The notes under the pieces were generated by a model that searched no databases, was not told the origin of the DNA, and saw only the letters and a list, made by a program, of their open reading frames with translations. This document shows, one piece after another, positions 1 to 64,000 of a stretch of DNA of 64,000 nt. The stretch comes from an uncultured Leptospirales bacterium (lineage in GTDB: Bacteria; Spirochaetota; UBA4802; UBA5550). Made by a program: the position numbers and the translations under genes. The stretch's first letter is position 1. The number at the start of each line of letters is the position of its first letter. The stretch lies in NCBI GenBank assembly GCA_964529415.1, contig CAZGWD010000002.1, positions 222,089 through 286,088 on the forward strand. The letters are read 5' to 3'.

Positions 1-319
1 TCTGCGAAAGAAATCTTGAATTATCAAGCAGACCAATTACAGCTTCAAGCTCTTTCTTCAAAGCTGAGATGTAATCTTTTACCTGTTCATTTCCAGGCAT
101 TGAGATTCTGTTGCATCCGCAATAGTGGCATAGCCTTTTACAGAAAGGAATATGAATATAAATGGAAATATTCTGCGGGCTTTTTGAATTGGATTCAACT
201 ATTGATCTCCTGAAATCTTCAGATGAAAAATCGCCTGTAAAATGATTTGCCGGCGGATAGCTTGTATATCGCGGTACAGGTGAATTGTATTTATCCAGGA
301 GATATCTGCTGATTTCCAT
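1..319 (-). CDS. hemN: Oxygen-independent coproporphyrinogen III oxidase (radical SAM), 5' part only. The gene runs off the window start.
   Basis: Minus-strand translation from the ATG at 317-319 gives MEISRYLLDKYNSPVPRYTSYPPANHF...IHIPFCKRLCHYCGC (CxxxCxxC radical-SAM motif). The start lies 1 nt after the hemE stop. It is absent from the ORF track because it has no in-window stop. Confidence 0.75.
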   Translation of the reverse strand, partial: MEISRYLLDKYNSPVPRYTSYPPANHFTGDFSSEDFRRSIVESNSKSPQNISIYIHIPFCKRLCHYCGCNRISMPGNEQVKDYISALKKELEAVIGLLDNSRFLSQ

Positions 320-320
320 T

Positions 321-1358
321 TTAACTTCTCATCCAGTCGGCAGACTTGATTTTTTCAACAAGATATTTTACATTTTCAAATTTATTTTCAGGATTAAGTC
401 CGTGTCCTGTATTGAATATCCAGTTATAATTCTCCCTGCCGAAGATAATAAATTTTTCAAGTTCAGAATCAATTATCCTGCGATCATCTGCAGAAAGAAT
501 TCTCATATCAAAATTACCCTGCAGACCAACTGCCGGATCAATAATTTTTCTTGCTTCAGAAATATTATACTGCCAGTCAACTGATACATAGTCCGTGATA
601 TCTTTATTGATTTTTGAAATTCCAAGGCCAAGGCCTTTCGGGAAAAATATTACAGGCACATTTTCCCTGCGTACAGCATTTGTAATTTTTTTTACATAAG
701 GAAGTATTGCAGAAAAATATAAATCAGAAGGAATAAGTCCTGCATGTGTATCAAAAAGCTGGAATGCATCAATCCCGCGCCTGGCCTGATTAACAGCATA
801 TTCAACTGACAGGTCTGTAATTTTCTCAAGAATGATCTCTGCTTTTTTTCTGTCGGTATATAGAAGGTTAACTGCTGCAGCAAAATCGTGTTTCTGGCTG
901 CTGCCCTCAACCATGTAACAGAAAGTTGTTAAAGGAGCACCGCAAAATCCGATTAATGCTGTTTCAGAAGGTTTCTGTTTTTTAATTATATCAATAGCTG
1001 TATAGATATGCTCAAGTGAGGAAGGATTCGGATTTAGATCATTCACTGAATCAGGCATATGCTTTAACGGATTGTCAAATACTGGACCTTTGTCTGTAAA
1101 GTTTAATTGCATTCCAAGACCTTCAGGAATTACAAGTATATCTGAAAACAAAATAGCAGCGTCAACACCGAGAGATCTTACTGGCTGGAGAGTCACCTCA
1201 GCTGTCAGTTCGGGCTCTGTCATCAGCTCCCTGAAAGAATATTTTTCGCGGAGTTTCAGATATTCAGGCAATACACGTCCTGCCTGACGCATAAACCATA
1301 CTGGCGGGCGTTCCCTTTTTAAACCTTTTACTGTATCGTTAAATAGATTATTTGTCAT
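321..1358 (-). CDS. hemE: Uroporphyrinogen decarboxylase
   Basis: PPVWFMRQAGRVLPEY signature; 345 aa. Confidence 0.9.
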   Translation of the reverse strand: MTNNLFNDTVKGLKRERPPVWFMRQAGRVLPEYLKLREKYSFRELMTEPELTAEVTLQPVRSLGVDAAILFSDILVIPEGLGMQLNFTDKGPVFDNPLKHMPDSVNDLNPNPSSLEHIYTAIDIIKKQKPSETALIGFCGAPLTTFCYMVEGSSQKHDFAAAVNLLYTDRKKAEIILEKITDLSVEYAVNQARRGIDAFQLFDTHAGLIPSDLYFSAILPYVKKITNAVRRENVPVIFFPKGLGLGISKINKDITDYVSVDWQYNISEARKIIDPAVGLQGNFDMRILSADDRRIIDSELEKFIIFGRENYNWIFNTGHGLNPENKFENVKYLVEKIKSADWMRS

Positions 1359-1380
1359 TTAGTTCCTGATTTTAGCCGTA

Positions 1381-2670
1381 TTATAATTCACGAAAAGCTT
1401 TCCTGGCAGATTCAATTGTCAGCTCGATATCTTCATCTGTATGCGCATTTGAAACAAAAGCAGCTTCAAACTGCGATGGCGCAAGATAAATTCCTGATTC
1501 AAGAGATAAACCGAAATATCTGGAATAGATATCCCTGTTTGATGTCATTGCTTCATCAAAAGAATTCACAGTCTGATTTCCGGTAAAAAACATAGTAAAC
1601 ATGGAGCCGATTTTGTTGATTACTGCCTTAATCCCGGATTCTTCAAGGCCTCTGGTTAAACCGGCACATAACTTTTCTGTTTTTATTTCGAGATTTTTAT
1701 ATATGTCCGGATTTTCATTCAGGGTTTTCAGCATAACAAGGCCCGCAGCCATTGCCAGAGGATTTCCTGACAGTGTTCCAGCCTGATAAACCGGACCCTT
1801 CGGAGCAAGCATTTCCATTATTTCCCTGCGTCCGCCGTAAGCGCCCACAGGAAGACCGCCTCCGATAATTTTGCCCAGAGTCGTCAGATCAGGTGTAACT
1901 CCGGAATACTGCTGAGCACCTCCTTTTGCCAGCCTGAATCCTGTGATTACTTCATCAAAGATGAGAAGCGAATTATGCTTTTTTGTTATATCACGGAGAC
2001 TCTGGAGAAATCCTTTTTCCGGCAGAACTACACCCATGTTGCCTGCAACAGGCTCAATGATTACTGCTGCTATTTCATCCGGGTATTCAGCAAAAAGAGA
2101 TTTTACAGATTCGATATTATTATAATCTGCAGTTAAAGTGTCATTTGCAACAGATGATGTTACTCCAGGGCTGTCAGGCAGGCCAAGTGTTATTGCACCT
2201 GAACCGGCTTTTATCAGAAAGCTGTCAGCATGCCCATGATAACATCCTGCAAATTTAATTAATTTTGCTCTCCCAGTAAATCCTCGCGCAAGCCTGATTG
2301 CACTCATGGTAGCTTCAGTGCCGGAATTGACCATCCTTACCATCTCAACAGACGGCACCATGGAAACAATCAGTTCTGCGATTCCGGTTTCAGCAGCAGT
2401 CGGTGCTCCATAGCTCGTTCCCTTTTCTGCAGCCCTGCATATTGCTTCAACAATAGGCTCATACGCATGACCGAGTATCATCGGTCCCCATGATCCCACG
2501 TAATCAATAAATTCATTTCCGTCTATATCATAAATGCGTGATTTTAAAGCATGGCTGATTACAAGAGGATTTCTTCCTACACTTTTAAAAGCGCGGACAG
2601 GGGAATTAACTCCTCCGGGAATCAGCTGCTCTGCCCTTTTAAATTCTTTTATGCTGTTTTCAATTTTCAT
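1381..2670 (-). CDS. hemL: Glutamate-1-semialdehyde 2,1-aminomutase
   Basis: Class III aminotransferase with DEVITGFR and the PLP-lysine region; 429 aa; sits in the hem operon. Confidence 0.9.
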
Positions 2671-2680
2671 TTTTTTTATT

Positions 2681-3658
2681 TTACCTGTTCAGAACAGATG
2701 CGATTTCCTTTGCAAAATATGTAATTATTATATCAGCCCCTGCTCTTTTAATAGAGATTGCGGTTTCCATCATTACTCTCTCTTCATCAATCCAGCCGTT
2801 TGCAGCAGCTGCCTTTATCATTGAATATTCTCCGCTTACATTATACGCAGCAACAGGAATATTGAATTCATTCTTTGCCCTGTATATTATATCAAGATAG
2901 CTCAATGCAGGCTTTATCATGATGATGTCTGCACCTTCATCCATGTCAAGAGCAATTTCCCGCATAGCCTCATCTGAATTTGCAGGATCCATCTGATAGC
3001 TTCTGCGGTCGCCGGACTTGGGCTCGGATCCTGCAGCTTCGCGGAAAGGCCCGTAAAAACCAGATGCATACTTTGCTGAATAAGACATTATCAGCGTTTT
3101 AGAAAAGCCGTTCTGATCAAGAGCAGACCTTATGCGCCCTACCCGTCCATCCATCATATCACTCGGTGCGATTACATCAGCTCCGGCACGTGTTAATGAT
3201 ACAGACTGCTTCGATAGAGTTTCAAGAGTTAAATCATTATCAACATCATTATCAACTATTGTGCCGCAATGGCCGTGAGTTGTATATTCGCAGTTGCATA
3301 CATCAGCAATGATTAATAAATTATCAGCAAATTCTTTTTTAATTGCCCTGATTGCCTGCTGCACAATTCCGTTATCATCACACGCAGCAAGCCCGTGCTC
3401 ATCCTTATGATCTGGAATGCCGAATAGCAGAATAGACCTCACCCCGCAATCAGTAATTTTCCTGCATTCTTCAAGAAGTAAATCAACGGAAAGCCTGCTG
3501 ACACCCGGCATTGAAGCAACTGGATCGCTGACTTTTTTCCCATGACAGACAAAAAGAGGCATGATCAGATCATTTACACTTAAAGAGGTTTCAGAAATCA
3601 TATTTCTGACAATAGGATTGGTTCGTAATCTTCTAAGCCTTGTTTCAGGAAACGCCAT
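2681..3658 (-). CDS. hemB: Porphobilinogen synthase (ALA dehydratase)
   Basis: [13 protein letters not shown] active-site region; 325 aa. Confidence 0.9.
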
Positions 3659-3686
3659 ATATTTTTCCTTTAAAAAATAAGTTATT

Positions 3687-4454
3687 TCAGTTCAAGCTGA
3701 AATATTTTTCTATTTCCATTGCAAATGACAGCCAGTCAGGTTTTGCCGGTACTATCAATGGAACAAGATTATTATCTATTGCTGCTTTTTCGGTTGTTCT
3801 GCCTATACAGGCTATGCGGAAATTCTTCTTGAGTTCATGCTGATCGCTTAATTCAATAAATCTCTCCAAAGCAGAAGGACTCATAAATGCCAGCATATCA
3901 TATTTGTCAGAAATAAGAAGTTTCATTATTTCCGGATCAGGATCTGCAGCAGGTGAAGTCTTATAAACATTAATTCGGGAAACATTTGAAAATCCAGAAA
4001 TACTTTCCTGAATTAAATCACCTGCCAGATCGCCAAGCACAAGTAAAACTTTATCATTTTCTTTTATATTATCATGCTGTAATTCTATTATAAAATCGCC
4101 TGAATCCCTGCCTTCAGATACGAAATATGGATGGAGCCCGCTCAATTCAAGTTCTTTTGCGGTTTTTTTGCCGAGAACTGCAATTTTCAATAAAGACAAT
4201 TCTTCGTATTCTATTTTCTGATCATCCAGCAATGACAGAAAATATTTAACCCCGTTTCTGCTTGTAAAAATCAGCCAGCCGAATGAACTGAGTTTTTTTA
4301 AAACAGAAAAAATAGAAGCATCAGGCTCAAGTGCTGAAATTTCAATCAATGGCATGTTATACACAGCTGCACCCTTATCAGCAAGATACGCTTCAAAGTC
4401 ATCATCACCGGATTTTGCCCTTGTTGAGATAATTATTTTTTTTTCCAGCCCCAT
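3687..4454 (-). CDS. hemD: Uroporphyrinogen-III synthase
   Basis: 255 aa HemD-like protein lying between hemC and hemB. Confidence 0.7.
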   Translation of the reverse strand: MGLEKKIIISTRAKSGDDDFEAYLADKGAAVYNMPLIEISALEPDASIFSVLKKLSSFGWLIFTSRNGVKYFLSLLDDQKIEYEELSLLKIAVLGKKTAKELELSGLHPYFVSEGRDSGDFIIELQHDNIKENDKVLLVLGDLAGDLIQESISGFSNVSRINVYKTSPAADPDPEIMKLLISDKYDMLAFMSPSALERFIELSDQHELKKNFRIACIGRTTEKAAIDNNLVPLIVPAKPDWLSFAMEIEKYFSLN

Positions 4455-4475
4455 ATAATCCAGGTTAACCTTGAT

Positions 4476-5405
4476 CTAACTTATTTTTATATTCATCGAA
4501 GCAGCAGCAGCAATTATTTCCCTGCCAAGCTCTCTCCCGAGAACTTCAGCATCGGTAATAGATGCTTTACCAGATGTATAATATGTTTTAAAGGTAAAAT
4601 GATTGCCAATCATTGCTGCAAGATTAATTTCATCACCTTTAATTGTAGAATAAGCAGCAAGAGGGAATTTACATCCGCCCCCGATAGTACGCATGAAACT
4701 GCGTTCTGCAATAGACGCATTTTCCGTTTCTTCATGATTTACTTTTCTGAGAATTTCAATTACATCTGCGTCATCACTCAGGCATTCAATTGCAATTATG
4801 CCCTGGCCTATTGCAGGAATATATGAATCCACAGGAAGATAAGCATTTTCAGGAAAAGTTTTATTCAGACGCTTCATGCCGGCTGCTGCAATAACAATAG
4901 CATCATATTCTTCTCCGGATAATTTCTTAAGCCTTGTGTCAACATTTCCCCGCAGATCTTTAAATCTTGCTTCTGGTTTTGATGATGCAAGCTGAACTAT
5001 CCGCCTGGGGCTTCCTGTTCCGATTATGCATTTGTCATCAAGTTCATCTAAAGTGCATCCTGTCCTGGTAAGCAGTATGTCTCTGGGATCTTCGCGTTTT
5101 GTAAATGAAGCAAGGATCAATCTATCCGGCTGAAAACCTGGAACATCCTTTAAGCTGTGAACAGCAAAATCAGCCTTGCCCTCAAGAATGGCATTTTCAA
5201 GCTCTTTAACAAAAACTCCGGTGCCTCCGAATTGTGTAAGAGGTTTATCAGTAACTTTATCTCCCTGTGTGCTGAATTTAACAATTTCAAAACTGCAATC
5301 AGGATTTTTTTCCTTTAACAATTCAACTGTCTGACAGGTCTGGGTATAGGCAAGAAGGCTTGGTCTGGTTGCAACTATATATTTTTTATCAGTGCTCATT
5401 ATCAA
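4476..5405 (-). CDS. hemC: Porphobilinogen deaminase (hydroxymethylbilane synthase)
   Basis: IVATRPSLLAYTQT N-terminus; 309 aa; overlaps the hemA stop by 17 nt. Confidence 0.9.
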   Translation of the reverse strand: MIMSTDKKYIVATRPSLLAYTQTCQTVELLKEKNPDCSFEIVKFSTQGDKVTDKPLTQFGGTGVFVKELENAILEGKADFAVHSLKDVPGFQPDRLILASFTKREDPRDILLTRTGCTLDELDDKCIIGTGSPRRIVQLASSKPEARFKDLRGNVDTRLKKLSGEEYDAIVIAAAGMKRLNKTFPENAYLPVDSYIPAIGQGIIAIECLSDDADVIEILRKVNHEETENASIAERSFMRTIGGGCKFPLAAYSTIKGDEINLAAMIGNHFTFKTYYTSGKASITDAEVLGRELGREIIAAAASMNIKIS

Positions 5406-6669
5406 TATCCAGGGATAATGTATCCTGCAATGTGCTGATAATTTTCAATAATTCATCTTTAGTTGTTGCACGCCGTATATTTTTCATTATCACCTTGATA
5501 ATTTTCCCCGCATAAGCATCAAGCATATCATTAACTGCTTCTGATTGAGATGATTCAAGGCTGTTATAGAAATCGCTGTAAGTGGAAATAGTTCTGTCTT
5601 TAATAACGCCAAGACCTTTTTTAATCTCCATCATTGCAGGAATTATTGATTGTTTTAAATACCATTCAAAATATTCTTCTGCCAGTTCGTTCACCAGTTG
5701 AGCCGCCTTCTCAACCTCTTCTGTTCTTTTATCGAGATTATCTTCAATGACTTTTTTAATATCATCAATAGAATATAGAATGCATCCGGACAAAGTTCCT
5801 ATCATTGGATCAATGTTTCGCGGTATTGATAGATCCACAAAATAACGCGTTTTCCCGTCATTGCTTTTAACCGATGATTCCATCAAATCCCGTTTTAAAA
5901 TATATTCTTCAGAGGTCGTAGAAACAACCACTACATCAAAATTATTAATCCGGTCGTATCTATCCTCGAATCTTTCAACGCTGCAGTCAAATTGTTCCGC
6001 AAGTGAAACTGCATTTTCGTTTGTACGGCTTGTAATGCTTATGGCGCAATCATGAAAATACGAAGAAAAATTTGCAGCAGCAAGCCTGGCCATTTTCCCT
6101 GAACCTACAATAAGCAGACTGAATTGATGGTCTTTGGGAAAATATTTACGGATTATATCAAGAGCAAGAGTTGCAACTGACAGGGAACCTTCGCCGATTT
6201 TTGTATCGCTGCGGACTTTTTTCCCTGACTGTATGGCAGTCTGAAAAATTTTATTCAGCATGCTGTTTGTTGCATTAAGTTCCTGAGCTTTTAAAAAAGC
6301 ATCCCGTATCTGTCCCTGTATCTGATATTCGCCCACTACCATTGAATCAAGACTTGCAGCTACATTTAGAAGGTGATATACAGCCTGATGGCAGCTTTTA
6401 AGATAAATTATCGGATTCAGCTCCGAAGTTGGAACTTTGTGGAATTCTTCAATGAAGGAAATTATGTCTGAAAAACCCGTATCTATATTTTCTACAGCCG
6501 AATAAACCTCAACTCTGTTGCAGGTTGATACAATAATGCTTCCTTTAATGCCGGGTTTTGAATTAAGCAGCCTGTATGCTTCGGGCAGAACATCTGAAGC
6601 AAAATGAAGTTTCTCTCTTTTTTCAACGGTAGCAGTTTTATAATTTGCCCCTACAACTATTAAATGCAT
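5389..6669 (-). CDS. hemA: Glutamyl-tRNA reductase
   Basis: VVGANYKTATVEKREKL N-terminal signature and an NAD-binding Rossmann fold; 426 aa. Confidence 0.9.
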   Translation of the reverse strand: MHLIVVGANYKTATVEKREKLHFASDVLPEAYRLLNSKPGIKGSIIVSTCNRVEVYSAVENIDTGFSDIISFIEEFHKVPTSELNPIIYLKSCHQAVYHLLNVAASLDSMVVGEYQIQGQIRDAFLKAQELNATNSMLNKIFQTAIQSGKKVRSDTKIGEGSLSVATLALDIIRKYFPKDHQFSLLIVGSGKMARLAAANFSSYFHDCAISITSRTNENAVSLAEQFDCSVERFEDRYDRINNFDVVVVSTTSEEYILKRDLMESSVKSNDGKTRYFVDLSIPRNIDPMIGTLSGCILYSIDDIKKVIEDNLDKRTEEVEKAAQLVNELAEEYFEWYLKQSIIPAMMEIKKGLGVIKDRTISTYSDFYNSLESSQSEAVNDMLDAYAGKIIKVIMKNIRRATTKDELLKIISTLQDTLSLDIDNEH

Positions 6670-6813
6670 TTTTCCCTTTATCTATTAAACAATTATAATT
6701 AATCCGGCATATTCAAGAAAAGAACATTATCAATTTTATAATCAGCCAGATCAAGTACAATTCTTTGCAATCACTAAAACTGACGGATCTCTTTAATAAT
6801 GTAGACAGGTTTA

Positions 6814-7512
6814 TTATATTTTTTCTTCCATTTGAAAACTCTTGATATCCAGAAACCAGTGTTTCCAGAAACCGTCTTTTAAAGCTGTTTCGCTTTCTGT
6901 AATTGCAATTTTTTTATTGAATAATGGGCCGTCATATACGAATGTATGAAACTCCCCTCCTTCGCCGCAAACACAAATATTTTTTTCAAGGAGATCTTTT
7001 ACAATATTACTATCTATTGTTTTACCGACAATTGATGAATCAAATAAACTTTCTTTAGCACTTACTATTGCAGTTTTAAAACCCAGATCCATAAATTCAT
7101 TAATCAGATCGAGAGTATCCTTGTTCCATAAAGACTCAATGGCCAATACTCCTGCGGCTTCACTGCATACGCGCTCAACCCAGTCTTTATGCTCATCAAG
7201 ATATATATCACCGAAAACAATTCCTTCTATATCATACTTATCTTTCAGTTCAATTACTGCGTTTTTAAACTCTTCTTCATATTTATCCATATCCTGCGGC
7301 ACATCTTTCAGCAGTATTGGAATGCCTATTGCCTCTGCCTGCATTTCAATCAGATCAATAGGTATGCCATGAAAGCAGCACCTTCCATATTCCCTTGATA
7401 CAAGATTAAGCAGCGAGACAACTTCATGCCCTTCCTGGATAGCCTTATAATATGCAAGGCAGCTGTCTTTACCGCCGCTCCATGAACATGCAACTCTCAT
7501 TTTATTCTCCAA
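6814..7512 (-). CDS. PP-loop ATPase of the MJ0570 / diphthine-ammonia-ligase-like family
   Basis: CSWSGGKDSCLAY PP-loop motif; 232 aa. Confidence 0.6.
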   Translation of the reverse strand: MENKMRVACSWSGGKDSCLAYYKAIQEGHEVVSLLNLVSREYGRCCFHGIPIDLIEMQAEAIGIPILLKDVPQDMDKYEEEFKNAVIELKDKYDIEGIVFGDIYLDEHKDWVERVCSEAAGVLAIESLWNKDTLDLINEFMDLGFKTAIVSAKESLFDSSIVGKTIDSNIVKDLLEKNICVCGEGGEFHTFVYDGPLFNKKIAITESETALKDGFWKHWFLDIKSFQMEEKI

Positions 7513-7970
7513 TTTTAAATTTTGTTTAAATCTTTCTAAAATATATTTCTTTGAATATAGCTTTTATAAAATCAAATATTTTATCAATTACGGAGCATTT
7601 CCTGAGACAGATTGCAGTTTTCAAGCACCAAAAAGCAACTATAAATCCTGACAAACTGTTTTATATCAGGAAATACTAAATGAATTCTGCATCAATACTT
7701 GCCGGAATACATCTTTTGTATATAGAATAAGGGGGATGTGCAGGATGAATTATTCCGCTTATACAAGCTGTACTGATTTTGTATAAAATCCTTCTTGTGA
7801 ATACTTTCTTAGTTAAATTAAATCATATCATACTGACGGAAAGCATGAAGCTGCTTACAGTTTGCTGTAACTTTGCTGCAAGTAGAGATAATTCAGATAT
7901 TAAACAACAACGAGGAGAATCCTTGTGAAGCCCAAGTACTGATCAAATCAGGACTTAGCTTTTAAAAATG

Positions 7971-8044
7971 CACGCCCGGCAGGAGTCGAACCTGCGACGC
8001 ACGGATTCGAAGTCCGACGCTCTATCCAACTGAGCTACGGGCGC
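7971..8044 (-). tRNA. tRNA-Arg, anticodon read as UCG
   Basis: Reverse complement GCGCCCGTAGCTCAGTTGGATAGAGCGTCGGACTTCGAATCCGTGCGTCGCAGGTTCGACTCCTGCCGGGCGTG folds as a cloverleaf with 7-bp acceptor, D-arm, anticodon loop CTTCGAA and T-loop TTCGACT. The 5' end resembles E. coli tRNA-Arg. Confidence 0.8.
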
Positions 8045-8076
8045 GTGCATGTTCCAAAAACTGCTCTTGGGTTTCA

Positions 8077-9054
8077 ATGTCAAGAAAAAATGAATTGATT
8101 CATAAACATTTAAATTTATTCATATCCATTATGAATAATACCAAATACTGGATAGCGTTAAGCGTAATAAAAGGAATAGGCCCTGCTGTTCTAAAAGAGG
8201 TATATTCCGGTTTAACGTCAAAAAAACTTACAATGGCTGATCTTTTTGATCTCAAAAAAATTGAGATAGAAGAGGAATTAAGCTTTAATGAAAAAATTGC
8301 TGATGCTGTAATTTCAGCAAAAGAAAAAATAACAAAAACAGAAGAAGACTATTTCAAAATTATTGACAGCGGAATTAATGTTATAACTTTCTTCTCAGAC
8401 TTATATCCGGTAAGACTTCACGAGCTGCTCGAAAACAGCATACCTCCATTTTTATATGCATACGGCAACAGTTCCCTTCTGTCGAAGAAAAGCATTGCAA
8501 TGCTTGGAGAAAAAAAAATCAGCGAGAAAGGCGAAGTAATTGCATACCTCGGAGCAAAGGATCTCGTGTCACACCATATACCTGTTATCGGCGGAATGGC
8601 AGGTGGTGCAGGCCTGATTGCACACAGGTCAGCACTCGAAAACGGAGGGGAAACTATAGCTGTTCTTCCATATGGAATAAACCACCTGATTGTGCCTAAA
8701 GTGATTTCCGACATTTCTGATTCCGAAAGGATTCTGTTCATATCGCCTTTTTATCCGACATTTGAGGCTGACCAGTACAGCGCATTTAAAAGAAATAAAA
8801 TCATTGCAGCTTTATCCTATGCAGTATTTATTGTTGAAGCTCCGGAAAGCGGAGGAATATTTGAAGCAGCCAAGTCAGCTCATTCGATCGGCGTTCCGCT
8901 TTTCACAGCAGAATATTCAGAATATCCGGCATCTGCTTCAGGAAATAAAAAAATACTCTCTGAGCTTGGCGGTCTTCCTGTCAGAGGAAGGCTTGTTAAT
9001 AATTCGCTTGCTCCGAATATGGATAAAATAATAGGATGCGCAAAATTCGGGTAG
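8077..9054 (+). CDS. dprA: DNA-processing protein DprA/Smf
   Basis: Rossmann-like DprA core GGMAGGAGLIAHRSALENGGETIAVLPYGIN; 325 aa. The true start may be the internal Met at ~8131. Confidence 0.75.
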   Translation: MSRKNELIHKHLNLFISIMNNTKYWIALSVIKGIGPAVLKEVYSGLTSKKLTMADLFDLKKIEIEEELSFNEKIADAVISAKEKITKTEEDYFKIIDSGINVITFFSDLYPVRLHELLENSIPPFLYAYGNSSLLSKKSIAMLGEKKISEKGEVIAYLGAKDLVSHHIPVIGGMAGGAGLIAHRSALENGGETIAVLPYGINHLIVPKVISDISDSERILFISPFYPTFEADQYSAFKRNKIIAALSYAVFIVEAPESGGIFEAAKSAHSIGVPLFTAEYSEYPASASGNKKILSELGGLPVRGRLVNNSLAPNMDKIIGCAKFG

Positions 9055-9057
9055 GAT

Positions 9058-10287
9058 ATGTCTGATAAAAAAAATAATAAAATTGAGATCGTCTCACCTG
9101 CGGGAAATCTGGAAAAACTGAAATTTGCAGTCAGATACGGAGCGGACGCAGTCTATTTCGGCGGCGACGGATTCAATCTCAGAATCAAGTCAGACAACTT
9201 CAGCATGGAAGACATTGCCGAGGGTGTGAAATTCTGCAGAGATAACAAGGTCCGATCAATATTTCTACTGAACTCTTTTCTTCACGAGAAGCAGATAAAT
9301 GAAGCAGGTGAATATATAAACGCTGTTAAAGATTTCGGTTTTGATGCAGTAATGGTTTCAGACCCCGGCATGATGATGCTTGCAAAAGAATCAGGCATTA
9401 AGTCCGATATCCATCTGTCAACCCAGATGTCAACCCTGAACCATCTCTCAATAAAATTCTGGACAGGAGCCGGAATCAAAAGGATTGTTCTTGCAAGGGA
9501 AACAACCCTTGACGAAATACGCATGATCCGCGAACACACTGATGCTGAAATTGAAATATTCGTACATGGAGCTCTTTGCATCGCCTACTCCGGCAGGTGT
9601 CTTCTTTCGAGATTCATGGCTGGCAGGGACGCGAACAACGGTGACTGTTCTCATCCATGCAGATGGGAATATTCACTTATAGAAAAGAAACGGCCTGACA
9701 GCTACATGGATATAATTGAACATGAATCAGGAACTGAAATTCTTTCATCTTTCGATCTTTGCTTGATCAGCAAGCTTGATGAGTATGTAAAAGCAGGAGT
9801 AAGCGCTTTTAAAATAGAAGGCAGAATGAAGTCAGTTTACTATACTGCAAATGTAACAAGAATTTACAAGCACGCACTTCAATGCACAGGAACTGATTCA
9901 TTCAAGGAAAATATCGGGTTCTGGAATCGCGAACTGGATCAGATCAGCCACAGGCCGTTCACAGACGACCTGTTCAATGAATTCGGTGATGCTGGTTTTG
10001 AAAAAATAAAGTATGTAAACAAATCAATGTTCATGGGATACAAAACAAGCATCGGAGAATCAGACAGAGTTGAAGTTAAAATCGGCAATCCGATCAGGAC
10101 AGGCGATGAGCTTGAAGCGATATTCCCCATTAAAGAAAAAGTTATAGACGGAAAATTCACCGTTCTCGAAATAATAAAACCGGACGGCACAAATGTGGAT
10201 ATGGCAAGGCCGGATGAAATATATACTATTAAATTTAACGGAGCTGTTGCAGATAATGCTATATTCAGAAAAACTTTAGACAAGTAA
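9058..10287 (+). CDS. Peptidase U32 family protein
   Basis: N-terminal KIEIVSPAGNLEKLKFAVRYGADAVYFGG, typical of U32 collagenase-like proteins; 409 aa. Confidence 0.75.
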   Translation: MSDKKNNKIEIVSPAGNLEKLKFAVRYGADAVYFGGDGFNLRIKSDNFSMEDIAEGVKFCRDNKVRSIFLLNSFLHEKQINEAGEYINAVKDFGFDAVMVSDPGMMMLAKESGIKSDIHLSTQMSTLNHLSIKFWTGAGIKRIVLARETTLDEIRMIREHTDAEIEIFVHGALCIAYSGRCLLSRFMAGRDANNGDCSHPCRWEYSLIEKKRPDSYMDIIEHESGTEILSSFDLCLISKLDEYVKAGVSAFKIEGRMKSVYYTANVTRIYKHALQCTGTDSFKENIGFWNRELDQISHRPFTDDLFNEFGDAGFEKIKYVNKSMFMGYKTSIGESDRVEVKIGNPIRTGDELEAIFPIKEKVIDGKFTVLEIIKPDGTNVDMARPDEIYTIKFNGAVADNAIFRKTLDK

Positions 10288-10362
10288 GGGAATATCTATT
10301 TATCATTTCATTGACATTCCCCAGTGTAAATAATATAAAAACAGAATACACTCCATCTTGAA

Positions 10363-10396
10363 TCCTCCCCATTGCCAAGGGGGAGACAGAGGGGGT
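10363..10396 (+). repeat. G-rich hairpin repeat (CCCC-ATTGCCAA-GGGGGAGACAGAGGGGGT) upstream of hisS
   Basis: Same family as 61457-61487 and 61851-61883, with an inverted copy at 61367-61407. Confidence 0.55.
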
Positions 10397-10416
10397 CTAA
10401 AAAAACGGAGAAATAA

Positions 10417-11676
10417 ATGATTACAAAGCCGCCGGGAATTGAAGATATTTTTCCAGACAGAATTGAAAAATGGAATCATATTATAAACTCAGCTCGAGAA
10501 GCCTTTGATCTGTACAACTTCAAAGAAATAATAATTCCAATTATGGAATTCACAGAAGTATTCGCGCGGGGCCTCGGCGGAGAAACAGATATTGTATCAA
10601 AAGAAATGTTTACCTTCGAGGACCGCGGCGGCAGAAGCCTCACTCTTCGTCCGGAAGGGACTGCATCTGCTGTGCGCGCCTATGTTGAAAACGGCGAATA
10701 CAACAGGCTTTCCATATGCAAATTTTTCTACTGCGGACCGATGTTCAGAGCGGAGAAACCCCAGAAAGGACGGCTCAGGCAGTTCAACCAGTTCGGTGCT
10801 GAAATTTTCGGAAGCTCCGACCCCTACCATGATTTTGAAATTATTTCAATGGTAGATTCAATTGCAAAAAAGCTTAACATTGCCGGATATGAACTTTTAC
10901 TAAACTCAATAGGCTGCCCTCAATGCAGGCCCGACTTCTTAACTAAATTGCAGAAATTCTATGCTGAAAAACTCCCTAAGCTGTGCGACGACTGCAAAAG
11001 AAGATATGACAAAAACATACTGCGCCTGCTTGACTGCAAAAATGAAAAATGTATTGAAATAAAAAAAGATGCTCCTGTAATAACAGATTACATCTGCAGC
11101 AAGTGTTCTGATCATCATGTTATGGTTAAAGCCTATATATCTGACGCGAAAATAGCATTCAGGGAGGATCCATTACTCGTTCGCGGTCTTGACTATTACT
11201 CAAGAACCACTTTTGAATTTGTGACAACAGACATAGGAGCGCAGAATGCTTTTGCAGCAGGAGGCAGATATGACAGCCTTGTTGAAACATTCGAAGGCAA
11301 ACCCACGCCTGCAGTTGGTTTTGCTGCAGGCATTGAAAGACTTTTCCTTATGATTGAAAAAAATGAAATTGTGCAGAAAGCTCTCGATGTATACGTTATT
11401 CACAGCGGAGGTGAAACTTTATCTGCTGCTGTAAAAATTGCAGGCGAATTAAGAGATAATCATATATCATCGGACATAGACCCGTCAGGAGCCAGCTTCA
11501 AATCGCAATTTAAAAAAGCCGACAGGGAAAAGGCAAGATTCTGTGCTATACTTGGCGAAGATGAATTTAAATCAGGCGATGTAACTGTAAAAAATATGGC
11601 TACAGGCGAACAGGAAAAATGCCCGCAGCTGGAATTAATAAACAGGATAAAATCAGGAATAAATCAGACGAGGTAA
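10417..11676 (+). CDS. hisS: Histidyl-tRNA synthetase carrying a cysteine-rich insertion
   Basis: LRPEGTASAVRAY motif 2 and FEFVTTD..AAGGRYD motif 3. Four CxxC pairs lie between the motifs. Confidence 0.9.
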   Translation: MITKPPGIEDIFPDRIEKWNHIINSAREAFDLYNFKEIIIPIMEFTEVFARGLGGETDIVSKEMFTFEDRGGRSLTLRPEGTASAVRAYVENGEYNRLSICKFFYCGPMFRAEKPQKGRLRQFNQFGAEIFGSSDPYHDFEIISMVDSIAKKLNIAGYELLLNSIGCPQCRPDFLTKLQKFYAEKLPKLCDDCKRRYDKNILRLLDCKNEKCIEIKKDAPVITDYICSKCSDHHVMVKAYISDAKIAFREDPLLVRGLDYYSRTTFEFVTTDIGAQNAFAAGGRYDSLVETFEGKPTPAVGFAAGIERLFLMIEKNEIVQKALDVYVIHSGGETLSAAVKIAGELRDNHISSDIDPSGASFKSQFKKADREKARFCAILGEDEFKSGDVTVKNMATGEQEKCPQLELINRIKSGINQTR

Positions 11677-11681
11677 TTATT

Positions 11682-12296
11682 ATGAGCATATCGATTCAAT
11701 GGAATGAAAGGAAACAAAACTTTTACAAATGGAGGGTAAATCTTGGTTTAGCTGAAAAAATTATCATATCAGCTGTGTTTGCAATTGCAGTTGCTGTATC
11801 AGCTCAGGTACGCATTCCTCTTCCATGGACACCGGTACCAATAACAACTCAGACCATAGCTGTATTTACAGGAGCTGTTTTACTCGGCAGATACTGGGGA
11901 GGAATCAGTTTTCTGATATATATTATTATGGGCATGGCAGGTCTGCCTGTTTTTGCCGGATTCAAATCCGGAGCTGCTGCACTGCTTGGACCCACCGGCG
12001 GATACCTGATTGGTTTTGCAATTGCCGCTTTCCTGATTGGTCATTTAACTGACAAATTTGCTGAAGCAAGAAAGCCTCTGAACCTGTTAATGATTATGCT
12101 TGTTTCAAATTTTACAATAGTTCATTTAATCGGATTGGTTCAATTATACTTCTGGATGGATATTGCAGTTGGAAAACATTTGGGATTAAAAGAACTTCTC
12201 CTTGCAGGCTCAATTCCTTTTATAGCGGGAGATATTGTAAAGATTATAATTTCTGCATTAGTTTCATCAACGCTGTCAGTACGAAAACAAATTTAA
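11682..12296 (+). CDS. bioY: Biotin transporter BioY (ECF S-component)
   Basis: PITTQTIAVFTGAVLLG...GLPVFAG...LGPTGGYLIGF. The track ORF starts at 11619 and overlaps hisS, so the likely start is the ATG at 11682. Confidence 0.8.
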   Translation: MSISIQWNERKQNFYKWRVNLGLAEKIIISAVFAIAVAVSAQVRIPLPWTPVPITTQTIAVFTGAVLLGRYWGGISFLIYIIMGMAGLPVFAGFKSGAAALLGPTGGYLIGFAIAAFLIGHLTDKFAEARKPLNLLMIMLVSNFTIVHLIGLVQLYFWMDIAVGKHLGLKELLLAGSIPFIAGDIVKIIISALVSSTLSVRKQI

Positions 12297-12336
12297 AAAC
12301 TTTTTATAAAATTAAAGTGTTTATATGTGTAAGTAA

Positions 12337-12441
12337 GGGAGATAAAAGAGATAGAAGAGATGATGGAGATAAAAAAATTTAAGAAGAATTTATATAAAAA
12401 AAATCATTCCCCCGATCTCCTCAATCCCCACATCCCCTGCT
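12337..12441. repeat. Second copy of the MITE-like purine-rich element, inverted relative to 23241-23372
   Basis: GGGAGATAAAAGAGATAGAAGAGATGATGGAGATAAAAAAA...CCCCCGATCTCCTCAATCCCCACATCCCCTGCT. Confidence 0.45.
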
Positions 12442-12458
12442 CTTACACTTATTAACTT

Positions 12459-13313
12459 ATGTTTAAAATTGCTTATTATAAGAAATCTATATTTGATTTC
12501 AAACAGAGGCATAACATGAAAAAAAATATACTTATAACAGGAGCAGCAAGCGGGCTCGGACAGGCAGCAGCTCTGGAATTTGCATCAAACGGAGATCATA
12601 TATTTGCCTGCGATGTAAATAAAAAAGGATTGGCTGTTATTTCATCGAATAAAAACATTACTGCAATTGAAATGGATGTAACTTCTCCAAAAAGCGTTTT
12701 ATCTGCATTAAAAAAAATCAGCTCCTCTGCAAAAGGCCTTGATGGAATAATTAATGTTGCAGGAATTTTCAAGGGAGGTTCACTTGTTGAAATTACTGAA
12801 GAACATTTTGAGCGGATGTTCAAAGTGAATGTATCCGGAACATACAGAGTAACGAAAACTTTCTTTCCGCTGCTGTTAAAAAATAAAGGTCGGATTGTAA
12901 ATATAAGTTCTGAAACAGGCAGACTAAGCGTTTGCTTCAATGGATTATATTCCATGACAAAATACTCAATCGAAGCATATTCAGATGCGCTCAGAAGAGA
13001 GCTCCAGCTTCTGGGCATGAAGGTCATTATTATTCAGCCGGGTCCGATTAAAACTCCACTTCTATCTAAAACTGTTGAATTGATGGGGAAATCAGAATTA
13101 TTCAGAAAACAGGTTGATATGATAGGCAAAGTTTCACAAAAAGAAGAATCGCGGGCAGTTTCTTCATCGAAAGCTGCAAAAATTATTGTTAAGGCTTTTT
13201 ACAGCAAAAATCCAAAGCCTCGTTACAGGGTTAATCAGCCCCTGGACAGGTACATTCTTTCATTTCTGCCTGCACGCTTAGTTGATTTTATATTCAAATT
13301 AGCCTTGAGATAA
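12459..13313 (+). CDS. Short-chain dehydrogenase/reductase
   Basis: ILITGAASGLGQAAALEF cofactor-binding motif and YSMTKYSIEAY catalytic region. The likely start is the Met at 12516. Confidence 0.8.
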   Translation: MFKIAYYKKSIFDFKQRHNMKKNILITGAASGLGQAAALEFASNGDHIFACDVNKKGLAVISSNKNITAIEMDVTSPKSVLSALKKISSSAKGLDGIINVAGIFKGGSLVEITEEHFERMFKVNVSGTYRVTKTFFPLLLKNKGRIVNISSETGRLSVCFNGLYSMTKYSIEAYSDALRRELQLLGMKVIIIQPGPIKTPLLSKTVELMGKSELFRKQVDMIGKVSQKEESRAVSSSKAAKIIVKAFYSKNPKPRYRVNQPLDRYILSFLPARLVDFIFKLALR

Positions 13314-13327
13314 ATAAATACAGTGAA

Positions 13328-13639
13328 TCATTTATTCTTTGTATAAATAACTTTCCCTGCCCTATCTATATGATCTTTTAAACTTTCATGAGCTATATGA
13401 AAAAAATCAACTATATCAAAATAATACGGCATTGGACTTTCCTCTTCAAGAATTGCATGCAGGCGTGATACTGTATCAAAAGTTACTTTATCACCATATA
13501 TTGCAATATCAACATCTGAACCTGGTTTGTTATTCCCTTTAGCTCTTGAACCAAAAATAGAAGCTTTTTCAATCTCAGAAAATTTCGAAAGAGATGAAAT
13601 GATATATTCAACATCATCAGGTCTTAATCCGAAACTCAT
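13328..13639 (-). CDS. Nucleotidyltransferase (MNT-type), antitoxin of a HEPN/MNT pair
   Basis: GSRAKGNNKPGSDVDIAI nucleotidyltransferase motif; 103 aa. Confidence 0.75.
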   Translation of the reverse strand: MSFGLRPDDVEYIISSLSKFSEIEKASIFGSRAKGNNKPGSDVDIAIYGDKVTFDTVSRLHAILEEESPMPYYFDIVDFFHIAHESLKDHIDRAGKVIYTKNK

Positions 13640-14034
13640 AATTCACTCTTCAATCTATCATGCAATGCAGTTATAATCTGATAAAATTTTTCACGGATAT
13701 TTTTTTCTGACAGATCCGCTATAGATTCATCATATGTATGAGCCATCAGGTTTCTTTTATCAAGTGCATCTATCCAGGTGTGACCGTCTTTAATCAGCTC
13801 CATCTCAAATGCAGACTGAATGACCTGACGGGGAGTATTAATAATAAACCCCTGATCTTCGAGATAATCTTTCGCTGTTTTCCACGCAAGTTCAAATGTA
13901 TATTCAAAGCACTGAATCAAACCCTGTTTTTCAAATTTATTTATAGCCGGCAGTTCGATAAATTCCTTTAGCTGGCTATAAGCTTTTGAGAAATTTTCAA
14001 ACCTCTGTTTCCATCTGATATCAATATCACTCAT
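13636..14034 (-). CDS. HEPN-domain protein (nucleotidyltransferase substrate-binding family), toxin partner
   Basis: C-terminal half of the track ORF. It starts at the internal MSDIDIRWKQRF Met (ATG at 14032-14034) and overlaps the MNT gene by 4 nt. The upstream part of the track ORF is antisense overlap with the thrC 3' end. Confidence 0.65.
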   Translation of the reverse strand: MSDIDIRWKQRFENFSKAYSQLKEFIELPAINKFEKQGLIQCFEYTFELAWKTAKDYLEDQGFIINTPRQVIQSAFEMELIKDGHTWIDALDKRNLMAHTYDESIADLSEKNIREKFYQIITALHDRLKSEL

Positions 14035-14044
14035 ACCAGAACCC

Positions 14045-15400
<1,356 letters not shown>

Positions 15401-16672
15401 TCAATCCTCAACCCGAATCAGCGTCACATCACCGGTAACAAATTCGAAATTTTTTATTTCATCAACAGCTTTCATCATTGCCTCTTCCTGGGCATTGTGA
15501 GTTACAATAATAAGAGGCACATATTTTCCTGATCCTGCTTTTTGTATTACAGAAGCAATCGATATGTTATTTTTCCCGAGAACACCTGAAACTTTTGACA
15601 ATATTCCGGGGCTGTCCTCTGTTTGAATTCTCATGTAATAATTTAAAAATCTGCTGCCTGGTTTCAGATACTGCGCAGGCTCAGGCAAAGAAAATTTTTC
15701 CTTTGCAGCTCCCTGATAAACAGCAGCCTGCATGACATCGCTCATAATCGCCGAAGCAGTAGGCCTTCCGCCTGCGCCCCTGCCGTAAAAAGTAACAGGC
15801 CCGGTCATATCGCAGTCATACATTACTGCATTAAATTCGTTTCTTACTGATGCGAGAGGATGCGTTAAAGGAATCATCGCAGGATGAACCCTGATATCAA
15901 TATTTCCGTCAATAATATTTGAAACACCAAGCAGCTTGATGATATACCCCATATCCTTTGCAAATGCGATATCAATCTCGCTGATGCGGGTAATTCCTTC
16001 TATTGAAATTGATTTGTAATCAACTCTCCTGCCGTATGCAAGCTGGGTCAGAATTGAAATTTTATGCCCTGCATCAAATCCCTCAATGTCGAAAGTAGGG
16101 TCAGCTTCTGCAAAGCCTTTTTCCTGGGCATCTTTAAGAGCAACTGCAAAAGGCAATCCATGATCCTGCATCTGGGAAAGAATATAATTTGTGGTTCCAT
16201 TTAGAATACCAATAACGGATTTCACATTATTCGCAACTAAACCTTTTGTAAGAGACAGGAGACATGGAATTCCTCCTGCTACGGATGCTTCGAATCCGAG
16301 ATAATTTCCTGTCTTATGCGCAGTCTCGAAAATTTCAGATCCGTCTTCTGCAAGCAGCTTCTTGTTGGCAGTAACAACTGCTTTACCTGAATTCAAAGCT
16401 GAAAGAATAATATTTTTTGCAGGGTTGATGCCGCCGATGAGCTCAACAATTACATCTATATCCGGGTCAGAAGTAACATCCTCCCATTTATCAGTTACTG
16501 CACAATCAGGTGCTGCCTTCTTTATGAGTTCAGAATTCACTTCGCAGATTTTTTTTATTAGAGGCCTGAAACCTGTTCTGCCGGCAATTATACCTCTGTT
16601 TTCCTTAATAACTTCGTACACTCCGCTGCCGACAGTGCCGAATCCTATCAGACCTATTTTTATATCTTTCAT
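15401..16672 (-). CDS. hom: Homoserine dehydrogenase
   Basis: KIGLIGFGTVGSGVYEVI N-terminus and a C-terminal ACT domain; 423 aa. Confidence 0.9.
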   Translation of the reverse strand: MKDIKIGLIGFGTVGSGVYEVIKENRGIIAGRTGFRPLIKKICEVNSELIKKAAPDCAVTDKWEDVTSDPDIDVIVELIGGINPAKNIILSALNSGKAVVTANKKLLAEDGSEIFETAHKTGNYLGFEASVAGGIPCLLSLTKGLVANNVKSVIGILNGTTNYILSQMQDHGLPFAVALKDAQEKGFAEADPTFDIEGFDAGHKISILTQLAYGRRVDYKSISIEGITRISEIDIAFAKDMGYIIKLLGVSNIIDGNIDIRVHPAMIPLTHPLASVRNEFNAVMYDCDMTGPVTFYGRGAGGRPTASAIMSDVMQAAVYQGAAKEKFSLPEPAQYLKPGSRFLNYYMRIQTEDSPGILSKVSGVLGKNNISIASVIQKAGSGKYVPLIIVTHNAQEEAMMKAVDEIKNFEFVTGDVTLIRVED

Positions 16673-16813
16673 AACAACCTCATTAAAAATTCACTTCCCT
16701 GAATTTTCATTTTCTCTATTTTTTTGTCAATAACTGTTTTTATTAGTGCTTGACAATTATACGATTATGCCTTTATAAAAACAGCAATAATAAAAAACAC
16801 GAGGTTATTTCAA

Positions 16814-17770
16814 ATGAAAAAAACAGCTATAATAATAATATTAATTTCCGTTTTTATGATTTCCGGATGCGGCAAGAAAAAAGAAGACACCACGATAAGA
16901 GCAGGAATGATAAACTTTGTCGTGGGTGAGGTTTATCTGGTCAGCAAGGAAAAGCATCCTGTACCGGCCAAACCAGGCAATGCTGTAATCAAGGGAATGA
17001 AAATTGTAACATACGACAATTCTTCAGCAGAAATTTACTTCGGCGAAAATGCAGTTAAAATACTCGGAAACTCAAGCGTGGAAATAATGGAACTTTTAGG
17101 CGATGCGGCAACAGGCGAAAAAACTGAATTTTTTGTGGAAAACGGCAAGGTCTTTTCAAAAATTTCAAAAAAACTCATGAAGGGGGATCAGTTCACAATT
17201 AAGACCCCTACTTCAACAGCCGGCGTAAGAGGAACGGATTTCATGGTTAACGAAAGCGAAGGCAAATCACAGGTATCATGTCTTGACGGAAAAGTTGAAG
17301 TATCAAATGCAACAACACCATCTGTTAAATCAGTTGAACTGAATGGAGGAGAGGAAGTTACAGTTGAACCCGGCAAGCCTCTTACTGTAAAAGCACTTTC
17401 GCAGAATAATAAAAAGATGATCGAAGACATAAAAAAAGATATAAAAAATATTCAGGACGATATCAGAAAGCAGTTTGAAAAACAGAGAGAGGAAATAAAG
17501 CAGTACGTTATAGATCAGAAAGAAAAAAACAAACAGATGCTTGAAGACCAGAAAGCTCTTGATAAAAAAAACATCGATGACCAGAAATCCGGCGACAGGG
17601 CAAATATAGATGCGATAAAAGGCTCATCTGACGCAGAAAAAACAAGGTCAAAAGAAGCAGTAAACAGACAAAAAGATGATCAGAAAAATCTATTAGAAGG
17701 CGTTAAGCCGGATATAAACAAACAGAGCGTAAAACCCGAAATCAAAAAATACAGTTCAGAAGTTAAATAG
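16814..17770 (+). CDS. Lipoprotein with a FecR-like domain and a Lys/Asp/Gln-rich coiled-coil tail
   Basis: Signal peptide plus Cys (ISGCGKK). The FecR-like segment reads IKTPTSTAGVRGTDFMV. Confidence 0.5.
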   Translation: MKKTAIIIILISVFMISGCGKKKEDTTIRAGMINFVVGEVYLVSKEKHPVPAKPGNAVIKGMKIVTYDNSSAEIYFGENAVKILGNSSVEIMELLGDAATGEKTEFFVENGKVFSKISKKLMKGDQFTIKTPTSTAGVRGTDFMVNESEGKSQVSCLDGKVEVSNATTPSVKSVELNGGEEVTVEPGKPLTVKALSQNNKKMIEDIKKDIKNIQDDIRKQFEKQREEIKQYVIDQKEKNKQMLEDQKALDKKNIDDQKSGDRANIDAIKGSSDAEKTRSKEAVNRQKDDQKNLLEGVKPDINKQSVKPEIKKYSSEVK

Positions 17771-18179
17771 CTGGATTAAGGCCGGCTTCGAGCCGGCTTC
17801 TTTGTATCGCAGATTTTATTGTAAGACTTAAATGATCCGGATGAACCGGTTTGATTAAATAGCCATAATGCGAAATCCCATCAGCAAGTTCCATCTGTTT
17901 TGTATTCGTATCTGAAGTTAAAAAAACCACTGGAAGCGCATTTTCTTTTCTGATTATATCTGCAGCCGTAATTCCATTCATGCTGCTGGACAGTCCTATA
18001 TCCATCAATATACAGTCCGGTTTATCTTCTTTTATGTTTTTTACAGCCTCCTCTCCGGTTGAATAAGAAGCACAAACTTCAAAACCGAGATTCTCGAGAA
18101 TTCGCCTCAGATACGCAACATAAACAAGCTCATCCTCTACAATTATTATTTTTTCAACAGACATTTCAATCGTTACCAT
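17763..18179 (-). CDS. Stand-alone response-regulator receiver (CheY-like)
   Basis: IIIVEDELVYVAYL...DCILMDIGL with a phospho-acceptor Asp; 138 aa and no output domain. Confidence 0.8.
   Translation of the reverse strand: MVTIEMSVEKIIIVEDELVYVAYLRRILENLGFEVCASYSTGEEAVKNIKEDKPDCILMDIGLSSSMNGITAADIIRKENALPVVFLTSDTNTKQMELADGISHYGYLIKPVHPDHLSLTIKSAIQRSRLEAGLNPAI
17782..17806 (+). terminator. Candidate intrinsic terminator for the 16814-17770 gene
   Basis: GCCGGC-TTCGA-GCCGGC hairpin followed by TTCTTTGT, located 12 nt after the stop. The hairpin lies inside the 3' end of the convergent receiver gene. Confidence 0.4.
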
Positions 18180-18514
18180 ATATAAAATACAGCAACCAAC
18201 CTTCCTTTAAATCTGACCAGGTTAATAAAAATTTAAATATATCACTAATATAAAAATAAATCATGATGAATTACAATATACATCTTAATTTGAAATAAAA
18301 CAAAAAAAAACACTGAAAAAAATAATTTTTTAGAAAGTGTAAAATCATAAAATAAATCAATAAAATATATATGAAAAAACAGCCTGAAAATACCGAAAAT
18401 ATAAATAAGAAAAGTATGATTAAAAAACTTTTAAATACTGCACATTGATAAATTGATAAGGGCTATTCTTCTTTTAAAAATAAATAAAAAATAAATATTC
18501 AACCGGAAATAATC

Positions 18515-20071
18515 ATGTCAGATAAATATAAAATTATAATTTCATCCATACTTCTTTCTGCAATTTCAGTTATACTATACCTTTCATTCAGGGCTGATAC
18601 AATTGAAAATGAATATACTGCAAACCTGACAAAAATTTATGCGAGCATCAATAATTCTTACATTAAAATTGAACCTGAAATTTCCAAATCAAAGGAAAAT
18701 GCCTCTCTGAGGGAATTCTTTGAAAAATCGATAAAATCATATCCTGAAATTGCGCTTATTGCTCTGGCAGACGAAGGAGGTACAATTCTTCTTGCATCAA
18801 AAAACGATAAATACATCAAAACAGCAGAGTTGTTTGATTCGATATTAAATGATTTTTCTGAAAAGAAAATACTAATTGACAGGAATAAAAGATTCGCTGT
18901 AAAATACTACGAACAGGGACCTGAGAAAAAGAAAGAACAGATAAAATTTTACATATACACATTATACGGAACAAGATCATCCCTGCTTGCGGTTTTTCCC
19001 TATGATCCGAATTTCAATTTGATTTTAAAAATTGCCATTGAGGTTCTCCTTGTAATTGCTTTATGCGTAATGCTTATATCCGCCTTTCATATCCTTACCA
19101 GAAAAAATAAAAAGCAGAATGATCAGGGCATAGTGAATGCTATAAATAAAAAAAATTCAAATGAAATAAATATAACAAAATCTGTTATCACAGACGAGCC
19201 GGAAGTTAATCTCCCTATAAATATGGCTTCATCAGCTTCCTATGATGCCCTGAATCAGCATGTTTTTGATCTATTCAAAACGATATATAAAAAATTTACA
19301 CCGGTAAGCATATCCCTTCATCTGAAAAACACAAATGATGCGATGAATAAAGCCTATGAATTACGCGGAAAATCATTTCTCAAAATTGAATCCTCCAACT
19401 ATGATCCGATAGAAGTGAGCAGTTCTATTGCTGAAGAATTAAAAAACAGCTCATACATAATACTCGATTCAGGAAAAAAAATAATGCTGCCGGTTATAAA
19501 TGACAGATCGATTATCGGAATACTCGGAGTTGTATCTGATTCGCAATTAAGCAGTTCGGTTATCAATGAAATTAAAGAAAGCATTCAGGCTGTTATAAAA
19601 CCGCTTGCAGAATTTATTTCCATAAGTTCAGGAATGATCGACCGCGAAAGCGGACTCTACAGTAAAACATTTTTCAACATGAGGCTTACCGAATTGATAT
19701 CAGCAAAAAAAGCTGAAGATAAGAATTTCACTCTCATGATAATTAAACTATTCAGCAGAAATGACATGCCGGACAATAAAAACATTTCCACTGCTTTTAA
19801 ACTGCTGTCCCCTGCAATAATGGAGATCCTCCCTGCCGGTTCACAGCTATTTGGTTATGGTGAATATATCACAGTTCTCTCTAATTCGCCGGATTATGAA
19901 TTTTCTTCAAAAACAGAAACACTATTAAAAACACTTGCAAGATACAGAATAAAAATTTCAAGAGACAAACAGCTGCCGGTTTACCCTGCTTTTTCATTAA
20001 TTTCCTCTATTAATATGGAAAATCCCTCTTTAATGCTTGAAACAGCCTTAAAAAAAATAAGCGAAGATTGA
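18515..20071 (+). CDS. Membrane protein with a degenerate GGDEF-like C-terminal domain
   Basis: Two TM segments, then IDRESGLYSKTFFNMRL...TLMIIKLF, which resembles a GGDEF fold. GYGEY replaces the GGDEF motif. Confidence 0.45.
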   Translation: MSDKYKIIISSILLSAISVILYLSFRADTIENEYTANLTKIYASINNSYIKIEPEISKSKENASLREFFEKSIKSYPEIALIALADEGGTILLASKNDKYIKTAELFDSILNDFSEKKILIDRNKRFAVKYYEQGPEKKKEQIKFYIYTLYGTRSSLLAVFPYDPNFNLILKIAIEVLLVIALCVMLISAFHILTRKNKKQNDQGIVNAINKKNSNEINITKSVITDEPEVNLPINMASSASYDALNQHVFDLFKTIYKKFTPVSISLHLKNTNDAMNKAYELRGKSFLKIESSNYDPIEVSSSIAEELKNSSYIILDSGKKIMLPVINDRSIIGILGVVSDSQLSSSVINEIKESIQAVIKPLAEFISISSGMIDRESGLYSKTFFNMRLTELISAKKAEDKNFTLMIIKLFSRNDMPDNKNISTAFKLLSPAIMEILPAGSQLFGYGEYITVLSNSPDYEFSSKTETLLKTLARYRIKISRDKQLPVYPAFSLISSINMENPSLMLETALKKISED

Positions 20072-20211
20072 TTCTTTTATTTTTTTTTGATTGATTTTAC
20101 AATTGCCCTGTGTATAATTCAACCAGGATTGAATTATTATGCAGTATAATAATTCAGTTCAAATAAAAATATCCAATTGGTTTCAAATTTTATAAAATAT
20201 GAGGAACTATT

Positions 20212-20760
20212 ATGGCAAAAGCAACTTCATTGATCAAAGCCTATACAACAGAGACCATACCTCCGGATGGCGGTTTTATAATTACTGGAATCTTTGAAGA
20301 AGGTACGGCTTATTCCATATATGAAATTACTGCTTACAGAAACGTAAAAGATATTTTCAGAACAACAGACGGACTGATTTTCAAAACAGATGGCAACAGG
20401 ACACATATTCTTGTGGAACCTGCATCATTTTCGCAAAAGCATACTGAGCCTGTAAATAGAGAAGCCGGAAGATCAATTCCATACAGATTTAATGAAATGA
20501 ATATCCTTACCGGCAAAAAACAGGAAAAAGTAATGATCCCGAAAGAACCGGTTTTCCTTTATTCATCATTTACAATACTTGAAAAGAAGAGGGACTATTT
20601 TGCATTTATTTTTCATCCAACCGAAGATGTTTATATTGCAATGAAAAAATTCATTGCAGACAGCCTGTTCAACGACTGCAATATATCCAAACCGGATACT
20701 GTGGAAATTTCCAAAGCTGTTCTCGATACAATAAAAAAATTCACGGTCTTCCGCGGTTAA
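20212..20760 (+). CDS. Hypothetical protein
   Basis: 182-aa ORF packed 2 nt upstream of corC, apparently in the same operon. Confidence 0.4.
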   Translation: MAKATSLIKAYTTETIPPDGGFIITGIFEEGTAYSIYEITAYRNVKDIFRTTDGLIFKTDGNRTHILVEPASFSQKHTEPVNREAGRSIPYRFNEMNILTGKKQEKVMIPKEPVFLYSSFTILEKKRDYFAFIFHPTEDVYIAMKKFIADSLFNDCNISKPDTVEISKAVLDTIKKFTVFRG

Positions 20761-20762
20761 TT

Positions 20763-21596
20763 ATGTCATCAGACAAAGGAGACCCTGGCAGTCCGTCTAA
20801 AATCATAGACAGGCTGGGTTCAATCATCAACAACCGCTTCAAAAAAAAACACGGAAAATATTTCGATCTGCGCGAGCTTGAAAAACTCGACGTTCCCCGC
20901 ATGGAAATGATCCGCGGTATTCTGGAATTATCGGAAAAAAATGCGCGCGATATCATGATACCAAGAGTGGATATTGCTGCTATTGATTCAAATACAGAAC
21001 TAAAACCTCTTGTAAAACTTATATTCGAGGCCGGGCATTCCAGAGTACCTGTATACGTTGATACAATAGACAATATATCCGGAATTCTTTATGCAAAAGA
21101 TCTGCTTAAACTTATAATAGACATGCCGAAAAAATTCAGCCTTAAAAAAATACTGCACACTCCCTACTTTGTTCCTGAAACAATGCCTCTTGCAGAGCTG
21201 ATGCTTGAATTTCAAAAAAGAAAACTGCATCAGGCTATTGTTGTTGATGAATACGGAGGCGTAAGCGGGCTCGTAACTCTTGAAGATATTCTCGAGGAAA
21301 TTGTCGGTGAAATAAATGATGAGTTTGATGAAGTGGAACTTCCTGAGATAGAAAAAACAGGAAAGAACATATATGAAGTTGACCCGCGGCTGACTATTTC
21401 AGATTTTAATGAAGCAACAGGATTCAATATTCCCACAGATAATTTTGATACTATCGGCGGTTTTGTTCTTGATCTTTTCGGTAAAATACCGAACAAAGAT
21501 GATTCAGTCCGGCATGAAAAACTTACATTCAGAATTATAGAAATAAAAGGAACAGTAATAAACAGAATTACTGTTACAATTTCAAAAACAAAATAA
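20763..21596 (+). CDS. corC: CBS-pair / CorC_HlyC transporter-associated domain protein (CorC family)
   Basis: DIMIPRVDIAAI...SRVPVY CBS pair followed by the C-terminal transporter-associated domain. Confidence 0.8.
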   Translation: MSSDKGDPGSPSKIIDRLGSIINNRFKKKHGKYFDLRELEKLDVPRMEMIRGILELSEKNARDIMIPRVDIAAIDSNTELKPLVKLIFEAGHSRVPVYVDTIDNISGILYAKDLLKLIIDMPKKFSLKKILHTPYFVPETMPLAELMLEFQKRKLHQAIVVDEYGGVSGLVTLEDILEEIVGEINDEFDEVELPEIEKTGKNIYEVDPRLTISDFNEATGFNIPTDNFDTIGGFVLDLFGKIPNKDDSVRHEKLTFRIIEIKGTVINRITVTISKTK

Positions 21597-21600
21597 CAAG

Positions 21601-22332
21601 ATGCCCATTTTAAAAACAGATTCCATAATACTTTCAATTTCACAGTCAGGTGAAGGAGACATAACAGCAAAAGCCCTTACATCGGAATCAGGAAAAAGAA
21701 TTTTCGTTTTCAAGGGGTTAAAAAAAAGCAGAAAACGCCCGCAGATAGAACCAGGCTTGAGAGTTGAAATAATTTATTATTACGATCCCAAAAAAAATTA
21801 TCACATTGTTAAAGAATTCTCCATAATCTCAAAAATAGATACAATAAGAAAAGACCTCGATTCCATTTATCATATGATGTATATACTTGAAAGCGCCGAC
21901 AAGACAACAGCCTTTGATGAAAAAATACAGGGATTATTCACTCTTGTTTCATCCGGAATTGAGACGCTCGGTACAGACAAAAAACCGGAATTAATCACGG
22001 CCTTTTACACAGTAAGGCTGTTAAAGATTTTAGGGATACTTCACGACTTCAGAATCTGCACCATTTGCGGAAAAGAACTTGAATCTTTTTCATTAAGCAG
22101 GAAATCAAACGGCCCTATATGCAGGCAGTGTTCTGATCCCGGAGAAAAAGCATACGGGGAAACAGAAAAAAAATTTATACTGCTGTCTGTATCCAAAAAA
22201 TTCAGGGATATCAAAATCCCGCTGGAGCTCGCTGAATCGATAAAAGTGCTTCACGGCGATCTTGTATTGTATCTGGAATCATATTGCGGCATGAGCATAA
22301 AATGCGGAAAATTAATCTGCAGGGATCTTTAA
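21601..22332 (+). CDS. recO: DNA repair protein RecO
   Basis: N-terminal OB-fold (LKTDSIILSISQSGEGD) and a C4 zinc finger CTICG...CRQC; 243 aa. Confidence 0.7.
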   Translation: MPILKTDSIILSISQSGEGDITAKALTSESGKRIFVFKGLKKSRKRPQIEPGLRVEIIYYYDPKKNYHIVKEFSIISKIDTIRKDLDSIYHMMYILESADKTTAFDEKIQGLFTLVSSGIETLGTDKKPELITAFYTVRLLKILGILHDFRICTICGKELESFSLSRKSNGPICRQCSDPGEKAYGETEKKFILLSVSKKFRDIKIPLELAESIKVLHGDLVLYLESYCGMSIKCGKLICRDL

Positions 22333-23138
22333 ACTTCTTCAATCTTTATTACTATAGCAGTTGAATTATCAGAACCTCCCCTTTTTATAGAAGCTGAAAT
22401 AATTTCACCGGCTATTTTTTCAGTATCATCATTAAAAGAAAAAAAATGGCCCAGCTCTTCAGCAGTTATCCCGCCTGTTACTCCATCAGTACAGATTATA
22501 ATTATATCACCTGCCTTAATATCGGCTTTAACTAAATCAGACTCAAGCACCTCATTTATACCTGCAGCCCTTGTTATAACAGCTCTATGCGGATGAGTGA
22601 AAGATTCCCTCTCTGTAATTTTGCCTGAGTCTATTAAAACCTGCACATATGAATGATCTTTTGTGATCTGGCCGATATTCCCGTTCCTGTAAATATAGGC
22701 TCTGCTGTCCCCTGCCCAGCCTGCATATAATTTCCTGCCGCATAAAACTGCAGCTACAATCGTAGTTCCCATTCCTGTTTTTTTTATATCGGATCTGCTT
22801 TCTTCGAGAATCTTAAAGTTTGCTGAATTCATTGAATCTTCAATTGCCCTGAAAATTTCATCTTCACCCGTTTCGCAGACCAGCCTATTTTCAAGAAATT
22901 CAATAATCTCATTAACTGCAATTCTGCTCGCAACTTCACCGGCAAGATGGCCCCCCATGCCGTCTGCTATTACAAATAAACCTTTTTCAGGTTGTACACC
23001 GAAGAAATCCTGGTTAACACTTCTAACCGGTCCGATATCTGTTTTTACTGAATATTTGAATTTCATATTTGAATTATTCCCCGTGATTACAACATAATGA
23101 ATATTTATATAATTTTCAAGTTGATGATTAAAAATCAA
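22329..23138 (-). CDS. PP2C-family Ser/Thr protein phosphatase
   Basis: RSVNQDFFGV...ADGMGGHLAGEVAS...GGSDN motifs; 269 aa. Confidence 0.85.
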   Translation of the reverse strand: MIFNHQLENYINIHYVVITGNNSNMKFKYSVKTDIGPVRSVNQDFFGVQPEKGLFVIADGMGGHLAGEVASRIAVNEIIEFLENRLVCETGEDEIFRAIEDSMNSANFKILEESRSDIKKTGMGTTIVAAVLCGRKLYAGWAGDSRAYIYRNGNIGQITKDHSYVQVLIDSGKITERESFTHPHRAVITRAAGINEVLESDLVKADIKAGDIIIICTDGVTGGITAEELGHFFSFNDDTEKIAGEIISASIKRGGSDNSTAIVIKIEEV

Positions 23139-23240
23139 TATAAAAAAATAGTTGATTAAATGAGCATGGATAATTCTTATTTAATAAAAGTTCCCCAACC
23201 CCAAGGCATATTTTATCTGTATCTTTATATAATAAAAGAT

Positions 23241-23372
23241 TCAGGGGATAGGGAGATAAAAAAGGAGAGATGGCAGGATATTTATTTTTTTTAAATTATA
23301 TCATTTATTATCATTGAATTTATTAGAATAACTTAAAAAATTATCTCCTTATCTCTTCCATCTCCATATCTC
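23241..23372. repeat. MITE-like purine-rich element with imperfect terminal inverted repeats
   Basis: GGGGATAGGGAGATAAAAAAGGAGAGATGG ... AT-rich core ... ATCTCCTTATCTCTTCCATCTCCATATCTC. A related copy lies in inverted orientation at 12337-12441. Confidence 0.5.
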
Positions 23373-23499
23373 ACGTTCTCACGAGGAGGTTGGTGTCAAT
23401 GCAGGCACAGGAAGTGCCGATTGCGTTGACCTTATCTTACACATAAATTGCAGGTAGAAGAAAAATCAGGGGAGAGAAATAAAGCAAAAAAGAGGAAAT

Positions 23500-24795
23500 A
23501 TGATAGAACGATATTCCAGAAAAGAGATTTCAAAAATTTGGGATCTTGAAAATAAATTTAAAATATGGCTCGATATTGAAATAGCAGCGTGCGAAGCCCA
23601 GGCTGAAAAAGGGATCATCCCGAAAGAAAGCCTTAAAACCATTAAGGAGAAAGCCTCCTTTGATCTGAAACGCATTGAAACTATTGAAAACGAAGTGCAT
23701 CACGATGTAATTGCTTTTCTGACATCTGTTGCAGAGTTTGTAGGGCCGGACAGCAGATATATTCATTACGGTTTAACATCAAGCGATATAGGTGATACAG
23801 CTCTCAGCGTGCAGATGGTACAGGCAGGAAATATCATTCTTAAAGATATTGAGAGGCTGATTGATGTTCTGAAGAAAAAGGCAATTGAATACAGAAACAC
23901 ACCATGCATGGGAAGATCGCACGGTGTTCACGCCGAACCTACAACGTTCGGCATCAAGATGCTTCTGTATTTCGAGGAATTCAAAAGAAACAGGGAGCGT
24001 GTTGCAAGAGCCATAGAGAATATTTCTTTCGGCAAGTTTTCCGGAGCTGTTGGAACATTCAGCAACATATCGCCGGATATTGAAAAAACCGTTTGCGACA
24101 AACTGGGACTGAAGCCGGATCCGATATCAACCCAGGTAATACAGAGAGACAGGCACGCTGAGTACATGTCAGCTCTCGCAATTACTGCAGGAAGCCTTGA
24201 TCAGCTTGCAACAGAAATACGCCATCTCCAGAGAACAGAAGTGCGCGAAGCTGAAGAGCCGTTCCAGAAGGGACAGAAGGGTTCTTCTGCAATGCCTCAT
24301 AAAAGGAATCCGATTCTCTGCGAACGTGTAACCGGAATGTCGCGCGTGATAAAATCGAACATGATCACAGCTCTTGAGAACATAACGCTCTGGCATGAGA
24401 GAGATATATCTCACTCGTCTTCAGAAAGAATTATCCTACCAGATTCGACAATAGCGCTCGATTACATACTCGATAAAATGGTTTTCATAATTGACAAGCT
24501 TCATGTTTATCCTGATAGAATGATGAAAAACATTAATTTAACCGGCGGCCTGTATTTCTCACAGACACTCCTATTGAAGCTTGTTGAAAAAGGAATGTCG
24601 CGCGAGGACTCATACAAAATTGTTCAGGATACTGCAATGAATGTCTGGGCTGGTGACGGCACTCTCGAGGAGCTTTGCAGAAAAAATAAAGCTGTAACTG
24701 ATATACTTTCAGATGCTGATTTTAAGTTTATATTCGATCTTAACAGGTATCTGGAGCATATCGGGGAGCTTTTCAGGAAGACCGGAGTGGAATAG
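23500..24795 (+). CDS. purB: Adenylosuccinate lyase
   Basis: MIERYSRKEISKIW N-terminus and the fumarate-lyase signature SSAMPHKRNP; 431 aa. Confidence 0.9.
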   Translation: MIERYSRKEISKIWDLENKFKIWLDIEIAACEAQAEKGIIPKESLKTIKEKASFDLKRIETIENEVHHDVIAFLTSVAEFVGPDSRYIHYGLTSSDIGDTALSVQMVQAGNIILKDIERLIDVLKKKAIEYRNTPCMGRSHGVHAEPTTFGIKMLLYFEEFKRNRERVARAIENISFGKFSGAVGTFSNISPDIEKTVCDKLGLKPDPISTQVIQRDRHAEYMSALAITAGSLDQLATEIRHLQRTEVREAEEPFQKGQKGSSAMPHKRNPILCERVTGMSRVIKSNMITALENITLWHERDISHSSSERIILPDSTIALDYILDKMVFIIDKLHVYPDRMMKNINLTGGLYFSQTLLLKLVEKGMSREDSYKIVQDTAMNVWAGDGTLEELCRKNKAVTDILSDADFKFIFDLNRYLEHIGELFRKTGVE

Positions 24796-24830
24796 TATTT
24801 TTTTTGCAATGGATCTTTCTTTTTTTTACA

Positions 24831-24935
24831 GGAAAGTCCGTAATAAAATCAGAATGCTTTTCACACAACCATGTAACCAATAAGGTATAATTCAGTTTCC
24901 CGGAAGTTAAAAGCAGCTATAATTTTTGACTTTCC
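24831..24935 (+). repeat. Copy A of a ~105-nt intergenic element (GGAAAGTCCG ... AAAGCAGCTATAATTTTTGACTTTCC)
   Basis: The termini GGAAAGTC and GACTTTCC are inverted repeats. The internal box is shared with copies at 26999-27088 and 53189-53294. Confidence 0.6.
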
Positions 24936-25148
24936 TTTTGAGAACAGACAATATTATTTTTTTCTTTTATCACAGTCTTTGATGGAAAGATAAAAATAAA
25001 TGCTTCACTGCTGCAAACATGACACTCCTATTTATTATTAATTTATTCAAATTCAGAAATAGATATTTTATTATTTTTATAAAAAAATACTCGAATAATA
25101 AAATCCGGTATGATAAAGTTCCTGAATCTTTAATAGAGAAAAGATGAG

Positions 25149-26978
25149 GTGAAAATGAAAATTATACTATTTCTTCTGATGATAATAGCTGCCGCATCGA
25201 AACCGCTGCTGTCCCAGCCTGTAATCATTTCCGATTCTGCTGAAAATTACAGTTTATGGGACCACGTATATATATTTGTAGATAAACAAGGGGATTTTCC
25301 CCTGGAAAAACTGATTAATGCTGATTGGGTTAAAAATGACAGAAAAATGATCCAGTTCGGAATATCAGGCAATACATACTGGTTTAAATTTACAGTAAAT
25401 AACAGGCTTTCAAAAAATCTGAAATTCTATCTCGACACTAATGATACACAGACGGAAATTCTTGAACTGTATCAGTATGATAAAAACGGCATGAAACTGC
25501 TCCAGAAAGCAGGAAGATATCACCCTGAATCATTCAGAAACTGGAACAGGCCCGAAATTATAATTACTCCGCCATCCGGTGAAACTGTTTACTTCCTCAA
25601 AGCGCAAAGCAGTTCTTATATTACATTTGACCTTATTTTGAGAACGCCGATTGACTTTTATAAAAGCATTGCGCGGTCTGCCATTTTTTACGGCGCGTAT
25701 TTTTCAATTTTAATAGTAATGATTTTATACAACCTGCTGCTTTTTTTCGGACTCAGAAGCAGAACTTATGCACTTTATGTTCTGTATCTGTTAGCTATTT
25801 TCGGACAGATGTTTTTCGGGGAAGGTTTCGGGGTGCTTTTTCTGAATGAGGGATACAGGTCAGTATATTCGGTAATGGTATTAAATACAGCTCTGCTGTT
25901 CATGTCTTCTTTTTTTGATAACAGGAAAAAAAATCCCGTTCTTTATAAAATCACATATATTCTGATTGCGGTTACAACACTTTACGGAGCGGTATCATTT
26001 TTTATACAGCCACATAGAATTGACTTTTTCATCACCGGCAGCATAGTTTCGCCTGCTGCTTTTATATTCGTTATAGTAAACTGCATAATTGCGCTGCGGC
26101 AGGGCAATCCGTCAGCAAAATATTTCATTATCGGCTGGTTCGGTCTTATGTTTTTCAGCAGCCTGTATCTGGGTGTTACATCGGAAATACTGCCTGCAAA
26201 TTTTCTGACACTTAACGGCCTGGCAATTGGTACTGTTTTCGAAACTGTAATACTGTCCCTTGCGCTTGCACAGCAGGTGAATACTTCCAGAAAGGAAAAA
26301 GAGGAAGCAGACAGGAAAAGCATTGATCATAAAAACAGGATTATTGCATCAATATCACGTTTTGTTCCAATGCAGTTTGTAAGCTTCCTTGGCAAAGAAA
26401 GCATCATTGACATCAAGCTCGGAGACCAGGTTCACAAGGAAATGACTATTCTTTTCTCGGACATCAGGTCTTTTACAAGTCTTTCTGAACATCAGACTCC
26501 GCAGGAGACTATAGATTTTTTAAATTCATATTTCATGAGCATTGGGCCACTCATAAGAAAAAACAACGGCTTTATCGATAAATACATTGGTGATGCGATC
26601 ATGGCTTTATTTCCCAATAAAGTAGACGATGCAATAATGGCTGCAGTCAACATGATTGAGCAGCTGCATGAGTACAACAAGATCAGAGAATTAACCGGCC
26701 AGGAGCAGATTAATATCGGCATAGGTATTCATACAGGTAATCTCATGCTTGGAACAATCGGCGAGTCAAGCAGGATTGAGGCAACAGTAATTTCTGATGC
26801 AGTAAATACTGCATCGAGGCTTGAACATCTGAATAAAAAATTAAACACCAAGATACTCATTTCAAAGGAAAGCCTGGAAAAATCCGATCGCCGTTCAGAA
26901 TTTAATACAAGAAAGATCGGTCGGGTTGCAATAAGGGGAAAGGAAGATCATTTGGTTGTTTATGAAATATTAACTTGA
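25149..26978 (+). CDS. 7TMR-DISM receptor fused to a class III adenylate/guanylate cyclase
   Basis: Signal peptide, 7TMR-DISMED2-like ectodomain (GNTYWFKFTVNN), 7 TM segments, and a cyclase domain FSDIRSFTSLSE...GDAIMALF. Confidence 0.8.
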   Translation: MKMKIILFLLMIIAAASKPLLSQPVIISDSAENYSLWDHVYIFVDKQGDFPLEKLINADWVKNDRKMIQFGISGNTYWFKFTVNNRLSKNLKFYLDTNDTQTEILELYQYDKNGMKLLQKAGRYHPESFRNWNRPEIIITPPSGETVYFLKAQSSSYITFDLILRTPIDFYKSIARSAIFYGAYFSILIVMILYNLLLFFGLRSRTYALYVLYLLAIFGQMFFGEGFGVLFLNEGYRSVYSVMVLNTALLFMSSFFDNRKKNPVLYKITYILIAVTTLYGAVSFFIQPHRIDFFITGSIVSPAAFIFVIVNCIIALRQGNPSAKYFIIGWFGLMFFSSLYLGVTSEILPANFLTLNGLAIGTVFETVILSLALAQQVNTSRKEKEEADRKSIDHKNRIIASISRFVPMQFVSFLGKESIIDIKLGDQVHKEMTILFSDIRSFTSLSEHQTPQETIDFLNSYFMSIGPLIRKNNGFIDKYIGDAIMALFPNKVDDAIMAAVNMIEQLHEYNKIRELTGQEQINIGIGIHTGNLMLGTIGESSRIEATVISDAVNTASRLEHLNKKLNTKILISKESLEKSDRRSEFNTRKIGRVAIRGKEDHLVVYEILT

Positions 26979-26998
26979 GGTAATCTTTTTACTCATTT

Positions 26999-27088
26999 TA
27001 GAAAAGTCCGATAAAAAACAGAAAGCTTTGCCAAGCCGCATAGCGATTTAAGTTATAAGCTGAAAGCAGCTATAATTCTTAACATCCC
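26999..27088 (+). repeat. Copy B (degenerate) of the ~105-nt intergenic element
   Basis: AGAAAAGTCCGATAAAAAACAG ... GAAAGCAGCTATAATTCTTAACATCC. The right terminus is partly deleted. Confidence 0.5.
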
Positions 27089-27216
27089 CTCTTCTATCAG
27101 CTGGATAAAAATTATATTTTATACTTATTAAAATAATTTGAAAAAAGCACTACAGTAACACCTCTCATTTTTTTAAAATTTCTAAAAAAAAATCCAATTT
27201 TAATTGACAAATTTTC

Positions 27217-27252
27217 TATATACTACCAAATAGATCTTATTGGTAGTATATA
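27217..27252. promoter_or_regulatory. Perfect 13-bp inverted repeat with a 10-bp spacer, a candidate operator upstream of the sulfur-carrier operon
   Basis: TATATACTACCAA-atagatctta-TTGGTAGTATATA lies ~100 nt upstream of the 27354 start, adjacent to a TTGACA hexamer at 27205. Confidence 0.5.
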
Positions 27253-27353
27253 TTTTACTTTAATTCAATATGAATTATACGCTCTATTCTATAATTATAT
27301 GAATATGATAATTTTTTCTATGTTAATATGATCAAAAACAAACTGGAGGAATC

Positions 27354-27566
27354 ATGAAAATAACACTAAACGGGGAATCAAAAAGTATAGATAAGCCATA
27401 CAAATCTCTTCTGCACTTGTTAAAAGAAAGCGATGTGCAGAACCCTGATCTGGTTTCCGTTCAGCTAAACGGCCAATTTGTTGAAAAGTCATTATTTGAA
27501 TCAACAAATATCAAAGAAAATGATGAAATTGACTTTTTATACTTTATGGGCGGGGGTGCTTCATGA
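27354..27566 (+). CDS. ThiS/MoaD-fold sulfur-carrier protein (HcyS/CysO-like) with a C-terminal extension beyond Gly-Gly
   Basis: 70-aa beta-grasp-sized protein ending ...FMGGGAS. It is translationally coupled to the sulfhydrylase and sits in an operon with an E1 and a JAMM protease. Confidence 0.7.
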   Translation: MKITLNGESKSIDKPYKSLLHLLKESDVQNPDLVSVQLNGQFVEKSLFESTNIKENDEIDFLYFMGGGAS

Positions 27567-28795
27567 ACGGATTTACCACCAGGGCTGTTCACGGGTTTTC
27601 TCTGAAAAAAGATCCTCATGGCTCGCTTAGGATGCCGGTGTATGACAATGCTGCTTTTGAAATCGGCAGCTCAAGAGACCTTGAACTTGCCTTTGCCGGT
27701 AAAAAAGCAGCTCACGCCTATTCCCGGATAACCAACCCGACAGTAGAAGACTTTGAACAGAGGGTCCGGATTCTCACAGGCGCATTTGGTGTAATTGCTG
27801 TTTCCTCAGGCATGGCAGCAATAACAAATACTATAATGACACTTGCCCAAAAAGGCTCAAATATTGTTACTTCGCGATTCCTTTTCGGTCATTCCATTTC
27901 GCTTTTTGAAACTACTCTTAAACGCTGGGGCCTTGAAACCCGTTATGTTGATATGCTTGATCTTTCTGCAGTTAAAAATGCAATAGATGATAAAACAAGC
28001 CTCATATTTCTTGAAGTTATAACCAATCCGCAGCTGGAAATAGCAGATTTAAAAGCCATATCATCTGCTGCATCTGATAGAAATATACCTGTGGTACTTG
28101 ACGGCACTCTCACAACTCCTTACATGATCCGTTCCAAAGACTTTGGCATTGCAGTTGAAATAATTTCCAGCACAAAGTACATGTCCGGAGGCGCAACTTC
28201 AGTTGGCGGCCTGATAATAGACAATGGAATTTTCAACTGGAGTAAATCTCCGCTTCTTGCAGATGATGCTGTACGAGTCGGTCCTGGTTCTCTCATCATG
28301 AGGCTGCGGCGCGAGGTTTACCGCAATTTCGGCGCCTGCCTCTCTCCGCATAATGCATGGCTGCAGGCACTGGGTCTCGAAACAATGGCTCTCCGGATAG
28401 AACGAAGCTGCAAAAACGCCCTTGCCCTTGCAGTATTTCTAAAGGGCCATACTAAGATAAAAAGCGTCAATTATCCCGGTCTGCCGGATTCCCCATTTCA
28501 TGAAATTGCTCAGCGCCAATTCAACAATCTCTTCGGAGGAATTTTGACATTTGAACTCGAGGGCAAGAATGAAAGTTTTCAATTGATGGATTCGCTCCAG
28601 CTGATAAAACGCGCTACAAATTTAAACGATAACAAATCACTGATAATCCATCCGGCTTCAACCATTTTTGCTGATAATACGATTGAGGAAAAAGCAGGAA
28701 TGAAGGTGAGTGAAGGACTAATCCGGCTATCTGCAGGAATTGAAGACATTGATGATATAATAAACGACCTTAAACAGGGACTGGAAAAATTATGA
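27563..28795 (+). CDS. metY: O-acetylhomoserine/O-acetylserine sulfhydrylase (MetY-type, Cys/Met-metabolism PLP enzyme)
   Basis: TRAVHGF...RITNPTVEDFEQRV...SSGMAAI and the PLP-lysine region SSTKYMSGG; 410 aa. Confidence 0.8.
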   Translation: MNGFTTRAVHGFSLKKDPHGSLRMPVYDNAAFEIGSSRDLELAFAGKKAAHAYSRITNPTVEDFEQRVRILTGAFGVIAVSSGMAAITNTIMTLAQKGSNIVTSRFLFGHSISLFETTLKRWGLETRYVDMLDLSAVKNAIDDKTSLIFLEVITNPQLEIADLKAISSAASDRNIPVVLDGTLTTPYMIRSKDFGIAVEIISSTKYMSGGATSVGGLIIDNGIFNWSKSPLLADDAVRVGPGSLIMRLRREVYRNFGACLSPHNAWLQALGLETMALRIERSCKNALALAVFLKGHTKIKSVNYPGLPDSPFHEIAQRQFNNLFGGILTFELEGKNESFQLMDSLQLIKRATNLNDNKSLIIHPASTIFADNTIEEKAGMKVSEGLIRLSAGIEDIDDIINDLKQGLEKL

Positions 28796-29607
28796 GAGAA
28801 TTTACAGAAGATCAGCTTGAAAGATACAGCCGCCACATTTTATTGAAAGATGTTGGAGTTGAAGGACAGGAACGCATCATGAATTCCAAGGTGCTTATTA
28901 TAGGAGCCGGCGGACTCGGAGCTCCTGCAGCCCTTTATCTTGCAGCAGCCGGCGTCGGCACTATTGGAATAGCTGACGGGGATGATGTTGATCTTTCCAA
29001 TCTTCAGCGCCAGATAATTCATTTTACTGAAGATGTCGGCACGTCAAAGGCAAATTCCGCTGAAAATAAAATACGCGCATTAAATCCGGATGTAACAGTA
29101 AAAACCTACCATGAATTTGTGATGGCCCGCAATATCCGCGGCCTGATTCATGGGTATGATTTTATTATAGACGGTACTGACAATTTCGCAACAAAATTCC
29201 TTATCAATGACGCCTGTGTAATGGAAAATATTCCATACTCTCATGGCGGTATATTGAAATTCACCGGCCAGACCATGACAGTTATACCTCACGCTTCTGC
29301 CTGCTATAGATGCGTTTTCCAGGCTCCGCCTCCCAAAAATGCAGTACCTACCTGTTCACAGGCCGGAGTTCTTGGAGCAATAGCAGGAATGCTTGGAACC
29401 ATACAGGCTGCTGAAGCGCTGAAATACGTGGCAAAAATAGGCAAACCTCTTACAGATTCGCTTTTAACATTTGATGCACTGGGCATGGATTTCAGAAAAG
29501 TTCCGTTACGCAAAAGGGATAATTGTCAAATTTGCGGATCTTCTCCGACAATTTTCCAACTTGCAGACGAAGAACAGGCTGCCTGCGATCTTAAAACCAA
29601 AGCATAA
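28792..29607 (+). CDS. ThiF/MoeB/HcyF-type E1-like adenylyltransferase (no rhodanese domain)
   Basis: LIIGAGGLGAPAALYLAAAGVG nucleotide-binding motif and CxxC zinc motifs (CYRC, CQIC); 271 aa. Confidence 0.85.
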   Translation: MREFTEDQLERYSRHILLKDVGVEGQERIMNSKVLIIGAGGLGAPAALYLAAAGVGTIGIADGDDVDLSNLQRQIIHFTEDVGTSKANSAENKIRALNPDVTVKTYHEFVMARNIRGLIHGYDFIIDGTDNFATKFLINDACVMENIPYSHGGILKFTGQTMTVIPHASACYRCVFQAPPPKNAVPTCSQAGVLGAIAGMLGTIQAAEALKYVAKIGKPLTDSLLTFDALGMDFRKVPLRKRDNCQICGSSPTIFQLADEEQAACDLKTKA

Positions 29608-29617
29608 GGAGAATGAC

Positions 29618-30025
29618 ATGCTGCGAATAGCTAAAACAGTAATAGACGGAATGATATCGCACTCAAAAAAAGATGCACCAATAGAGGCTTGCGGTTATTG
29701 CGCTGAGTCAAGCGGCATAATTGATGCCTGGTTTCCCCTGACCAATACAGACGGCTCTCACGAGCATTTTTCGCTTGATCCGGCAGAGCAGTTTGTCTGC
29801 ATAAAAAAAATCAGGTCTCAGGGCAGGAGGCTTGCTGCTGTTTATCACAGCCATCCTGAAACTCCATCCCGGCCTTCTGCAGAAGATATAGCCCTTGCAG
29901 CAGATCCTGACATTAGCTATGTGATCGTTTCACTTGCAAACAATGAATCAACTGTTAAGTCATTCAAGATACGGAACAGCATTGCTGTTGAGGAATCGAT
30001 TGAGATAACAGGAGATATCAGATGA
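29618..30025 (+). CDS. JAMM/MPN+ metalloprotease (Mec+/HcyD-like)
   Basis: E..(ACG)...HSHPETPSRPSAEDI JAMM motif. The start was set to the ATG at 29618, which follows an AGGAG and the ThiF stop. The track ORF's upstream part overlaps thiF. Confidence 0.8.
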   Translation: MLRIAKTVIDGMISHSKKDAPIEACGYCAESSGIIDAWFPLTNTDGSHEHFSLDPAEQFVCIKKIRSQGRRLAAVYHSHPETPSRPSAEDIALAADPDISYVIVSLANNESTVKSFKIRNSIAVEESIEITGDIR

Positions 30026-32355
30026 CATCATACGAAATTCCAGTCACCCTTGCAGGTGAAATCAACGATCTTGAAAAATATATTGAGGCATTTGCCAGCA
30101 ATAAAATATCAGACACTGAACTTAAAGCAAGACGGGTTCCTTTCGGGATATACGAGCAGAGAACAAAAGGAACATATATGATGCGGGTCAGATGTTCAGC
30201 AGGGATTATTACACCTGGTCAGCTTTTACGCGTATCAGAGCTTTCCAAGAAGTTCACACCTGGAATTCTTCATATTAGCACCAGGCAGGAAATCCAGATT
30301 CATGACGTAAAGCTGAATGATATTGTTTCTATTTTAAATGAATTATTACGTGCCGGATTATCAACCAGAGGCGGCGGAGGAAACACTGTCCGCAATATTA
30401 CTGCATCATGGGATTCAGGCATTTCCAAAAACGAGGTTTTCGATGTTCATCCCTACGCAGTCGCTCTTACAACTAAATTGACAGCATTGCCGAATTCATG
30501 GCTGATGCCGCGAAAATTCAAGATCGCTTTTTCAAACAATCCGGATGATACAGCATTTGCAACTGTTACAGATGTTGGATTCATTGCAGCTGAAAAAAAC
30601 GGCGTGCACGGATTCAGGGTATATGTAGCTGGAGGACTCGGCAGAATGCCTGAAAGAGGCCATCTGCTTCATGACTTTATTCCTGCAGGCGAATTTTTTG
30701 CTGTAGCTGAATCAGTAAAGCGCCTCTTTTCTATTTACGGTAACAGAAAAAATAAACATAGCGCCAGATTAAGATTTCTCTGGAAAACTCTTGGACGCGA
30801 AAAATTTACAGAAAAATACAACGAAATCAGGACTGACCTGCAAAAAAATGAAATCACATCTCTTCCGGTGATTCCAATTAAAAATGAATCCGTCAGGCAT
30901 ACAGCAGCAGTTTCCGGATCTGTATTATCATCTGAATTTGATTTCTGGAAAAAATATTATGTATATGAACAAAAACAGGCAGGCGCAGTTTCAGTTAAAA
31001 TCCCGATTCAATCCGGCATGATAAGCGCAGACAAAATGATTTTACTTGCAAAACACATTGAAGAGTATGGCGAGAATACAATCCGGTTTACATTAGACCA
31101 GAACATTACTCTTCGCAATATTCCTGAAGCGAATTTAGAATCTCTCTTTTCAGTTATAAAAAAAATCACCGGTCTTGCTGTCAAGGCTCCCTTTTTTGGA
31201 AATGCCGTTGCCTGTGCAGGAGCAAGCACCTGCCAGCTCGGTATCTGTTTATCGCGCGGTGCTCTCAATGCAGTATATGACCGTCTGCTATCATCAGATA
31301 TTGCAGCGGATACTCTTGCAGGGATAAAGCTTAATATTTCAGGATGCCCAAATTCCTGCGGCCAGCATCAGATTTCAGATATAGGATTCTTCGGCAAAGC
31401 ATCACGCATGGGAGAGCATTCTTATCCTGCATATTCTATTGTTGCCGGTTCCAGAATTTCAGCTGACAAGACTGTGCTTGCAGAAAAAATAGATGAAATA
31501 AGCGCTCATGACCTGCCGGTATTTCTGGAGGATATCTTCAGGGAGTATGAAAAGAGCGCAGCAAATTATAATTCATTCACAGATTATATTGAAGCGGAAG
31601 GAAAAGATGCTATAAAAAAAACAGCCGGTTCATACAGGCCTATACCGGATTTTGCTGAAAATAAAAATTACTATTTCGACTGGGGATCGGAAACAAAATT
31701 CTCCGTTACAGGACGGGGAACCGGCGAATGCGCTTCAGGTGTTTTTGATATTATCGATATAGACAGGAAGCATATGGAATCCCTTGAAAAGTCAATAGAA
31801 TCATCCCCGACAGAAGATTCCGTTTATGCGCTTGTTCTGGCTGCTTCAAGAATGCTTCTTGTGACCAGAGGCATTGACACTTCATCTGAAAATGAAATAT
31901 TCTCTGAGTTTAAAAAGCAGTTTATAGAATCCGGTCTGGTTGGAATTCATTATTCTGAAATTATAGATAAAGCAGCCAGCAATGACAGGAGCGGTCTGTT
32001 TGCTGCCAGAAATTCAGTTTTATCTCTCTCTCAGGATATGAATAAATTATATGCAACACTTGATGACTCATTGCAGTTCCATACCGCACATGCATTAAAA
32101 ACAGAATCCCTGGAAAACAGGAATCCGCCTGTTCCGGATCAGACTAAGGATCTTAGAGGCGTTGCCTGCCCTATGAATTTTGTTAAAACCAAAATAGCTT
32201 TATCCTCAATGAAATCCGGAGAACTGCTCGAGGTACTTCTTGATAACGGAGCGCCGATAGAAAATGTTCCAAAATCCGTGGAACTTGAGGGTCATAAAAT
32301 AGCGGCGCAGGAACCAAAAGACGGATTCTGGTCTGTTCTGATCAGGAAGGCCTGA
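30022..32355 (+). CDS. Ferredoxin-type sulfite/nitrite reductase (siroheme-[4Fe-4S]) fused to a C-terminal TusA-like sulfur-relay domain
   Basis: Nitrite/sulfite-reductase half-domains and the cluster-ligand Cys motifs CAGASTCQLGIC and GCPNSCGQH. The C-terminus reads LRGVACPMNFVKTKI...GELLEVLLDNGAPIENVP (TusA/SirA-like, conserved Cys). An uncharacterised ~150-aa segment lies between them; 777 aa overall. Confidence 0.75.
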   Translation: MTSYEIPVTLAGEINDLEKYIEAFASNKISDTELKARRVPFGIYEQRTKGTYMMRVRCSAGIITPGQLLRVSELSKKFTPGILHISTRQEIQIHDVKLNDIVSILNELLRAGLSTRGGGGNTVRNITASWDSGISKNEVFDVHPYAVALTTKLTALPNSWLMPRKFKIAFSNNPDDTAFATVTDVGFIAAEKNGVHGFRVYVAGGLGRMPERGHLLHDFIPAGEFFAVAESVKRLFSIYGNRKNKHSARLRFLWKTLGREKFTEKYNEIRTDLQKNEITSLPVIPIKNESVRHTAAVSGSVLSSEFDFWKKYYVYEQKQAGAVSVKIPIQSGMISADKMILLAKHIEEYGENTIRFTLDQNITLRNIPEANLESLFSVIKKITGLAVKAPFFGNAVACAGASTCQLGICLSRGALNAVYDRLLSSDIAADTLAGIKLNISGCPNSCGQHQISDIGFFGKASRMGEHSYPAYSIVAGSRISADKTVLAEKIDEISAHDLPVFLEDIFREYEKSAANYNSFTDYIEAEGKDAIKKTAGSYRPIPDFAENKNYYFDWGSETKFSVTGRGTGECASGVFDIIDIDRKHMESLEKSIESSPTEDSVYALVLAASRMLLVTRGIDTSSENEIFSEFKKQFIESGLVGIHYSEIIDKAASNDRSGLFAARNSVLSLSQDMNKLYATLDDSLQFHTAHALKTESLENRNPPVPDQTKDLRGVACPMNFVKTKIALSSMKSGELLEVLLDNGAPIENVPKSVELEGHKIAAQEPKDGFWSVLIRKA

Positions 32356-32357
32356 CC

Positions 32358-32588
32358 ATGAAGGAAAAGCATTATCGAAGTATTGTCAAAGGATTTTCAT
32401 ACCGGATATTCGGGACAATGGCAACTATAAGCATTTCATATGCAGCAACAGGAAATTCCGGAACAGCCCTTTCAATCGGATTAGCTGATGTGGCAGTAAA
32501 GGTTGCCATCTATTACTTTCATGAACGTGCATGGAATAAAATTCCACTCGGAAAAATAAAAGCGAAACAGGATGATTATCAAATATAG
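32358..32588 (+). CDS. DUF2061-family small membrane protein
   Basis: 76 aa, KGFSYRIFGTMATISISYAATGN; I recall this family as often adjacent to cysH. Confidence 0.55.
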   Translation: MKEKHYRSIVKGFSYRIFGTMATISISYAATGNSGTALSIGLADVAVKVAIYYFHERAWNKIPLGKIKAKQDDYQI

Positions 32589-32597
32589 AGGTGTACC

Positions 32598-33311
32598 ATG
32601 ACTGCAGAAATAGAAAAATATAAAGAGGAAGTAAGGAATCTGAATGCAGAGGCAATAATTGCCTGGGCTCTGGACACATTCGGGCAATCCAGACTGGTTC
32701 TTGCCTCAAGCATGAGTGCCGAGGACCAGTTGCTGACGCATCTGCTTCTATCCTACAACAATCAATCACGGATATTTACCCTTGATACCGGAAGGCTTTT
32801 TCAGGAGACTTATGATACCATGCAAAAAACCATAGAACGCTATAATTTCTGTTACGAAATTTATGCACCTGAAAACAGTGCTGTTGAATCCCTTGTTGCT
32901 GTACACGGTCCGAATCTGTTTTATAAAAACGTTGAGCTTAGAAAAAAATGCTGTACTGCAAGAAAGACGATCCCCCTGCAACGTGTTCTTAAAACTGCGG
33001 ATGCATGGATTTGCGGACTACGAAGGGACCAGGCTGTAACACGGGATTACATAGAACCGGTTGAGTTTGACCATGAGAATAAACTATTCAAAATAAATCC
33101 ACTTTACAATTGGTCTGAACAGATGGTTTGGGATTCTGTTAAAAGTCTCAGCATCCCCTATAATCCCCTGCAGGATAACGGGTTCCGCAGCATTGGTTGC
33201 GCTCCATGCACACGGGCAATTGGCAGGAATGATGATGTCCGTTCAGGAAGATGGTGGTGGGAAGATCCGGAACACAAGGAGTGCGGATTGCACGCCAAAC
33301 CAAAAACGTAA
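32598..33311 (+). CDS. cysH: Adenylyl-sulfate (APS) reductase, thioredoxin-dependent, Fe-S type
   Basis: PAPS/APS-reductase fold with the cluster cysteines KKCC and CAPC plus the catalytic ECGLH motif; 237 aa. Confidence 0.85.
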   Translation: MTAEIEKYKEEVRNLNAEAIIAWALDTFGQSRLVLASSMSAEDQLLTHLLLSYNNQSRIFTLDTGRLFQETYDTMQKTIERYNFCYEIYAPENSAVESLVAVHGPNLFYKNVELRKKCCTARKTIPLQRVLKTADAWICGLRRDQAVTRDYIEPVEFDHENKLFKINPLYNWSEQMVWDSVKSLSIPYNPLQDNGFRSIGCAPCTRAIGRNDDVRSGRWWWEDPEHKECGLHAKPKT

Positions 33312-33349
33312 ATCACGGATTATAAAGAAATTAAAATTTAAACAGAGAT

Positions 33350-34243
33350 ATGGAAACTAAAATGGATAACTTAGAAAAACTTGAATCAAAAAGCATTTAT
33401 ATTCTACGGGAAGCATACAGGGAATTTAAAAACCTATGCATGCTCTGGTCTATAGGCAAGGACAGCACAGTTCTGTTATGGCTTGCGAGAAAAGCTTTTT
33501 TTGGACATGTGCCGCTGCCGCTTGTGCATATTGACACACATTTTAAAATTCCCGAGATGATTGAATACCGCGACAGGCTCGCACTCGACTGGAATCTTAA
33601 CATGGTTTACGGAGAAAACAGCGAGGCGCTGAAAAACAAACTTACTTTTCCGGATAAAAACGCAGACCGCCTTACCTGCTGCAAGAATCTAAAGAGCGAG
33701 GCTCTCAAGCATACTCTTTCAGGAGACTGGCCCAGATACAGGATGGATCATGCAAAGCGCGAATATGTGCCTGATTCAAACAGGGAACCATATACCGGAG
33801 TAATAGTGGGTGTCCGGGCTGATGAGGAAGGAAGCCGTTCAAAGGAGAGGTACTTTTCTCCGCGCGACAGGGAGAATGAATGGAATGTCGGCGATCAGCC
33901 TCCGGAGCTATGGAATCAGTTTAAAACTGATTTTGCGCCAGGCACGCACCTTCGCATACACCCCCTTCTTGACTGGACCGAACTAAACATATGGGAGTAT
34001 ATCGAAAGGGAAAAGATCCCTACAGTATCTTTATATTACGATCAGGGGACTGGCAAACGGTACAGATCACTCGGTTGCTACCCATGCACAAATTCAGTTG
34101 AGTCCGGCGCAAAAAATGCTGCGGATATAATTCTGGAGCTGAAAAGCGGAAAATTTGCAAACATAGCAGAACGTTCAGGCCGAGCACAGGATAAAGAAGA
34201 TGGCGGCGGATTGGAAGCACTCAGAAAAGAAGGATACATGTAA
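33350..34243 (+). CDS. cysD: Sulfate adenylyltransferase subunit 2
   Basis: PP-loop [18 protein letters not shown]; 297 aa. Confidence 0.9.
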
Positions 34244-34342
34244 ATTAAATTTAACAGCAGGCAGATGTGATGATTAACAATACCGATGAATCTTTTTAAT
34301 CATTAATCATCAGCCAAATTATTGCAGATAGAGGAAAATACA

Positions 34343-36130
34343 ATGCGTGAACAGATGAATATAGTAGTAGTAGGACATGTTGACCACGGCAAAAGCACTG
34401 TTATAGGAAGACTACTCGCTGATACCGGCTCGCTTCCTGAAGGAAAACTTGAGCAGGTAAAGCAGACCTGCGAGCGGAATGCACGGCCGTTTGAATATGC
34501 TTTTCTTCTCGATGCCCTTAAGGATGAACAGTCCCAGGGTATAACAATTGACACAGCAAGATGCTTTTTTAAATCCGCAACGCGCGATTACATTATCATA
34601 GATGCCCCAGGGCATGTGGAATTTCTTAAAAACATGATCAGCGGAGCTGCCCGCGCTGAAGCTGCGCTTCTTGTTATAGACGCTAACGAAGGAATCCAGG
34701 AAAATTCAAAACGCCACGGTTATCTTTTGTCCATGCTTGGCATTAAGCAGATTGCAGTGCTTGTAAATAAAATGGATCTTGTCGGCTACAGCAAAAAAGT
34801 TTTTGAATCAGTATGCGGGGAATATGATCTGTTTCTTTCAAAACTTGGATTGCGTCCGGCTGCCTATATACCAATAAGCGCGCGCGATGGCGAAAATCTG
34901 ACAAATGCTGCTGCTGCAATGAAATGGTATAGCGGCAATACAGTTCTTGGCCACATTGATAATTTCACCAGACAGGATGATATCTCTCACAAGCCGTTCA
35001 GATTTCCGGTGCAGGATGTTTACAAATTTACTGAAGCCCTTGACGACCGCCGCATAATTGCAGGTACAGTTGAAACCGGAACAATATCTGTTAATGATAA
35101 AGTCATCTTTCACCCATCCGGTAAAAGATCAGAGATTGTATCGATTGAAGGATTCAATGTGCCGACGCAAACATCTGCCGGTCCGGGTGCAGCAACAGGC
35201 TTTACAATCAAAGATGAGCTGTATCTCCAAAGGGGTGAAGTAATGTGCAGAATTGATGATGAACAGCCTGCAGTCTATTCCCGTTTCAGGGCAAATGTAT
35301 TCTGGATGGGGAACTCACCTATGGTCAAGGGAATAAAATATAAACTTAAAATCGCGACAGCGCGGGTATCAGTCCGGCTTGTTAATATTATTTCAAGCAT
35401 AGATGCAACCGACCTGAGCACATCTTCCGGCAAGCAGCAGATAGACAGGCATGATGTTGCTGAATGCATTTTCGAAACTACAAGGCCGATCGCCTTTGAT
35501 AATATCTCAAACATACAATCCATGGGCAGATTTGTAATAGTCGACAACTATGATATTGCCGGAGGAGGAATCATCACTAATAGCGAAAGCAGCGATGAAG
35601 CGCTTTTTTCAGAACAGATAAAAAAAAGGGAACAGGAGTGGGACAAGGGTTTTGTTACAATCAATGACAGGGAAAACATGTTCAAGCATAAAGCCAAATT
35701 CATTGTTCTTACAGGAACCAAACGCAGCAATGATATTGCCAAACATCTCGAGCGAACGTTATTCAGCAAAAACCATATCTCCTATTACCTGAGCCTTGCA
35801 AATCTGGAAGGCGGTCTTGACAGCGATGTTGTTGATGAGCAGGACAAACGGGATGAGAGGATCCGCCGTCTTGGAGAGCTTGCCCGTATTTTAACGGATG
35901 CAGGAACAATTTTCATTACAGCCATCACTGATGCAAATTCATATGATCTGGATATTTTATCAAGGCTGACATCTCCAAATGAGTTCCTGCATGTTTCTCT
36001 CGGCAGAGAGGTTGAATCAAGCAATGTCAATCACCTTTCACTCGATGAGGACTCCCCTGCTGAACAGCTGACCGGGGCCATTCTTCAGAGTCTGGCCATG
36101 CAGGAAATCATACCCGAGTATTCGATATGA
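34343..36130 (+). CDS. cysN: Sulfate adenylyltransferase subunit 1 (GTPase) with a C-terminal degenerate APS-kinase-like domain
   Basis: [10 protein letters not shown]1 motif, DAPGH and NKMD. The C-terminal ~150 aa resemble APS kinase ([25 protein letters not shown]) but lack the GxxGxGKS P-loop (LTGTKRSND). The start is the ATG at 34343, after GAGGAAAA. Confidence 0.85.
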
Positions 36131-37287
36131 AATCATTTATGCCAGTATGCCTCAATGTCGCAGATTCACGTATTGTGATAATCGGCGGCGGCAAAGTAGC
36201 CCTGCAGAAACTGCAGACAATAATATTATTTTCAGATAAAATTTCTGTATACGCCGGTACTATTCTTGATGAAATTAAAGAACTCAATGTAAGCTGCCAT
36301 GAAAAAGAATACGCTTCTGAATACATTGAAGATGCAATGCTCGTATATGCCTGTACTGACAATGCAGCTTTAAATAGAAGGATTCTTGATGATTGCCGCA
36401 AAACAGGGACTCCCGCCAATATTGCTGATGCGCCGGAACTTTGTGATTTTATATCTCCGGCACTTTTTAAAAAAGGAAACATGAGTGTGGCAGTAAGCTC
36501 CAACGGTGAAGATGCAAAAAAATCTGTAGCGTGGAGGAACATGTTAAGGAGATTTCTAAGCGGCGTTTTACAAAAAGAATCTATTGCTCTGAATTCAGCA
36601 GGAAAAGTGTGGCTTGTCGGAGCCGGGCCTGGTGATCCCGATCTTCTAACAATTAAGGCAGATAAAATCCTCTCCATGGCTGATGTCATTTATTTTGATG
36701 ATCTCCTTGATGACTCCTTTCAAAAACGTTATTCAGCGGAATTTGTGTATGTCGGAAAACGAAAAGGCAGCAACTGCATAACCCAGGAGGAAATCAGCGA
36801 ACAGCTTTATCAGGCTTCAAAATCAGGAAAAATAGTTGTGAGACTCAAGGGAGGAGATCCGCTGATCTTCTCCAGAGGCGGAGAGGAGCTTGATTATCTG
36901 CAGAGCCGGGGAGTTAAAGTTGAGGTTGTCCCGGGAATAAGCGCGTTTCAGGCAGCAGCTGCATCCCAGAAAATACCTCTCTCCCACAGGGGCATATCCA
37001 GAACAATTGGTATTGCATCCGGCCACTATGCCAAAGACGATGATATCCCGGCACTTGCAGCTGACACTGCTGTTTATTATATGGCTTCAACCAAACTAAA
37101 GGAGCTGCAGGCATCTCTTCTGCGCGGAGGAAGAAGCCCTGAAATTCCGGTTGCCCTTATAAGAAATGCAAGCCTCCCTGATGAACAGGTCTGCAGAACT
37201 ACTTTAAAAGATATGGCAGATATAACCATGGCCTCGCCTCTTATAATAATTATAGGGAATTCTGCAAATAATGCCGGTTTTTCCTGA
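36127..37287 (+). CDS. cysG: Siroheme synthase (precorrin-2 dehydrogenase/sirohydrochlorin ferrochelatase N-domain plus uroporphyrinogen-III C-methyltransferase C-domain)
   Basis: N-terminal [14 protein letters not shown] Rossmann fold; C-terminal [22 protein letters not shown] signature; 386 aa. Confidence 0.85.
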
Positions 37288-37457
37288 AAAAGATCTATTT
37301 AAAACAACAGGAAAACAATCTTCCTATTTAAAAAGTTATTGACTATGATCAGATTTTAAATATATTATTAATTAAGGTTGTTTTTTAAATAAATAAATTT
37401 TTTAATTATTTTAAACTTTTCAAATGAAGAATCGGGTTTTACCGATGAATATATTTA

Positions 37458-38198
37458 ATGGAGAAGATTATGAAAAAAATACTATTCTTCTTTTTATTAT
37501 ACAGCGCTCTTTTTACTTTTAATACAGCCTATGCTGAAATCAGGGTTGTAATGGTTAAAGGCGAGGCTGCATTAAAAATAGGCCGCAACTGGGCTCCTCT
37601 TGCCATCGGGCAGGTATTATATGAAGGATCAGTCATAAGTACCGGAGCAAATTCATATATCAAACTGAAAATAGATGCTCATGATATGACAATTAAACCT
37701 CTTACTACAATTAAGATTTTTAAAAACCAGACCACCTATGGAAAAAACCTTACAAATATCGGACTAAAATACGGCGGTGTATCAGCCAAAGTTAATAAAA
37801 TGGGCACGCTTAAAACAAATTTTAATATAGCAACTCCTGTAGCAACTTCTTCTGTAAGGGGTACTGAAAAGGAAATCAGCTACGGCTCCTCAACAGGCAT
37901 GAAGGTTAATGTCATTGAAAGCATAGTGCGGGTTCACAACAAATCTGGCGTGGACCGCAGTGCTCAGTCTAACAGCGGTTTTTCACAGAAAGCCGGCTCT
38001 CCGCGGCCAGACAGCCCTGCATCAAACACTAAAGCCAAAGCTCTTGCCAGGATTGCTCCGGATGGTCTTTCAAATGAAGAGGTCGAATCTGCAAATAATT
38101 CAACAGACAGCAATCCAAAAGATATTCAGGAACAGATGGATTCGCTTTTCATGGGAAAAGGATCAACAAAAATTAAATTCAATCTTGTTTGGCCGTAA
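37458..38198 (+). CDS. Secreted FecR-like domain protein
   Basis: Signal peptide plus ...IATPVATSSVRGTEK, similar to the 16814 protein. It lies upstream of the CHASE2 cyclase. Confidence 0.5.
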   Translation: MEKIMKKILFFFLLYSALFTFNTAYAEIRVVMVKGEAALKIGRNWAPLAIGQVLYEGSVISTGANSYIKLKIDAHDMTIKPLTTIKIFKNQTTYGKNLTNIGLKYGGVSAKVNKMGTLKTNFNIATPVATSSVRGTEKEISYGSSTGMKVNVIESIVRVHNKSGVDRSAQSNSGFSQKAGSPRPDSPASNTKAKALARIAPDGLSNEEVESANNSTDSNPKDIQEQMDSLFMGKGSTKIKFNLVWP

Positions 38199-38223
38199 AA
38201 TCCGAATCAGGGGCTGAAATAAA

Positions 38224-38712
38224 ATGAACAGAAAAATTCGTTACTTGATTATCAGCAGTATAGTTTTTTTCAGCAGTGTGATGCTCCTTGCGCAACCCTT
38301 CTCCGGTGTAGCTTTCATTAATGACTTATCTGAAAAAGAATTTGCAACTGTCAGTGATGCAGCTGCATTCACAGTCATGATAACCGGCAACGCACCTGGC
38401 GACTATAATTACAATATTTTAATTCTGAAAAAAATCGGGCTGCCTGTTGAAAAACTGACGAATCCGAAAAAAACTCTTACACGCAGCGACGTGGCGCGTC
38501 TCATTGCAAAACTTCTGAATCTTGATGACTCACTGATGTACCTGATTACAAGATCAGGCACATATGCTGTAACTGCATGCAAGGCTGCAGGAATTATCAC
38601 TGGCGCAGGCGGAGCAGACATGCCTGTATCAGGCGGCGAGCTGATTGATATAATGAATGCTGCAGCACACTTTCTTGAAGCTAAAGCAAACCAGGCTTCG
38701 GCAAAAAGGTAA
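38224..38712 (+). CDS. Hypothetical secreted protein
   Basis: 162-aa ORF with an N-terminal signal sequence. Confidence 0.4.
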   Translation: MNRKIRYLIISSIVFFSSVMLLAQPFSGVAFINDLSEKEFATVSDAAAFTVMITGNAPGDYNYNILILKKIGLPVEKLTNPKKTLTRSDVARLIAKLLNLDDSLMYLITRSGTYAVTACKAAGIITGAGGADMPVSGGELIDIMNAAAHFLEAKANQASAKR

Positions 38713-38715
38713 AAA

Positions 38716-40089
38716 ATGAAAATATCAATAAGGAAAATAATTTTAATAATAACCCTGATAATATGCGGAGTAAACCTATATGCTCAAACCGGTCCTATCG
38801 ACAGAAGCGAAGAGGCTTTTTATCCGGATTTTTATAAGGATGAGGATATAAAATCCGCAGCTGTCAGGCATGATGTCCCGCATTTTACATGGGGAGGCTG
38901 GCTCACTCCTGCATTTATTGATATAAGAGAAAACAGTAAAGTTCTCTCGATTCCGTCTCTGACAGTTCGATTGTGGGGAAATTTTTCCCTGCAGCGGAAT
39001 ATATTTTTTTATCTCAGGTTAAAGGATACATTCTCGGTTTCCGCGGTGAATACACTTTTGCCAGGCACAGTTCCGGACAATTCCCGGTTTGAAAGATCTT
39101 CATATATTGCTGAAAAGGGAATTGTATCAAATGTGACTGAGATTGCGGACCTGGCTTATGTCTCTGCAACAACAGAGGATAAAAAAGCTGCAATTCAGTT
39201 CGGAAGAAAGTTTTTTATTCTTGGAACAGGCCTTATTTTAAACAGCAGGGGCGACGGCATTGATGTGAATATTTACACAAAAGCAATTGATATTGAGCTG
39301 CTATCATTTTACACAGGGCTGATACCTGCTGCTTCAAACCCCTATAACCTCACAAGCCGGGATTTATCTCTTGGGTCTGCACGCGCATTTGCCGGTCTCC
39401 GTTTAAGCAAAGATATTGAAAGCCACAATCTGTATACGATTGTTCTGGGACAGTATGATTATGCACCATCCGATCAGTTTCATACTCTGCATGCAGGGCT
39501 GGGCGTAAAAGGCGTTTTCCTGGGCTCTCTGGAATATCAGGGTGAATTTTTTTACCAGTATGGAATGAAAACAGTAAACGGAGTATTGAATAATTTTAAT
39601 GCAATCAGCGCATTGGCAAATATAAATTATTATTTCAGAGTTATGCTAAAGCCTGCAATACTTTTTCAGTATGCATATGGATCAGGAACAAAACCGAACA
39701 GCGCAATTGTGAACGGGTTTGATTATTTTGGATTATATAACGGAGGCACGGCGCTTCGTCCGAAACTGAACAATATTCACATACTTCGCGCTGGTGCTTC
39801 ATTCGTTCCTACTGACACGATTCCGGTTAAACAGTTAAACAGGCTGACCTTAATGGCCAAGTACAGCTTTTACATGAAAGACAACCTCGACACTGATGCG
39901 GGCGGGGGAATCGGTGCAACTGTCGGCAAAATTCCTATAGGCCATGGATTGGATTTTTCCATGACCTGGATTATTTTTCAGGATCTCTCATTCTTTACAA
40001 GTTTCGGACTTTTCTTTCCTGGAGATGCAATGCCTTCAACTGAATCAAACAGAAGCTCTTTCATTGCAGCATTGAATTTCGCTTTTTAA
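38716..40089 (+). CDS. Hypothetical outer-membrane (beta-barrel-like) protein
   Basis: Signal peptide, alternating amphipathic segments, C-terminal ...LNFAF. Confidence 0.4.
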   Translation: MKISIRKIILIITLIICGVNLYAQTGPIDRSEEAFYPDFYKDEDIKSAAVRHDVPHFTWGGWLTPAFIDIRENSKVLSIPSLTVRLWGNFSLQRNIFFYLRLKDTFSVSAVNTLLPGTVPDNSRFERSSYIAEKGIVSNVTEIADLAYVSATTEDKKAAIQFGRKFFILGTGLILNSRGDGIDVNIYTKAIDIELLSFYTGLIPAASNPYNLTSRDLSLGSARAFAGLRLSKDIESHNLYTIVLGQYDYAPSDQFHTLHAGLGVKGVFLGSLEYQGEFFYQYGMKTVNGVLNNFNAISALANINYYFRVMLKPAILFQYAYGSGTKPNSAIVNGFDYFGLYNGGTALRPKLNNIHILRAGASFVPTDTIPVKQLNRLTLMAKYSFYMKDNLDTDAGGGIGATVGKIPIGHGLDFSMTWIIFQDLSFFTSFGLFFPGDAMPSTESNRSSFIAALNFAF

Positions 40090-40122
40090 TTTTATTATCT
40101 TTTATGATTTAAATAACAAATT

Positions 40123-42723
40123 ATGGTGGCGGCAATGAATCAATTCATACAGGATCTGCTAAAAAAAATCAAAATGAACCGTTTTTTTAATCCTGCAATT
40201 GCCATTGTCTGCTTAATTTTAGTTCTTTTATTCAGCTTCACAAGTCCCTACTCCATTCTGAAATTGACTCTGTACAATATCAATTTCCGGTTAAAGCCTG
40301 CAACTCCCCAGCTGAATTTTTTAACGCTTATTGACATTGACGATTTAAGCCTCAACAGCATGGGCCAGTTTCCATGGCCGAGACATTATTATGCTCAGGG
40401 AGTTGACACGCTTGTTGAAGCCGGCATCAGACAGACTATATTTGATATTCAGTTCATGGATAATTCAGAACCATCTGTTAACCGTGATTTATATAAAAAA
40501 CTTTTTGATAAAACTTCTGAAAGAGAAACCGTCAGCCGCGATGATCTGAAAGGAGTCCTCATTGATAATGACAAAGTCCTTTCTGCATCGATTAAAAAAG
40601 CCAAAGGTGCAATAATTCCATATTCATTCAGCCATGCAAAAATTCCGGATCTTATAACTGATAAAAAAATAAAGGCTGAAAGGGATAAGGCGCATCAATA
40701 CTTCCTCGCCAAAGCATCAATCCCGGTTCCGAAAGACAGGATCAGGGAATTTGAAAGTCTTGCTGACAGAACAAGACTTCAGCTTGCGCATCCGATTCCG
40801 TCTGTAATCAACAGCGCTGAACTATTCGGCTATGTTGATGCTGACACAGATGACGACGGTGTACGCAGAGATATCCGGCTCGCAAGAGTGTTCGAAGGGA
40901 ATATTTATTTCAATATGGGACTTGTGATGGTTATGAATCTGTGCGATGTGAATATGGAATCTGTTGAAATTTATCCCGGCAAAAACATCATTTTAAAAAA
41001 TGCCATAGATCCCCGGACATATACAAAATCAGACATTGTTATCCCGATAGACGCTAAAGGCAAGATGCTAATCAACTGGTCTGCAAAAGAATATATGTCT
41101 GATTTTAATCATATACCATTTTTTGCCCTATTCGAATACCCGCGCGTGAGAGACATTGCATACGAAATATTTGACGCCATGGAATCTAAAAGCGGAAACA
41201 ATGAACGAACAGGGCTTTCCACAGAACATCACTCCCTGACCAGCGAACTTGCTCAAATTACAGACAAGACCCGGAAATACGATAAATATATTAAAATCAG
41301 AAAAATCGAAAACCGGCTGACTGAAATTGAAACAGGCTTCATGAATGAACTGAAAAAGAACACTGAGCTTCTGAACCGATTTGCATCCGATACAGGACGA
41401 AAACCCGAGGACCTGCTTACAGCCATGAAGATAACAGTTGAAACCGAGAAACTAAAGGGGCATTCATGCATCATCAGCATGACAGCAACATCATCTAATG
41501 ACTTCAGTCTTACGCCTTTGTCGTCTCATTATATGATGCCCGGCAAATATCCGAATATAGTAAATACAATTCTCCAGGGAAAATTCATTCACAGAGTTCC
41601 GGAATATCTGAATATTATATTGATGCTGCTCATTGCTGTCGGCGCCGGGTTCATAATACCAAAATTCAGCTCAAAAGCCGGTGTTTTTACATTTGTCGGT
41701 ACATTGATCGGAGTAAATGTTCTGATCATGCTTTCGTTTATTTTTGGAAACATCTGGTTTGATCAGCTGGGAATTTCTCTTGCTGTGCTACTGCCTTCGC
41801 TTTCATTAATAGGTATAAAATTTATCGGAGAGGAAACAGAGAAACGTTTTATCAAGTCAGTGTTTTCAAGATACCTCTCGCCGGATGTAATCAATGAGAT
41901 CATAAAAGATCCTGAAAAGCTTGCTCTTGGAGGCGAAGAGAGCGATATTACAATTTTCTTTTCAGACATAGCCGGATTCACGTCAATTTCGGAAAAACTT
42001 AATCCAACTCAGCTTGTTACTCTTCTAAACGAATATCTTACAGAGATGACTGATATAATTCTTTTAAATAAAGGCACCATTGACAAGTATGAGGGTGATG
42101 CAATTATCGCGTTTTTTGGTGCGCCTTTTCACTATGAAGATCATGCCGTGAAATGCTGTCTTGCGTCTATTGACATGCAAAACAGAATCAGAGAACTGAG
42201 CAAAATCCGCCGCTCCCGGGGACAAAGCGAGTTTTTCACCCGCATGGGAATAAACACAGGGCGTGCTGTAGTTGGAAACATGGGATCACGCACCAGACAG
42301 GATTACACCATGATCGGTGATGCAGTTAATCTTGCGGCAAGGCTTGAAGGTGTCAACAAGGTCTATAAAACCGCTGCCATGATAAGCGAGGCAACTTACG
42401 AAAAAGCAAAAGACCATGTTGAAGTCCGCAAGCTTGACACTATCCGCGTTGTCGGAAAAAATGAACCGATAGTTATATACGAACTTCTTGAGAGAAAGGG
42501 AAAGCTCGATGATCAAACCCGTGATTTGCTTGATAAATACTACAAGGGACTTGATTCCTTCAATGACCGCGACTGGAAAGGAGCGCAGAAACATTTCAGG
42601 GATGCGCTGAAGATTAAACCTGAAGACGGTCCAAGCAATCTCTATGTTGAAAGATGCACTGAGTTTCTGAAACAGCCTCCTTCAAAAAACTGGGACGGCG
42701 TGTATAAGATGAAGAGTAAGTGA
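40123..42723 (+). CDS. CHASE2 sensor fused to a class III adenylate/guanylate cyclase with a TPR-like tail
   Basis: N-terminal TM, CHASE2 periplasmic region (GYVDADTDDDGVRRDIRL), three TM segments, and a cyclase domain ITIFFSDIAGFTSISE...GDAIIAFFG; 866 aa. Confidence 0.8.
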   Translation: MVAAMNQFIQDLLKKIKMNRFFNPAIAIVCLILVLLFSFTSPYSILKLTLYNINFRLKPATPQLNFLTLIDIDDLSLNSMGQFPWPRHYYAQGVDTLVEAGIRQTIFDIQFMDNSEPSVNRDLYKKLFDKTSERETVSRDDLKGVLIDNDKVLSASIKKAKGAIIPYSFSHAKIPDLITDKKIKAERDKAHQYFLAKASIPVPKDRIREFESLADRTRLQLAHPIPSVINSAELFGYVDADTDDDGVRRDIRLARVFEGNIYFNMGLVMVMNLCDVNMESVEIYPGKNIILKNAIDPRTYTKSDIVIPIDAKGKMLINWSAKEYMSDFNHIPFFALFEYPRVRDIAYEIFDAMESKSGNNERTGLSTEHHSLTSELAQITDKTRKYDKYIKIRKIENRLTEIETGFMNELKKNTELLNRFASDTGRKPEDLLTAMKITVETEKLKGHSCIISMTATSSNDFSLTPLSSHYMMPGKYPNIVNTILQGKFIHRVPEYLNIILMLLIAVGAGFIIPKFSSKAGVFTFVGTLIGVNVLIMLSFIFGNIWFDQLGISLAVLLPSLSLIGIKFIGEETEKRFIKSVFSRYLSPDVINEIIKDPEKLALGGEESDITIFFSDIAGFTSISEKLNPTQLVTLLNEYLTEMTDIILLNKGTIDKYEGDAIIAFFGAPFHYEDHAVKCCLASIDMQNRIRELSKIRRSRGQSEFFTRMGINTGRAVVGNMGSRTRQDYTMIGDAVNLAARLEGVNKVYKTAAMISEATYEKAKDHVEVRKLDTIRVVGKNEPIVIYELLERKGKLDDQTRDLLDKYYKGLDSFNDRDWKGAQKHFRDALKIKPEDGPSNLYVERCTEFLKQPPSKNWDGVYKMKSK

Positions 42724-42832
42724 TTTTGCTTTGTGAAACAGATTTAATCATCTTATTTAAAAAAATATTTTGAGAATTTATTAAAAAATAATTACATTTC
42801 TTATTGTAATTATTAAACTATTAACTCAAAGT

Positions 42833-43582
42833 TCAGGGAGCAACCTGGGATAAATAATCGCTTTGTGCGCTTTCTCCATAAGTTGTTACAACACTCACTT
42901 TATAATAATAAGTTTTCCCTGATTGAAGCCCGGTATCAGATACATAGCTTGTAGAAAAAGGAGATGTTTGTACCAAGGAAAACTGTCCATTTGGTGCATC
43001 AGATCTATAGATTCGCACTGACCCTGAATTTACATAAGCCGGGTATCCTGTTCCCTGCTGCCAATAAACACCAAGAACCCCTGGTCCTAACATATTATAC
43101 AGAAGCGTAATAAATGTCATTGGAACCATATTGATATTGATATTTACTAAATCTCCCGGGCTTAAATCAACCAATGTTTTTCCACCCCAGTTTTTAGCTA
43201 CCTGGCCTCCAGAGACAGCTGAACTAACTATAGAAAATTTTCTCTGAGTACCTGCTGGAACCTGTATGGTGTATGATATTGTTGTTGGAGAAGAGTAACT
43301 GAAGGGAATATCAGCAGTAATATTATCCATTCCCTGGCCGCTTACTGTTAATGAGATTTTTGTTGTTCCAGAAACCCATGCTGTAATTGCGTAAGCTTTC
43401 TCTGAAAACAGCAATAAAAATCTATCTATTAATGGAAATTGTTTCATTTCCTGTTTAAACCCTATGCTTGAAGAATCGATATTCAATGTTACAGTAGCTG
43501 TATTATTATCAGAATTGCAAGAAGCAAAGAGTAAAATAAATGCAAGACCTAAAGTTAAGGTAGTATATTTAAAAGGTTTCAT
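42833..43582 (-). CDS. Lipoprotein with a fibronectin-III-like C-terminal domain
   Basis: LFASCNSD lipobox and C-terminal ...GKTYYYKVSVVTTYGES. Confidence 0.4.
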   Translation of the reverse strand: MKPFKYTTLTLGLAFILLFASCNSDNNTATVTLNIDSSSIGFKQEMKQFPLIDRFLLLFSEKAYAITAWVSGTTKISLTVSGQGMDNITADIPFSYSSPTTISYTIQVPAGTQRKFSIVSSAVSGGQVAKNWGGKTLVDLSPGDLVNININMVPMTFITLLYNMLGPGVLGVYWQQGTGYPAYVNSGSVRIYRSDAPNGQFSLVQTSPFSTSYVSDTGLQSGKTYYYKVSVVTTYGESAQSDYLSQVAP

Positions 43583-43648
43583 TTTGAATCCTCCAGAAAA
43601 TTAAATATTTTAAAGACAATAAACTAAATTTCTTCTTTTGATTAGTTT

Positions 43649-44734
43649 TTATAACTTTTTTATAATATACTCTAATCCGTATTTAAAATCAATCTTTTTC
43701 CATTCATGAGCCAGAATTATTAATGAAAAAAGTGTTAAAGATATTGCTAAAATTGTAAAATTACTGTCAAACACCTTATAAAAACCAAGAAGCATGCTCA
43801 TTTCTTCAAATATCATGATATGAACTACAAAAACAGTAAAGGAGATTCTTCCGAGATTTGAAACGGGCTGGAACAAATTGATCATTTTATTATTAAAATA
43901 GTAAAACATATTAATCAGTAATATAGATAGACCGGATAATACAAGAATTGCCGGAGGCATAGGCGGGAAAAAATATGGAAGAGTTACAAAGAACCTATAG
44001 AAAGGACCATAAGTTGCAAAGGCATAGCCTGACTTGTACATAATGCCGAGAGCCAGACCAAGAATAATTAATAATAAGCCTGTGATACCCTGCAATTTCC
44101 TGTTGGCTGACAAATGTATTTTTGCAGAAAACATACCAAGAGCAAAAATACCAATCCAGGGAAATACCGGAAAATGCCCGTTTATAAAAATTAATCGCAT
44201 CACATCAAATAGATTTCCTGCATTAGAAAGGAAAAAGTCATCTAAAATTAGAGGGGAATTGACTGCTCCTTGTAAAAAACCGGCTATAATCAATGTTGCA
44301 AAATAAAATGAAATTAACATTGCTGATCCTAATTTGTTCAGCAATGGAAAAAGTATAAGTGAAAATCCTATCAGGTTGAGTACAAACCATGATGCAGGCT
44401 TGAACCAGTGAAATGCTGATAAATTAAGGAGATATCCAGCTATAATGAGTATTATACCCCTTTTAATTATGACTGAGTATTGTCGTGATTTGTTAAATTG
44501 AAGGACTGCACCGAATCCAGAAAGGGATATAAATACAGGCGCAGCAAGAAGTCCCGAAAGATACATCCATCCAAGAATAAAGGATTTTTGAAAAAGTACA
44601 TCCTGTGAAATTACAGGTTCGTTCCATAGCCATGCGATAAGATGCTGAGTAATCATTAAAATTACAGCCAATCCGCGGAGTGCATCAATCGATTGGAGCC
44701 GGTCCGAAATTTTTATATTTATACTTAAATCCAT
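43649..44734 (-). CDS. Polytopic membrane protein, acyltransferase-3/DUF1624-like
   Basis: N-terminal SIDALRGLAVILMITQHL and ~10 predicted TM helices. Confidence 0.45.
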   Translation of the reverse strand: MDLSINIKISDRLQSIDALRGLAVILMITQHLIAWLWNEPVISQDVLFQKSFILGWMYLSGLLAAPVFISLSGFGAVLQFNKSRQYSVIIKRGIILIIAGYLLNLSAFHWFKPASWFVLNLIGFSLILFPLLNKLGSAMLISFYFATLIIAGFLQGAVNSPLILDDFFLSNAGNLFDVMRLIFINGHFPVFPWIGIFALGMFSAKIHLSANRKLQGITGLLLIILGLALGIMYKSGYAFATYGPFYRFFVTLPYFFPPMPPAILVLSGLSILLINMFYYFNNKMINLFQPVSNLGRISFTVFVVHIMIFEEMSMLLGFYKVFDSNFTILAISLTLFSLIILAHEWKKIDFKYGLEYIIKKL

Positions 44735-44985
44735 TTAAACGGGTTATCTTCCTAAAATAATAGCTTGTATTTTAATGATTAAAGTTTTAATTAGCATTTT
44801 ACATTCTTGAACAGTTTGTCAATAATTATAGTTGCATTTAACTACCAAAAAGCATCAGAATGTCTCTTGAAACGAAGAAACATAATAAAATATTTTTATA
44901 CTTAACAAATTACACAATGAATATAAAGCAGATTCTTAATGAACTTTTTTCCCTATACTGTTTTTACAGGATAATTTTTATTTAG

Positions 44986-46128
44986 ATGAAAAAAACAATA
45001 ATAATATTTTTAATATCTCTTTCGTTTTTAAATCTCCTGTTTCCGGCTGATCTAAAGGAAGAAAAAAACGAACAACTGATATTTGCAATAACAACACTTT
45101 CATCAATAAATCTGCAAAGCGGAATTGGAGAGAAATTTTCAGATTCCATAAGAACACGGCTCCAAATGGAAAAGTCATTTATGGTTGATGAGGCAATCCT
45201 ACAGCCGGAAAAAGAATTCATCACAGAGTGTTCTAATGGAAAGTGTCCGCAGTCCTTCCTGGATCAATACAGAGGTAAAATTGTAATCATCGGGAGCATC
45301 ACAAGGATAATATACAAGATCGGAGAAAAGCCTATAAGTAAATACGCAATAGAAGATCTGATGGATGAGAAATTTATTCTTTCAATGCAGGTGGTTGATA
45401 CCCGCACCGGTAAAATAGATCTCAGCATTAAAAAGGAATTTGCAGCAGCAGCCCTTCTGGATGCCGAAGCCGGAAAAATCAGCAATGAAATCAGAGACTA
45501 TTACTTTAAAGCTCCAGTAAAACCTGTTATAAAAGCAAAGGAAGAAGAAAAAATTAAGTCAAAGGAAGTAGAAAAGAATATTGAAAAGAAGTCTGAGAAG
45601 AAAAGCGAGCGTATATTTGCTGTCAGCGGTATCGGCATTGCTCCTGCTTTTATCATACCATTGGAAAAATTTGCCAGGATGTCTGATTTTGGTTTTGGCG
45701 GAGAAGTTGAGGTTTTTTTCAGTTTTTTAAAATATAGAAATATTTATTTAAATCTGGGGTTGGAATTTTACGGACTTAATCCGACACGGGATAATATTAA
45801 AAGCGACTGGATTCTCTCCCCTCGGATTTCGGCAGGATATATTTTTACAATCGCAGGGAATTTTTTCATTACTCCCTATATGCAGGCAGGATATATTTTT
45901 CAGTTTGTAAATGGAGACATCAATGCTGCTCCTGGAAGTGCTTCGTTTAATTACAAGAATGAAATATTTTACAATCCTTCATTCGGAATAGGAGCTGAAA
46001 TCGGATACCGGATCAACAGCCGGATTCAGCTGTATCTGAGTCCATCATACCATTTTTTTATAGAACAGAATTCTGTTTTTCATTTTATGAAAATCAATAT
46101 TGGAATAAGGATGAATTGGGAGCCATGA
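44986..46128 (+). CDS. Hypothetical secreted/outer-membrane protein
   Basis: Signal peptide, a Lys/Glu-rich linker, and a C-terminal region rich in aromatic/Gly beta-strand-like segments. Confidence 0.35.
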   Translation: MKKTIIIFLISLSFLNLLFPADLKEEKNEQLIFAITTLSSINLQSGIGEKFSDSIRTRLQMEKSFMVDEAILQPEKEFITECSNGKCPQSFLDQYRGKIVIIGSITRIIYKIGEKPISKYAIEDLMDEKFILSMQVVDTRTGKIDLSIKKEFAAAALLDAEAGKISNEIRDYYFKAPVKPVIKAKEEEKIKSKEVEKNIEKKSEKKSERIFAVSGIGIAPAFIIPLEKFARMSDFGFGGEVEVFFSFLKYRNIYLNLGLEFYGLNPTRDNIKSDWILSPRISAGYIFTIAGNFFITPYMQAGYIFQFVNGDINAAPGSASFNYKNEIFYNPSFGIGAEIGYRINSRIQLYLSPSYHFFIEQNSVFHFMKINIGIRMNWEP

Positions 46129-46718
46129 AAAAATCACGAAAGATTGTTGTTGATAAAAAATTTCAGATAGGCCTTGCTGCCTCAGTAACCGCATTATCCG
46201 CTCTGACCTTTTCAATTGTGATTCTTATCATTGCAGTCACATCTATGGATAACAGCCGTAAGCTTGATGTGGTTGCGCATAACCAGCAGAGTCTTTCCGG
46301 AAACCAGGAGGAAATATTCAAAACCCTGATTTCCTTTTCACAAATGAAAGATCTGACCAGAATTCGTATTCACGCCCAGACTATAGATAAAGATATAAAA
46401 ATAAACAGAGCACAGTTTTCTGAAAACACTAAGATTATGCTCGAGATCAACAGGAACAATAAAATATTAATCCTGATTCTGATTATCTTTGTAACGGTCC
46501 AGTCTGTTTTTCTTTTTTATCTGCTGATAAAGAGGTCTCACAGAATATCAGGACCAGTATTTCTCCTGAACCGTTATATCAGCGAGCTTAAAAAAGGGAA
46601 GTTCCCTGAAATAAGGCCCCTTCGCACCAGGGATGACTTCAAGGATCTTTTTGATAATTTCAGAGAAATGGTTGATTATTTCAAGAAAAAGCGGAGAACC
46701 GTATCCAAAAAAGACTGA
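46116..46718 (+). CDS. Hypothetical membrane protein
   Basis: 200 aa with two TM segments; overlaps the upstream gene by 13 nt. Confidence 0.35.
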   Translation: MGAMKKSRKIVVDKKFQIGLAASVTALSALTFSIVILIIAVTSMDNSRKLDVVAHNQQSLSGNQEEIFKTLISFSQMKDLTRIRIHAQTIDKDIKINRAQFSENTKIMLEINRNNKILILILIIFVTVQSVFLFYLLIKRSHRISGPVFLLNRYISELKKGKFPEIRPLRTRDDFKDLFDNFREMVDYFKKKRRTVSKKD

Positions 46719-46851
46719 TTACATTGAATATTTATAAAATTATTTTTTTATTAATTTTAATTAAAAATGTTTGTTGAAAAAAATCAAATTGTAATTATTA
46801 ATGCATAACTGAAATACAATTTAAATTTTTATTTGAAATGGAGTACTAATA

Positions 46852-48345
46852 ATGAAAATTAATAAACTTAATATAATGCTGTTTCTTATTATACTTTCAA
46901 TTTTTTCATGTTCGAAAATTCCTGACAATTTTACAAGCGAATGGGAATCAGCATCAATAATTTCACCCGCTGGAACAATTTTAATTGATAATAATAAATA
47001 TTATACATCTGCATCCAGCGTTACAATAACCAATATAGTTTCTGACGCTGATCAGATGCAGTTCAGCAATGATGGAACAACCTGGAGCGTATGGGAGACA
47101 TATTCTCCATCCAAGTCATGGTCTCTTGAAAGCGGGCACGGACAAAAAACTGTTTACGGGCAGTTCAGGAAGACAGGTGGAGGTATTACCCTACTTACTG
47201 ATACAATAGTACCGTTAAATAAAGAAAAAATTATTTCAAGCGATGGTGTAGAGTATGATAATTTCGGAGGAGGAAACTGGGGATTCACCACAAATGTATT
47301 AGCTTTATCAAATGATGGAAATACTCTGTTCGTTGGATGTTTTATTAAAAATAAAGTTTATATCTATAAAAAAAATTCCAGCGGCACATGGATTGAAACA
47401 AAAATCCTGTCGCCGGATGCGGCTCGCTACTTGCATTTTGGTCAATCCCTGGCATGCTCAGATGATGCTTCAACACTTGTAATAGGCGCCTTAGGCGGAC
47501 CTATAGGTGCAATTTTTATTTATACATGGGATGGTACAACGTATAATCCGGTTAAGACAATAGAGTATGTCAGCAATCATGACTTTGGAGTAAATGTCTC
47601 AATTTCTGATAATGGGAATAAAATTCTTGTGGGAGCATGGCATTCAGATTCAGCCTTTTTGTATGAAAAAGCAGGCAGTGACTGGAATATGACTAAACAG
47701 TTTGTTCCGTCTGATGGATTAACAGGAGGTATATATGGTGTTGGCGTAAAAATTGCCGGAGATGGAAATACCATAGTAATAGGCGCGCCAACTCAGAATG
47801 GAAATATTGGATCTGTATATATATATAAATGGAATGGAATTGCCTGGAGCTTCCTGTTGAAAAAGACTTCCCCTTATGCAACTCCGGACCTTTTTGGACG
47901 GCATATAGACATCACAACAAACGGCGAAAGAATAATTGTTGGATTAAGATCATGGACTAATGGAAGTGCAGTTCAAGGAGCGGCATTCTTATATGATTGG
48001 GATGGTATAACATATAATTTATCACATACTTTTCAGGCCTCAGACAACATTACCGGAGCAGATGATAAATTCGGTTATTGCGTATCAATGAGTTCAGATG
48101 GAAATATTATAGCGATCAGCGCTCCTGGGACCTCTTATATTGGCAATGGTAAATCATATATATACAGGTTCAATGGATCTGGATGGAATGAAGAATATAT
48201 AATTAATGAATATATTGGAGTGAATGAATATATTTACGGTAATTTAATTTTTATTTCAGGAGATGGATCAACTATTGCAGTAGGTACACCAAGAGATATT
48301 GTGAATACAAATATAGCTCAGGGATCAGTTTATCTCTATTACTGA
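46852..48345 (+). CDS. Secreted FG-GAP-like repeat (beta-propeller) protein
   Basis: Repeated FGxSVxxSxDGNTxVxGA....GxVYxY modules occurring seven or more times. Confidence 0.5.
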   Translation: MKINKLNIMLFLIILSIFSCSKIPDNFTSEWESASIISPAGTILIDNNKYYTSASSVTITNIVSDADQMQFSNDGTTWSVWETYSPSKSWSLESGHGQKTVYGQFRKTGGGITLLTDTIVPLNKEKIISSDGVEYDNFGGGNWGFTTNVLALSNDGNTLFVGCFIKNKVYIYKKNSSGTWIETKILSPDAARYLHFGQSLACSDDASTLVIGALGGPIGAIFIYTWDGTTYNPVKTIEYVSNHDFGVNVSISDNGNKILVGAWHSDSAFLYEKAGSDWNMTKQFVPSDGLTGGIYGVGVKIAGDGNTIVIGAPTQNGNIGSVYIYKWNGIAWSFLLKKTSPYATPDLFGRHIDITTNGERIIVGLRSWTNGSAVQGAAFLYDWDGITYNLSHTFQASDNITGADDKFGYCVSMSSDGNIIAISAPGTSYIGNGKSYIYRFNGSGWNEEYIINEYIGVNEYIYGNLIFISGDGSTIAVGTPRDIVNTNIAQGSVYLYY

Positions 48346-48432
48346 TATTAACTATATAATCTGTTTTTCTTCCTAAATAATCAATAAAGACTTTTATTGA
48401 TTATTTTAAATATACATACAAATAAAAAATTG

Positions 48433-49425
48433 TCAATTTAACTTCAAACCTTTTAACAGCACTCCAATCTCTCCGACAAACTCAAGACCGGCATTCCTCC
48501 CTGTTCCTGAAAATATCAATTCCCTGCCCTTGGAGTTTTTTCTATAAAACTTTATTTCAATTTTTGAAGAAAGCGACTCATTTACTCTTGATACCATTTC
48601 TCCCTTTTCAGGTGCTGGCAGTTCTACTCCCTCAGTCCTTTCAGCTTTTATTTCCAGATATGATTCCTTATTTTCAACAAATATATCTATATAATCATCA
48701 TTTACTAAAAGTTTTTCTACTCTGGAGCCATTATATGTTGTAAATTTATGAAGCTTTCCTCTGAGAAGAAACCCAAATATGTATCCGGTAAAATATCTCC
48801 CCAACCACGGTATTTTTGCTATTGATCCGAATAATGAAACTCCAGGTTCATTAAAATGATTTGTCTGCATCCAGATCCAGGCCTGCGGCATGGAAATACC
48901 CCAGTCTTTTTCAATATAGCCCTTCCCTTCTTTTAAATCAGTCTTTTCTCCGTTTAATTCAATAAATCCGTTTATCTTATTATCAAAACTGATATTTGCA
49001 TGGTAGCATTCCATGAAAGGCACAAACCTGTACCATCCCATAACACCTGGTGAAAAAACTGAAACAGGCCACGGTATAATATTGCTCATATTAATATCAG
49101 CAATAATCTTATTGGCTCCGTCATCCAGATCAAGTTTAAGCTGTTCAGTGCTGAAAAAGTTTTTCCCGATTTTTATCTCAAACTTTTTTGCGTTCGCCCG
49201 ATATTCATTTACAGAGTATCTAAAGTAGGTCATTTTATGGTTCCGGGCATCAAAGACCATGACAAAGGCATGGCTTTTTGTGCTGTCTTTAGAAAGGGAT
49301 ATCCCGGCTATAACAGCCAGGGCTTTTTTCTCGTTCTTATCCACCATTTTGAAATACCAGCCTTCGAAGTAATCTCTGGTTTTTCCTATTCCCTGAAAGG
49401 CTGCTGGTGTGTAAATATTAGACAA
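48433..49425 (-). CDS. Hypothetical protein, possibly tocopherol-cyclase-like
   Basis: YFEGWYFKMVD and IEKDWG segments are reminiscent of that family; the link is weak. Confidence 0.3.
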   Translation of the reverse strand: MSNIYTPAAFQGIGKTRDYFEGWYFKMVDKNEKKALAVIAGISLSKDSTKSHAFVMVFDARNHKMTYFRYSVNEYRANAKKFEIKIGKNFFSTEQLKLDLDDGANKIIADINMSNIIPWPVSVFSPGVMGWYRFVPFMECYHANISFDNKINGFIELNGEKTDLKEGKGYIEKDWGISMPQAWIWMQTNHFNEPGVSLFGSIAKIPWLGRYFTGYIFGFLLRGKLHKFTTYNGSRVEKLLVNDDYIDIFVENKESYLEIKAERTEGVELPAPEKGEMVSRVNESLSSKIEIKFYRKNSKGRELIFSGTGRNAGLEFVGEIGVLLKGLKLN

Positions 49426-49710
49426 TAATTACTCCTCTTAAAAAACTATGATTTTTCAAATATATTTATATTTATAAAATTTCTTAAAAGTATTTTTTTA
49501 TTTATTTTCAAGTGAAGACCGTTCTTAAAATAGAATGTTACCCGCTGCTTAACATGATACATACATCAGCATGCCGGAATTAAAAAAGCAACTATAATTC
49601 ATTAAAAATTTTTCTGCCGGAAGCAGGAGATAATAAATTTTCAATTTAGATCATGTAATAAAAAAAGATTGCATTTTGAAAAAATATATTCATAATGATA
49701 AATAATCATT

Positions 49711-52182
49711 ATGAATATATTAAAATTAATACTAACTGTTTTAACAGGAGTTTTAATTCTTTCAGCCTGCGCCAATAATGCAGGCAAAGAACGCCTGAGC
49801 TATGCTGTTAACGGATTTCTTGATCTTTCAGGACGGGACCTGAAAAATGGCGACACAATCAGACTCGATGGCGAATGGGAATTCTACTGGAACCGGCTGC
49901 TGACACCTGATGATTTTTCATCTGCCGAACCTCCTGAGAAAACCGGAAACATCACCATACCATCATACTGGAACGGATATAATACCGGCATAGGAACTGC
50001 TGGAGGAGAAGGATTCGCCACATACAGACTTAAAGTGAAAATTAAAGACGGAGGAAGACTTTATGCTTTAAGAATAAAACACATGTTCACTGCATACAGG
50101 TTATGGGTAAATAATAAAATTGTGGCTGCAAATGGAACAGTCGGCAGGGACAGAAAATCAATGGAACCGCAGTTTCTTCCCCTCGTAGCTGTTTTTAATC
50201 CTCAATCCGATGAATTTCAGATTATAATCCAGATTTCTAATTTTTATCATGCAAACGGCGGCTTCTGGGATTCAATTTCTCTTGGAGATGATGAAACTAT
50301 CAGGTTCGGGCAGATACAGTCTCTGTTTTTTGAAATTTTTTTATTTGGCGTCCTTATTATAATGTGCATCTATTATATGGCTATTTTTATTCTGAGACGC
50401 CAGGACCATACATATTTATTTTTCAGTCTGTTGTGTTTTATAATTGCACTGAGAATACCATTTGTAGGAGAACGCTTTTTCATTTATTTTTTCCCGTGGC
50501 TGGACTGGGAGTTCTCTGAAAAAATCGCTTTTCTTACAGCTAATTTCGGAATCGTAATCGGAAATCTTTTTCTTTACTGGCTCCTGAAAAAGGATTATTC
50601 AAGGCTGATAATAAAAATCAGCACCGGATTTGGAATCACATACAGCCTTTTTGTTATTTTAAGTTTTTCGCGGTATTACTGGTACTCGCTGTATTTATTA
50701 TATGCAATTTTTCTGATATGGCTGTTTTACGATTTCTTCATAATAATAAAAGCTTCGATAAAAAAAAGAGAAGGCGCTGCATTTCTTATAACAGGTATAG
50801 CCTTTATATTTGCAGCTGTTGTTCTTGAAATCCTCTATCAGCTCCGGATAATAAATATCGGTCATGTGGCGCCATTCGGTTTATTTATTTTTATTATTAT
50901 GCAGGCGCTTATGCTGTCTTACAGGTATTCATTGTCATTTGAGAGGGTGGAAATGTTATCCCGTGAAAAAGCCGCTCTTTTTACAAGCGCCATTCAGATT
51001 ATTTCCTCATTGATTCTTGACAGCTCCACCAGGCTTTATGAAAAAACCCAGAATGTTACGAGAATATCAGTAATGCTTGCGCAAAAACTCGGTTATGATA
51101 TAGAAAAGATCGAGGAGATCAACATAGCATCGCTGCTTCACGACATCGGGATGATCGGGCTTCAGAATATTACTTCTGAATGGAGCGGAAAACCAAGCAA
51201 CGATGAAAAGCGGATGATCGAAAATCATCCAAGACGAAGCATTTATATCATCAGAAATCTCAGAGAGCTGGATGGCGTTAAAACCATCATTGAACAGCAC
51301 CACGAGTCGTATGATGGAAGCGGATTCCCAGCCGGTCTCAAAGGTGCACAGATTAACAAAGGCGCATCTATTATCAGGATTGCGGATGATTTTTTTACTA
51401 TGCTTGCCATTCCGGACTACCAGGATATTGACAGGAAAGAAAAAATAATCCGGTACATAAATGAACAGAAAGGACGCATTTATCCGCCTGATGTTGCTGA
51501 TGCTTTTATATCTCTCATAAATGATGAAAATCTGCTTTACGAAGCTCATAGAGACGATATCTCATCAAGCGAAGAAAACGGCACGCTGACATGGAGAATG
51601 CCGAGCGCCCTTCACCTGGAAAGCTTAATGATTGCACGCGTAATGGACAAACTTAAAGAGCTGACTGATATTGATGAGGCCTCCATAAATTCTTTTGAAT
51701 TCAGCATAGGAGAAGTGGTGCGTAATGCTGTAATTCACGGAAATAAATATAATATAAACAAGTTTGTAACTGTGAGGCTCAGGGTGGGTGATAATCTTTC
51801 AATGAGCAATGGATATAAAAAAGTTGAGATATCTGTTATTGATGAAGGTGAAGGCATGGACTTCAATGTTTACACCCACTTCAAACAGCTGAGATCGGAT
51901 TTCAGCAGCGCAATTAAGTATATCAGGGAACAGAGAGATATAATAACTGATGCAGAAAGAAAAAGCTCTTTCACGAAAATAATCAAAAATTTTGAAGAAT
52001 TCCAGCTTAAATACTTCTTTGATTTCAATAAATTCATGCAGAGAAAAGGGGCTTACCTTTCAGGCGGTTTAGGGCTTCTTTATGTGCTGCGGACATTTGA
52101 CAATGTAGAATTCAGGAAAATTACAGATGAACACAGGGTATGCGGCATGGAAATAATTATGGAAAAAAACATCAGCTATTAA
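49711..52182 (+). CDS. 7TMR-DISM receptor fused to an HD-GYP phosphodiesterase and a C-terminal RsbW-like HATPase (Ser kinase) domain
   Basis: 7TMR-DISMED2 ectodomain and 7 TM segments. HD-GYP reads LLHDIGMIGL...HHESYDGSGFPAGLKG. HATPase_c reads EVVRNAVIHGN...ISVIDEGEGMD...SGGLGLLYV. 823 aa. Confidence 0.75.
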   Translation: MNILKLILTVLTGVLILSACANNAGKERLSYAVNGFLDLSGRDLKNGDTIRLDGEWEFYWNRLLTPDDFSSAEPPEKTGNITIPSYWNGYNTGIGTAGGEGFATYRLKVKIKDGGRLYALRIKHMFTAYRLWVNNKIVAANGTVGRDRKSMEPQFLPLVAVFNPQSDEFQIIIQISNFYHANGGFWDSISLGDDETIRFGQIQSLFFEIFLFGVLIIMCIYYMAIFILRRQDHTYLFFSLLCFIIALRIPFVGERFFIYFFPWLDWEFSEKIAFLTANFGIVIGNLFLYWLLKKDYSRLIIKISTGFGITYSLFVILSFSRYYWYSLYLLYAIFLIWLFYDFFIIIKASIKKREGAAFLITGIAFIFAAVVLEILYQLRIINIGHVAPFGLFIFIIMQALMLSYRYSLSFERVEMLSREKAALFTSAIQIISSLILDSSTRLYEKTQNVTRISVMLAQKLGYDIEKIEEINIASLLHDIGMIGLQNITSEWSGKPSNDEKRMIENHPRRSIYIIRNLRELDGVKTIIEQHHESYDGSGFPAGLKGAQINKGASIIRIADDFFTMLAIPDYQDIDRKEKIIRYINEQKGRIYPPDVADAFISLINDENLLYEAHRDDISSSEENGTLTWRMPSALHLESLMIARVMDKLKELTDIDEASINSFEFSIGEVVRNAVIHGNKYNINKFVTVRLRVGDNLSMSNGYKKVEISVIDEGEGMDFNVYTHFKQLRSDFSSAIKYIREQRDIITDAERKSSFTKIIKNFEEFQLKYFFDFNKFMQRKGAYLSGGLGLLYVLRTFDNVEFRKITDEHRVCGMEIIMEKNISY

Positions 52183-53161
52183 TAATACTGAAAATTAATT
52201 CTGTAGATTCTCTTGGCATAAGATAGAGTTTAAGCTGTTCAGTTAATTCAGGCAGTGCCAGATATTTTGCTGTTGATATAATTACTGGTTCAAATGAACC
52301 ATCTTCCTTAATTGAATAAATACCGCCCGAGCTGGTATAAAACATTATTTTTTTATTTTTTCCGATTACCTCATCGCCTCTGCCCAATGCAATAATTTTC
52401 TCTCCAATTCTGATATCTCTAAAAAAAGTATATGTCAGGGCTACAGTAATACCGCCCTGGCCTGATAAAAATAATCCGCCCCATCCCATGATTTCATCTA
52501 TCAGGGCTAACGGAGCAACCGGGTGTACTGTTTCTTCATTTTTAAACCAGAAAAAATTATTATCATCTTCTCTGTCAAGTCCTGCCAGTGAATAAACAAT
52601 TTTTTCATCTGAATTGTTTAATAATTTAAACTCTCTTTTCAAACCAGGATACTTTCTATCATATCCGCAGACAAGACAGTCTTTATAGCGCGGCAAGGTC
52701 ATGTTTTCATTATTGCGTACAATGCATTGGGATATATGTTGTTCATTAAAAAATCCCGGTGTATATTGTTCATTACATTTATAGTATACTTTTGCTGCAA
52801 TATAAGGATGCTGATTGCCTGCAACAGATATTGAACCGGATGCTCCATATTCTTCAGGAGAAACTTTTAACAGGACTGAATCTCCTATCTGAACCTTTGC
52901 TCCTCCAAGATGAAAATCAATTTTTTTCGGGAAGATCCCGGAATTATTTTCCGGATAATTATCAAGGCCTGATATCAGTTCTATAATTGCACCCATGCCG
53001 AAACCGCCGTGCGGCAATCCAATCCATCCTTGAGTTCTTCCATCCATTATGAATTCTGTATAGAGTTCTTTTGTGTTGTCGTCTTTTTTAAAACCTCTGA
53101 TTAAAAATCCGTCTTCAGAACAGCCTATGCAATGGTTGTGATTCTTTATTTTATATTTCAT
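52172..53161 (-). CDS. Hypothetical protein with two CxxC pairs
   Basis: 329 aa; CIGC near the N-terminus and CLVCG mid-protein; no confident family assignment. Confidence 0.35.
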   Translation of the reverse strand: MKYKIKNHNHCIGCSEDGFLIRGFKKDDNTKELYTEFIMDGRTQGWIGLPHGGFGMGAIIELISGLDNYPENNSGIFPKKIDFHLGGAKVQIGDSVLLKVSPEEYGASGSISVAGNQHPYIAAKVYYKCNEQYTPGFFNEQHISQCIVRNNENMTLPRYKDCLVCGYDRKYPGLKREFKLLNNSDEKIVYSLAGLDREDDNNFFWFKNEETVHPVAPLALIDEIMGWGGLFLSGQGGITVALTYTFFRDIRIGEKIIALGRGDEVIGKNKKIMFYTSSGGIYSIKEDGSFEPVIISTAKYLALPELTEQLKLYLMPRESTELIFSIINS

Positions 53162-53188
53162 TTTATTTCCAAAATTATTTTTTTATAA

Positions 53189-53294
53189 GGAAAAGTCCGT
53201 TATATAATTAAAAAATCTCTTAAGCAGCCCTGCTTTTATTGAGACAGATTTATAATTTACTAAAGATAAAAGCAACTATAATTCTTGACTTTCC
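53189..53294 (+). repeat. Copy C of the ~105-nt intergenic element (GGAAAAGTCCG ... AAAGCAACTATAATTCTTGACTTTCCG)
   Basis: Nine-bp inverted termini. It lies in the divergent promoter region between the 52172-53161 gene and 53340. Confidence 0.6.
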
Positions 53295-53339
53295 GTACGC
53301 GTATTGAAAATATTAATTACATTTTACTGAGGTTAAGAG

Positions 53340-55217
53340 ATGAAAAGCAATGCCGCAGCTCTGATATTTTTTTTATGCTCAATTATATTTCAGATTAATG
53401 GATTGAATCACCTCCAAGCTGATCCTGCTGTAATTGTAGACGGATCGCCTTCTGAGTGGGGGTCTCTTGACGCTGAGCAATTTATAAAACCTGCAAGTGC
53501 CTCAACCGGAATTCAGATTGCATCGCTATCTGTACACAGGAAGGGTGAATTTTTCTTTTTTCTCATGACGTTTCAAGACAGCATAGATACAAATCCCAAA
53601 TTAAGGTATTTCATAAACTTCAATACAGATGATAACAACATAAGCGACTTCCAGGCTGCTGTCTCTCACGGCACAAAAGGTGATACAAGCAGGTTTAAAA
53701 AAGACTGGTCTACTTATGATTTCAAAACAATGGACACAGCGCCCGGATTCAAGTCGGCCATGGGGAGTGCTGTGGAATTCCAGATTCCGGTATCCATGTT
53801 TAAAGGACGAAACGCTTTTGGTTTTACAGCAGGTGTATGGGACACTTCAAAGGCAATTGCCCTTGATTCATTCAGGGGGTATTATACTAAACTGAAAATA
53901 CACTATACCCTTACTGTTCTCGACCCTGGAAAACATCTCGTAAAAATAGATGCAAAATTTACCGGTTTTCCGGATGAATATATCAACCTGCATTTTCCGC
54001 CTAATTATCCGCAGGCTGGAGAGATCACAGTCAAAGATTTAAAAGCCGCCGGCTCTGACAGAGTGAAGCTGGATATATCCCGAAAGAAAAGTACATACTT
54101 AATCAAAACCGGAAAATCTGCCAAAGAATTTTCACTCAGCTATATGCTGGCGATGAACATGTACCATGACTCACCTGTACGCGGACCTGCAGGATATTTA
54201 TGTAAAAGCTACATGCTCACAAGCACATGCTGGAGTCTCATCTCGCCCGTAACCGAAGAAGCGCGCGAGTACCGGCTCACTTTGAATCTTCCTGAAGGCT
54301 GGGTGCCGGTTGTGCCGTGGAAAAAGTCAGGAGCAGAATTTATAGAAACTGACACGTCTCTGTTCAGACAGACGACATTCGGAGCGGGGCTGTTTGATAT
54401 ACAGAAAAAATGGATTGCAGGCACTGAAGTGACTGTTGCGGTTGATTCGCATTTCGATGAAAAGTTCCGTAATGAGCTGTTTAAAAATTCTTTCATGTCG
54501 TTCGCGTTCATCAAGTCTATATTCAACGCACAGGGGCCTGCAGCGCACCTGTCAATATTCGCCAAGCCGGAGGGAGAAAACGAATGGCAGTCTTTCAACG
54601 AGAACGGACTCAGCCAGGGGGAAGCAGTCAATGATATGAACAGCGCAGTGTACCAGTTTACACACAGGGTCTTTCATTCATTCAACGCGTTTTATCCGGC
54701 AGGCATGGATATTGAACCTACATGGTTTCTTGAAGGTGTCAACGAATACTATTGTGCGCTCGCCAAAATTAAAGCCGGTACAGAGGCTCCGCTTCATTCG
54801 CTATCTGATTTTTATTTCAATGAATATATTAAAAAGCGAGCAAAACTTGACGCACCGCTTATTGGGAACACCCGCTTTCCTGCTGACTGGGAAAAAGAAA
54901 ATTTTCTCGCATACAAAAAAGGGGCTCTTGCAGCGCTTCTTCTTGATATTGAGATCAGGCGCCTGTCAGACCATAAGGCCTCTTTGAATGATCTGATCTC
55001 CGCTATATACAAAACACACGGCCAGTTCAAAGGAATAAAAGTTACAGATGAGATTATTGAAAAAACCGCTTCCATGGTCACAGGCAAGGATATGAAACCA
55101 TTTTTCAATAAGTATATCTACACTGACACAAAGTACGACATGGTCAAGCTATTCAGTGATGACAACAGCAACGGGATATGCAATGCAGCTGAAGAAATCA
55201 TACTGCATTTAAAGTAA
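53340..55217 (+). CDS. Secreted protein with a zinc-peptidase-like C-terminal half, possibly non-catalytic
   Basis: Signal peptide; the C-terminal region FTHRVFHSFNAFY....EGVNEYY resembles an M1/M61-type HExxH...E arrangement but with HRxxH; 625 aa. Confidence 0.4.
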   Translation: MKSNAAALIFFLCSIIFQINGLNHLQADPAVIVDGSPSEWGSLDAEQFIKPASASTGIQIASLSVHRKGEFFFFLMTFQDSIDTNPKLRYFINFNTDDNNISDFQAAVSHGTKGDTSRFKKDWSTYDFKTMDTAPGFKSAMGSAVEFQIPVSMFKGRNAFGFTAGVWDTSKAIALDSFRGYYTKLKIHYTLTVLDPGKHLVKIDAKFTGFPDEYINLHFPPNYPQAGEITVKDLKAAGSDRVKLDISRKKSTYLIKTGKSAKEFSLSYMLAMNMYHDSPVRGPAGYLCKSYMLTSTCWSLISPVTEEAREYRLTLNLPEGWVPVVPWKKSGAEFIETDTSLFRQTTFGAGLFDIQKKWIAGTEVTVAVDSHFDEKFRNELFKNSFMSFAFIKSIFNAQGPAAHLSIFAKPEGENEWQSFNENGLSQGEAVNDMNSAVYQFTHRVFHSFNAFYPAGMDIEPTWFLEGVNEYYCALAKIKAGTEAPLHSLSDFYFNEYIKKRAKLDAPLIGNTRFPADWEKENFLAYKKGALAALLLDIEIRRLSDHKASLNDLISAIYKTHGQFKGIKVTDEIIEKTASMVTGKDMKPFFNKYIYTDTKYDMVKLFSDDNSNGICNAAEEIILHLK

Positions 55218-55229
55218 ACTGAAAGTCTT

Positions 55230-57191
55230 TCACACAATATCGATGATGATCAGTGTAAAATCATCATCGAAAGCTTTGAAAGAATTCCATTCGCTTAAAG
55301 CATTGTATATTAATTCTATTGTTTCATTTATAGAAAGATTTCTATTCTTCATAAAAAAAGCATTCAGCCTTTCCTGCCCGAATATCTCTCTCCTTTCGTT
55401 ATGAACTTCAACCAGACCATCTGTATAGAGAATTATTCTGTCACCTGAATCTATATTAAACTCAAAAATTTCCAGATCTATATCAGGCTTGAATCCAATA
55501 ATCATTCCACGGGGTTTGTATTGATGCATTTCCGCTTCACTGTTTTTACAGGATATATGAAGCAGCAGTTCATGACCGGCCCTTGCGAATTTCGCTTTTT
55601 TTTCCAATGCGCTGATATAACAATATCCTGCTGTCAGAAAATTGCCTTCCATCTTGTCAAAGAGATACCTGTTCAAGCCCTTAATAAACAGATCCGGATT
55701 TGCATATACTGGAGCGAGTGTACTGAATAAAATTTTAACCATTGAAGCTATCAAAGAGGCAGGTATTCCATGACCGGAAACATCAGCAATGAGTACTCCA
55801 ATCTTATCCTGTTCAGGAAAATGAAAATTATAGAAATCACCGCTTATATCATCTGCCGGGATATATTTTACTCCTATGCCGAACGCGCTGGATTCAGGAA
55901 GTATTTCTGGAACATTAGCGAGCTGAATTTTTCTTGCTATGGAAATTTCATTTTCAAGTCGTGCCAGCCGTTTACCCTCTTCCATCTTTTCCAGCAGAAT
56001 AATATTCAGCTGCTCAGAAGTATTCAGATTATAAATAAACCTGTTTACGAGCTGAAGTCCAATAAGGATCAACATGAAAGGAACTCCAATAGGATAAAGC
56101 GGAACGCCTCCTTCAAATAAATGAAGGCTGAATACAAGAATATCATATATACCAAAAATAAAAACAGGGAGAAGCGTTAAAAAAAGCATACGCCCTTTCT
56201 TATTTCCGGAAATGAGCTGGCGTATGGAAACAATGACAATATCCACTATATATATAGGAATAAGCAGCAGAAAAATATTTCTCCAGAGAATAATATAATA
56301 ACGGTCCTGAGACAATGACATAAGTAATGCAAAGGTAACCGGCAGAAAAAGATATATCACTATTCTTTTCCATTTAACACCGACATCTAAATAACTTCTG
56401 AAAAAGAAAGCAAGAAAAGGTGGAAAAAAAATAAGACCTATTGCGCATATTTTAAAAATTGTATTGGAAGACAAGGGAAGATATGGATAGAGATTTTCAA
56501 CAAACTGAAGAATCGTCATATCAGAGAGTAAAAAGGTCGCACTTGCGTAATATAAATACACGATCTCCTTTTTTCTTTTCAGATATATTGTTATGAATAA
56601 TAGAGAAAAACTCATTAGGAGAATCCATAAAGCATGTATGAATTCTATCTGTATAAAATTTTTATACATGAATTCAAAGTTGCCGCTTTCTTCATCAATG
56701 ATCCTAATCGGCGATATGAACCAGAGTTCAGCATTAAAATAATTGATTATATCTATACTGTTTTCTCCATGGATTAAGAATTCAGAATGTAATGGATAAT
56801 TGCGGAACTTGGACCATCCTGATTTGAAGTCAGGCGGGAATTTGCCGGTATTCCCGATTTTTTTCCCATTGATATAGACTATATCAGTGTTCATTATCTC
56901 TCCGGCCTGAAAGACCAGATTTTCCGAGGATGTGTTATTTATCTTTACTGTTTTTCTATATAGTATATATCCACTTGAAATATTATTTTTTTCAGCAATT
57001 ATTTCGAATAGTCTTCTATTGGGCAGTTGCACTGATTCCCATAAGGTATTTTCTGCAGGGGGGTAATCCTTTTCAGAATTTATCAGACAGTATTTCCATG
57101 TACCGGACAAATCGATTTCCGTACCGGCAAACGCTTCGCTTGCGGCTATTAAAGAAATCATTATGAATAATGTGATATATTTGAGCCGCAT
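55230..57191 (-). CDS. 7TMR-DISM receptor fused to a PP2C/SpoIIE-type phosphatase (RsbU-like)
   Basis: Signal peptide, 7TMR-DISMED2 ectodomain (IDLSGTWKYCL), 7 TM segments, and a C-terminal SpoIIE/PPM domain GVLIADVSGHGIPASLIASMVK...LYTDGLVE; 653 aa. Confidence 0.8.
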   Translation of the reverse strand: MRLKYITLFIMISLIAASEAFAGTEIDLSGTWKYCLINSEKDYPPAENTLWESVQLPNRRLFEIIAEKNNISSGYILYRKTVKINNTSSENLVFQAGEIMNTDIVYINGKKIGNTGKFPPDFKSGWSKFRNYPLHSEFLIHGENSIDIINYFNAELWFISPIRIIDEESGNFEFMYKNFIQIEFIHALWILLMSFSLLFITIYLKRKKEIVYLYYASATFLLSDMTILQFVENLYPYLPLSSNTIFKICAIGLIFFPPFLAFFFRSYLDVGVKWKRIVIYLFLPVTFALLMSLSQDRYYIILWRNIFLLLIPIYIVDIVIVSIRQLISGNKKGRMLFLTLLPVFIFGIYDILVFSLHLFEGGVPLYPIGVPFMLILIGLQLVNRFIYNLNTSEQLNIILLEKMEEGKRLARLENEISIARKIQLANVPEILPESSAFGIGVKYIPADDISGDFYNFHFPEQDKIGVLIADVSGHGIPASLIASMVKILFSTLAPVYANPDLFIKGLNRYLFDKMEGNFLTAGYCYISALEKKAKFARAGHELLLHISCKNSEAEMHQYKPRGMIIGFKPDIDLEIFEFNIDSGDRIILYTDGLVEVHNERREIFGQERLNAFFMKNRNLSINETIELIYNALSEWNSFKAFDDDFTLIIIDIV

Positions 57192-57395
57192 AAATTATTA
57201 AATTTCCTGTTTGTTATATGATCATTATAGAATGTTTGTTGAAGAATTGCAATTTATTTTTTATTAACCGGTGGCTGGTTCGATTCCGCTTACCAGCTGA
57301 TAACCCCTGTGTCAGCAGCAATTTTTCAGCTTTTAAAATTAGCCCCTATTTCAAAATTTCACGCAAAAAACCTTCTCTGACTGGATCATATTTAC

Positions 57396-57641
57396 ATGAA
57401 TTATAAAACTTTCTGCATAGAAACCTTCGGCTGCAAGATGAATAAAAACGATTCAGAGCTGATCTCCGCTATATACAAAACACACGGCCAGTTCAAAGGA
57501 ATAGAAGTTACATATGAGATTATTGAAAAAACCGCTTCCTTGGTCACGGGCAATGATATGAAACCATTTTTCAATAATTATATCTACTCGGACACAAGGT
57601 ACGACATGAATGTTTATCAAGTTTTGTTATTGAAATATTAG
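57396..57641 (+). pseudogene. Chimeric ORF fusing a diverged copy of the miaB promoter/5' end to a copy of the 3' end of the 53340-55217 gene
   Basis: The first 24 aa (MNYKTFCIETFGCKMNKNDSELIS) parallel the MiaB N-terminus at 58864. The next ~50 aa are ~93% nt-identical to 54995-55160. The junction lies in the shared CTGATCTC. Confidence 0.6.
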
Positions 57642-57702
57642 GGATGCTTTTTTTAATTATACAGACATTCTAAAACTATAAAAAATTCAGGCGGGAAATG
57701 AC

Positions 57703-58686
57703 ATGAAACGCGGTTTGAACTTATTTTCGTATTTACTATTAATTTCAGGTATTTTATTTCTGGGCAGTCTAAATTCAATTTTGAAAGCTGAAGCTGTATT
57801 TATGAATGATGGCTCAATTATTGAATGTAAAGTCATAAGGGACACTGATAAAGCAATTACAATTCAACCGAATACCGGACAGGCCAGGGTAATTCATAGA
57901 AAGGACCTCATTCGTGTACTATATAGTGACGATTTCAGGAATAAAGTATTTATTTACAAGCTTGATGACAGGCTTGTTGAAGGCTATATTGTATATGAAG
58001 ACAGGGATAACTATACGATAAGAGAAGATCTTTCATCTCCAATTGAGCTTACAATTGCAAAAAACAAAGTAAATTTCATTTCAAAGAAAAAAGTTGTTCC
58101 GACTATTATAGAAAAAAAGGCTGAAGCAGAGAAAGGAGTTGAGGTCGAGGAAAGCAAACGTCTTTTTGGAATAGACTGGGGGCTGGGAATCGGGTTTCCT
58201 ATTTATTTCAAAAAATATATTTTATCTGATGAGACTGGTGCAAATACTTACAATGCTACTGCAGGAATATTAAGTTTATTGGGGATTAAAATACATACTT
58301 TTTTTGATTTCAGATTCAATATACTCAGCTGGTTAAGCGCAGGGGCGGAAATAGGAATTAATCTTTTCCCGAATGTAGCAAATTTAGCTGGCGGAGATTA
58401 TGTATATGCAGTATATCCTGTTTTTAATCTTGATATACCATTAAGAGGATTTTTAAGATTCGGGAAAAAAAACTACTACGGACAGCTTTTCGGAGGATAT
58501 TACCTTGGTGTTTTACCAATAGTATCAATGGGGTCTAACATCTATTATGAGAGAGGAGGAGAATTGGGAACCAGGATTAATTTATGGGGATTTTTCCTCG
58601 AATTTTCATTTGTTTTTGCAAATACGGAAGCTAACAGTTATGACCATGCAAGATTTGCTCTTGGTTATACCGGAAGAATATTTTAA
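57703..58686 (+). CDS. Hypothetical outer-membrane beta-barrel-like protein
   Basis: Signal peptide, alternating beta-strand-like segments, C-terminal aromatic residue (...TGRIF). Confidence 0.4.
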   Translation: MKRGLNLFSYLLLISGILFLGSLNSILKAEAVFMNDGSIIECKVIRDTDKAITIQPNTGQARVIHRKDLIRVLYSDDFRNKVFIYKLDDRLVEGYIVYEDRDNYTIREDLSSPIELTIAKNKVNFISKKKVVPTIIEKKAEAEKGVEVEESKRLFGIDWGLGIGFPIYFKKYILSDETGANTYNATAGILSLLGIKIHTFFDFRFNILSWLSAGAEIGINLFPNVANLAGGDYVYAVYPVFNLDIPLRGFLRFGKKNYYGQLFGGYYLGVLPIVSMGSNIYYERGGELGTRINLWGFFLEFSFVFANTEANSYDHARFALGYTGRIF

Positions 58687-58863
58687 TCAGTAAGTTGTTA
58701 TATTAAATCAAAATAAACCGCCTTAATCCAGGGCGGTTTATTTATTTGTTTTTTATTTATAGCTATTTTCGATATAAAAACAAAAAGTTTATCATAACGT
58801 CCCCTATTCCTCACGAATATAAAAATTTCTTGTAAAAAACCTTCCCGAAGTGAAACTTGCAAT

Positions 58864-60183
58864 ATGAAATATAAAACCTTCTACATTGAAACATTCGGCT
58901 GCCAGATGAATAAAAACGATTCCGAGCTGATCTCTCTATCCATGCTGGAACACGGATTTACTGAAACATCAGTGGAAGAGGATGCAGACATTATAATTTT
59001 CAACGGATGCTCGGTAAGGGAAAACGCGGAGTCGCGTGCTGTTTCAAGAATCCGGTCAGTTAAGAACAGAAAAGAAAAGATTGTCGTGGCAGCAGGCTGC
59101 ACAGCCCAGAGGATCGGGAAAGAAATCATTGAAAAGAAAAAAGCGACAATTGTAGTTGGACCTTATCAGGCACCGGAAGCAGGAAAAATAATTTCTGATT
59201 ATATAGCAAAACGCAATTCACCGAAAATATACCTCTCCCAGGATAAAAAAGATTTTCAGGGAAGATTAAATTCCGGTATTGCGGAACATAGAAGGGAACA
59301 TCCCTGGCATGCGTGGGTTACGATAACGCACGGCTGCGGGAACAACTGTACATACTGTATTGTACCTGAAGTAAGAGGAAATCTCATTTCTTTCCCGTCT
59401 TCTGAAATCATTGAATTTATAAAAACCTTAACAGGAACAGGGGTAAGGGAAATTACCCTGCTCGGGCAGAATGTAAATCAGTACGGCCAGGACCTGAATG
59501 ATATTACATTTAACAGCCTGCTTGAAAAATGCACGCGAATTGACAGCATTGAGAGAATTCATTTCATGACTTCACATCCCAGAGATTTCAGTGCTGACAT
59601 TATAGACACCATTGCAGGAAATGAAAAAATTTCAAAATCAATTCATCTTCCGCTGCAGAGCGGCTCAAATAAAATTCTCGCTGCGATGAACAGAGGGTAT
59701 ACCATTGAAAAATATATTGAGATAACAGATATACTGAAAAAGAAAATAAATGATTATTCCATTACAACTGATTTCATAGTAGGATTTCCAGGCGAGACCG
59801 ACAGAGATTTCAGAGACACGATAGATGCAGTTAAAAAAATTCAGTTCCACGATGCGTTTATGTTTGCCTATTCGCCGAGAAGCGGAACACCCGCTGCAGC
59901 GCTTAAAGAAACACTGACCAAAGAACAAAAACAGGAAAGACTCGGCGAGCTCATTGACATACAGAGAGTGATATCACATGAAAAGCTCGTAAGCAGAATC
60001 GGCCGCATAGATGAGGCAACAGCAGAAAGAGCAAGCAGACGCTCTCCGGGAAAACTCATGGGGAAAACAAATCTTAATCACCCTGTTATATTCGAGGGAG
60101 TTGAGAGCGATATCGGGAAAAACCTGAAAATAAAAATCAACGGCGTTAAGGGCTCATCTCTTCAGGGGAGCAAAGTCCCTTGA
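58864..60183 (+). CDS. miaB: tRNA-2-methylthio-N6-dimethylallyladenosine synthase (MiaB-family radical-SAM methylthiotransferase)
   Basis: FYIETFGCQMNKNDSE N-terminal MTTase domain, radical-SAM CGNNCTYC, and a C-terminal TRAM domain; 439 aa. Confidence 0.8.
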   Translation: MKYKTFYIETFGCQMNKNDSELISLSMLEHGFTETSVEEDADIIIFNGCSVRENAESRAVSRIRSVKNRKEKIVVAAGCTAQRIGKEIIEKKKATIVVGPYQAPEAGKIISDYIAKRNSPKIYLSQDKKDFQGRLNSGIAEHRREHPWHAWVTITHGCGNNCTYCIVPEVRGNLISFPSSEIIEFIKTLTGTGVREITLLGQNVNQYGQDLNDITFNSLLEKCTRIDSIERIHFMTSHPRDFSADIIDTIAGNEKISKSIHLPLQSGSNKILAAMNRGYTIEKYIEITDILKKKINDYSITTDFIVGFPGETDRDFRDTIDAVKKIQFHDAFMFAYSPRSGTPAAALKETLTKEQKQERLGELIDIQRVISHEKLVSRIGRIDEATAERASRRSPGKLMGKTNLNHPVIFEGVESDIGKNLKIKINGVKGSSLQGSKVP

Positions 60184-60205
60184 AAAGCACAGCTGCGCAA
60201 AAGCA

Positions 60206-61327
60206 ATGAAACCAATTATAAAAAAAATATTAATTCTGATATTATCATTTACTGTTACCGCTTCCGCAAAAGACAAACCGGATATGGAATTATTTAATAA
60301 AATAAAAAGCTCTACAGATAAAAGGGAAACAGCTGAAAATCTTTCAGCCCGGTTTTTAAAAAATTTTCCTGACAGCGTTTATGTTCCGGACGTTAAAATG
60401 ATCCTGGCTGATATCGACCCTCACCCTTCTTCTGCAGTTAAAAAATACAGGGCTGTAATTGATAAATACAAAAACTACAGTAAAAAGGATACTGCATATT
60501 TAAAAATTTCAGAGATACTGCATATTCAATCCAGATGGGATGAGCTTTTAAAAATATCATCAGAGGCATTAAGAAAATTTCCTCAAAGCGGATACACTGT
60601 CAGCTTCAGGGTTTTTTCTGTTTTGTCTCTTCTCAATTCAGGAAGGTTCGATGAAGCAGACAGGGCATGCAGAATTTTAAATAACGAAAATCACGGGTAT
60701 GAAGATTTAGCCTCGTCTCTGATTATAATGTCTTACATAATTAAAAATGAAACCGGCCATTCAAAGGAATATTTTTCGCTATTATCGGAACTTGCAGCAG
60801 GGTTCAGCTCATCAACGAACCATCCTGTAATACTGTATCTCCTTGCCGATTATTATGAATCGAGGAAAAACTACAATAAGGCTTACAGCGCGTATTCCGA
60901 TATTATTGGACTTTATCCAAAGTCTCCTGAAGCATCCATATCCTCAGAAAGAATAAAAAAAATTCAGAAATTTAACCCGAAAAAAACAGCGTACCTTCCG
61001 GAAAATAATTATAAAGAAGATTCAACTTCAATAGACATTAAGCCCGAGAATGAAATTGACAATTCAGATCCTGAAACATATTATTCTGTATCTGTCGGAA
61101 GTTTTTTTGATAAAAAAGAAACTCTGGAAATAAAAAAAATTACCGACAAAATTGGCGACTCGGTAACAGTTAAAGTAAAAAACGGATATATTATTTATCT
61201 TGGAAGATACTCCACACAGGATGAGGTCATTACAGCCAAGATCCGTCTTGCCGAGGAATACGGAATTAATGGAAACATAGTTCGCGTATCCGGCGGCAAA
61301 GATAAACGATATATATACGGAGAATGA
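60206..61327 (+). CDS. TPR-like repeat protein with a C-terminal SPOR (peptidoglycan-binding) domain
   Basis: Signal peptide, helical-repeat body, and C-terminal YSVSVGSF...YIIYLGRYSTQDEV... Confidence 0.55.
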   Translation: MKPIIKKILILILSFTVTASAKDKPDMELFNKIKSSTDKRETAENLSARFLKNFPDSVYVPDVKMILADIDPHPSSAVKKYRAVIDKYKNYSKKDTAYLKISEILHIQSRWDELLKISSEALRKFPQSGYTVSFRVFSVLSLLNSGRFDEADRACRILNNENHGYEDLASSLIIMSYIIKNETGHSKEYFSLLSELAAGFSSSTNHPVILYLLADYYESRKNYNKAYSAYSDIIGLYPKSPEASISSERIKKIQKFNPKKTAYLPENNYKEDSTSIDIKPENEIDNSDPETYYSVSVGSFFDKKETLEIKKITDKIGDSVTVKVKNGYIIYLGRYSTQDEVITAKIRLAEEYGINGNIVRVSGGKDKRYIYGE

Positions 61328-61366
61328 AAATTATTTACTTGATAAAAGAATCGACCGAAGGAAAAT

Positions 61367-61407
61367 ACCCCCTCTACCCTGCGGGCATCTCCCCCTTGGT
61401 AAGAGGG
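61367..61407 (-). repeat. G-rich hairpin repeat, inverted copy with an 11-nt insertion
   Basis: The reverse complement CCCTCTTACCAAGGGGGAGATGCCCGCAGGGTAGAGGGGGT aligns to the family consensus. Confidence 0.5.
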
Positions 61408-61441
61408 AGAATCAACTTAATACAGAATTAATTGATTAATT

Positions 61442-61900
61442 TTGCTCGAAAACACTTTCCCCCTTACCAAGGGGGATGAAAGGGGGTTTTTGGTGACTCT
61501 AGTTTACAATAGAAAGACCGAAAAAGAAAAACGTAGAATTTTAAGAAATGACATGACAATTGCAGAAAATACTATCTGGCTGGAATTAAAGGAAAAAAAA
61601 TTTAATGGAATAAAGTTCAGAAGGCAATTCAGTATAGGCCCATATATTGCAGATTTTTATTCACCAAAAATGAAACTTGTAATTGAAATAGACGGCAGTT
61701 CACATTCTGAAATTGATGCTATAGAATATGATGAAGTAAGAAATAAATATATTGAGTCATTAGGAATAACAATCATCCGTTTCAAAAATTATGATGTTAT
61801 GAATAACATGGAAACAGTACTTGATATATTAAAACAAAAGATTCAAAGTCTCCCCCCTTACCAAGGGGGGACGGAAGGGGGGTATGACAATAGATTCTAA
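61442..61900 (+). CDS. DUF559 endonuclease-like protein (Vsr/restriction-endonuclease-like fold)
   Basis: RRILRNDMTIAENTIWLELK...FRRQFSIGPYIADFY...LVIEIDGSSH...IIRFKNYDV. The likely real start is the GTG at 61493, after an AAGGGGGT SD supplied by the flanking repeat. Both ends of the track ORF are translated from G-rich repeat copies. Confidence 0.7.
   Translation: MLENTFPLTKGDERGFLVTLVYNRKTEKEKRRILRNDMTIAENTIWLELKEKKFNGIKFRRQFSIGPYIADFYSPKMKLVIEIDGSSHSEIDAIEYDEVRNKYIESLGITIIRFKNYDVMNNMETVLDILKQKIQSLPPYQGGTEGGYDNRF
61457..61487 (+). repeat. G-rich hairpin repeat (TTCCCCCTTACCAAGGGGGATGAAAGGGGGT). It supplies the SD for the DUF559 gene.
   Basis: Direct repeat of 61851-61883. Confidence 0.6.
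61851..61883 (+). repeat. G-rich hairpin repeat (TCCCCCCTTACCAAGGGGGGACGGAAGGGGGGT). It supplies the SD for mutS.
   Basis: Direct repeat of 61457-61487, ending 1 nt before the mutS ATG. Confidence 0.6.
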
Positions 61901-64000
61901 AATGACACCGATGATGAAACAGTACTTTGAGATTAAAAAGAATCATCAGAGCGAAATACTGTTTTTCAGAATGGGCGACTTCTACGAAATGTTTTTTGAG
62001 GATGCTGTAATTGCATCCAAGATACTCGACATTGCGTTAACGTCGCGTCAGAATGATGTTCCCATGTGCGGAATTCCATATCATGCTGCAGAAAGCTATC
62101 TTGTGAGACTCATCAAGGCCGGAAAGCGCGTTGCTATCTGCGAGCAGCTTGAAACCGTTCCTACAACCGGAACTATTGTAAGAAGAGAAGTTGTAAGGAT
62201 AATCACACCCGGCACTGTTGTTGAATCAAACATGCTCCAGGGAGATGACAATAATTTTCTTGCATCAATTATAATTACTGCAGATGAAATCGGCCTTGCG
62301 TTTGTTGACATATCAACCGGGGATTTTTTCATCATATCCGGCAAAAAATCCATTGATGTTTTCCGCGGGGAAATATCGCGCTTCAACCCGGGTGAAGCAG
62401 TTCTGCATACCGACTCCCCTGATGAGGATATTTTCATAGAATATATTAAACTGAAAAATATTCCAATATACAGAATCAACGACTGGCTATACGACAGAAA
62501 TTATATGGAAAAAGTTATTCTCGGAGCATACGGGATTAATAATATAAAAGGCCTTGGCCTTACGAGCGATATTGAAATTGTTACTGCAGGAGCTGCTCTT
62601 CAGTATCTCATTGAAACGCAGAAAAAAACACTAAGCCATATCAAATATCCGAAAAAAATTTCAACTGCAGACAGGATGATCCTTGATGATGCAGCCATAA
62701 GCAGCCTTGAGATTACATCAAACCAGCAGGATGGATCCAGAAACAGAACGATTTTTTCCATTCTCAATAAAACGAAAACACCAATGGGAAGACGCGCTCT
62801 TGAACGGAACCTGCTCGAGCCTCTTTTAAATCAGAATGAAATTGAAAAAAGGCTCGAACTTGTGCAGTATTTTTTTGAGTTCCACAGTTTTACCGGACAG
62901 ATTCAGGAAAGATTAGACGGCATCTATGATCTGGAAAGACTCATATCCAGATTCACAATCAACAAGCCTATGCCGAGAAATTTTATAGCATTGAAAAATT
63001 CCATTAATGAATCTCTCAAAATAAAACAGCTCCTGTTAAACCAGCCAGTTGATAATCTTCATTTAATTGCAGAAAAAATTCCGGATATCAGCAGCCTTGC
63101 TGAATATATTGAAAAAGCTGTGGATGATGATCCGGCAATCAGCCCGGAAAACGGCAGGGTTATAAGAGCCGGTTTTAATCCTGATCTTGACAGACTCTAT
63201 GAATTAAAGGAAAACGCAAATGCCTGGATTTTAAAATATCAGGAAACTGAAAAAATACGCCTGAACATCCCCACACTTAAAGTTAAATACAATAAAATAA
63301 TCGGATATTATATTGAGATCACTAAAGCCCAGAGCGCGGGAATTCCGGCTGACTACTACAGAAAACAGACTCTGCTCGGAGCTGAAAGATATACAACAGA
63401 TAAGCTCAGGGAATTTGAAACTGATGTTCTGTCATCATCGGAAAAAATCATATCTCTTGAAAAAAAAGAAATAGAAAATATCCGCATTGAAATTCTGAAA
63501 AACAGGGAAGCGCTTCAGCTTGCCGCATCTGGTGTAGCTGAAACCGACTTCCTATGCTCGCTTGCATCATCAGCAATAGAAAATAAATTCATACGCCCTG
63601 TTTTTACAAATGACGGATCAACCAGAATTACAGACGGACGCCACCCTGTTGTAGAAAAATATTATACTAAAGAAATATTTATTCCAAACGACATTTACTT
63701 TGATTCAGAAAAAAGCCTCATTAAAATTATCACAGGTCCGAACATGTCCGGCAAATCAACCTATATCAGAATGGCTGCTGTAATTCAGCTCATGGCGCAG
63801 GTTGGTTCATTTGTTCCGGCATCATCAGCTGAAATTTCAATTGTGGACAGAATATTCACCAGGATAGGCGCATCAGACAATATCTCCAGAGGTGAATCAA
63901 CTTTTCTTGTTGAGATGAATGAGACAGCAGGCATACTTAACGGAGCAACTGATAGAAGCCTTATAATCATGGACGAGATCGGCAGAGGCACAAGCACGTA
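61884..64000 (+). CDS. mutS: DNA mismatch repair protein MutS, N-terminal ~700 aa; the gene continues past the window end
   Basis: MTIDSKMTPMMKQYFEIKKNHQSEILFFRMGDFYEMF N-terminus. The open frame runs to position 64000 through ...GPNMSGKSTY...IMDEIGRGTST (Walker A/B). It is absent from the ORF track because there is no in-window stop. Confidence 0.9.
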   Translation, partial: MTIDSKMTPMMKQYFEIKKNHQSEILFFRMGDFYEMFFEDAVIASKILDIALTSRQNDVPMCGIPYHAAESYLVRLIKAGKRVAICEQLETVPTTGTIVRREVVRIITPGTVVESNMLQGDDNNFLASIIITADEIGLAFVDISTGDFFIISGKKSIDVFRGEISRFNPGEAVLHTDSPDEDIFIEYIKLKNIPIYRINDWLYDRNYMEKVILGAYGINNIKGLGLTSDIEIVTAGAALQYLIETQKKTLSHIKYPKKISTADRMILDDAAISSLEITSNQQDGSRNRTIFSILNKTKTPMGRRALERNLLEPLLNQNEIEKRLELVQYFFEFHSFTGQIQERLDGIYDLERLISRFTINKPMPRNFIALKNSINESLKIKQLLLNQPVDNLHLIAEKIPDISSLAEYIEKAVDDDPAISPENGRVIRAGFNPDLDRLYELKENANAWILKYQETEKIRLNIPTLKVKYNKIIGYYIEITKAQSAGIPADYYRKQTLLGAERYTTDKLREFETDVLSSSEKIISLEKKEIENIRIEILKNREALQLAASGVAETDFLCSLASSAIENKFIRPVFTNDGSTRITDGRHPVVEKYYTKEIFIPNDIYFDSEKSLIKIITGPNMSGKSTYIRMAAVIQLMAQVGSFVPASSAEISIVDRIFTRIGASDNISRGESTFLVEMNETAGILNGATDRSLIIMDEIGRGTST

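Follow-up and report, generated by a model that had tools for sequence, protein, structure and literature searches.

The stretch of DNA analysed (the window) spans 64,000 nucleotides of an uncultured Leptospirales bacterium. The segment between a peptidase-like gene and miaB contains the following features, some of which are defined by comparison with L004, a locus in an uncultured Leptospirales metagenome-assembled genome (MAG) and the only close relative available:

53340..55217, + strand: peptidase-M61-N-like gene, 625 aa (ORF with a weak Pfam Peptidase_M61_N match), parent of the P2 patch
54990..55142, + strand: P1, functional copy of a 153-nt repeat, codons 551-601 of the peptidase-like gene
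55230..57191, - strand: 7TMR-DISM / SpoIIE(PP2C) receptor phosphatase gene (Pfam SpoIIE, 3.5e-39)
57192..57343, no strand: putatively ancestral PP2C-miaB intergenic region, aligning to L004 9754-9939
57344..57466, + strand: M1, decaying copy of miaB -62..+71, contiguous with the intergenic region
57396..57641, + strand: 81-aa chimeric ORF, read as a pseudo-ORF
57459..57466, + strand: J1, junction microhomology CTGATCTC, common to miaB (+64..+71) and the peptidase-like gene
57467..57608, + strand: P2, decaying fragment from the 3' interior of the peptidase-like gene (153 nt with the junction overlap, from 57456)
57609..58801, + strand: X, 1.19-kb cassette with ORF327 and its intrinsic terminator, absent from the L004 locus
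58802..58934, + strand: M2, conserved functional copy of miaB -62..+71
58864..60183, + strand: intact miaB, 439 aa, with UPF0004, radical SAM and TRAM domains (Pfam)

The final order is thus PP2C, intergenic region, M1, P2, cassette with ORF327 and terminator, M2 and the rest of miaB. The peptidase-like gene is truncated at its 3' end, at about 55195, relative to its orthologues (68% and 53%), which run on past ...AAEEII. Homology to L004 starts around the same position, near the 3' end of the gene. A promoter scan placed a PP2C promoter-like site on the minus strand of the intergenic region (57252-57224).

Alignment of P1 (54990-55142) with P2 (57456-57608) produced 153 ungapped nucleotides, 143 of which are identical (93%). 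A 135-nt part of the repeat is also present on an independent contig (BLAST E=6.5e-54). The initial annotation had described these copies as direct repeats of ~165 nt, about 93% identical and bracketing the PP2C gene. The bracketing and the identity hold; the length does not, since the right ends proposed at the time (55160 and 57630) lie some 20 nt too far and the similarity stops sharply after ...TACGACATG (55142/57608). P1 continues past this point as conserved protein, and the end of P2 is therefore a real breakpoint. A diverged copy of the 5' end of miaB does lie upstream of P2, closer to its parent than the ~75% previously estimated: the coding parts (57396-57466 and 58864-58934) share 64 of 71 positions (90%), and coding plus upstream sequence (57353-57466 and 58822-58934) 81% over 114 columns. 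Homology between M1 and M2 starts at CCCCTATT (57344/58802), with an 11-nt deletion in the upstream copy, M1.

The two halves are joined, as had been noticed, at a shared octamer: CTGATCTC occurs exactly in both parents (54993-55000 and 58927-58934) and in the chimera (57459-57466). Counting the preceding GA, the identity at the junction is 10/11. With 4 matches in the window vs 2 expected, the octamer is not unusually common there. The join connects miaB +71 to the peptidase-like gene at its nucleotide 1651, both on one strand, downstream sequence being placed onto upstream sequence, and its 8 exact nucleotides without long homology correspond to a short-microhomology junction. Such downstream-to-upstream, head-to-tail polarity is what marks a junction formed by tandem duplication or template switching. 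The resulting 81-aa ORF was confirmed to be an in-frame fusion of MiaB residues 1-23 with peptidase-like residues 553-601 and, at its end, 10 unrelated codons. The earlier reading of the locus as a genuine recombination scar, left when microhomology brought miaB +71 together with a site inside the peptidase-like gene, is thereby borne out, and the data support the view that the chimeric ORF is a by-product of that join.

Structures of this kind could be simulated by strain variants or repeat copies mis-joined during metagenome assembly. Our sequence is taken from a MAG, the project behind it also contains a sister population of ~88-90% nt identity, and an exact run of 45 nt is common to P1 and P2. 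However, an independent single-run Logan contig (SRR13723397) reproduces the P2-cassette-M2-miaB arrangement, being 100% identical to 57474-59063. This support starts 3' of J1, which leaves some room for an artefact; the first nucleotides of the contig are the last 30 nt of the 45-nt P1/P2 run, as expected for a k=31 graph. At J1 itself, the overlap between M1 and P2 is only 8 nt, far below any assembler k-mer, and the junction sequence must therefore exist in the reads. P2 also has SNPs of its own, linked at 100% to the cassette, M2 and miaB in the Logan assembly. M1 and P2 are 7-10% diverged from their parents in a pseudogene-like pattern, whereas a collapsed or duplicated repeat would give 0%. 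Finally, the PP2C segment is 89%, not 100%, identical to L004 and so was not borrowed from the sister population. We consider an assembly artefact highly unlikely.

L004 also provides a picture of the locus before rearrangement. Its miaB and PP2C orthologues are each 94% identical at the amino acid level, PP2C having the same length of 653 aa; the next-best miaB reaches only 55-56% aa. The L004 PP2C gene (7792-9753) directly adjoins an uninterrupted miaB. Window positions 55193-57466 are collinear with L004 7755-10071 at 88.9% nt identity (77-90% in other collinear blocks) and positions 58801-61378 align to L004 9940-12539. These L004 ranges have 132 nt in common, and window positions 57467-58800 have no L004 match. 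The intergenic region is 90% identical to L004 9754-9939 over its first 91 nt, with one 32-nt indel, and PP2C itself gives dS=0.30 and dN=0.03. A tblastn search of the L004 locus detected neither the peptidase-like gene nor ORF327. Since the PP2C gene in L004 is collinear with ours and directly beside an intact miaB, the adjacency of PP2C and miaB appears to be ancestral and PP2C an old resident, L004 being the one genome on which this ancestral state rests. These data do not support the suggestion that the PP2C gene had arrived at this site. By the same comparison, the lineage-specific newcomer would be the 1.3-kb interval 57467-58801, comprising the P2 patch and the ORF327 cassette and flanked by a ~133-bp duplication of the miaB 5' end. 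Alternatively, L004 could have returned to the simple arrangement through recombination between M1 and M2.

Proximity of a tRNA-like motif had raised the idea that a tRNA-derived att site had taken up a small island by site-specific integration, and that the PP2C gene came in or was rearranged with it. The T-arm-like letters GGTTCGATTCC are indeed present at 57279-57289 and resemble a T-loop, and direct repeats bracket PP2C. Yet the motif falls in the putatively ancestral intergenic region. L004, which is unrearranged, carries the same intergenic stretch, so this sequence predates the event, and reads GGTTCGGCTCC at the motif position. The stem of the motif is no more stable than shuffled sequence. 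ARAGORN found a single tRNA in the 64 kb (Arg-TCG, 7970-8044), whose T-arm does not match the motif, and Rfam detected no tRNA or tmRNA over 57150-57750 (E<=10). When the ORFs from 42.8 to 61.9 kb that are 120 aa or longer were searched with Pfam, no integrase or transposase domain was found; the only domains there are those of signalling and outer-membrane proteins, FG-GAP, peptidase-like, MiaB, TPR/SPOR and DUF559. Moreover, the bracketed PP2C gene is syntenic with miaB in L004, rather than missing as from an empty site, and the repeats represent pieces of two separate protein genes instead of one att core. Our locus does recall integrase islands whose insertion at a tRNA or protein-gene att site duplicates the target gene's end, in that the insert is flanked by direct repeats and an intact target gene is regenerated. 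It differs from them in its lack of integrase, tRNA and att core, in the fusion of the left repeat to an unrelated gene fragment, and in the asymmetric decay of the repeats, as pseudogene versus gene. Together, these findings make att-site integration extremely improbable. Insertion of an IS element or transposon was also considered and rejected: the insert has no transposase or terminal inverted repeats, and the flanking duplication measures ~133 bp, as against 2-14 bp for a target-site duplication.

ORF327 (57703-58686) encodes a protein of 327 aa with a signal peptide and a C-terminal, all-beta, barrel-like domain ending in F; an intrinsic terminator follows at 58711-58743. Its AF2 model gave weak matches to Ail, OmpX and OmpA-TM, and the product is predicted to be a small outer-membrane, beta-barrel-like protein. 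Homologues were found in a JGI metagenome contig (74% aa) and at a different locus of the L004 genome (53% aa). No template was found for the cassette and its flanks (57609-57677, 58693-58801), and the ends of the insert carry no inverted repeats.

The two repeat copies next to J1 have not evolved like their parents. In a three-way comparison of the 71-nt coding part, M1 shows 6 unique changes, M2 1 and L004 5, all of the latter at third positions. Three of the M1 changes are nonsynonymous within 23 MiaB codons (K2N, Y7C, Q14K) and affect conserved residues, including the FGCQMN motif, while the amino acid sequence of M2 is identical to that of L004. The synonymous-type unique changes in M1 (3 vs about 0.7 expected) are borderline high. 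Within P, P1 and P2 differ by 7 nonsynonymous changes and 1 synonymous change (dN=0.061, dS=0.070, dN/dS about 0.86, from small numbers). At 5 of the 7 amino acid differences the outgroup L001 sides with P1, which assigns these 5 changes to P2, at residues conserved in the 68% orthologue. Judged from these substitution patterns, M1 and P2 are the decaying copies, and purifying selection on the fused ORF is not apparent. We interpret the 81-aa fusion as a scar, or decaying pseudogene, that has probably drifted neutrally since the event, and not as a gene. A protein search with the 81-aa sequence, uninformative in itself, gave no match. The only close relative, L004, lacks such an ORF.

One could still picture the fusion as a newly born small protein or regulatory leader whose expression would come from the duplicated miaB promoter; ORF327 may be under the control of this promoter too. 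It is in frame, retains its ATG and has no internal stop; no terminator-like site separates it from ORF327; and the M1 leader has been remodelled beyond what drift alone predicts. But the changes strike conserved residues of both parents, with dN/dS near 0.9 in the longer half, M1 has lost 11 nt of a conserved upstream region, neither the protein search nor L004 provides a homologue, and an in-frame fusion has a prior probability of 1 in 3. We regard a functional fusion as very unlikely.

The decay, ~0.05-0.06 substitutions per site, is small relative to the dS of 0.30-0.54 between the window and L004, which places the event well after the split from L004. The two halves had been thought to differ in divergence, implying at least two events. 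Their coding parts do not in fact differ significantly (7/71 vs 11/153 as tested, the exact latter count being 10; Fisher p=0.60), so that two events are possible but not required. The extra divergence upstream of the M1 start codon, which consists of the 11-nt deletion and a scrambled -21..-1 block, is M1-specific and clustered and thus unusable as a clock. It goes far beyond the prediction of uniform decay, and selection or a further small event may have played a part.

We therefore favour, with good though not complete confidence, an ordinary rearrangement: microhomology-mediated illegitimate recombination, with a junction of the tandem-duplication type, after the split from L004. Independently of homologous recombination, such an event would have struck the 5' end of miaB, and DNA ending at miaB +71 would have been joined through CTGATCTC to the site inside the peptidase-like gene, 2.4 kb upstream. 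Two routes to the final structure appear about equally likely. A single replication or repair event could have involved three template switches, from miaB to the peptidase-like gene, to the cassette source and back to miaB -62. Alternatively, a 2.48-kb tandem duplication of 54990-57466 could have arisen, with the interior of the second copy (PP2C') later replaced by the cassette. By either route, miaB and its immediate upstream region would have survived intact because its leader and start were duplicated, which presumably explains why the rearrangement persisted.

Microhomologies of 5-25 bp form a recognised class for RecA-independent bacterial junctions (bioRxiv 10.64898/2026.05.22.727201). 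Our junction resembles RecA-independent tandem-duplication junctions: the head-to-tail, same-strand join links sites 2.4 kb apart, its 8-nt microhomology is within the 5-25 bp range of MMEJ-type joins, an in-frame chimeric ORF is created, and the junction is absent from the sister genome. In contrast to a simple tandem duplication, the second unit is incomplete. Only its ends are present (P2, 153 nt; M2, 133 nt). Between them, where one would expect the peptidase-like gene to end and PP2C and the intergenic region to follow, an unrelated cassette of 1.19 kb lies instead, so that either a second event or some other one-step mechanism has to be assumed.

Alternatively, the new DNA might have come from outside. 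Homology-facilitated illegitimate recombination could have introduced related-strain DNA already arranged as truncated peptidase-like gene, ORF327 and miaB, with a homologous anchor inside miaB and the other end joined illegitimately at CTGATCTC to resident miaB +71. A single event would suffice for this topology, the sister locus lacks an ORF327 orthologue and the nearest homologue of ORF327 lies in another metagenome, and a population closely related to ours is found alongside it in one SRA project (runs SRR13723393/94/96 contain the L004 protein, SRR13723397 that of the window). As in homology-facilitated or short-patch double illegitimate recombination during natural transformation, non-homologous DNA is integrated with a microhomology junction; short-patch events also leave clustered polymorphisms, to which the -21..-1 block of M1 is possibly similar. 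Unlike these systems, however, the locus shows no sign of a diverged donor or homologous anchor tract, and its patches (133-153 nt plus 1.2 kb) are longer than typical short-patch events. P2 and M1 resemble resident genes that were copied and then decayed: only 1 change is unique to M2 and the P2 changes are nonsynonymous at conserved sites, so a diverged donor is not needed. The donor would, moreover, already have to carry a peptidase-like gene cut at exactly codon 601 and fused to the cassette, which merely shifts the problem. On balance, horizontal acquisition seems unlikely, though it deserves some weight.

Under the favoured explanation, the entire structure might have formed in one step, a tentative reading that we hold to be possible but distinctly short of probable. 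A 3' end, broken or stalled within the miaB leader, would have started copying miaB -62..+71, switched at CTGATCTC to the peptidase-like gene, copied 153 nt of it, switched again to an ectopic or foreign ORF327 template and returned to miaB -62. FoSTeS/MMBIR, known mainly from eukaryotic copy-number variants and E. coli amplification experiments, likewise joins short patches from nearby templates at microhomologies, here 133 nt from miaB and 153 nt from the peptidase-like gene; a flanking duplication arises when copying resumes upstream of the point at which it left. J1 has the microhomology, and the M1 and P2 templates lie within 2.5 kb. The difference is that we infer mechanism and enzymology here from the end product, with J1 as the one junction scored of three (J2 being 57608/57609 and J3 58801/58802). 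If the one-step reading is true, the locus would represent natural, MMBIR-like multi-template switching in a bacterium that captured a new gene, duplicating the promoter and start of the housekeeping gene miaB while leaving the gene intact, and the new cargo may use the duplicated promoter.

Repeat searching and local alignment bore out the direct repeats reported in the initial annotation and delimited the features of the region as follows.

Features of the rearranged region (window positions)
53340-55217, plus strand: pep, a peptidase-M61-N-like gene
55230-57191, minus strand: PP2C, a 7TMR-DISM/SpoIIE receptor gene, followed by a 205-nt spacer up to the 81-aa ORF
57396-57641, plus strand: 81-aa chimeric ORF
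57466/57467: J1, junction of M1 with P2, 8-nt microhomology
57608/57609: J2, junction of P2 with the cassette, a true breakpoint; P2 runs into unrelated sequence after ...YDM
57703-58686, plus strand: ORF327
58711-58743: strong intrinsic terminator, 3' of ORF327
58801/58802: J3, junction of the cassette with M2, the point from which M2 is similar to M1 and to the relative L004
58864-60183, plus strand: miaB

An internal piece of pep at 54990-55142 (P1) recurs without gaps at 57456-57608 (P2; 143 of 153 nt identical), and the start of the miaB coding sequence at 58864-58934 (M2) recurs at 57396-57466 (M1; 64 of 71 nt identical). Upstream of the two start codons a weaker similarity reaches as far as CCCCTATT (57344 in M1, 58802 in M2), M1 having lost 11 nt within it. 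The P2 repeat had been drawn as far as about 57630; its similarity to pep breaks off sharply at 57608. M1 and P2 are indeed joined, as had been proposed, at a shared octamer: CTGATCTC lies at the transition and occurs in both miaB and pep. The fusion is in frame and yields an 81-aa ORF made of MiaB residues 1-23, pep residues 553-601 and 10 unrelated codons. Past ...YDM, the resident pep gene and its orthologues go on with conserved sequence (VKLFSDDNSNGICNAAEEII / DVLFSDEDRDGLCNAVEELI). The possibility that pep originally ended in "...YDMNVYQVLLLKY", P2 and the cassette being the ancestral arrangement, was rejected because the orthologues continue past YDM as P1 does. The cassette flanks (57609-57677 and 58693-58801) had no match in the window or in 169 fetched loci.

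A MiaB-based scan of species-representative genomes identified one close relative, L004 (CAYMPH010000003.1, an uncultured Leptospirales MAG from SRP302447), whose MiaB is 94% identical at the amino acid level, all others being at 55-56% or below; a metagenome scan with MiaB returned nothing closer than 56%. Immediately 5' of miaB, L004 carries a PP2C orthologue of 653 aa (94% aa). BLASTN aligned window 55193-57466 with L004 7755-10071 (88.9%) and window 58801-61378 with L004 9940-12539 (87.7%), the two L004 ranges overlapping by 132 nt; window 57467-58800 had no counterpart in the L004 locus. Neither pep nor ORF327 was found by tblastn in this 21-kb locus. This adjacency and collinearity, together with the absence of pep and ORF327, suggest from one relative that PP2C-intergenic-miaB is the ancestral order. 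Relative to L004, the window carries a surplus of 1,335 nt, consisting of P2 and the 1.19-kb cassette that harbors ORF327, bracketed by an approximately 133-bp duplication of miaB -62 to +71. Thus PP2C, which had been thought to be the arriving gene, is the stable element: its orthologue adjoins miaB in L004. Synteny through pep orthologues was uninformative, the family being tiny (11 matches) and its context different in every genome, with IS91 and group II intron neighbors in one case (68% identity) and a Bat operon in another (53%). The closest of these orthologues (68% aa; locus L001, 6440-14611) is split by a frameshift into ORFs of 424 and 218 aa amid IS91-family (Y2 transposase) genes and a group II intron reverse transcriptase, surroundings that suggest a tendency of the pep family toward unstable regions.

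The structure was also examined for assembly error. A Logan contig from one run (L084, SRR13723397), obtained through an exact protein match to ORF327 (the chimera, pep, PP2C and MiaB gave no match), is 100% identical to window 57474-59063. It runs from P2, whose private SNPs it contains, through the cassette and M2 into the start of miaB; J1 falls just outside it. The contig starts exactly 30 nt before the end of a 45-nt stretch over which P1 and P2 match exactly, as a k=31 graph behaves at a repeat. An overlap of 8 nt, all that M1 and P2 share, is too short for any assembler to have created the J1 sequence. The scar copies, moreover, are not identical: they have diverged by 7-10% in a pseudogene-like pattern. 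On the strength of the short overlap and this divergence we treat the rearranged structure as real rather than artefactual, J1 itself resting on the one assembly.

A T-arm-like motif upstream of the chimera had been read as the remnant of an attachment site. ARAGORN detected a single tRNA in the 64 kb (Arg-TCG, 7970-8044), with a T-arm, GCAGGTTCGACTCCTGC, unlike the motif, and an Rfam scan (E<=10) of the locus returned neither tRNA nor tmRNA. The intergenic region around the motif is ancestral and also present in L004, where the motif reads GGTTCGGCTCC. The hairpin around it is no more stable than shuffled sequences (z -0.9 to +0.1) and was rejected as a structured RNA. No integrase, transposase or terminal inverted repeats were found at the locus. 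Integration at a tRNA was rejected on these grounds. The imperfect stem itself (window 57273-57299, L004 9835-9862) shows one apparent compensatory change (GCTGG...CCAGC versus CCTGG...CCAGG).

Changes in the 71 coding nt of M were polarized with L004 as the outgroup, those in P with the 68% orthologue from L001. M1 carries six unique changes, three of which alter amino acids (K2N, Y7C and Q14K, the last within the conserved FGCQMN motif). M2 carries one, which is silent, and L004 five, all in third positions, so that the M2 and L004 peptides are identical. Among the seven amino acid differences between the P copies, five are borne by P2, at residues conserved between P1 and L001, and one by P1; dN (0.061) is close to dS (0.070). 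Together, these patterns point to both halves of the chimera evolving free of parental constraint. The coding divergence of the halves is statistically indistinguishable (Fisher p=0.60, entered as 7/71 versus 11/153, the exact P count being 10); unequal divergence, previously taken to imply at least two events, thus does not call for them. Decay of the scar amounts to about 0.05-0.06 per site, against a window-L004 dS of 0.30 for PP2C and 0.54 for miaB, which places the rearrangement after the split from L004.

The leader departs from this pattern. Upstream of the ATG, M2 and L004 agree closely; M1 lacks the 11 nt and is nearly unalignable in the -21 to -1 block. The changes, at 57375-57395 (the 21 nt before the ATG) and near 57352, far exceed those in the rest of the scar. 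They are clustered, as if one or two multi-nucleotide events had produced them instead of clock-like drift; a short patch may have been replaced, or the duplicated leader or promoter may have come under selection. No second copy of the -21 to -1 block was found in the window or the 169 fetched loci, and a sigma-70 scan detected a promoter in neither M1 nor M2. A homology search with the 81-aa chimera yielded no candidate and is uninformative, as the parent too was not returned despite being in the database. ORF 57396-57641 should be flagged in annotation as a pseudogene or chimera, not as a MiaB-like small protein.

RecA-independent tandem duplication and template switching classically leave junctions of this type, in which downstream sequence is joined to upstream sequence of the same strand through a short microhomology, and the 8-nt overlap at J1 falls within the 5-25 bp class attributed to bacterial MMEJ-type joins. 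Two routes appear about equally probable. In the first, a single replicative or repair event with three switches would have passed from miaB +71 to pep nt 1651, copied 153 nt, moved to the cassette template and returned to miaB -62; no unstable intermediate is needed. In the second, 54990-57466 would first have been duplicated in tandem (2,477 bp), and the cassette would later have taken the place of what lay inside the second copy: the pep end, the second PP2C and some of the spacer. These steps are individually commonplace, yet the unstable duplication would have to last until the second event. We hold one-step gene capture by multiple template switches, with promoter duplication, to be a tentative reading, somewhat doubtful as it stands. 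Homology-facilitated illegitimate recombination of the transformation type, with a diverged donor, is less likely, since the redundant copies resemble decayed copies of the resident genes. Under every route, it is plausible that the rearrangement survived because the duplicated leader and start kept miaB intact. Of the earlier interpretation, the microhomology scar stands, while the newcomer gene, the tRNA remnant and the need for two events do not. What the locus carries is a decaying scar, specific to this lineage, of a type of illegitimate recombination already known. It opens no long-standing question and reveals no new kind of system; its value is that of a clean, datable natural case in an uncultured spirochaete, showing that insertion at the 5' end of a housekeeping gene is survivable when leader and start are duplicated, and at what pace the redundant pieces decay.

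GC and skew profiles revealed no compositional anomaly in the cassette. The ORF327 family is small and lineage-restricted (12 database proteins); the nearest homologue (74% aa) lies on a JGI contig in tandem with a 51% paralogue. The predicted product combines a signal peptide with a conserved N-domain, a K/E-rich linker and an all-beta C-terminal domain whose last residues are ...GYTGRIF. A modest AF2 model (pLDDT 58.6, strands 75-89) gave weak Foldseek matches to the 8-stranded barrels Ail and OmpX and to the transmembrane domain of OmpA (E about 3e-3; TM on the target up to 0.56), tentatively suggesting that ORF327 probably encodes a small outer-membrane beta-barrel protein. L004 itself offers only a paralogue of 53% identity, located elsewhere in the genome (L086, 10001-11890, CAYMPH010000003.1), beside a tRNA-Arg and a restriction-modification/retron-like island. 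That tRNA-Arg is 95% identical to part of the window tRNA-Arg (7948-8013), and after the paralogue come a type I restriction-modification system and a reverse transcriptase gene, an arrangement that looks like an island at this tRNA. The neighborhood of the window tRNA-Arg has no ORF327 paralogue.

Compared with L004, the wider neighborhood appears as a patchwork, in which no mobile-element genes accounting for it were found. Present in the window only are 44695-48370, with genes for a 380-aa ORF (weak OMP_b-brl match), a 200-aa ORF and a 497-aa FG-GAP repeat protein, and 61378-61859, with a DUF559 gene (Vsr-like endonuclease fold; 61442-61900). Between a conserved tocopherol-cyclase-like gene and PP2C, window 49462-55193 holds a 7TMR-DISM-HD-GYP gene (823 aa), orf329 and pep; the same interval in L004 (4858-7755) holds a 698-aa 7TMR-DISMED2/7TMR-DISM/SpoIIE (PP2C) gene and a DUF4468 gene. 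An accessory block has been replaced here. At its right edge, around 55195, pep is truncated at its 3' end relative to the L001, L002 and L003 orthologues, in which TSP3-like DxDxD repeats come after ...AAEE(I/L)I. The window gene ends in LHLK*, at the very point from which the window is homologous to the non-coding sequence 3' of PP2C in L004. The truncation (within 55143-55217) thus marks a further rearrangement junction, separate from and independent of the scar. Nearby, a terminator-like hairpin with a 12-bp stem (55240-55270, minus strand) lies within the last PP2C codons (DDDFTLIIID region), at the meeting point of the two convergent genes, and is conserved in L004.

Follow-up and report, generated by a model that had tools for sequence, protein, structure and literature searches.

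A gene for a predicted DUF559 nuclease bracketed by triplex-motif repeats upstream of mutS, a gene-repeat pairing that recurs across bacterial phyla

Upstream of mutS in an uncultured Leptospirales bacterium, the 64,000-nt stretch of DNA that was analysed (the window) carries an intact DUF559 gene, bracketed by three of the four copies of a G-rich repeat found in it. DUF559 with flanking repeats of this kind is a conserved cassette in many phyla. The recurring pairing suggests, at the level of sequence, that the DUF559 nuclease may be the missing enzyme partner of a long-known repeat family, the BoxC/PIT/TM (triplex motif) repeats. We consider it possible that short DUF559 nucleases and TM repeats form a partnership like that of the RAYT transposases with the REP/REPIN elements; to this reading, which is inferred, we assign a probability of about 0.5. 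The link between gene and repeat is new, while triplex-motif repeats as a kind are already known. BoxC/PIT/TM repeats, known from the 1990s onward, can adopt a triplex in vitro and mark loci that are unstable. The description of the BoxC/PIT triplex motifs and the definition of class II reportedly go back to Hoyne et al. in 2000. We know of no function, enzyme or means of spread that has been assigned to these repeats, and the role of DUF559, a very large family, is to our knowledge not agreed upon.

The features of the window are:

10363-10397, plus strand: solitary TM copy, 20 nt upstream of hisS
61339-61366, plus strand: promoter-like site (TTGATA, 16 nt, GAAAAT)
61367-61409, minus strand: inverted TM copy, slightly degenerate, with a long linker
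61458-61488, plus strand: TM copy directly 5' of the DUF559 gene
61493-61900, plus strand: DUF559 gene (predicted nuclease, Vsr-fold PD-(D/E)XK), 135 codons, GTG start, stop codon at 61898-61900
61851-61884, plus strand: TM copy at the 3' end of the DUF559 gene, abutting mutS
61884-64000, plus strand: 5' part of mutS, running off the window (context, not part of the element)

Repeat copies and their mirror architecture

All four repeat copies were present where the preliminary description had placed them, including the distant one upstream of hisS, against a chance expectation of about 0.05-0.2. The core CCCCTTACCAAGGGGGA was found at 10368-10384, 61460-61476 and 61854-61870 on the plus strand and at 61390-61406 on the minus strand, and gave six matches in total, palindromic re-hits included, compared to 0.05 expected from dinucleotide shuffles. 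A pattern of hairpin arm and second G-run matched the three plus-strand copies (four overlapping placements against 0.06 expected), and a finder applying the strict triplex rule to the 64 kb returned exactly these three copies, against 0.17 in simulated windows. The open reading frame between the two direct copies, which had been said to bracket a DUF559 gene, matches PF04480.

The repeat had been presented as a G·C hairpin with a second G-run, and as REP-like. The hairpin and the G-run are as described, but the account was incomplete, as the G-run is the mirror strand of the hairpin. Read from the sequence, the second G-rich segment repeats the purine arm in mirror image, which is the design of a class II purine-motif intrastrand triplex motif; since it mirrors the purine arm, the repeat is classed as a triplex motif of the BoxC/PIT/TMECO kind and is not REP-like in the strict sense. 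Class II motifs have the order pyrimidine arm (Y-arm), loop, purine arm (R-arm), loop and reverse-Hoogsteen strand, and the ITxF criteria allow stems 6-15 nt long that contain no more than one mismatch, triads of G*G-C, A*A-T or T*A-T, and 1-6 nt for both loops (Hoyne 2000; Holder 2015). The copies at 61458-61488 and 61851-61884 conform to this definition, as does that at 10363-10397 except for a bulged Y-arm.

In the copy at 61458-61488, the Y-arm TCCCCCTT (61458-61465), the loop ACC and the R-arm AAGGGGGA (61469-61476) are followed by a linker TGAA and the mirror (reverse-Hoogsteen) strand AGGGGGTT (61481-61488), and each of the eight possible triads is of an allowed type (A*A-T, five G*G-C and two T*A-T). 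The copy at 61851-61884 consists of Y-arm TCCCCCCTT (61851-61859), loop ACC, R-arm AAGGGGGGA (61863-61871), linker CGGA and mirror strand AGGGGGGTA (61876-61884); here nine of nine possible triads are of an allowed type, the last of them using the A of the mutS ATG. The solitary copy combines an imperfect (bulged) Y-arm with the R-arm AAGGGGGAG, a linker ACA and the mirror strand GAGGGGGT; hisS, 20 nt downstream, has its own GGAG ribosome-binding site.

The inverted copy is real but degenerate: its stem contains one G-T, and its linker is 14 nt long. Its minus strand reads Y-arm CTCCCTCTT, loop ACC and R-arm AAGGGGGAG, then the linker, which contains a small CCC/GGG hairpin, and finally GAGGGGGT(A) as the mirror strand. 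On the plus strand, the complement of this last segment occupies 61367-61375, the linker 61376-61389 and the hairpin 61390-61408. The mirror match is 9/10, compared to 6/10 for a direct match. The loop limit of 1-6 nt is kept by the three plus-strand copies (loops of 3 nt and 3-4 nt) and exceeded by this one; in other phyla there are repeated instances of variants whose long linker contains a mini-hairpin.

Among 89 non-redundant units, agreement of the third segment with the purine arm read in reverse was 0.888 under the triplex rule, whereas permuting the tails among units gave 0.765 +/- 0.009 with a maximum of 0.798 (2000 permutations). The mirror reading was better than the direct one in 58 units, equal in 28 and worse in 3, and at least 12 distinct covarying arm variants were seen. 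A second G-run acting as a direct repeat that pairs alternatively with the C-arm, in the manner of an attenuator-like switch, was rejected, as the mirror reading fits far better. The folding energies of the hairpins were unremarkable compared to shuffles (z from -0.1 to -2.7), and hairpin stability was dropped as an argument; the significance of the repeat therefore lies in its recurrence and mirror symmetry. An Rfam search of 61300-61950 gave no family at the gathering score and only chance-level matches (E up to 5), and the repeat is not a described RNA of that collection.

The window repeats share with BoxC/PIT/TMECO the class II order with its short second loop, a G/C-rich and intergenic character, the occurrence both singly and in inverted doublets of two sub-types, and loci that are rearranged between close relatives. 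They differ in belonging to another sequence family (TCCCCCTT/AAGGGGGA, 8-9 triads), and the TMECO pattern CCCTCNCCC N3-6 GGGNGAGGG N3 GGGNGAGGG has no match in the 64-kb window; the second loop of the inverted copy also goes past the ITxF limit. Whereas Holder et al. (PMC4666352) report no enzyme associated with TMECO, the window motif brackets a DUF559 gene. The TMECO triplex was formed in vitro, while DMS treatment in vivo gave no evidence of a stable triplex, and TM loci were described as hyper-rearranged, with no transposase or integrase found near them (Holder et al. 2015, PMC4666352).

The DUF559 gene and its product

The open reading frame matched Pfam DUF559 (PF04480) with E = 2.7e-32 and 111.3 bits against a cut-off of 20.6, over residues 27-134 of the 152-aa frame. 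The NCBIfam model PRK09767 (YcjD) scored 79.6 bits, which is under the equivalog cut-off of 218, and the protein is therefore a family member and not a YcjD equivalog. A PDB sequence match was to 3HRL (E = 8e-19). With the AF2 model (pLDDT 87), Foldseek found 3HRL (E = 3e-7), 3R3P, PvuRts1I and 1VSR/1CW0; the match to the fold of the I-Bth0305I catalytic domain had E = 2e-4. D54, E65 and D67 are invariant in 21 homologues, and H71 is nearly so. The Vsr-like nuclease fold that had been proposed for the protein is confirmed by the Pfam and fold matches and, based on these matches and on the conserved predicted catalytic residues, the nuclease looks intact.

The GTG start at 61493, also proposed earlier, is supported by the N-termini of homologues ('MTxIFNxK'), which align there, and by the G-run of the upstream TM, which ends 6 nt before the GTG and is therefore probably the ribosome-binding site of the gene. 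The DUF559 core domain ends near 61843. The reading frame runs on through the downstream TM copy and overlaps mutS by 17 nt, so that its final approximately 16 codons come from this TM and the mutS start region. The GC content of the gene is 28%, compared to 38% for the window. Gene callers often lengthen or shorten DUF559 reading frames across the stop-free TM repeats; this happened in the deposited annotation here (P0001), which begins too late, at ATG 61553.

Other roles and origins were also considered. The PADLOC defence models yielded no system component, only weak, partial matches at the level of the fold (best E = 1e-6) to the nuclease domains found within larger proteins, and membership in anti-phage defence thus found no support. 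A phage origin was rejected, as viral contigs hold only distant nuclease domains.

The mutS junction and its translation signals

The DUF559 gene is flanked by mutS and a gene for a TPR/SPOR protein. The ATG of mutS begins at 61884, corrected from 61885, and the downstream repeat therefore abuts it; this first ATG and the leader are conserved in relatives. The promoter-like site at 61339-61366 lies mostly within a stretch 3' of the TPR/SPOR gene, directly ahead of the variable TM/DUF559 region; all four relatives have this stretch conserved. Judged by its sequence, the site might serve DUF559 and mutS as a common promoter.

The preliminary description had seen here a selfish cassette that inserted at the junction and gave mutS its ribosome-binding site. 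The general idea of a selfish cassette is supported by the absence of DUF559 from the TPR/SPOR-mutS intergenic region of two relatives, with breakpoints inside TMs, and by the recurrence of the pairing across phyla, but a clean empty site was not found when the junction was compared with those of relatives. The downstream TM is identical from 61859 onward in relative L001, which has repeat fragments at both edges and a different MITE-like element between them; relative L002 has only ACGGAAGGGGGGT in common. The second part of the claim does not hold. Relatives without DUF559 keep the mutS G-run ACGGAAGGGGGGTATG, in one case with no adjacent hairpin, and it was therefore not donated by the arrival of the cassette. 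A general role of TMs as ribosome-binding sites was likewise rejected, as a G-run preceded a start of an open reading frame 10 times, compared to 12 times at a control position, among 84 solitary copies elsewhere, and the distance from G-run to start codon varied from 3 to 65 nt in other DUF559 loci.

These observations bear on the idea that DUF559 acts together with MutS as a Vsr-like endonuclease, in repair or in connection with methylation, the repeats being incidental or the cassette mattering as a translation signal of mutS. The window protein resembles Vsr and the Caulobacter DUF559 protein VsrA in predicted fold and in similar catalytic residues, and all of them are probably nicking DNA endonucleases; VsrA triggers the SOS response when ScmA methylation is missing (PMC12907096), and the overlap of DUF559 with the mutS start, with a promoter possibly shared, would also suit such a role. 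However, the Vsr model (PF03852) had no match in the Pfam search at E <= 0.01, which sets the protein apart from the Vsr repair endonuclease proper; it is short and single-domain and, with the TPR/SPOR gene and mutS as immediate neighbours, is linked to TMs rather than to a methylase. In 80 homologous DUF559 loci mutS was never found within 5 kb, for which reason a functional link between the two genes was rejected, and two close relatives have mutS without DUF559. With the mutS G-run conserved without the cassette and the cross-phylum TM link left unexplained, we regard this role as highly improbable.

It could also be that TMs act in cis as UTR parts of the DUF559 transcript, with a 5' hairpin and Shine-Dalgarno sequence and a 3' stabiliser or terminator, the solitary copies being unrelated sequences of similar appearance or remains of genes since deleted. 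In favour of this, 3-65 nt separate the upstream TM from the start codon, and in 6 of 21 loci, as in the window, the spacing of its G-run suits a Shine-Dalgarno sequence; the DUF559 frame often ends inside the downstream TM, and the minus strand of one TM copy is scored as terminator-like. However, neither an RNA hairpin nor a Shine-Dalgarno sequence would have a use for a mirror-symmetric third strand, and triplexes of the purine motif have been reported not to form in RNA; PIT elements have been reported to lack promoter and terminator activity. As solitary copies are also far more numerous than genes and are not positioned before open reading frames, and TMs occur in both orientations and in arrays, we give a purely cis-acting function little chance.

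Gene-repeat pairing across phyla and a possible mechanism

When 80 DUF559 loci from many phyla were picked by protein pattern only, a TM was found within 150 bp of the gene in 73 of them. The density of TMs was 9.4 per kb up to 150 bp from the gene and 0.13-0.14 per kb beyond 500 bp, compared to 0.02 per kb in simulations. Metagenome loci with the exact TM of the window contained DUF559 in 4 cases out of 80, each less than 100 bp from the TM, and the remaining 76 were solitary copies or doublets, i.e. a pattern of many repeats and few genes. The motif type tracks the DUF559 protein clade across phyla, and a BoxC-like TM type accompanies cluster 8, which of the clusters is nearest to E. coli YcjD. 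Around DUF559 genes there are also TM doublets without a gene and BIME-like arrays, and TMs show a biased but not a fixed orientation with respect to the gene. In viral contigs, used as a negative control, distant DUF559-like domains lacked such hairpins, except beside the three closest full-length relatives. Only one solitary copy lies within the 64-kb window, which counts against an explanation by spreading repeats.

In E. coli a degenerate TM covers the stop codon of ycjD and a full TMECO follows approximately 170 bp downstream, and in E. asburiae (Enterobacter) the stop codon of a DUF559 homologue at a different locus is again covered by a TM, with a second TM following after 10 nt. As the stop codon lies within a TM at both loci, gene and TM appear to travel together. 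The gene ycjD is single-copy in 3378 of 5426 genomes. Comparing published TMECO counts with ycjD presence taken from phylogroup statements, which covers very few independent evolutionary events, there are 19-30 copies in A/B1/C strains, phylogroups reported to have ycjD, and 1-2 in B2, where it is reported absent; D/E/F strains, of phylogroups reported to have eefRABCD in place of ycjD, still have 6-15.

The association of gene and repeat could equally be explained by the gene targeting TMs as landing sites. Free-standing DUF559 might then be a homing-type selfish gene that cuts TMs and copies itself into or beside them via short homology, while an unrelated process spreads the TMs. Its fold is nearest to NGO0050 and to the catalytic domain of I-Bth0305I, one of the EDxHD homing endonucleases, with which it also shares a selfish-gene flavour, and PHROG gave weak matches to homing endonuclease families. 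All DUF559 matches in TM-selected loci adjoin a TM, gene-less [TM+][TM-] doublets resemble unoccupied sites, and the site at the mutS junction differs between relatives. The gene is, however, intergenic, outside any intron, intein or conserved target gene, its contexts vary between loci, and the protein has no extra DNA-binding domains. Whole TMs flank the gene instead of two halves of one site, and the enterobacterial stop codons lie inside TMs at two different loci. The TM numbers in E. coli track the presence of ycjD, which would fit targeting too, and the multiplication of TMs would be left without other explanation. Altogether we find a homing-type gene unlikely.

We therefore return to the partnership of REP/RAYT type. 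In the REP/REPIN and RAYT (TnpA-REP) system the enzyme is an HUH Y1 transposase and the repeat consists of GTAG and a palindrome; it was reportedly studied by Nunvar in 2010, Bertels and Rainey in 2011 and Ton-Hoang in 2012. In both systems short structured repeats are dispersed as singlets, inverted doublets and arrays, there is typically one cognate, repeat-flanked gene per genome, the repeat type covaries with the gene clade, and few repeats are seen where the gene is missing. The likeness is organisational only, as DUF559 is a predicted Vsr-fold PD-(D/E)XK nuclease and no HUH Y1 transposase, and its repeat carries a mirror third strand in place of GTAG and palindrome. The gene-less doublets with two different ends also resemble the non-autonomous copies of a MITE with its autonomous parent, but no target-site duplications, defined termini or known transposase fold were found. 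Target-site duplications and sharp ends were absent at the compared paralogues and junctions, and many loci have the gene between TMs of two types; where one genome has paralogous cassettes, these are old (74-79% identity), with fuzzy boundaries and no sharp element ends.

The comparisons establish how the repeat is built, that its mirror strand covaries with the purine arm, that gene and repeat are associated and over which phyla, and that relatives differ in having or lacking the gene. From these we infer that DUF559 may act on TMs and that such action may cause their spread. The repeats are G/C-rich class II intrastrand TMs, elements of the BoxC/PIT/TMECO kind in a different sequence family, whose final mirror strand could fold back as a purine-motif third strand. 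DUF559 would recognise its cognate TM in the form of a hairpin, triplex or cruciform and would nick at that site, and repair, recombination or template switching at the nick would spread and maintain TM singlets, doublets and arrays, the gene moving along with the spreading TMs. In the window the cassette occupies the 5' leader region of mutS, a spot with fast turnover between relatives. By chance the purine third strand looks like a Shine-Dalgarno sequence; it probably serves DUF559 in that role and coincides with an older site of mutS.

A broader proposal is more tentative. The short DUF559 family comprises more than 9,000 clusters at 50% identity, including E. coli YcjD, and such proteins may be structure-specific nucleases with the BoxC/PIT/TM triplex or hairpin as their natural substrate. 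Gene and repeats would then form a hitherto unrecognised cross-phylum mobile system, REP/RAYT-like but with a PD-(D/E)XK fold and a triple helix as the element recognised. The reproducible pairing across phyla gives both the DUF559 proteins and the TM repeats a candidate partner, and both questions are testable in E. coli K-12, with ycjD and its 23 TMECO copies. If the nuclease reads the triplex, this would be a rare case of non-B DNA serving as a specific recognition element in bacteria.

The DUF559 gene and its repeats in the window

The repeat core CCCCTTACCAAGGGGGA was found by sequence inspection at the four places named in the preliminary description, compared to 0.05 matches expected from shuffles of the window. 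Each copy lies in a triplex motif (TM), composed of Y-arm, loop, R-arm, linker and a mirror purine third strand.

Triplex motifs in the window (extent, strand, position of the core, location)
10363-10397, + strand, core 10368-10384, upstream of hisS
61367-61409, - strand, core 61390-61406, inverted copy
61458-61488, + strand, core 61460-61476, direct copy 5' of DUF559
61851-61884, + strand, core 61854-61870, direct copy at the DUF559 3' end

The three + copies fit the pattern of an arm plus a second G-run (0.06 expected). The ORF lying between both direct copies is, as had been proposed, a DUF559 gene (PF04480, E = 2.7e-32), and its neighbours encode a TPR/SPOR protein and MutS. Its GC content is 28 %, compared to 38 % for the window, which hints at a foreign origin.

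The AF2 model of the product (pLDDT 87) matches NGO0050 (3HRL), the catalytic domain of I-Bth0305I, PvuRts1I and Vsr, in agreement with the nuclease fold suggested earlier, and acidic and histidine residues are conserved among the homologues. DUF559 proteins can be active nucleases, since VsrA, a DUF559 protein of Caulobacter, causes DNA damage in vivo if a cytosine methylase is missing (PMC12907096). Short single-domain proteins make up most of the family, which is very large (23,394 clusters at E <= 1e-3; 9,237 at E <= 1e-10). One cluster representative (P0231, 377 aa) has three DUF559 stretches; it may be a true multi-domain protein, or the product of a single ORF running across a tandem array of cassettes. 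Several mitoribosomal proteins of the large subunit in Toxoplasma and Tetrahymena were also among the best structural matches to the model, which suggests recruitment of the fold into organellar ribosomes.

The deposited annotation of the gene (P0001, 115 aa) places the start at ATG 61553, and ~20 conserved N-terminal residues are thereby cut off. The GTG at 61493, which had been proposed as the start, is supported, because 20 homologues start with 'MTxIFNxK...' precisely there in the alignment and the start of the Pfam domain lies 5' of ATG 61553. In the upstream repeat the G-run stops 6 nt 5' of this GTG, a normal Shine-Dalgarno distance; a recognisable Shine-Dalgarno at similar spacing is present in about half of the window genes. 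Spurious tails at the N- or C-terminus ('PLTKGE', 'SPPARGRYRGG', 'PPYEGGVGGG' and the like) are seen in many database homologues and are translated from the stop-free repeats. The DUF559 ORF reads through the downstream copy and overlaps mutS, with its ATG at the corrected position 61884, by 17 nt (61884-61900) in a different frame. It is possible that this overlap interferes with mutS initiation or couples the translation of the two genes. The final triad predicted for the downstream repeat takes in the A of the mutS ATG.

Architecture of the repeat

The preliminary description placed the copies correctly but missed the nature of the repeat, a triplex motif with a mirror third strand. Hairpin units were taken from the flanks of 80 DUF559 loci, picked by protein pattern only and with one genome per species. 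The segment following the hairpin was the mirror image of the purine arm and not a direct copy of it.

Examples of mirror segments
purine arm AAGGAGGGG, third segment GGGGAGG
purine arm AAAGGGGAGG, third segment AGGAGGGG
purine arm AAGGGGAAAA, third segment AAAAGGGG
purine arm GGGGAGAGGG, third segment GGGTGAGGGG

When 89 non-redundant units were scored by the triplex rule, which allows G at a G-C pair and A or T at an A-T pair, their own tails gave 0.888, and tails permuted among units gave 0.765 +/- 0.009 with a maximum of 0.798 (2000 permutations). The reading of the third segment as a direct repeat of the purine arm scored 0.787 and was rejected; unit by unit, the mirror reading had 58 wins, 28 ties and 3 losses against it. 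Read in the same way, the window copies have 8 and 9 consecutive allowed triads and loops of 3 and 4 nt. Judged from sequence, the repeat is built like a class II purine-motif intrastrand triplex.

BoxC, known since the 1990s, is the same kind of element, and so, reportedly, are the PIT elements of Hoyne et al. 2000. TMECO of E. coli is likewise a class II purine-motif intrastrand triplex motif (Holder et al. 2015, PMC4666352). The window copies did not match the TMECO sequence pattern and are best assigned to a different sequence family of the same predicted structural kind. Such motifs form triplexes in vitro, in vivo DMS footprinting revealed no stable triplex, and loci containing them are unusually rearranged among E. 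coli strains (PMC4666352). They have neither promoter nor terminator activity (PMC4666352), and a role of the TMs as regulatory elements fits the data poorly. Holder et al. state that they found neither a transposase or integrase nor a flanking gene in common, and the words 'endonuclease' and 'ycjD' (the E. coli DUF559 gene) are absent from their main text (PMC4666352). In the openly searchable literature we found no paper joining DUF559/ycjD with the TMECO/BoxC triplex repeats.

The TPR/SPOR-mutS site in relatives

By the names of the homologues of its TPR/SPOR protein, the window derives from an uncultured member of Spirochaetota. In relative L001, whose flanking genes are 88-92 % identical at the DNA level, mutS directly follows the TPR/SPOR gene and DUF559 is absent; a more distant relative (L002/L003) has the same order, again without DUF559. 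Neither relative has a clean empty site at this junction; L001 keeps TM fragments and another repeat. Both L001 breakpoints lie inside TMs, because ACCCCCTCT is retained at the left edge and TACCAAGGGGGGACGGAAGGGGGGTATG at the right edge. The spacer between them holds ~215 bp of a different, MITE-like repeat, which is AT-rich, ~155 bp long and has purine-/pyrimidine-rich inverted arms (AGGGGATAGGGAGATAA... / ...TTATCTCTTCCATCTCC). Its copies at window 23221-23372 and L001 6216-6371 are 83.6 % identical; a weaker match lies at window 12321-12371. The L002 spacer contains a different complete TM (TCCCCCTTCGGGGGATTTAGGGGGT) and, at 2810-2900, C-run/G-run hairpins of other types (CACCCTTATCAAAAGAGGGA; AAGCCCCCCAACCCCCCGGAGGTGGGCTT), and thus appears to gather several kinds of small structured elements. 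Both gain and loss of DUF559 are possible at this site.

The G-run ACGGAAGGGGGGTATG is common to the window, L001 and L002, so the mutS G-run predates the cassette or is at least independent of it, and the proposal that the cassette donated the mutS ribosome-binding site is not supported. A promoter-like site lies mostly within the conserved stretch just 5' of the variable region, so that the mutS leader may include the variable elements. The adjacency of mutS in the window is incidental, since none of the 80 DUF559 loci had mutS nearby. A function of DUF559 as a host repair enzyme fits the data poorly, and the DUF559 protein belongs to no catalogued defence system.

Association of DUF559 genes with triplex motifs

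Like the architecture of the TM, its association with DUF559 genes was observed directly. With a sequence-agnostic triplex-rule finder, a TM was detected <=150 bp from the gene in 73 of the 80 loci (57 upstream, 65 downstream, 49 both sides). TM density per kb was 9.4 within 150 bp, 1.0 at 150-500 bp and 0.13-0.14 beyond, and 0.02 in simulated sequence; a stricter C4/G4 detector gave the same picture. With the latter, the third strand faced the gene in 44/47 hairpins <100 bp upstream, and 43/58 hairpins <100 bp downstream were inverted. The commonest arrangement of gene-bracketing TM pairs was + gene -. This bias is not absolute, as some loci, the window included, have direct copies or doublets on both sides. 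One study lists DUF559, without comment, among gene families enriched for predicted programmed inversions, which flanking inverted TMs would explain. Viral contigs with distant DUF559-like domains, used as a control, lacked such hairpins; the only ones lay next to the three closest full-length relatives. The recurrence of gene and TM together, and the absence of the gene from the site in relatives, support the earlier idea of a selfish cassette.

A metagenome scan with the exact TM of the window gave 91 stretches. Among 80 fetched TM loci, four encoded DUF559, each <100 bp from the TM, and 76 were solitary copies or doublets. In metagenome Ga0209906 one genome has at least 14 dispersed copies of the window-type TM, placed inside a ~100-bp longer repeat with conserved flanks GCTTAATTAAACCGAAGATAGAACCCCCGGCTGTCGCCGT...CTTCTATTTAATTCCACCTAGCTACTTA (L090, L116, L121, L122, L127, L132, L133, L139, L143, L152, L159, L165). 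Around the genes there are also alternating BIME-like arrays and gene-less TM+/TM- doublets with two end types, which echo the type A and type B doublets of E. coli (PMC4666352). TM type tracks the DUF559 protein clade across phyla: a BoxC-like TM goes with one DUF559 cluster in loci labelled Omnitrophota, Zixibacteria, Clostridia, Planctomycetia and others, and E. coli YcjD is nearest to this cluster.

The ycjD gene of E. coli K-12 terminates within a degenerate TM. Beyond it come a partial repetition of the ycjD 3' end (TGGAGACGGTGCTGGAGAATATTC...), GGGTTAGGGG and, ~170 bp downstream of the gene, a full TMECO (L085 5200-5420, ycjD-fabI). The partial copy looks as if left over from an older cassette or from duplication at the repeat. 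In Enterobacter asburiae the homologue occupies another chromosomal site, but its stop codon is again covered by a TM, with a further TM 10 nt on. Named close YcjD homologues were from Escherichia, Shigella, Enterobacter, Kluyvera, Klebsiella and related genera; Salmonella was not named among the best 120, and no TMECO was found in Salmonella by Holder et al. (PMC4666352).

In 3378 of 5426 complete E. coli genomes ycjD is single-copy. Its reported range is phylogroups A, B1 and C as well as ST69 and ST182; other lineages have eefRABCD in its place (PMC12817139). TMECO counts were taken from Holder's supplementary tables (PMC4666352). Our own search gave 1-27 TMECO-like places per E. coli genome (median 15). 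The assignment of the counted strains to phylogroups is our own.

TMECO counts by phylogroup
19-30: A, B1, C (MG1655, 55989, W, HS, BL21, others)
1-2: B2 (CFT073, UTI89, IHE3034, S88, others)
6-15: D, E, F (Sakai, 042, UMN026, IAI39)

These numbers, which reflect few independent events and ycjD presence taken by phylogroup, fit a dependence of TM numbers on ycjD. The sole TMECO-like match of E. coli AVS0247 (L260 2501-2544), between zntA and tusA, may be an old fixed copy surviving where others are absent.

In the main rival explanation, the gene is of homing type and would only target the TMs. The reading with the best support is a partnership of repeat and nuclease, organised in the manner of REP/RAYT. 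The likeness lies in structured repeats that are dispersed, in their doublets and arrays, in a cognate gene that is usually single and lies among the repeats, in repeat and protein types that vary together, and in low repeat numbers in the absence of the gene. The DUF559 nuclease would recognise the TM structure and nick there, and repair or template switching after the nick would spread both the TMs and the cassette; we give this enzymatic link a probability of about 0.5.
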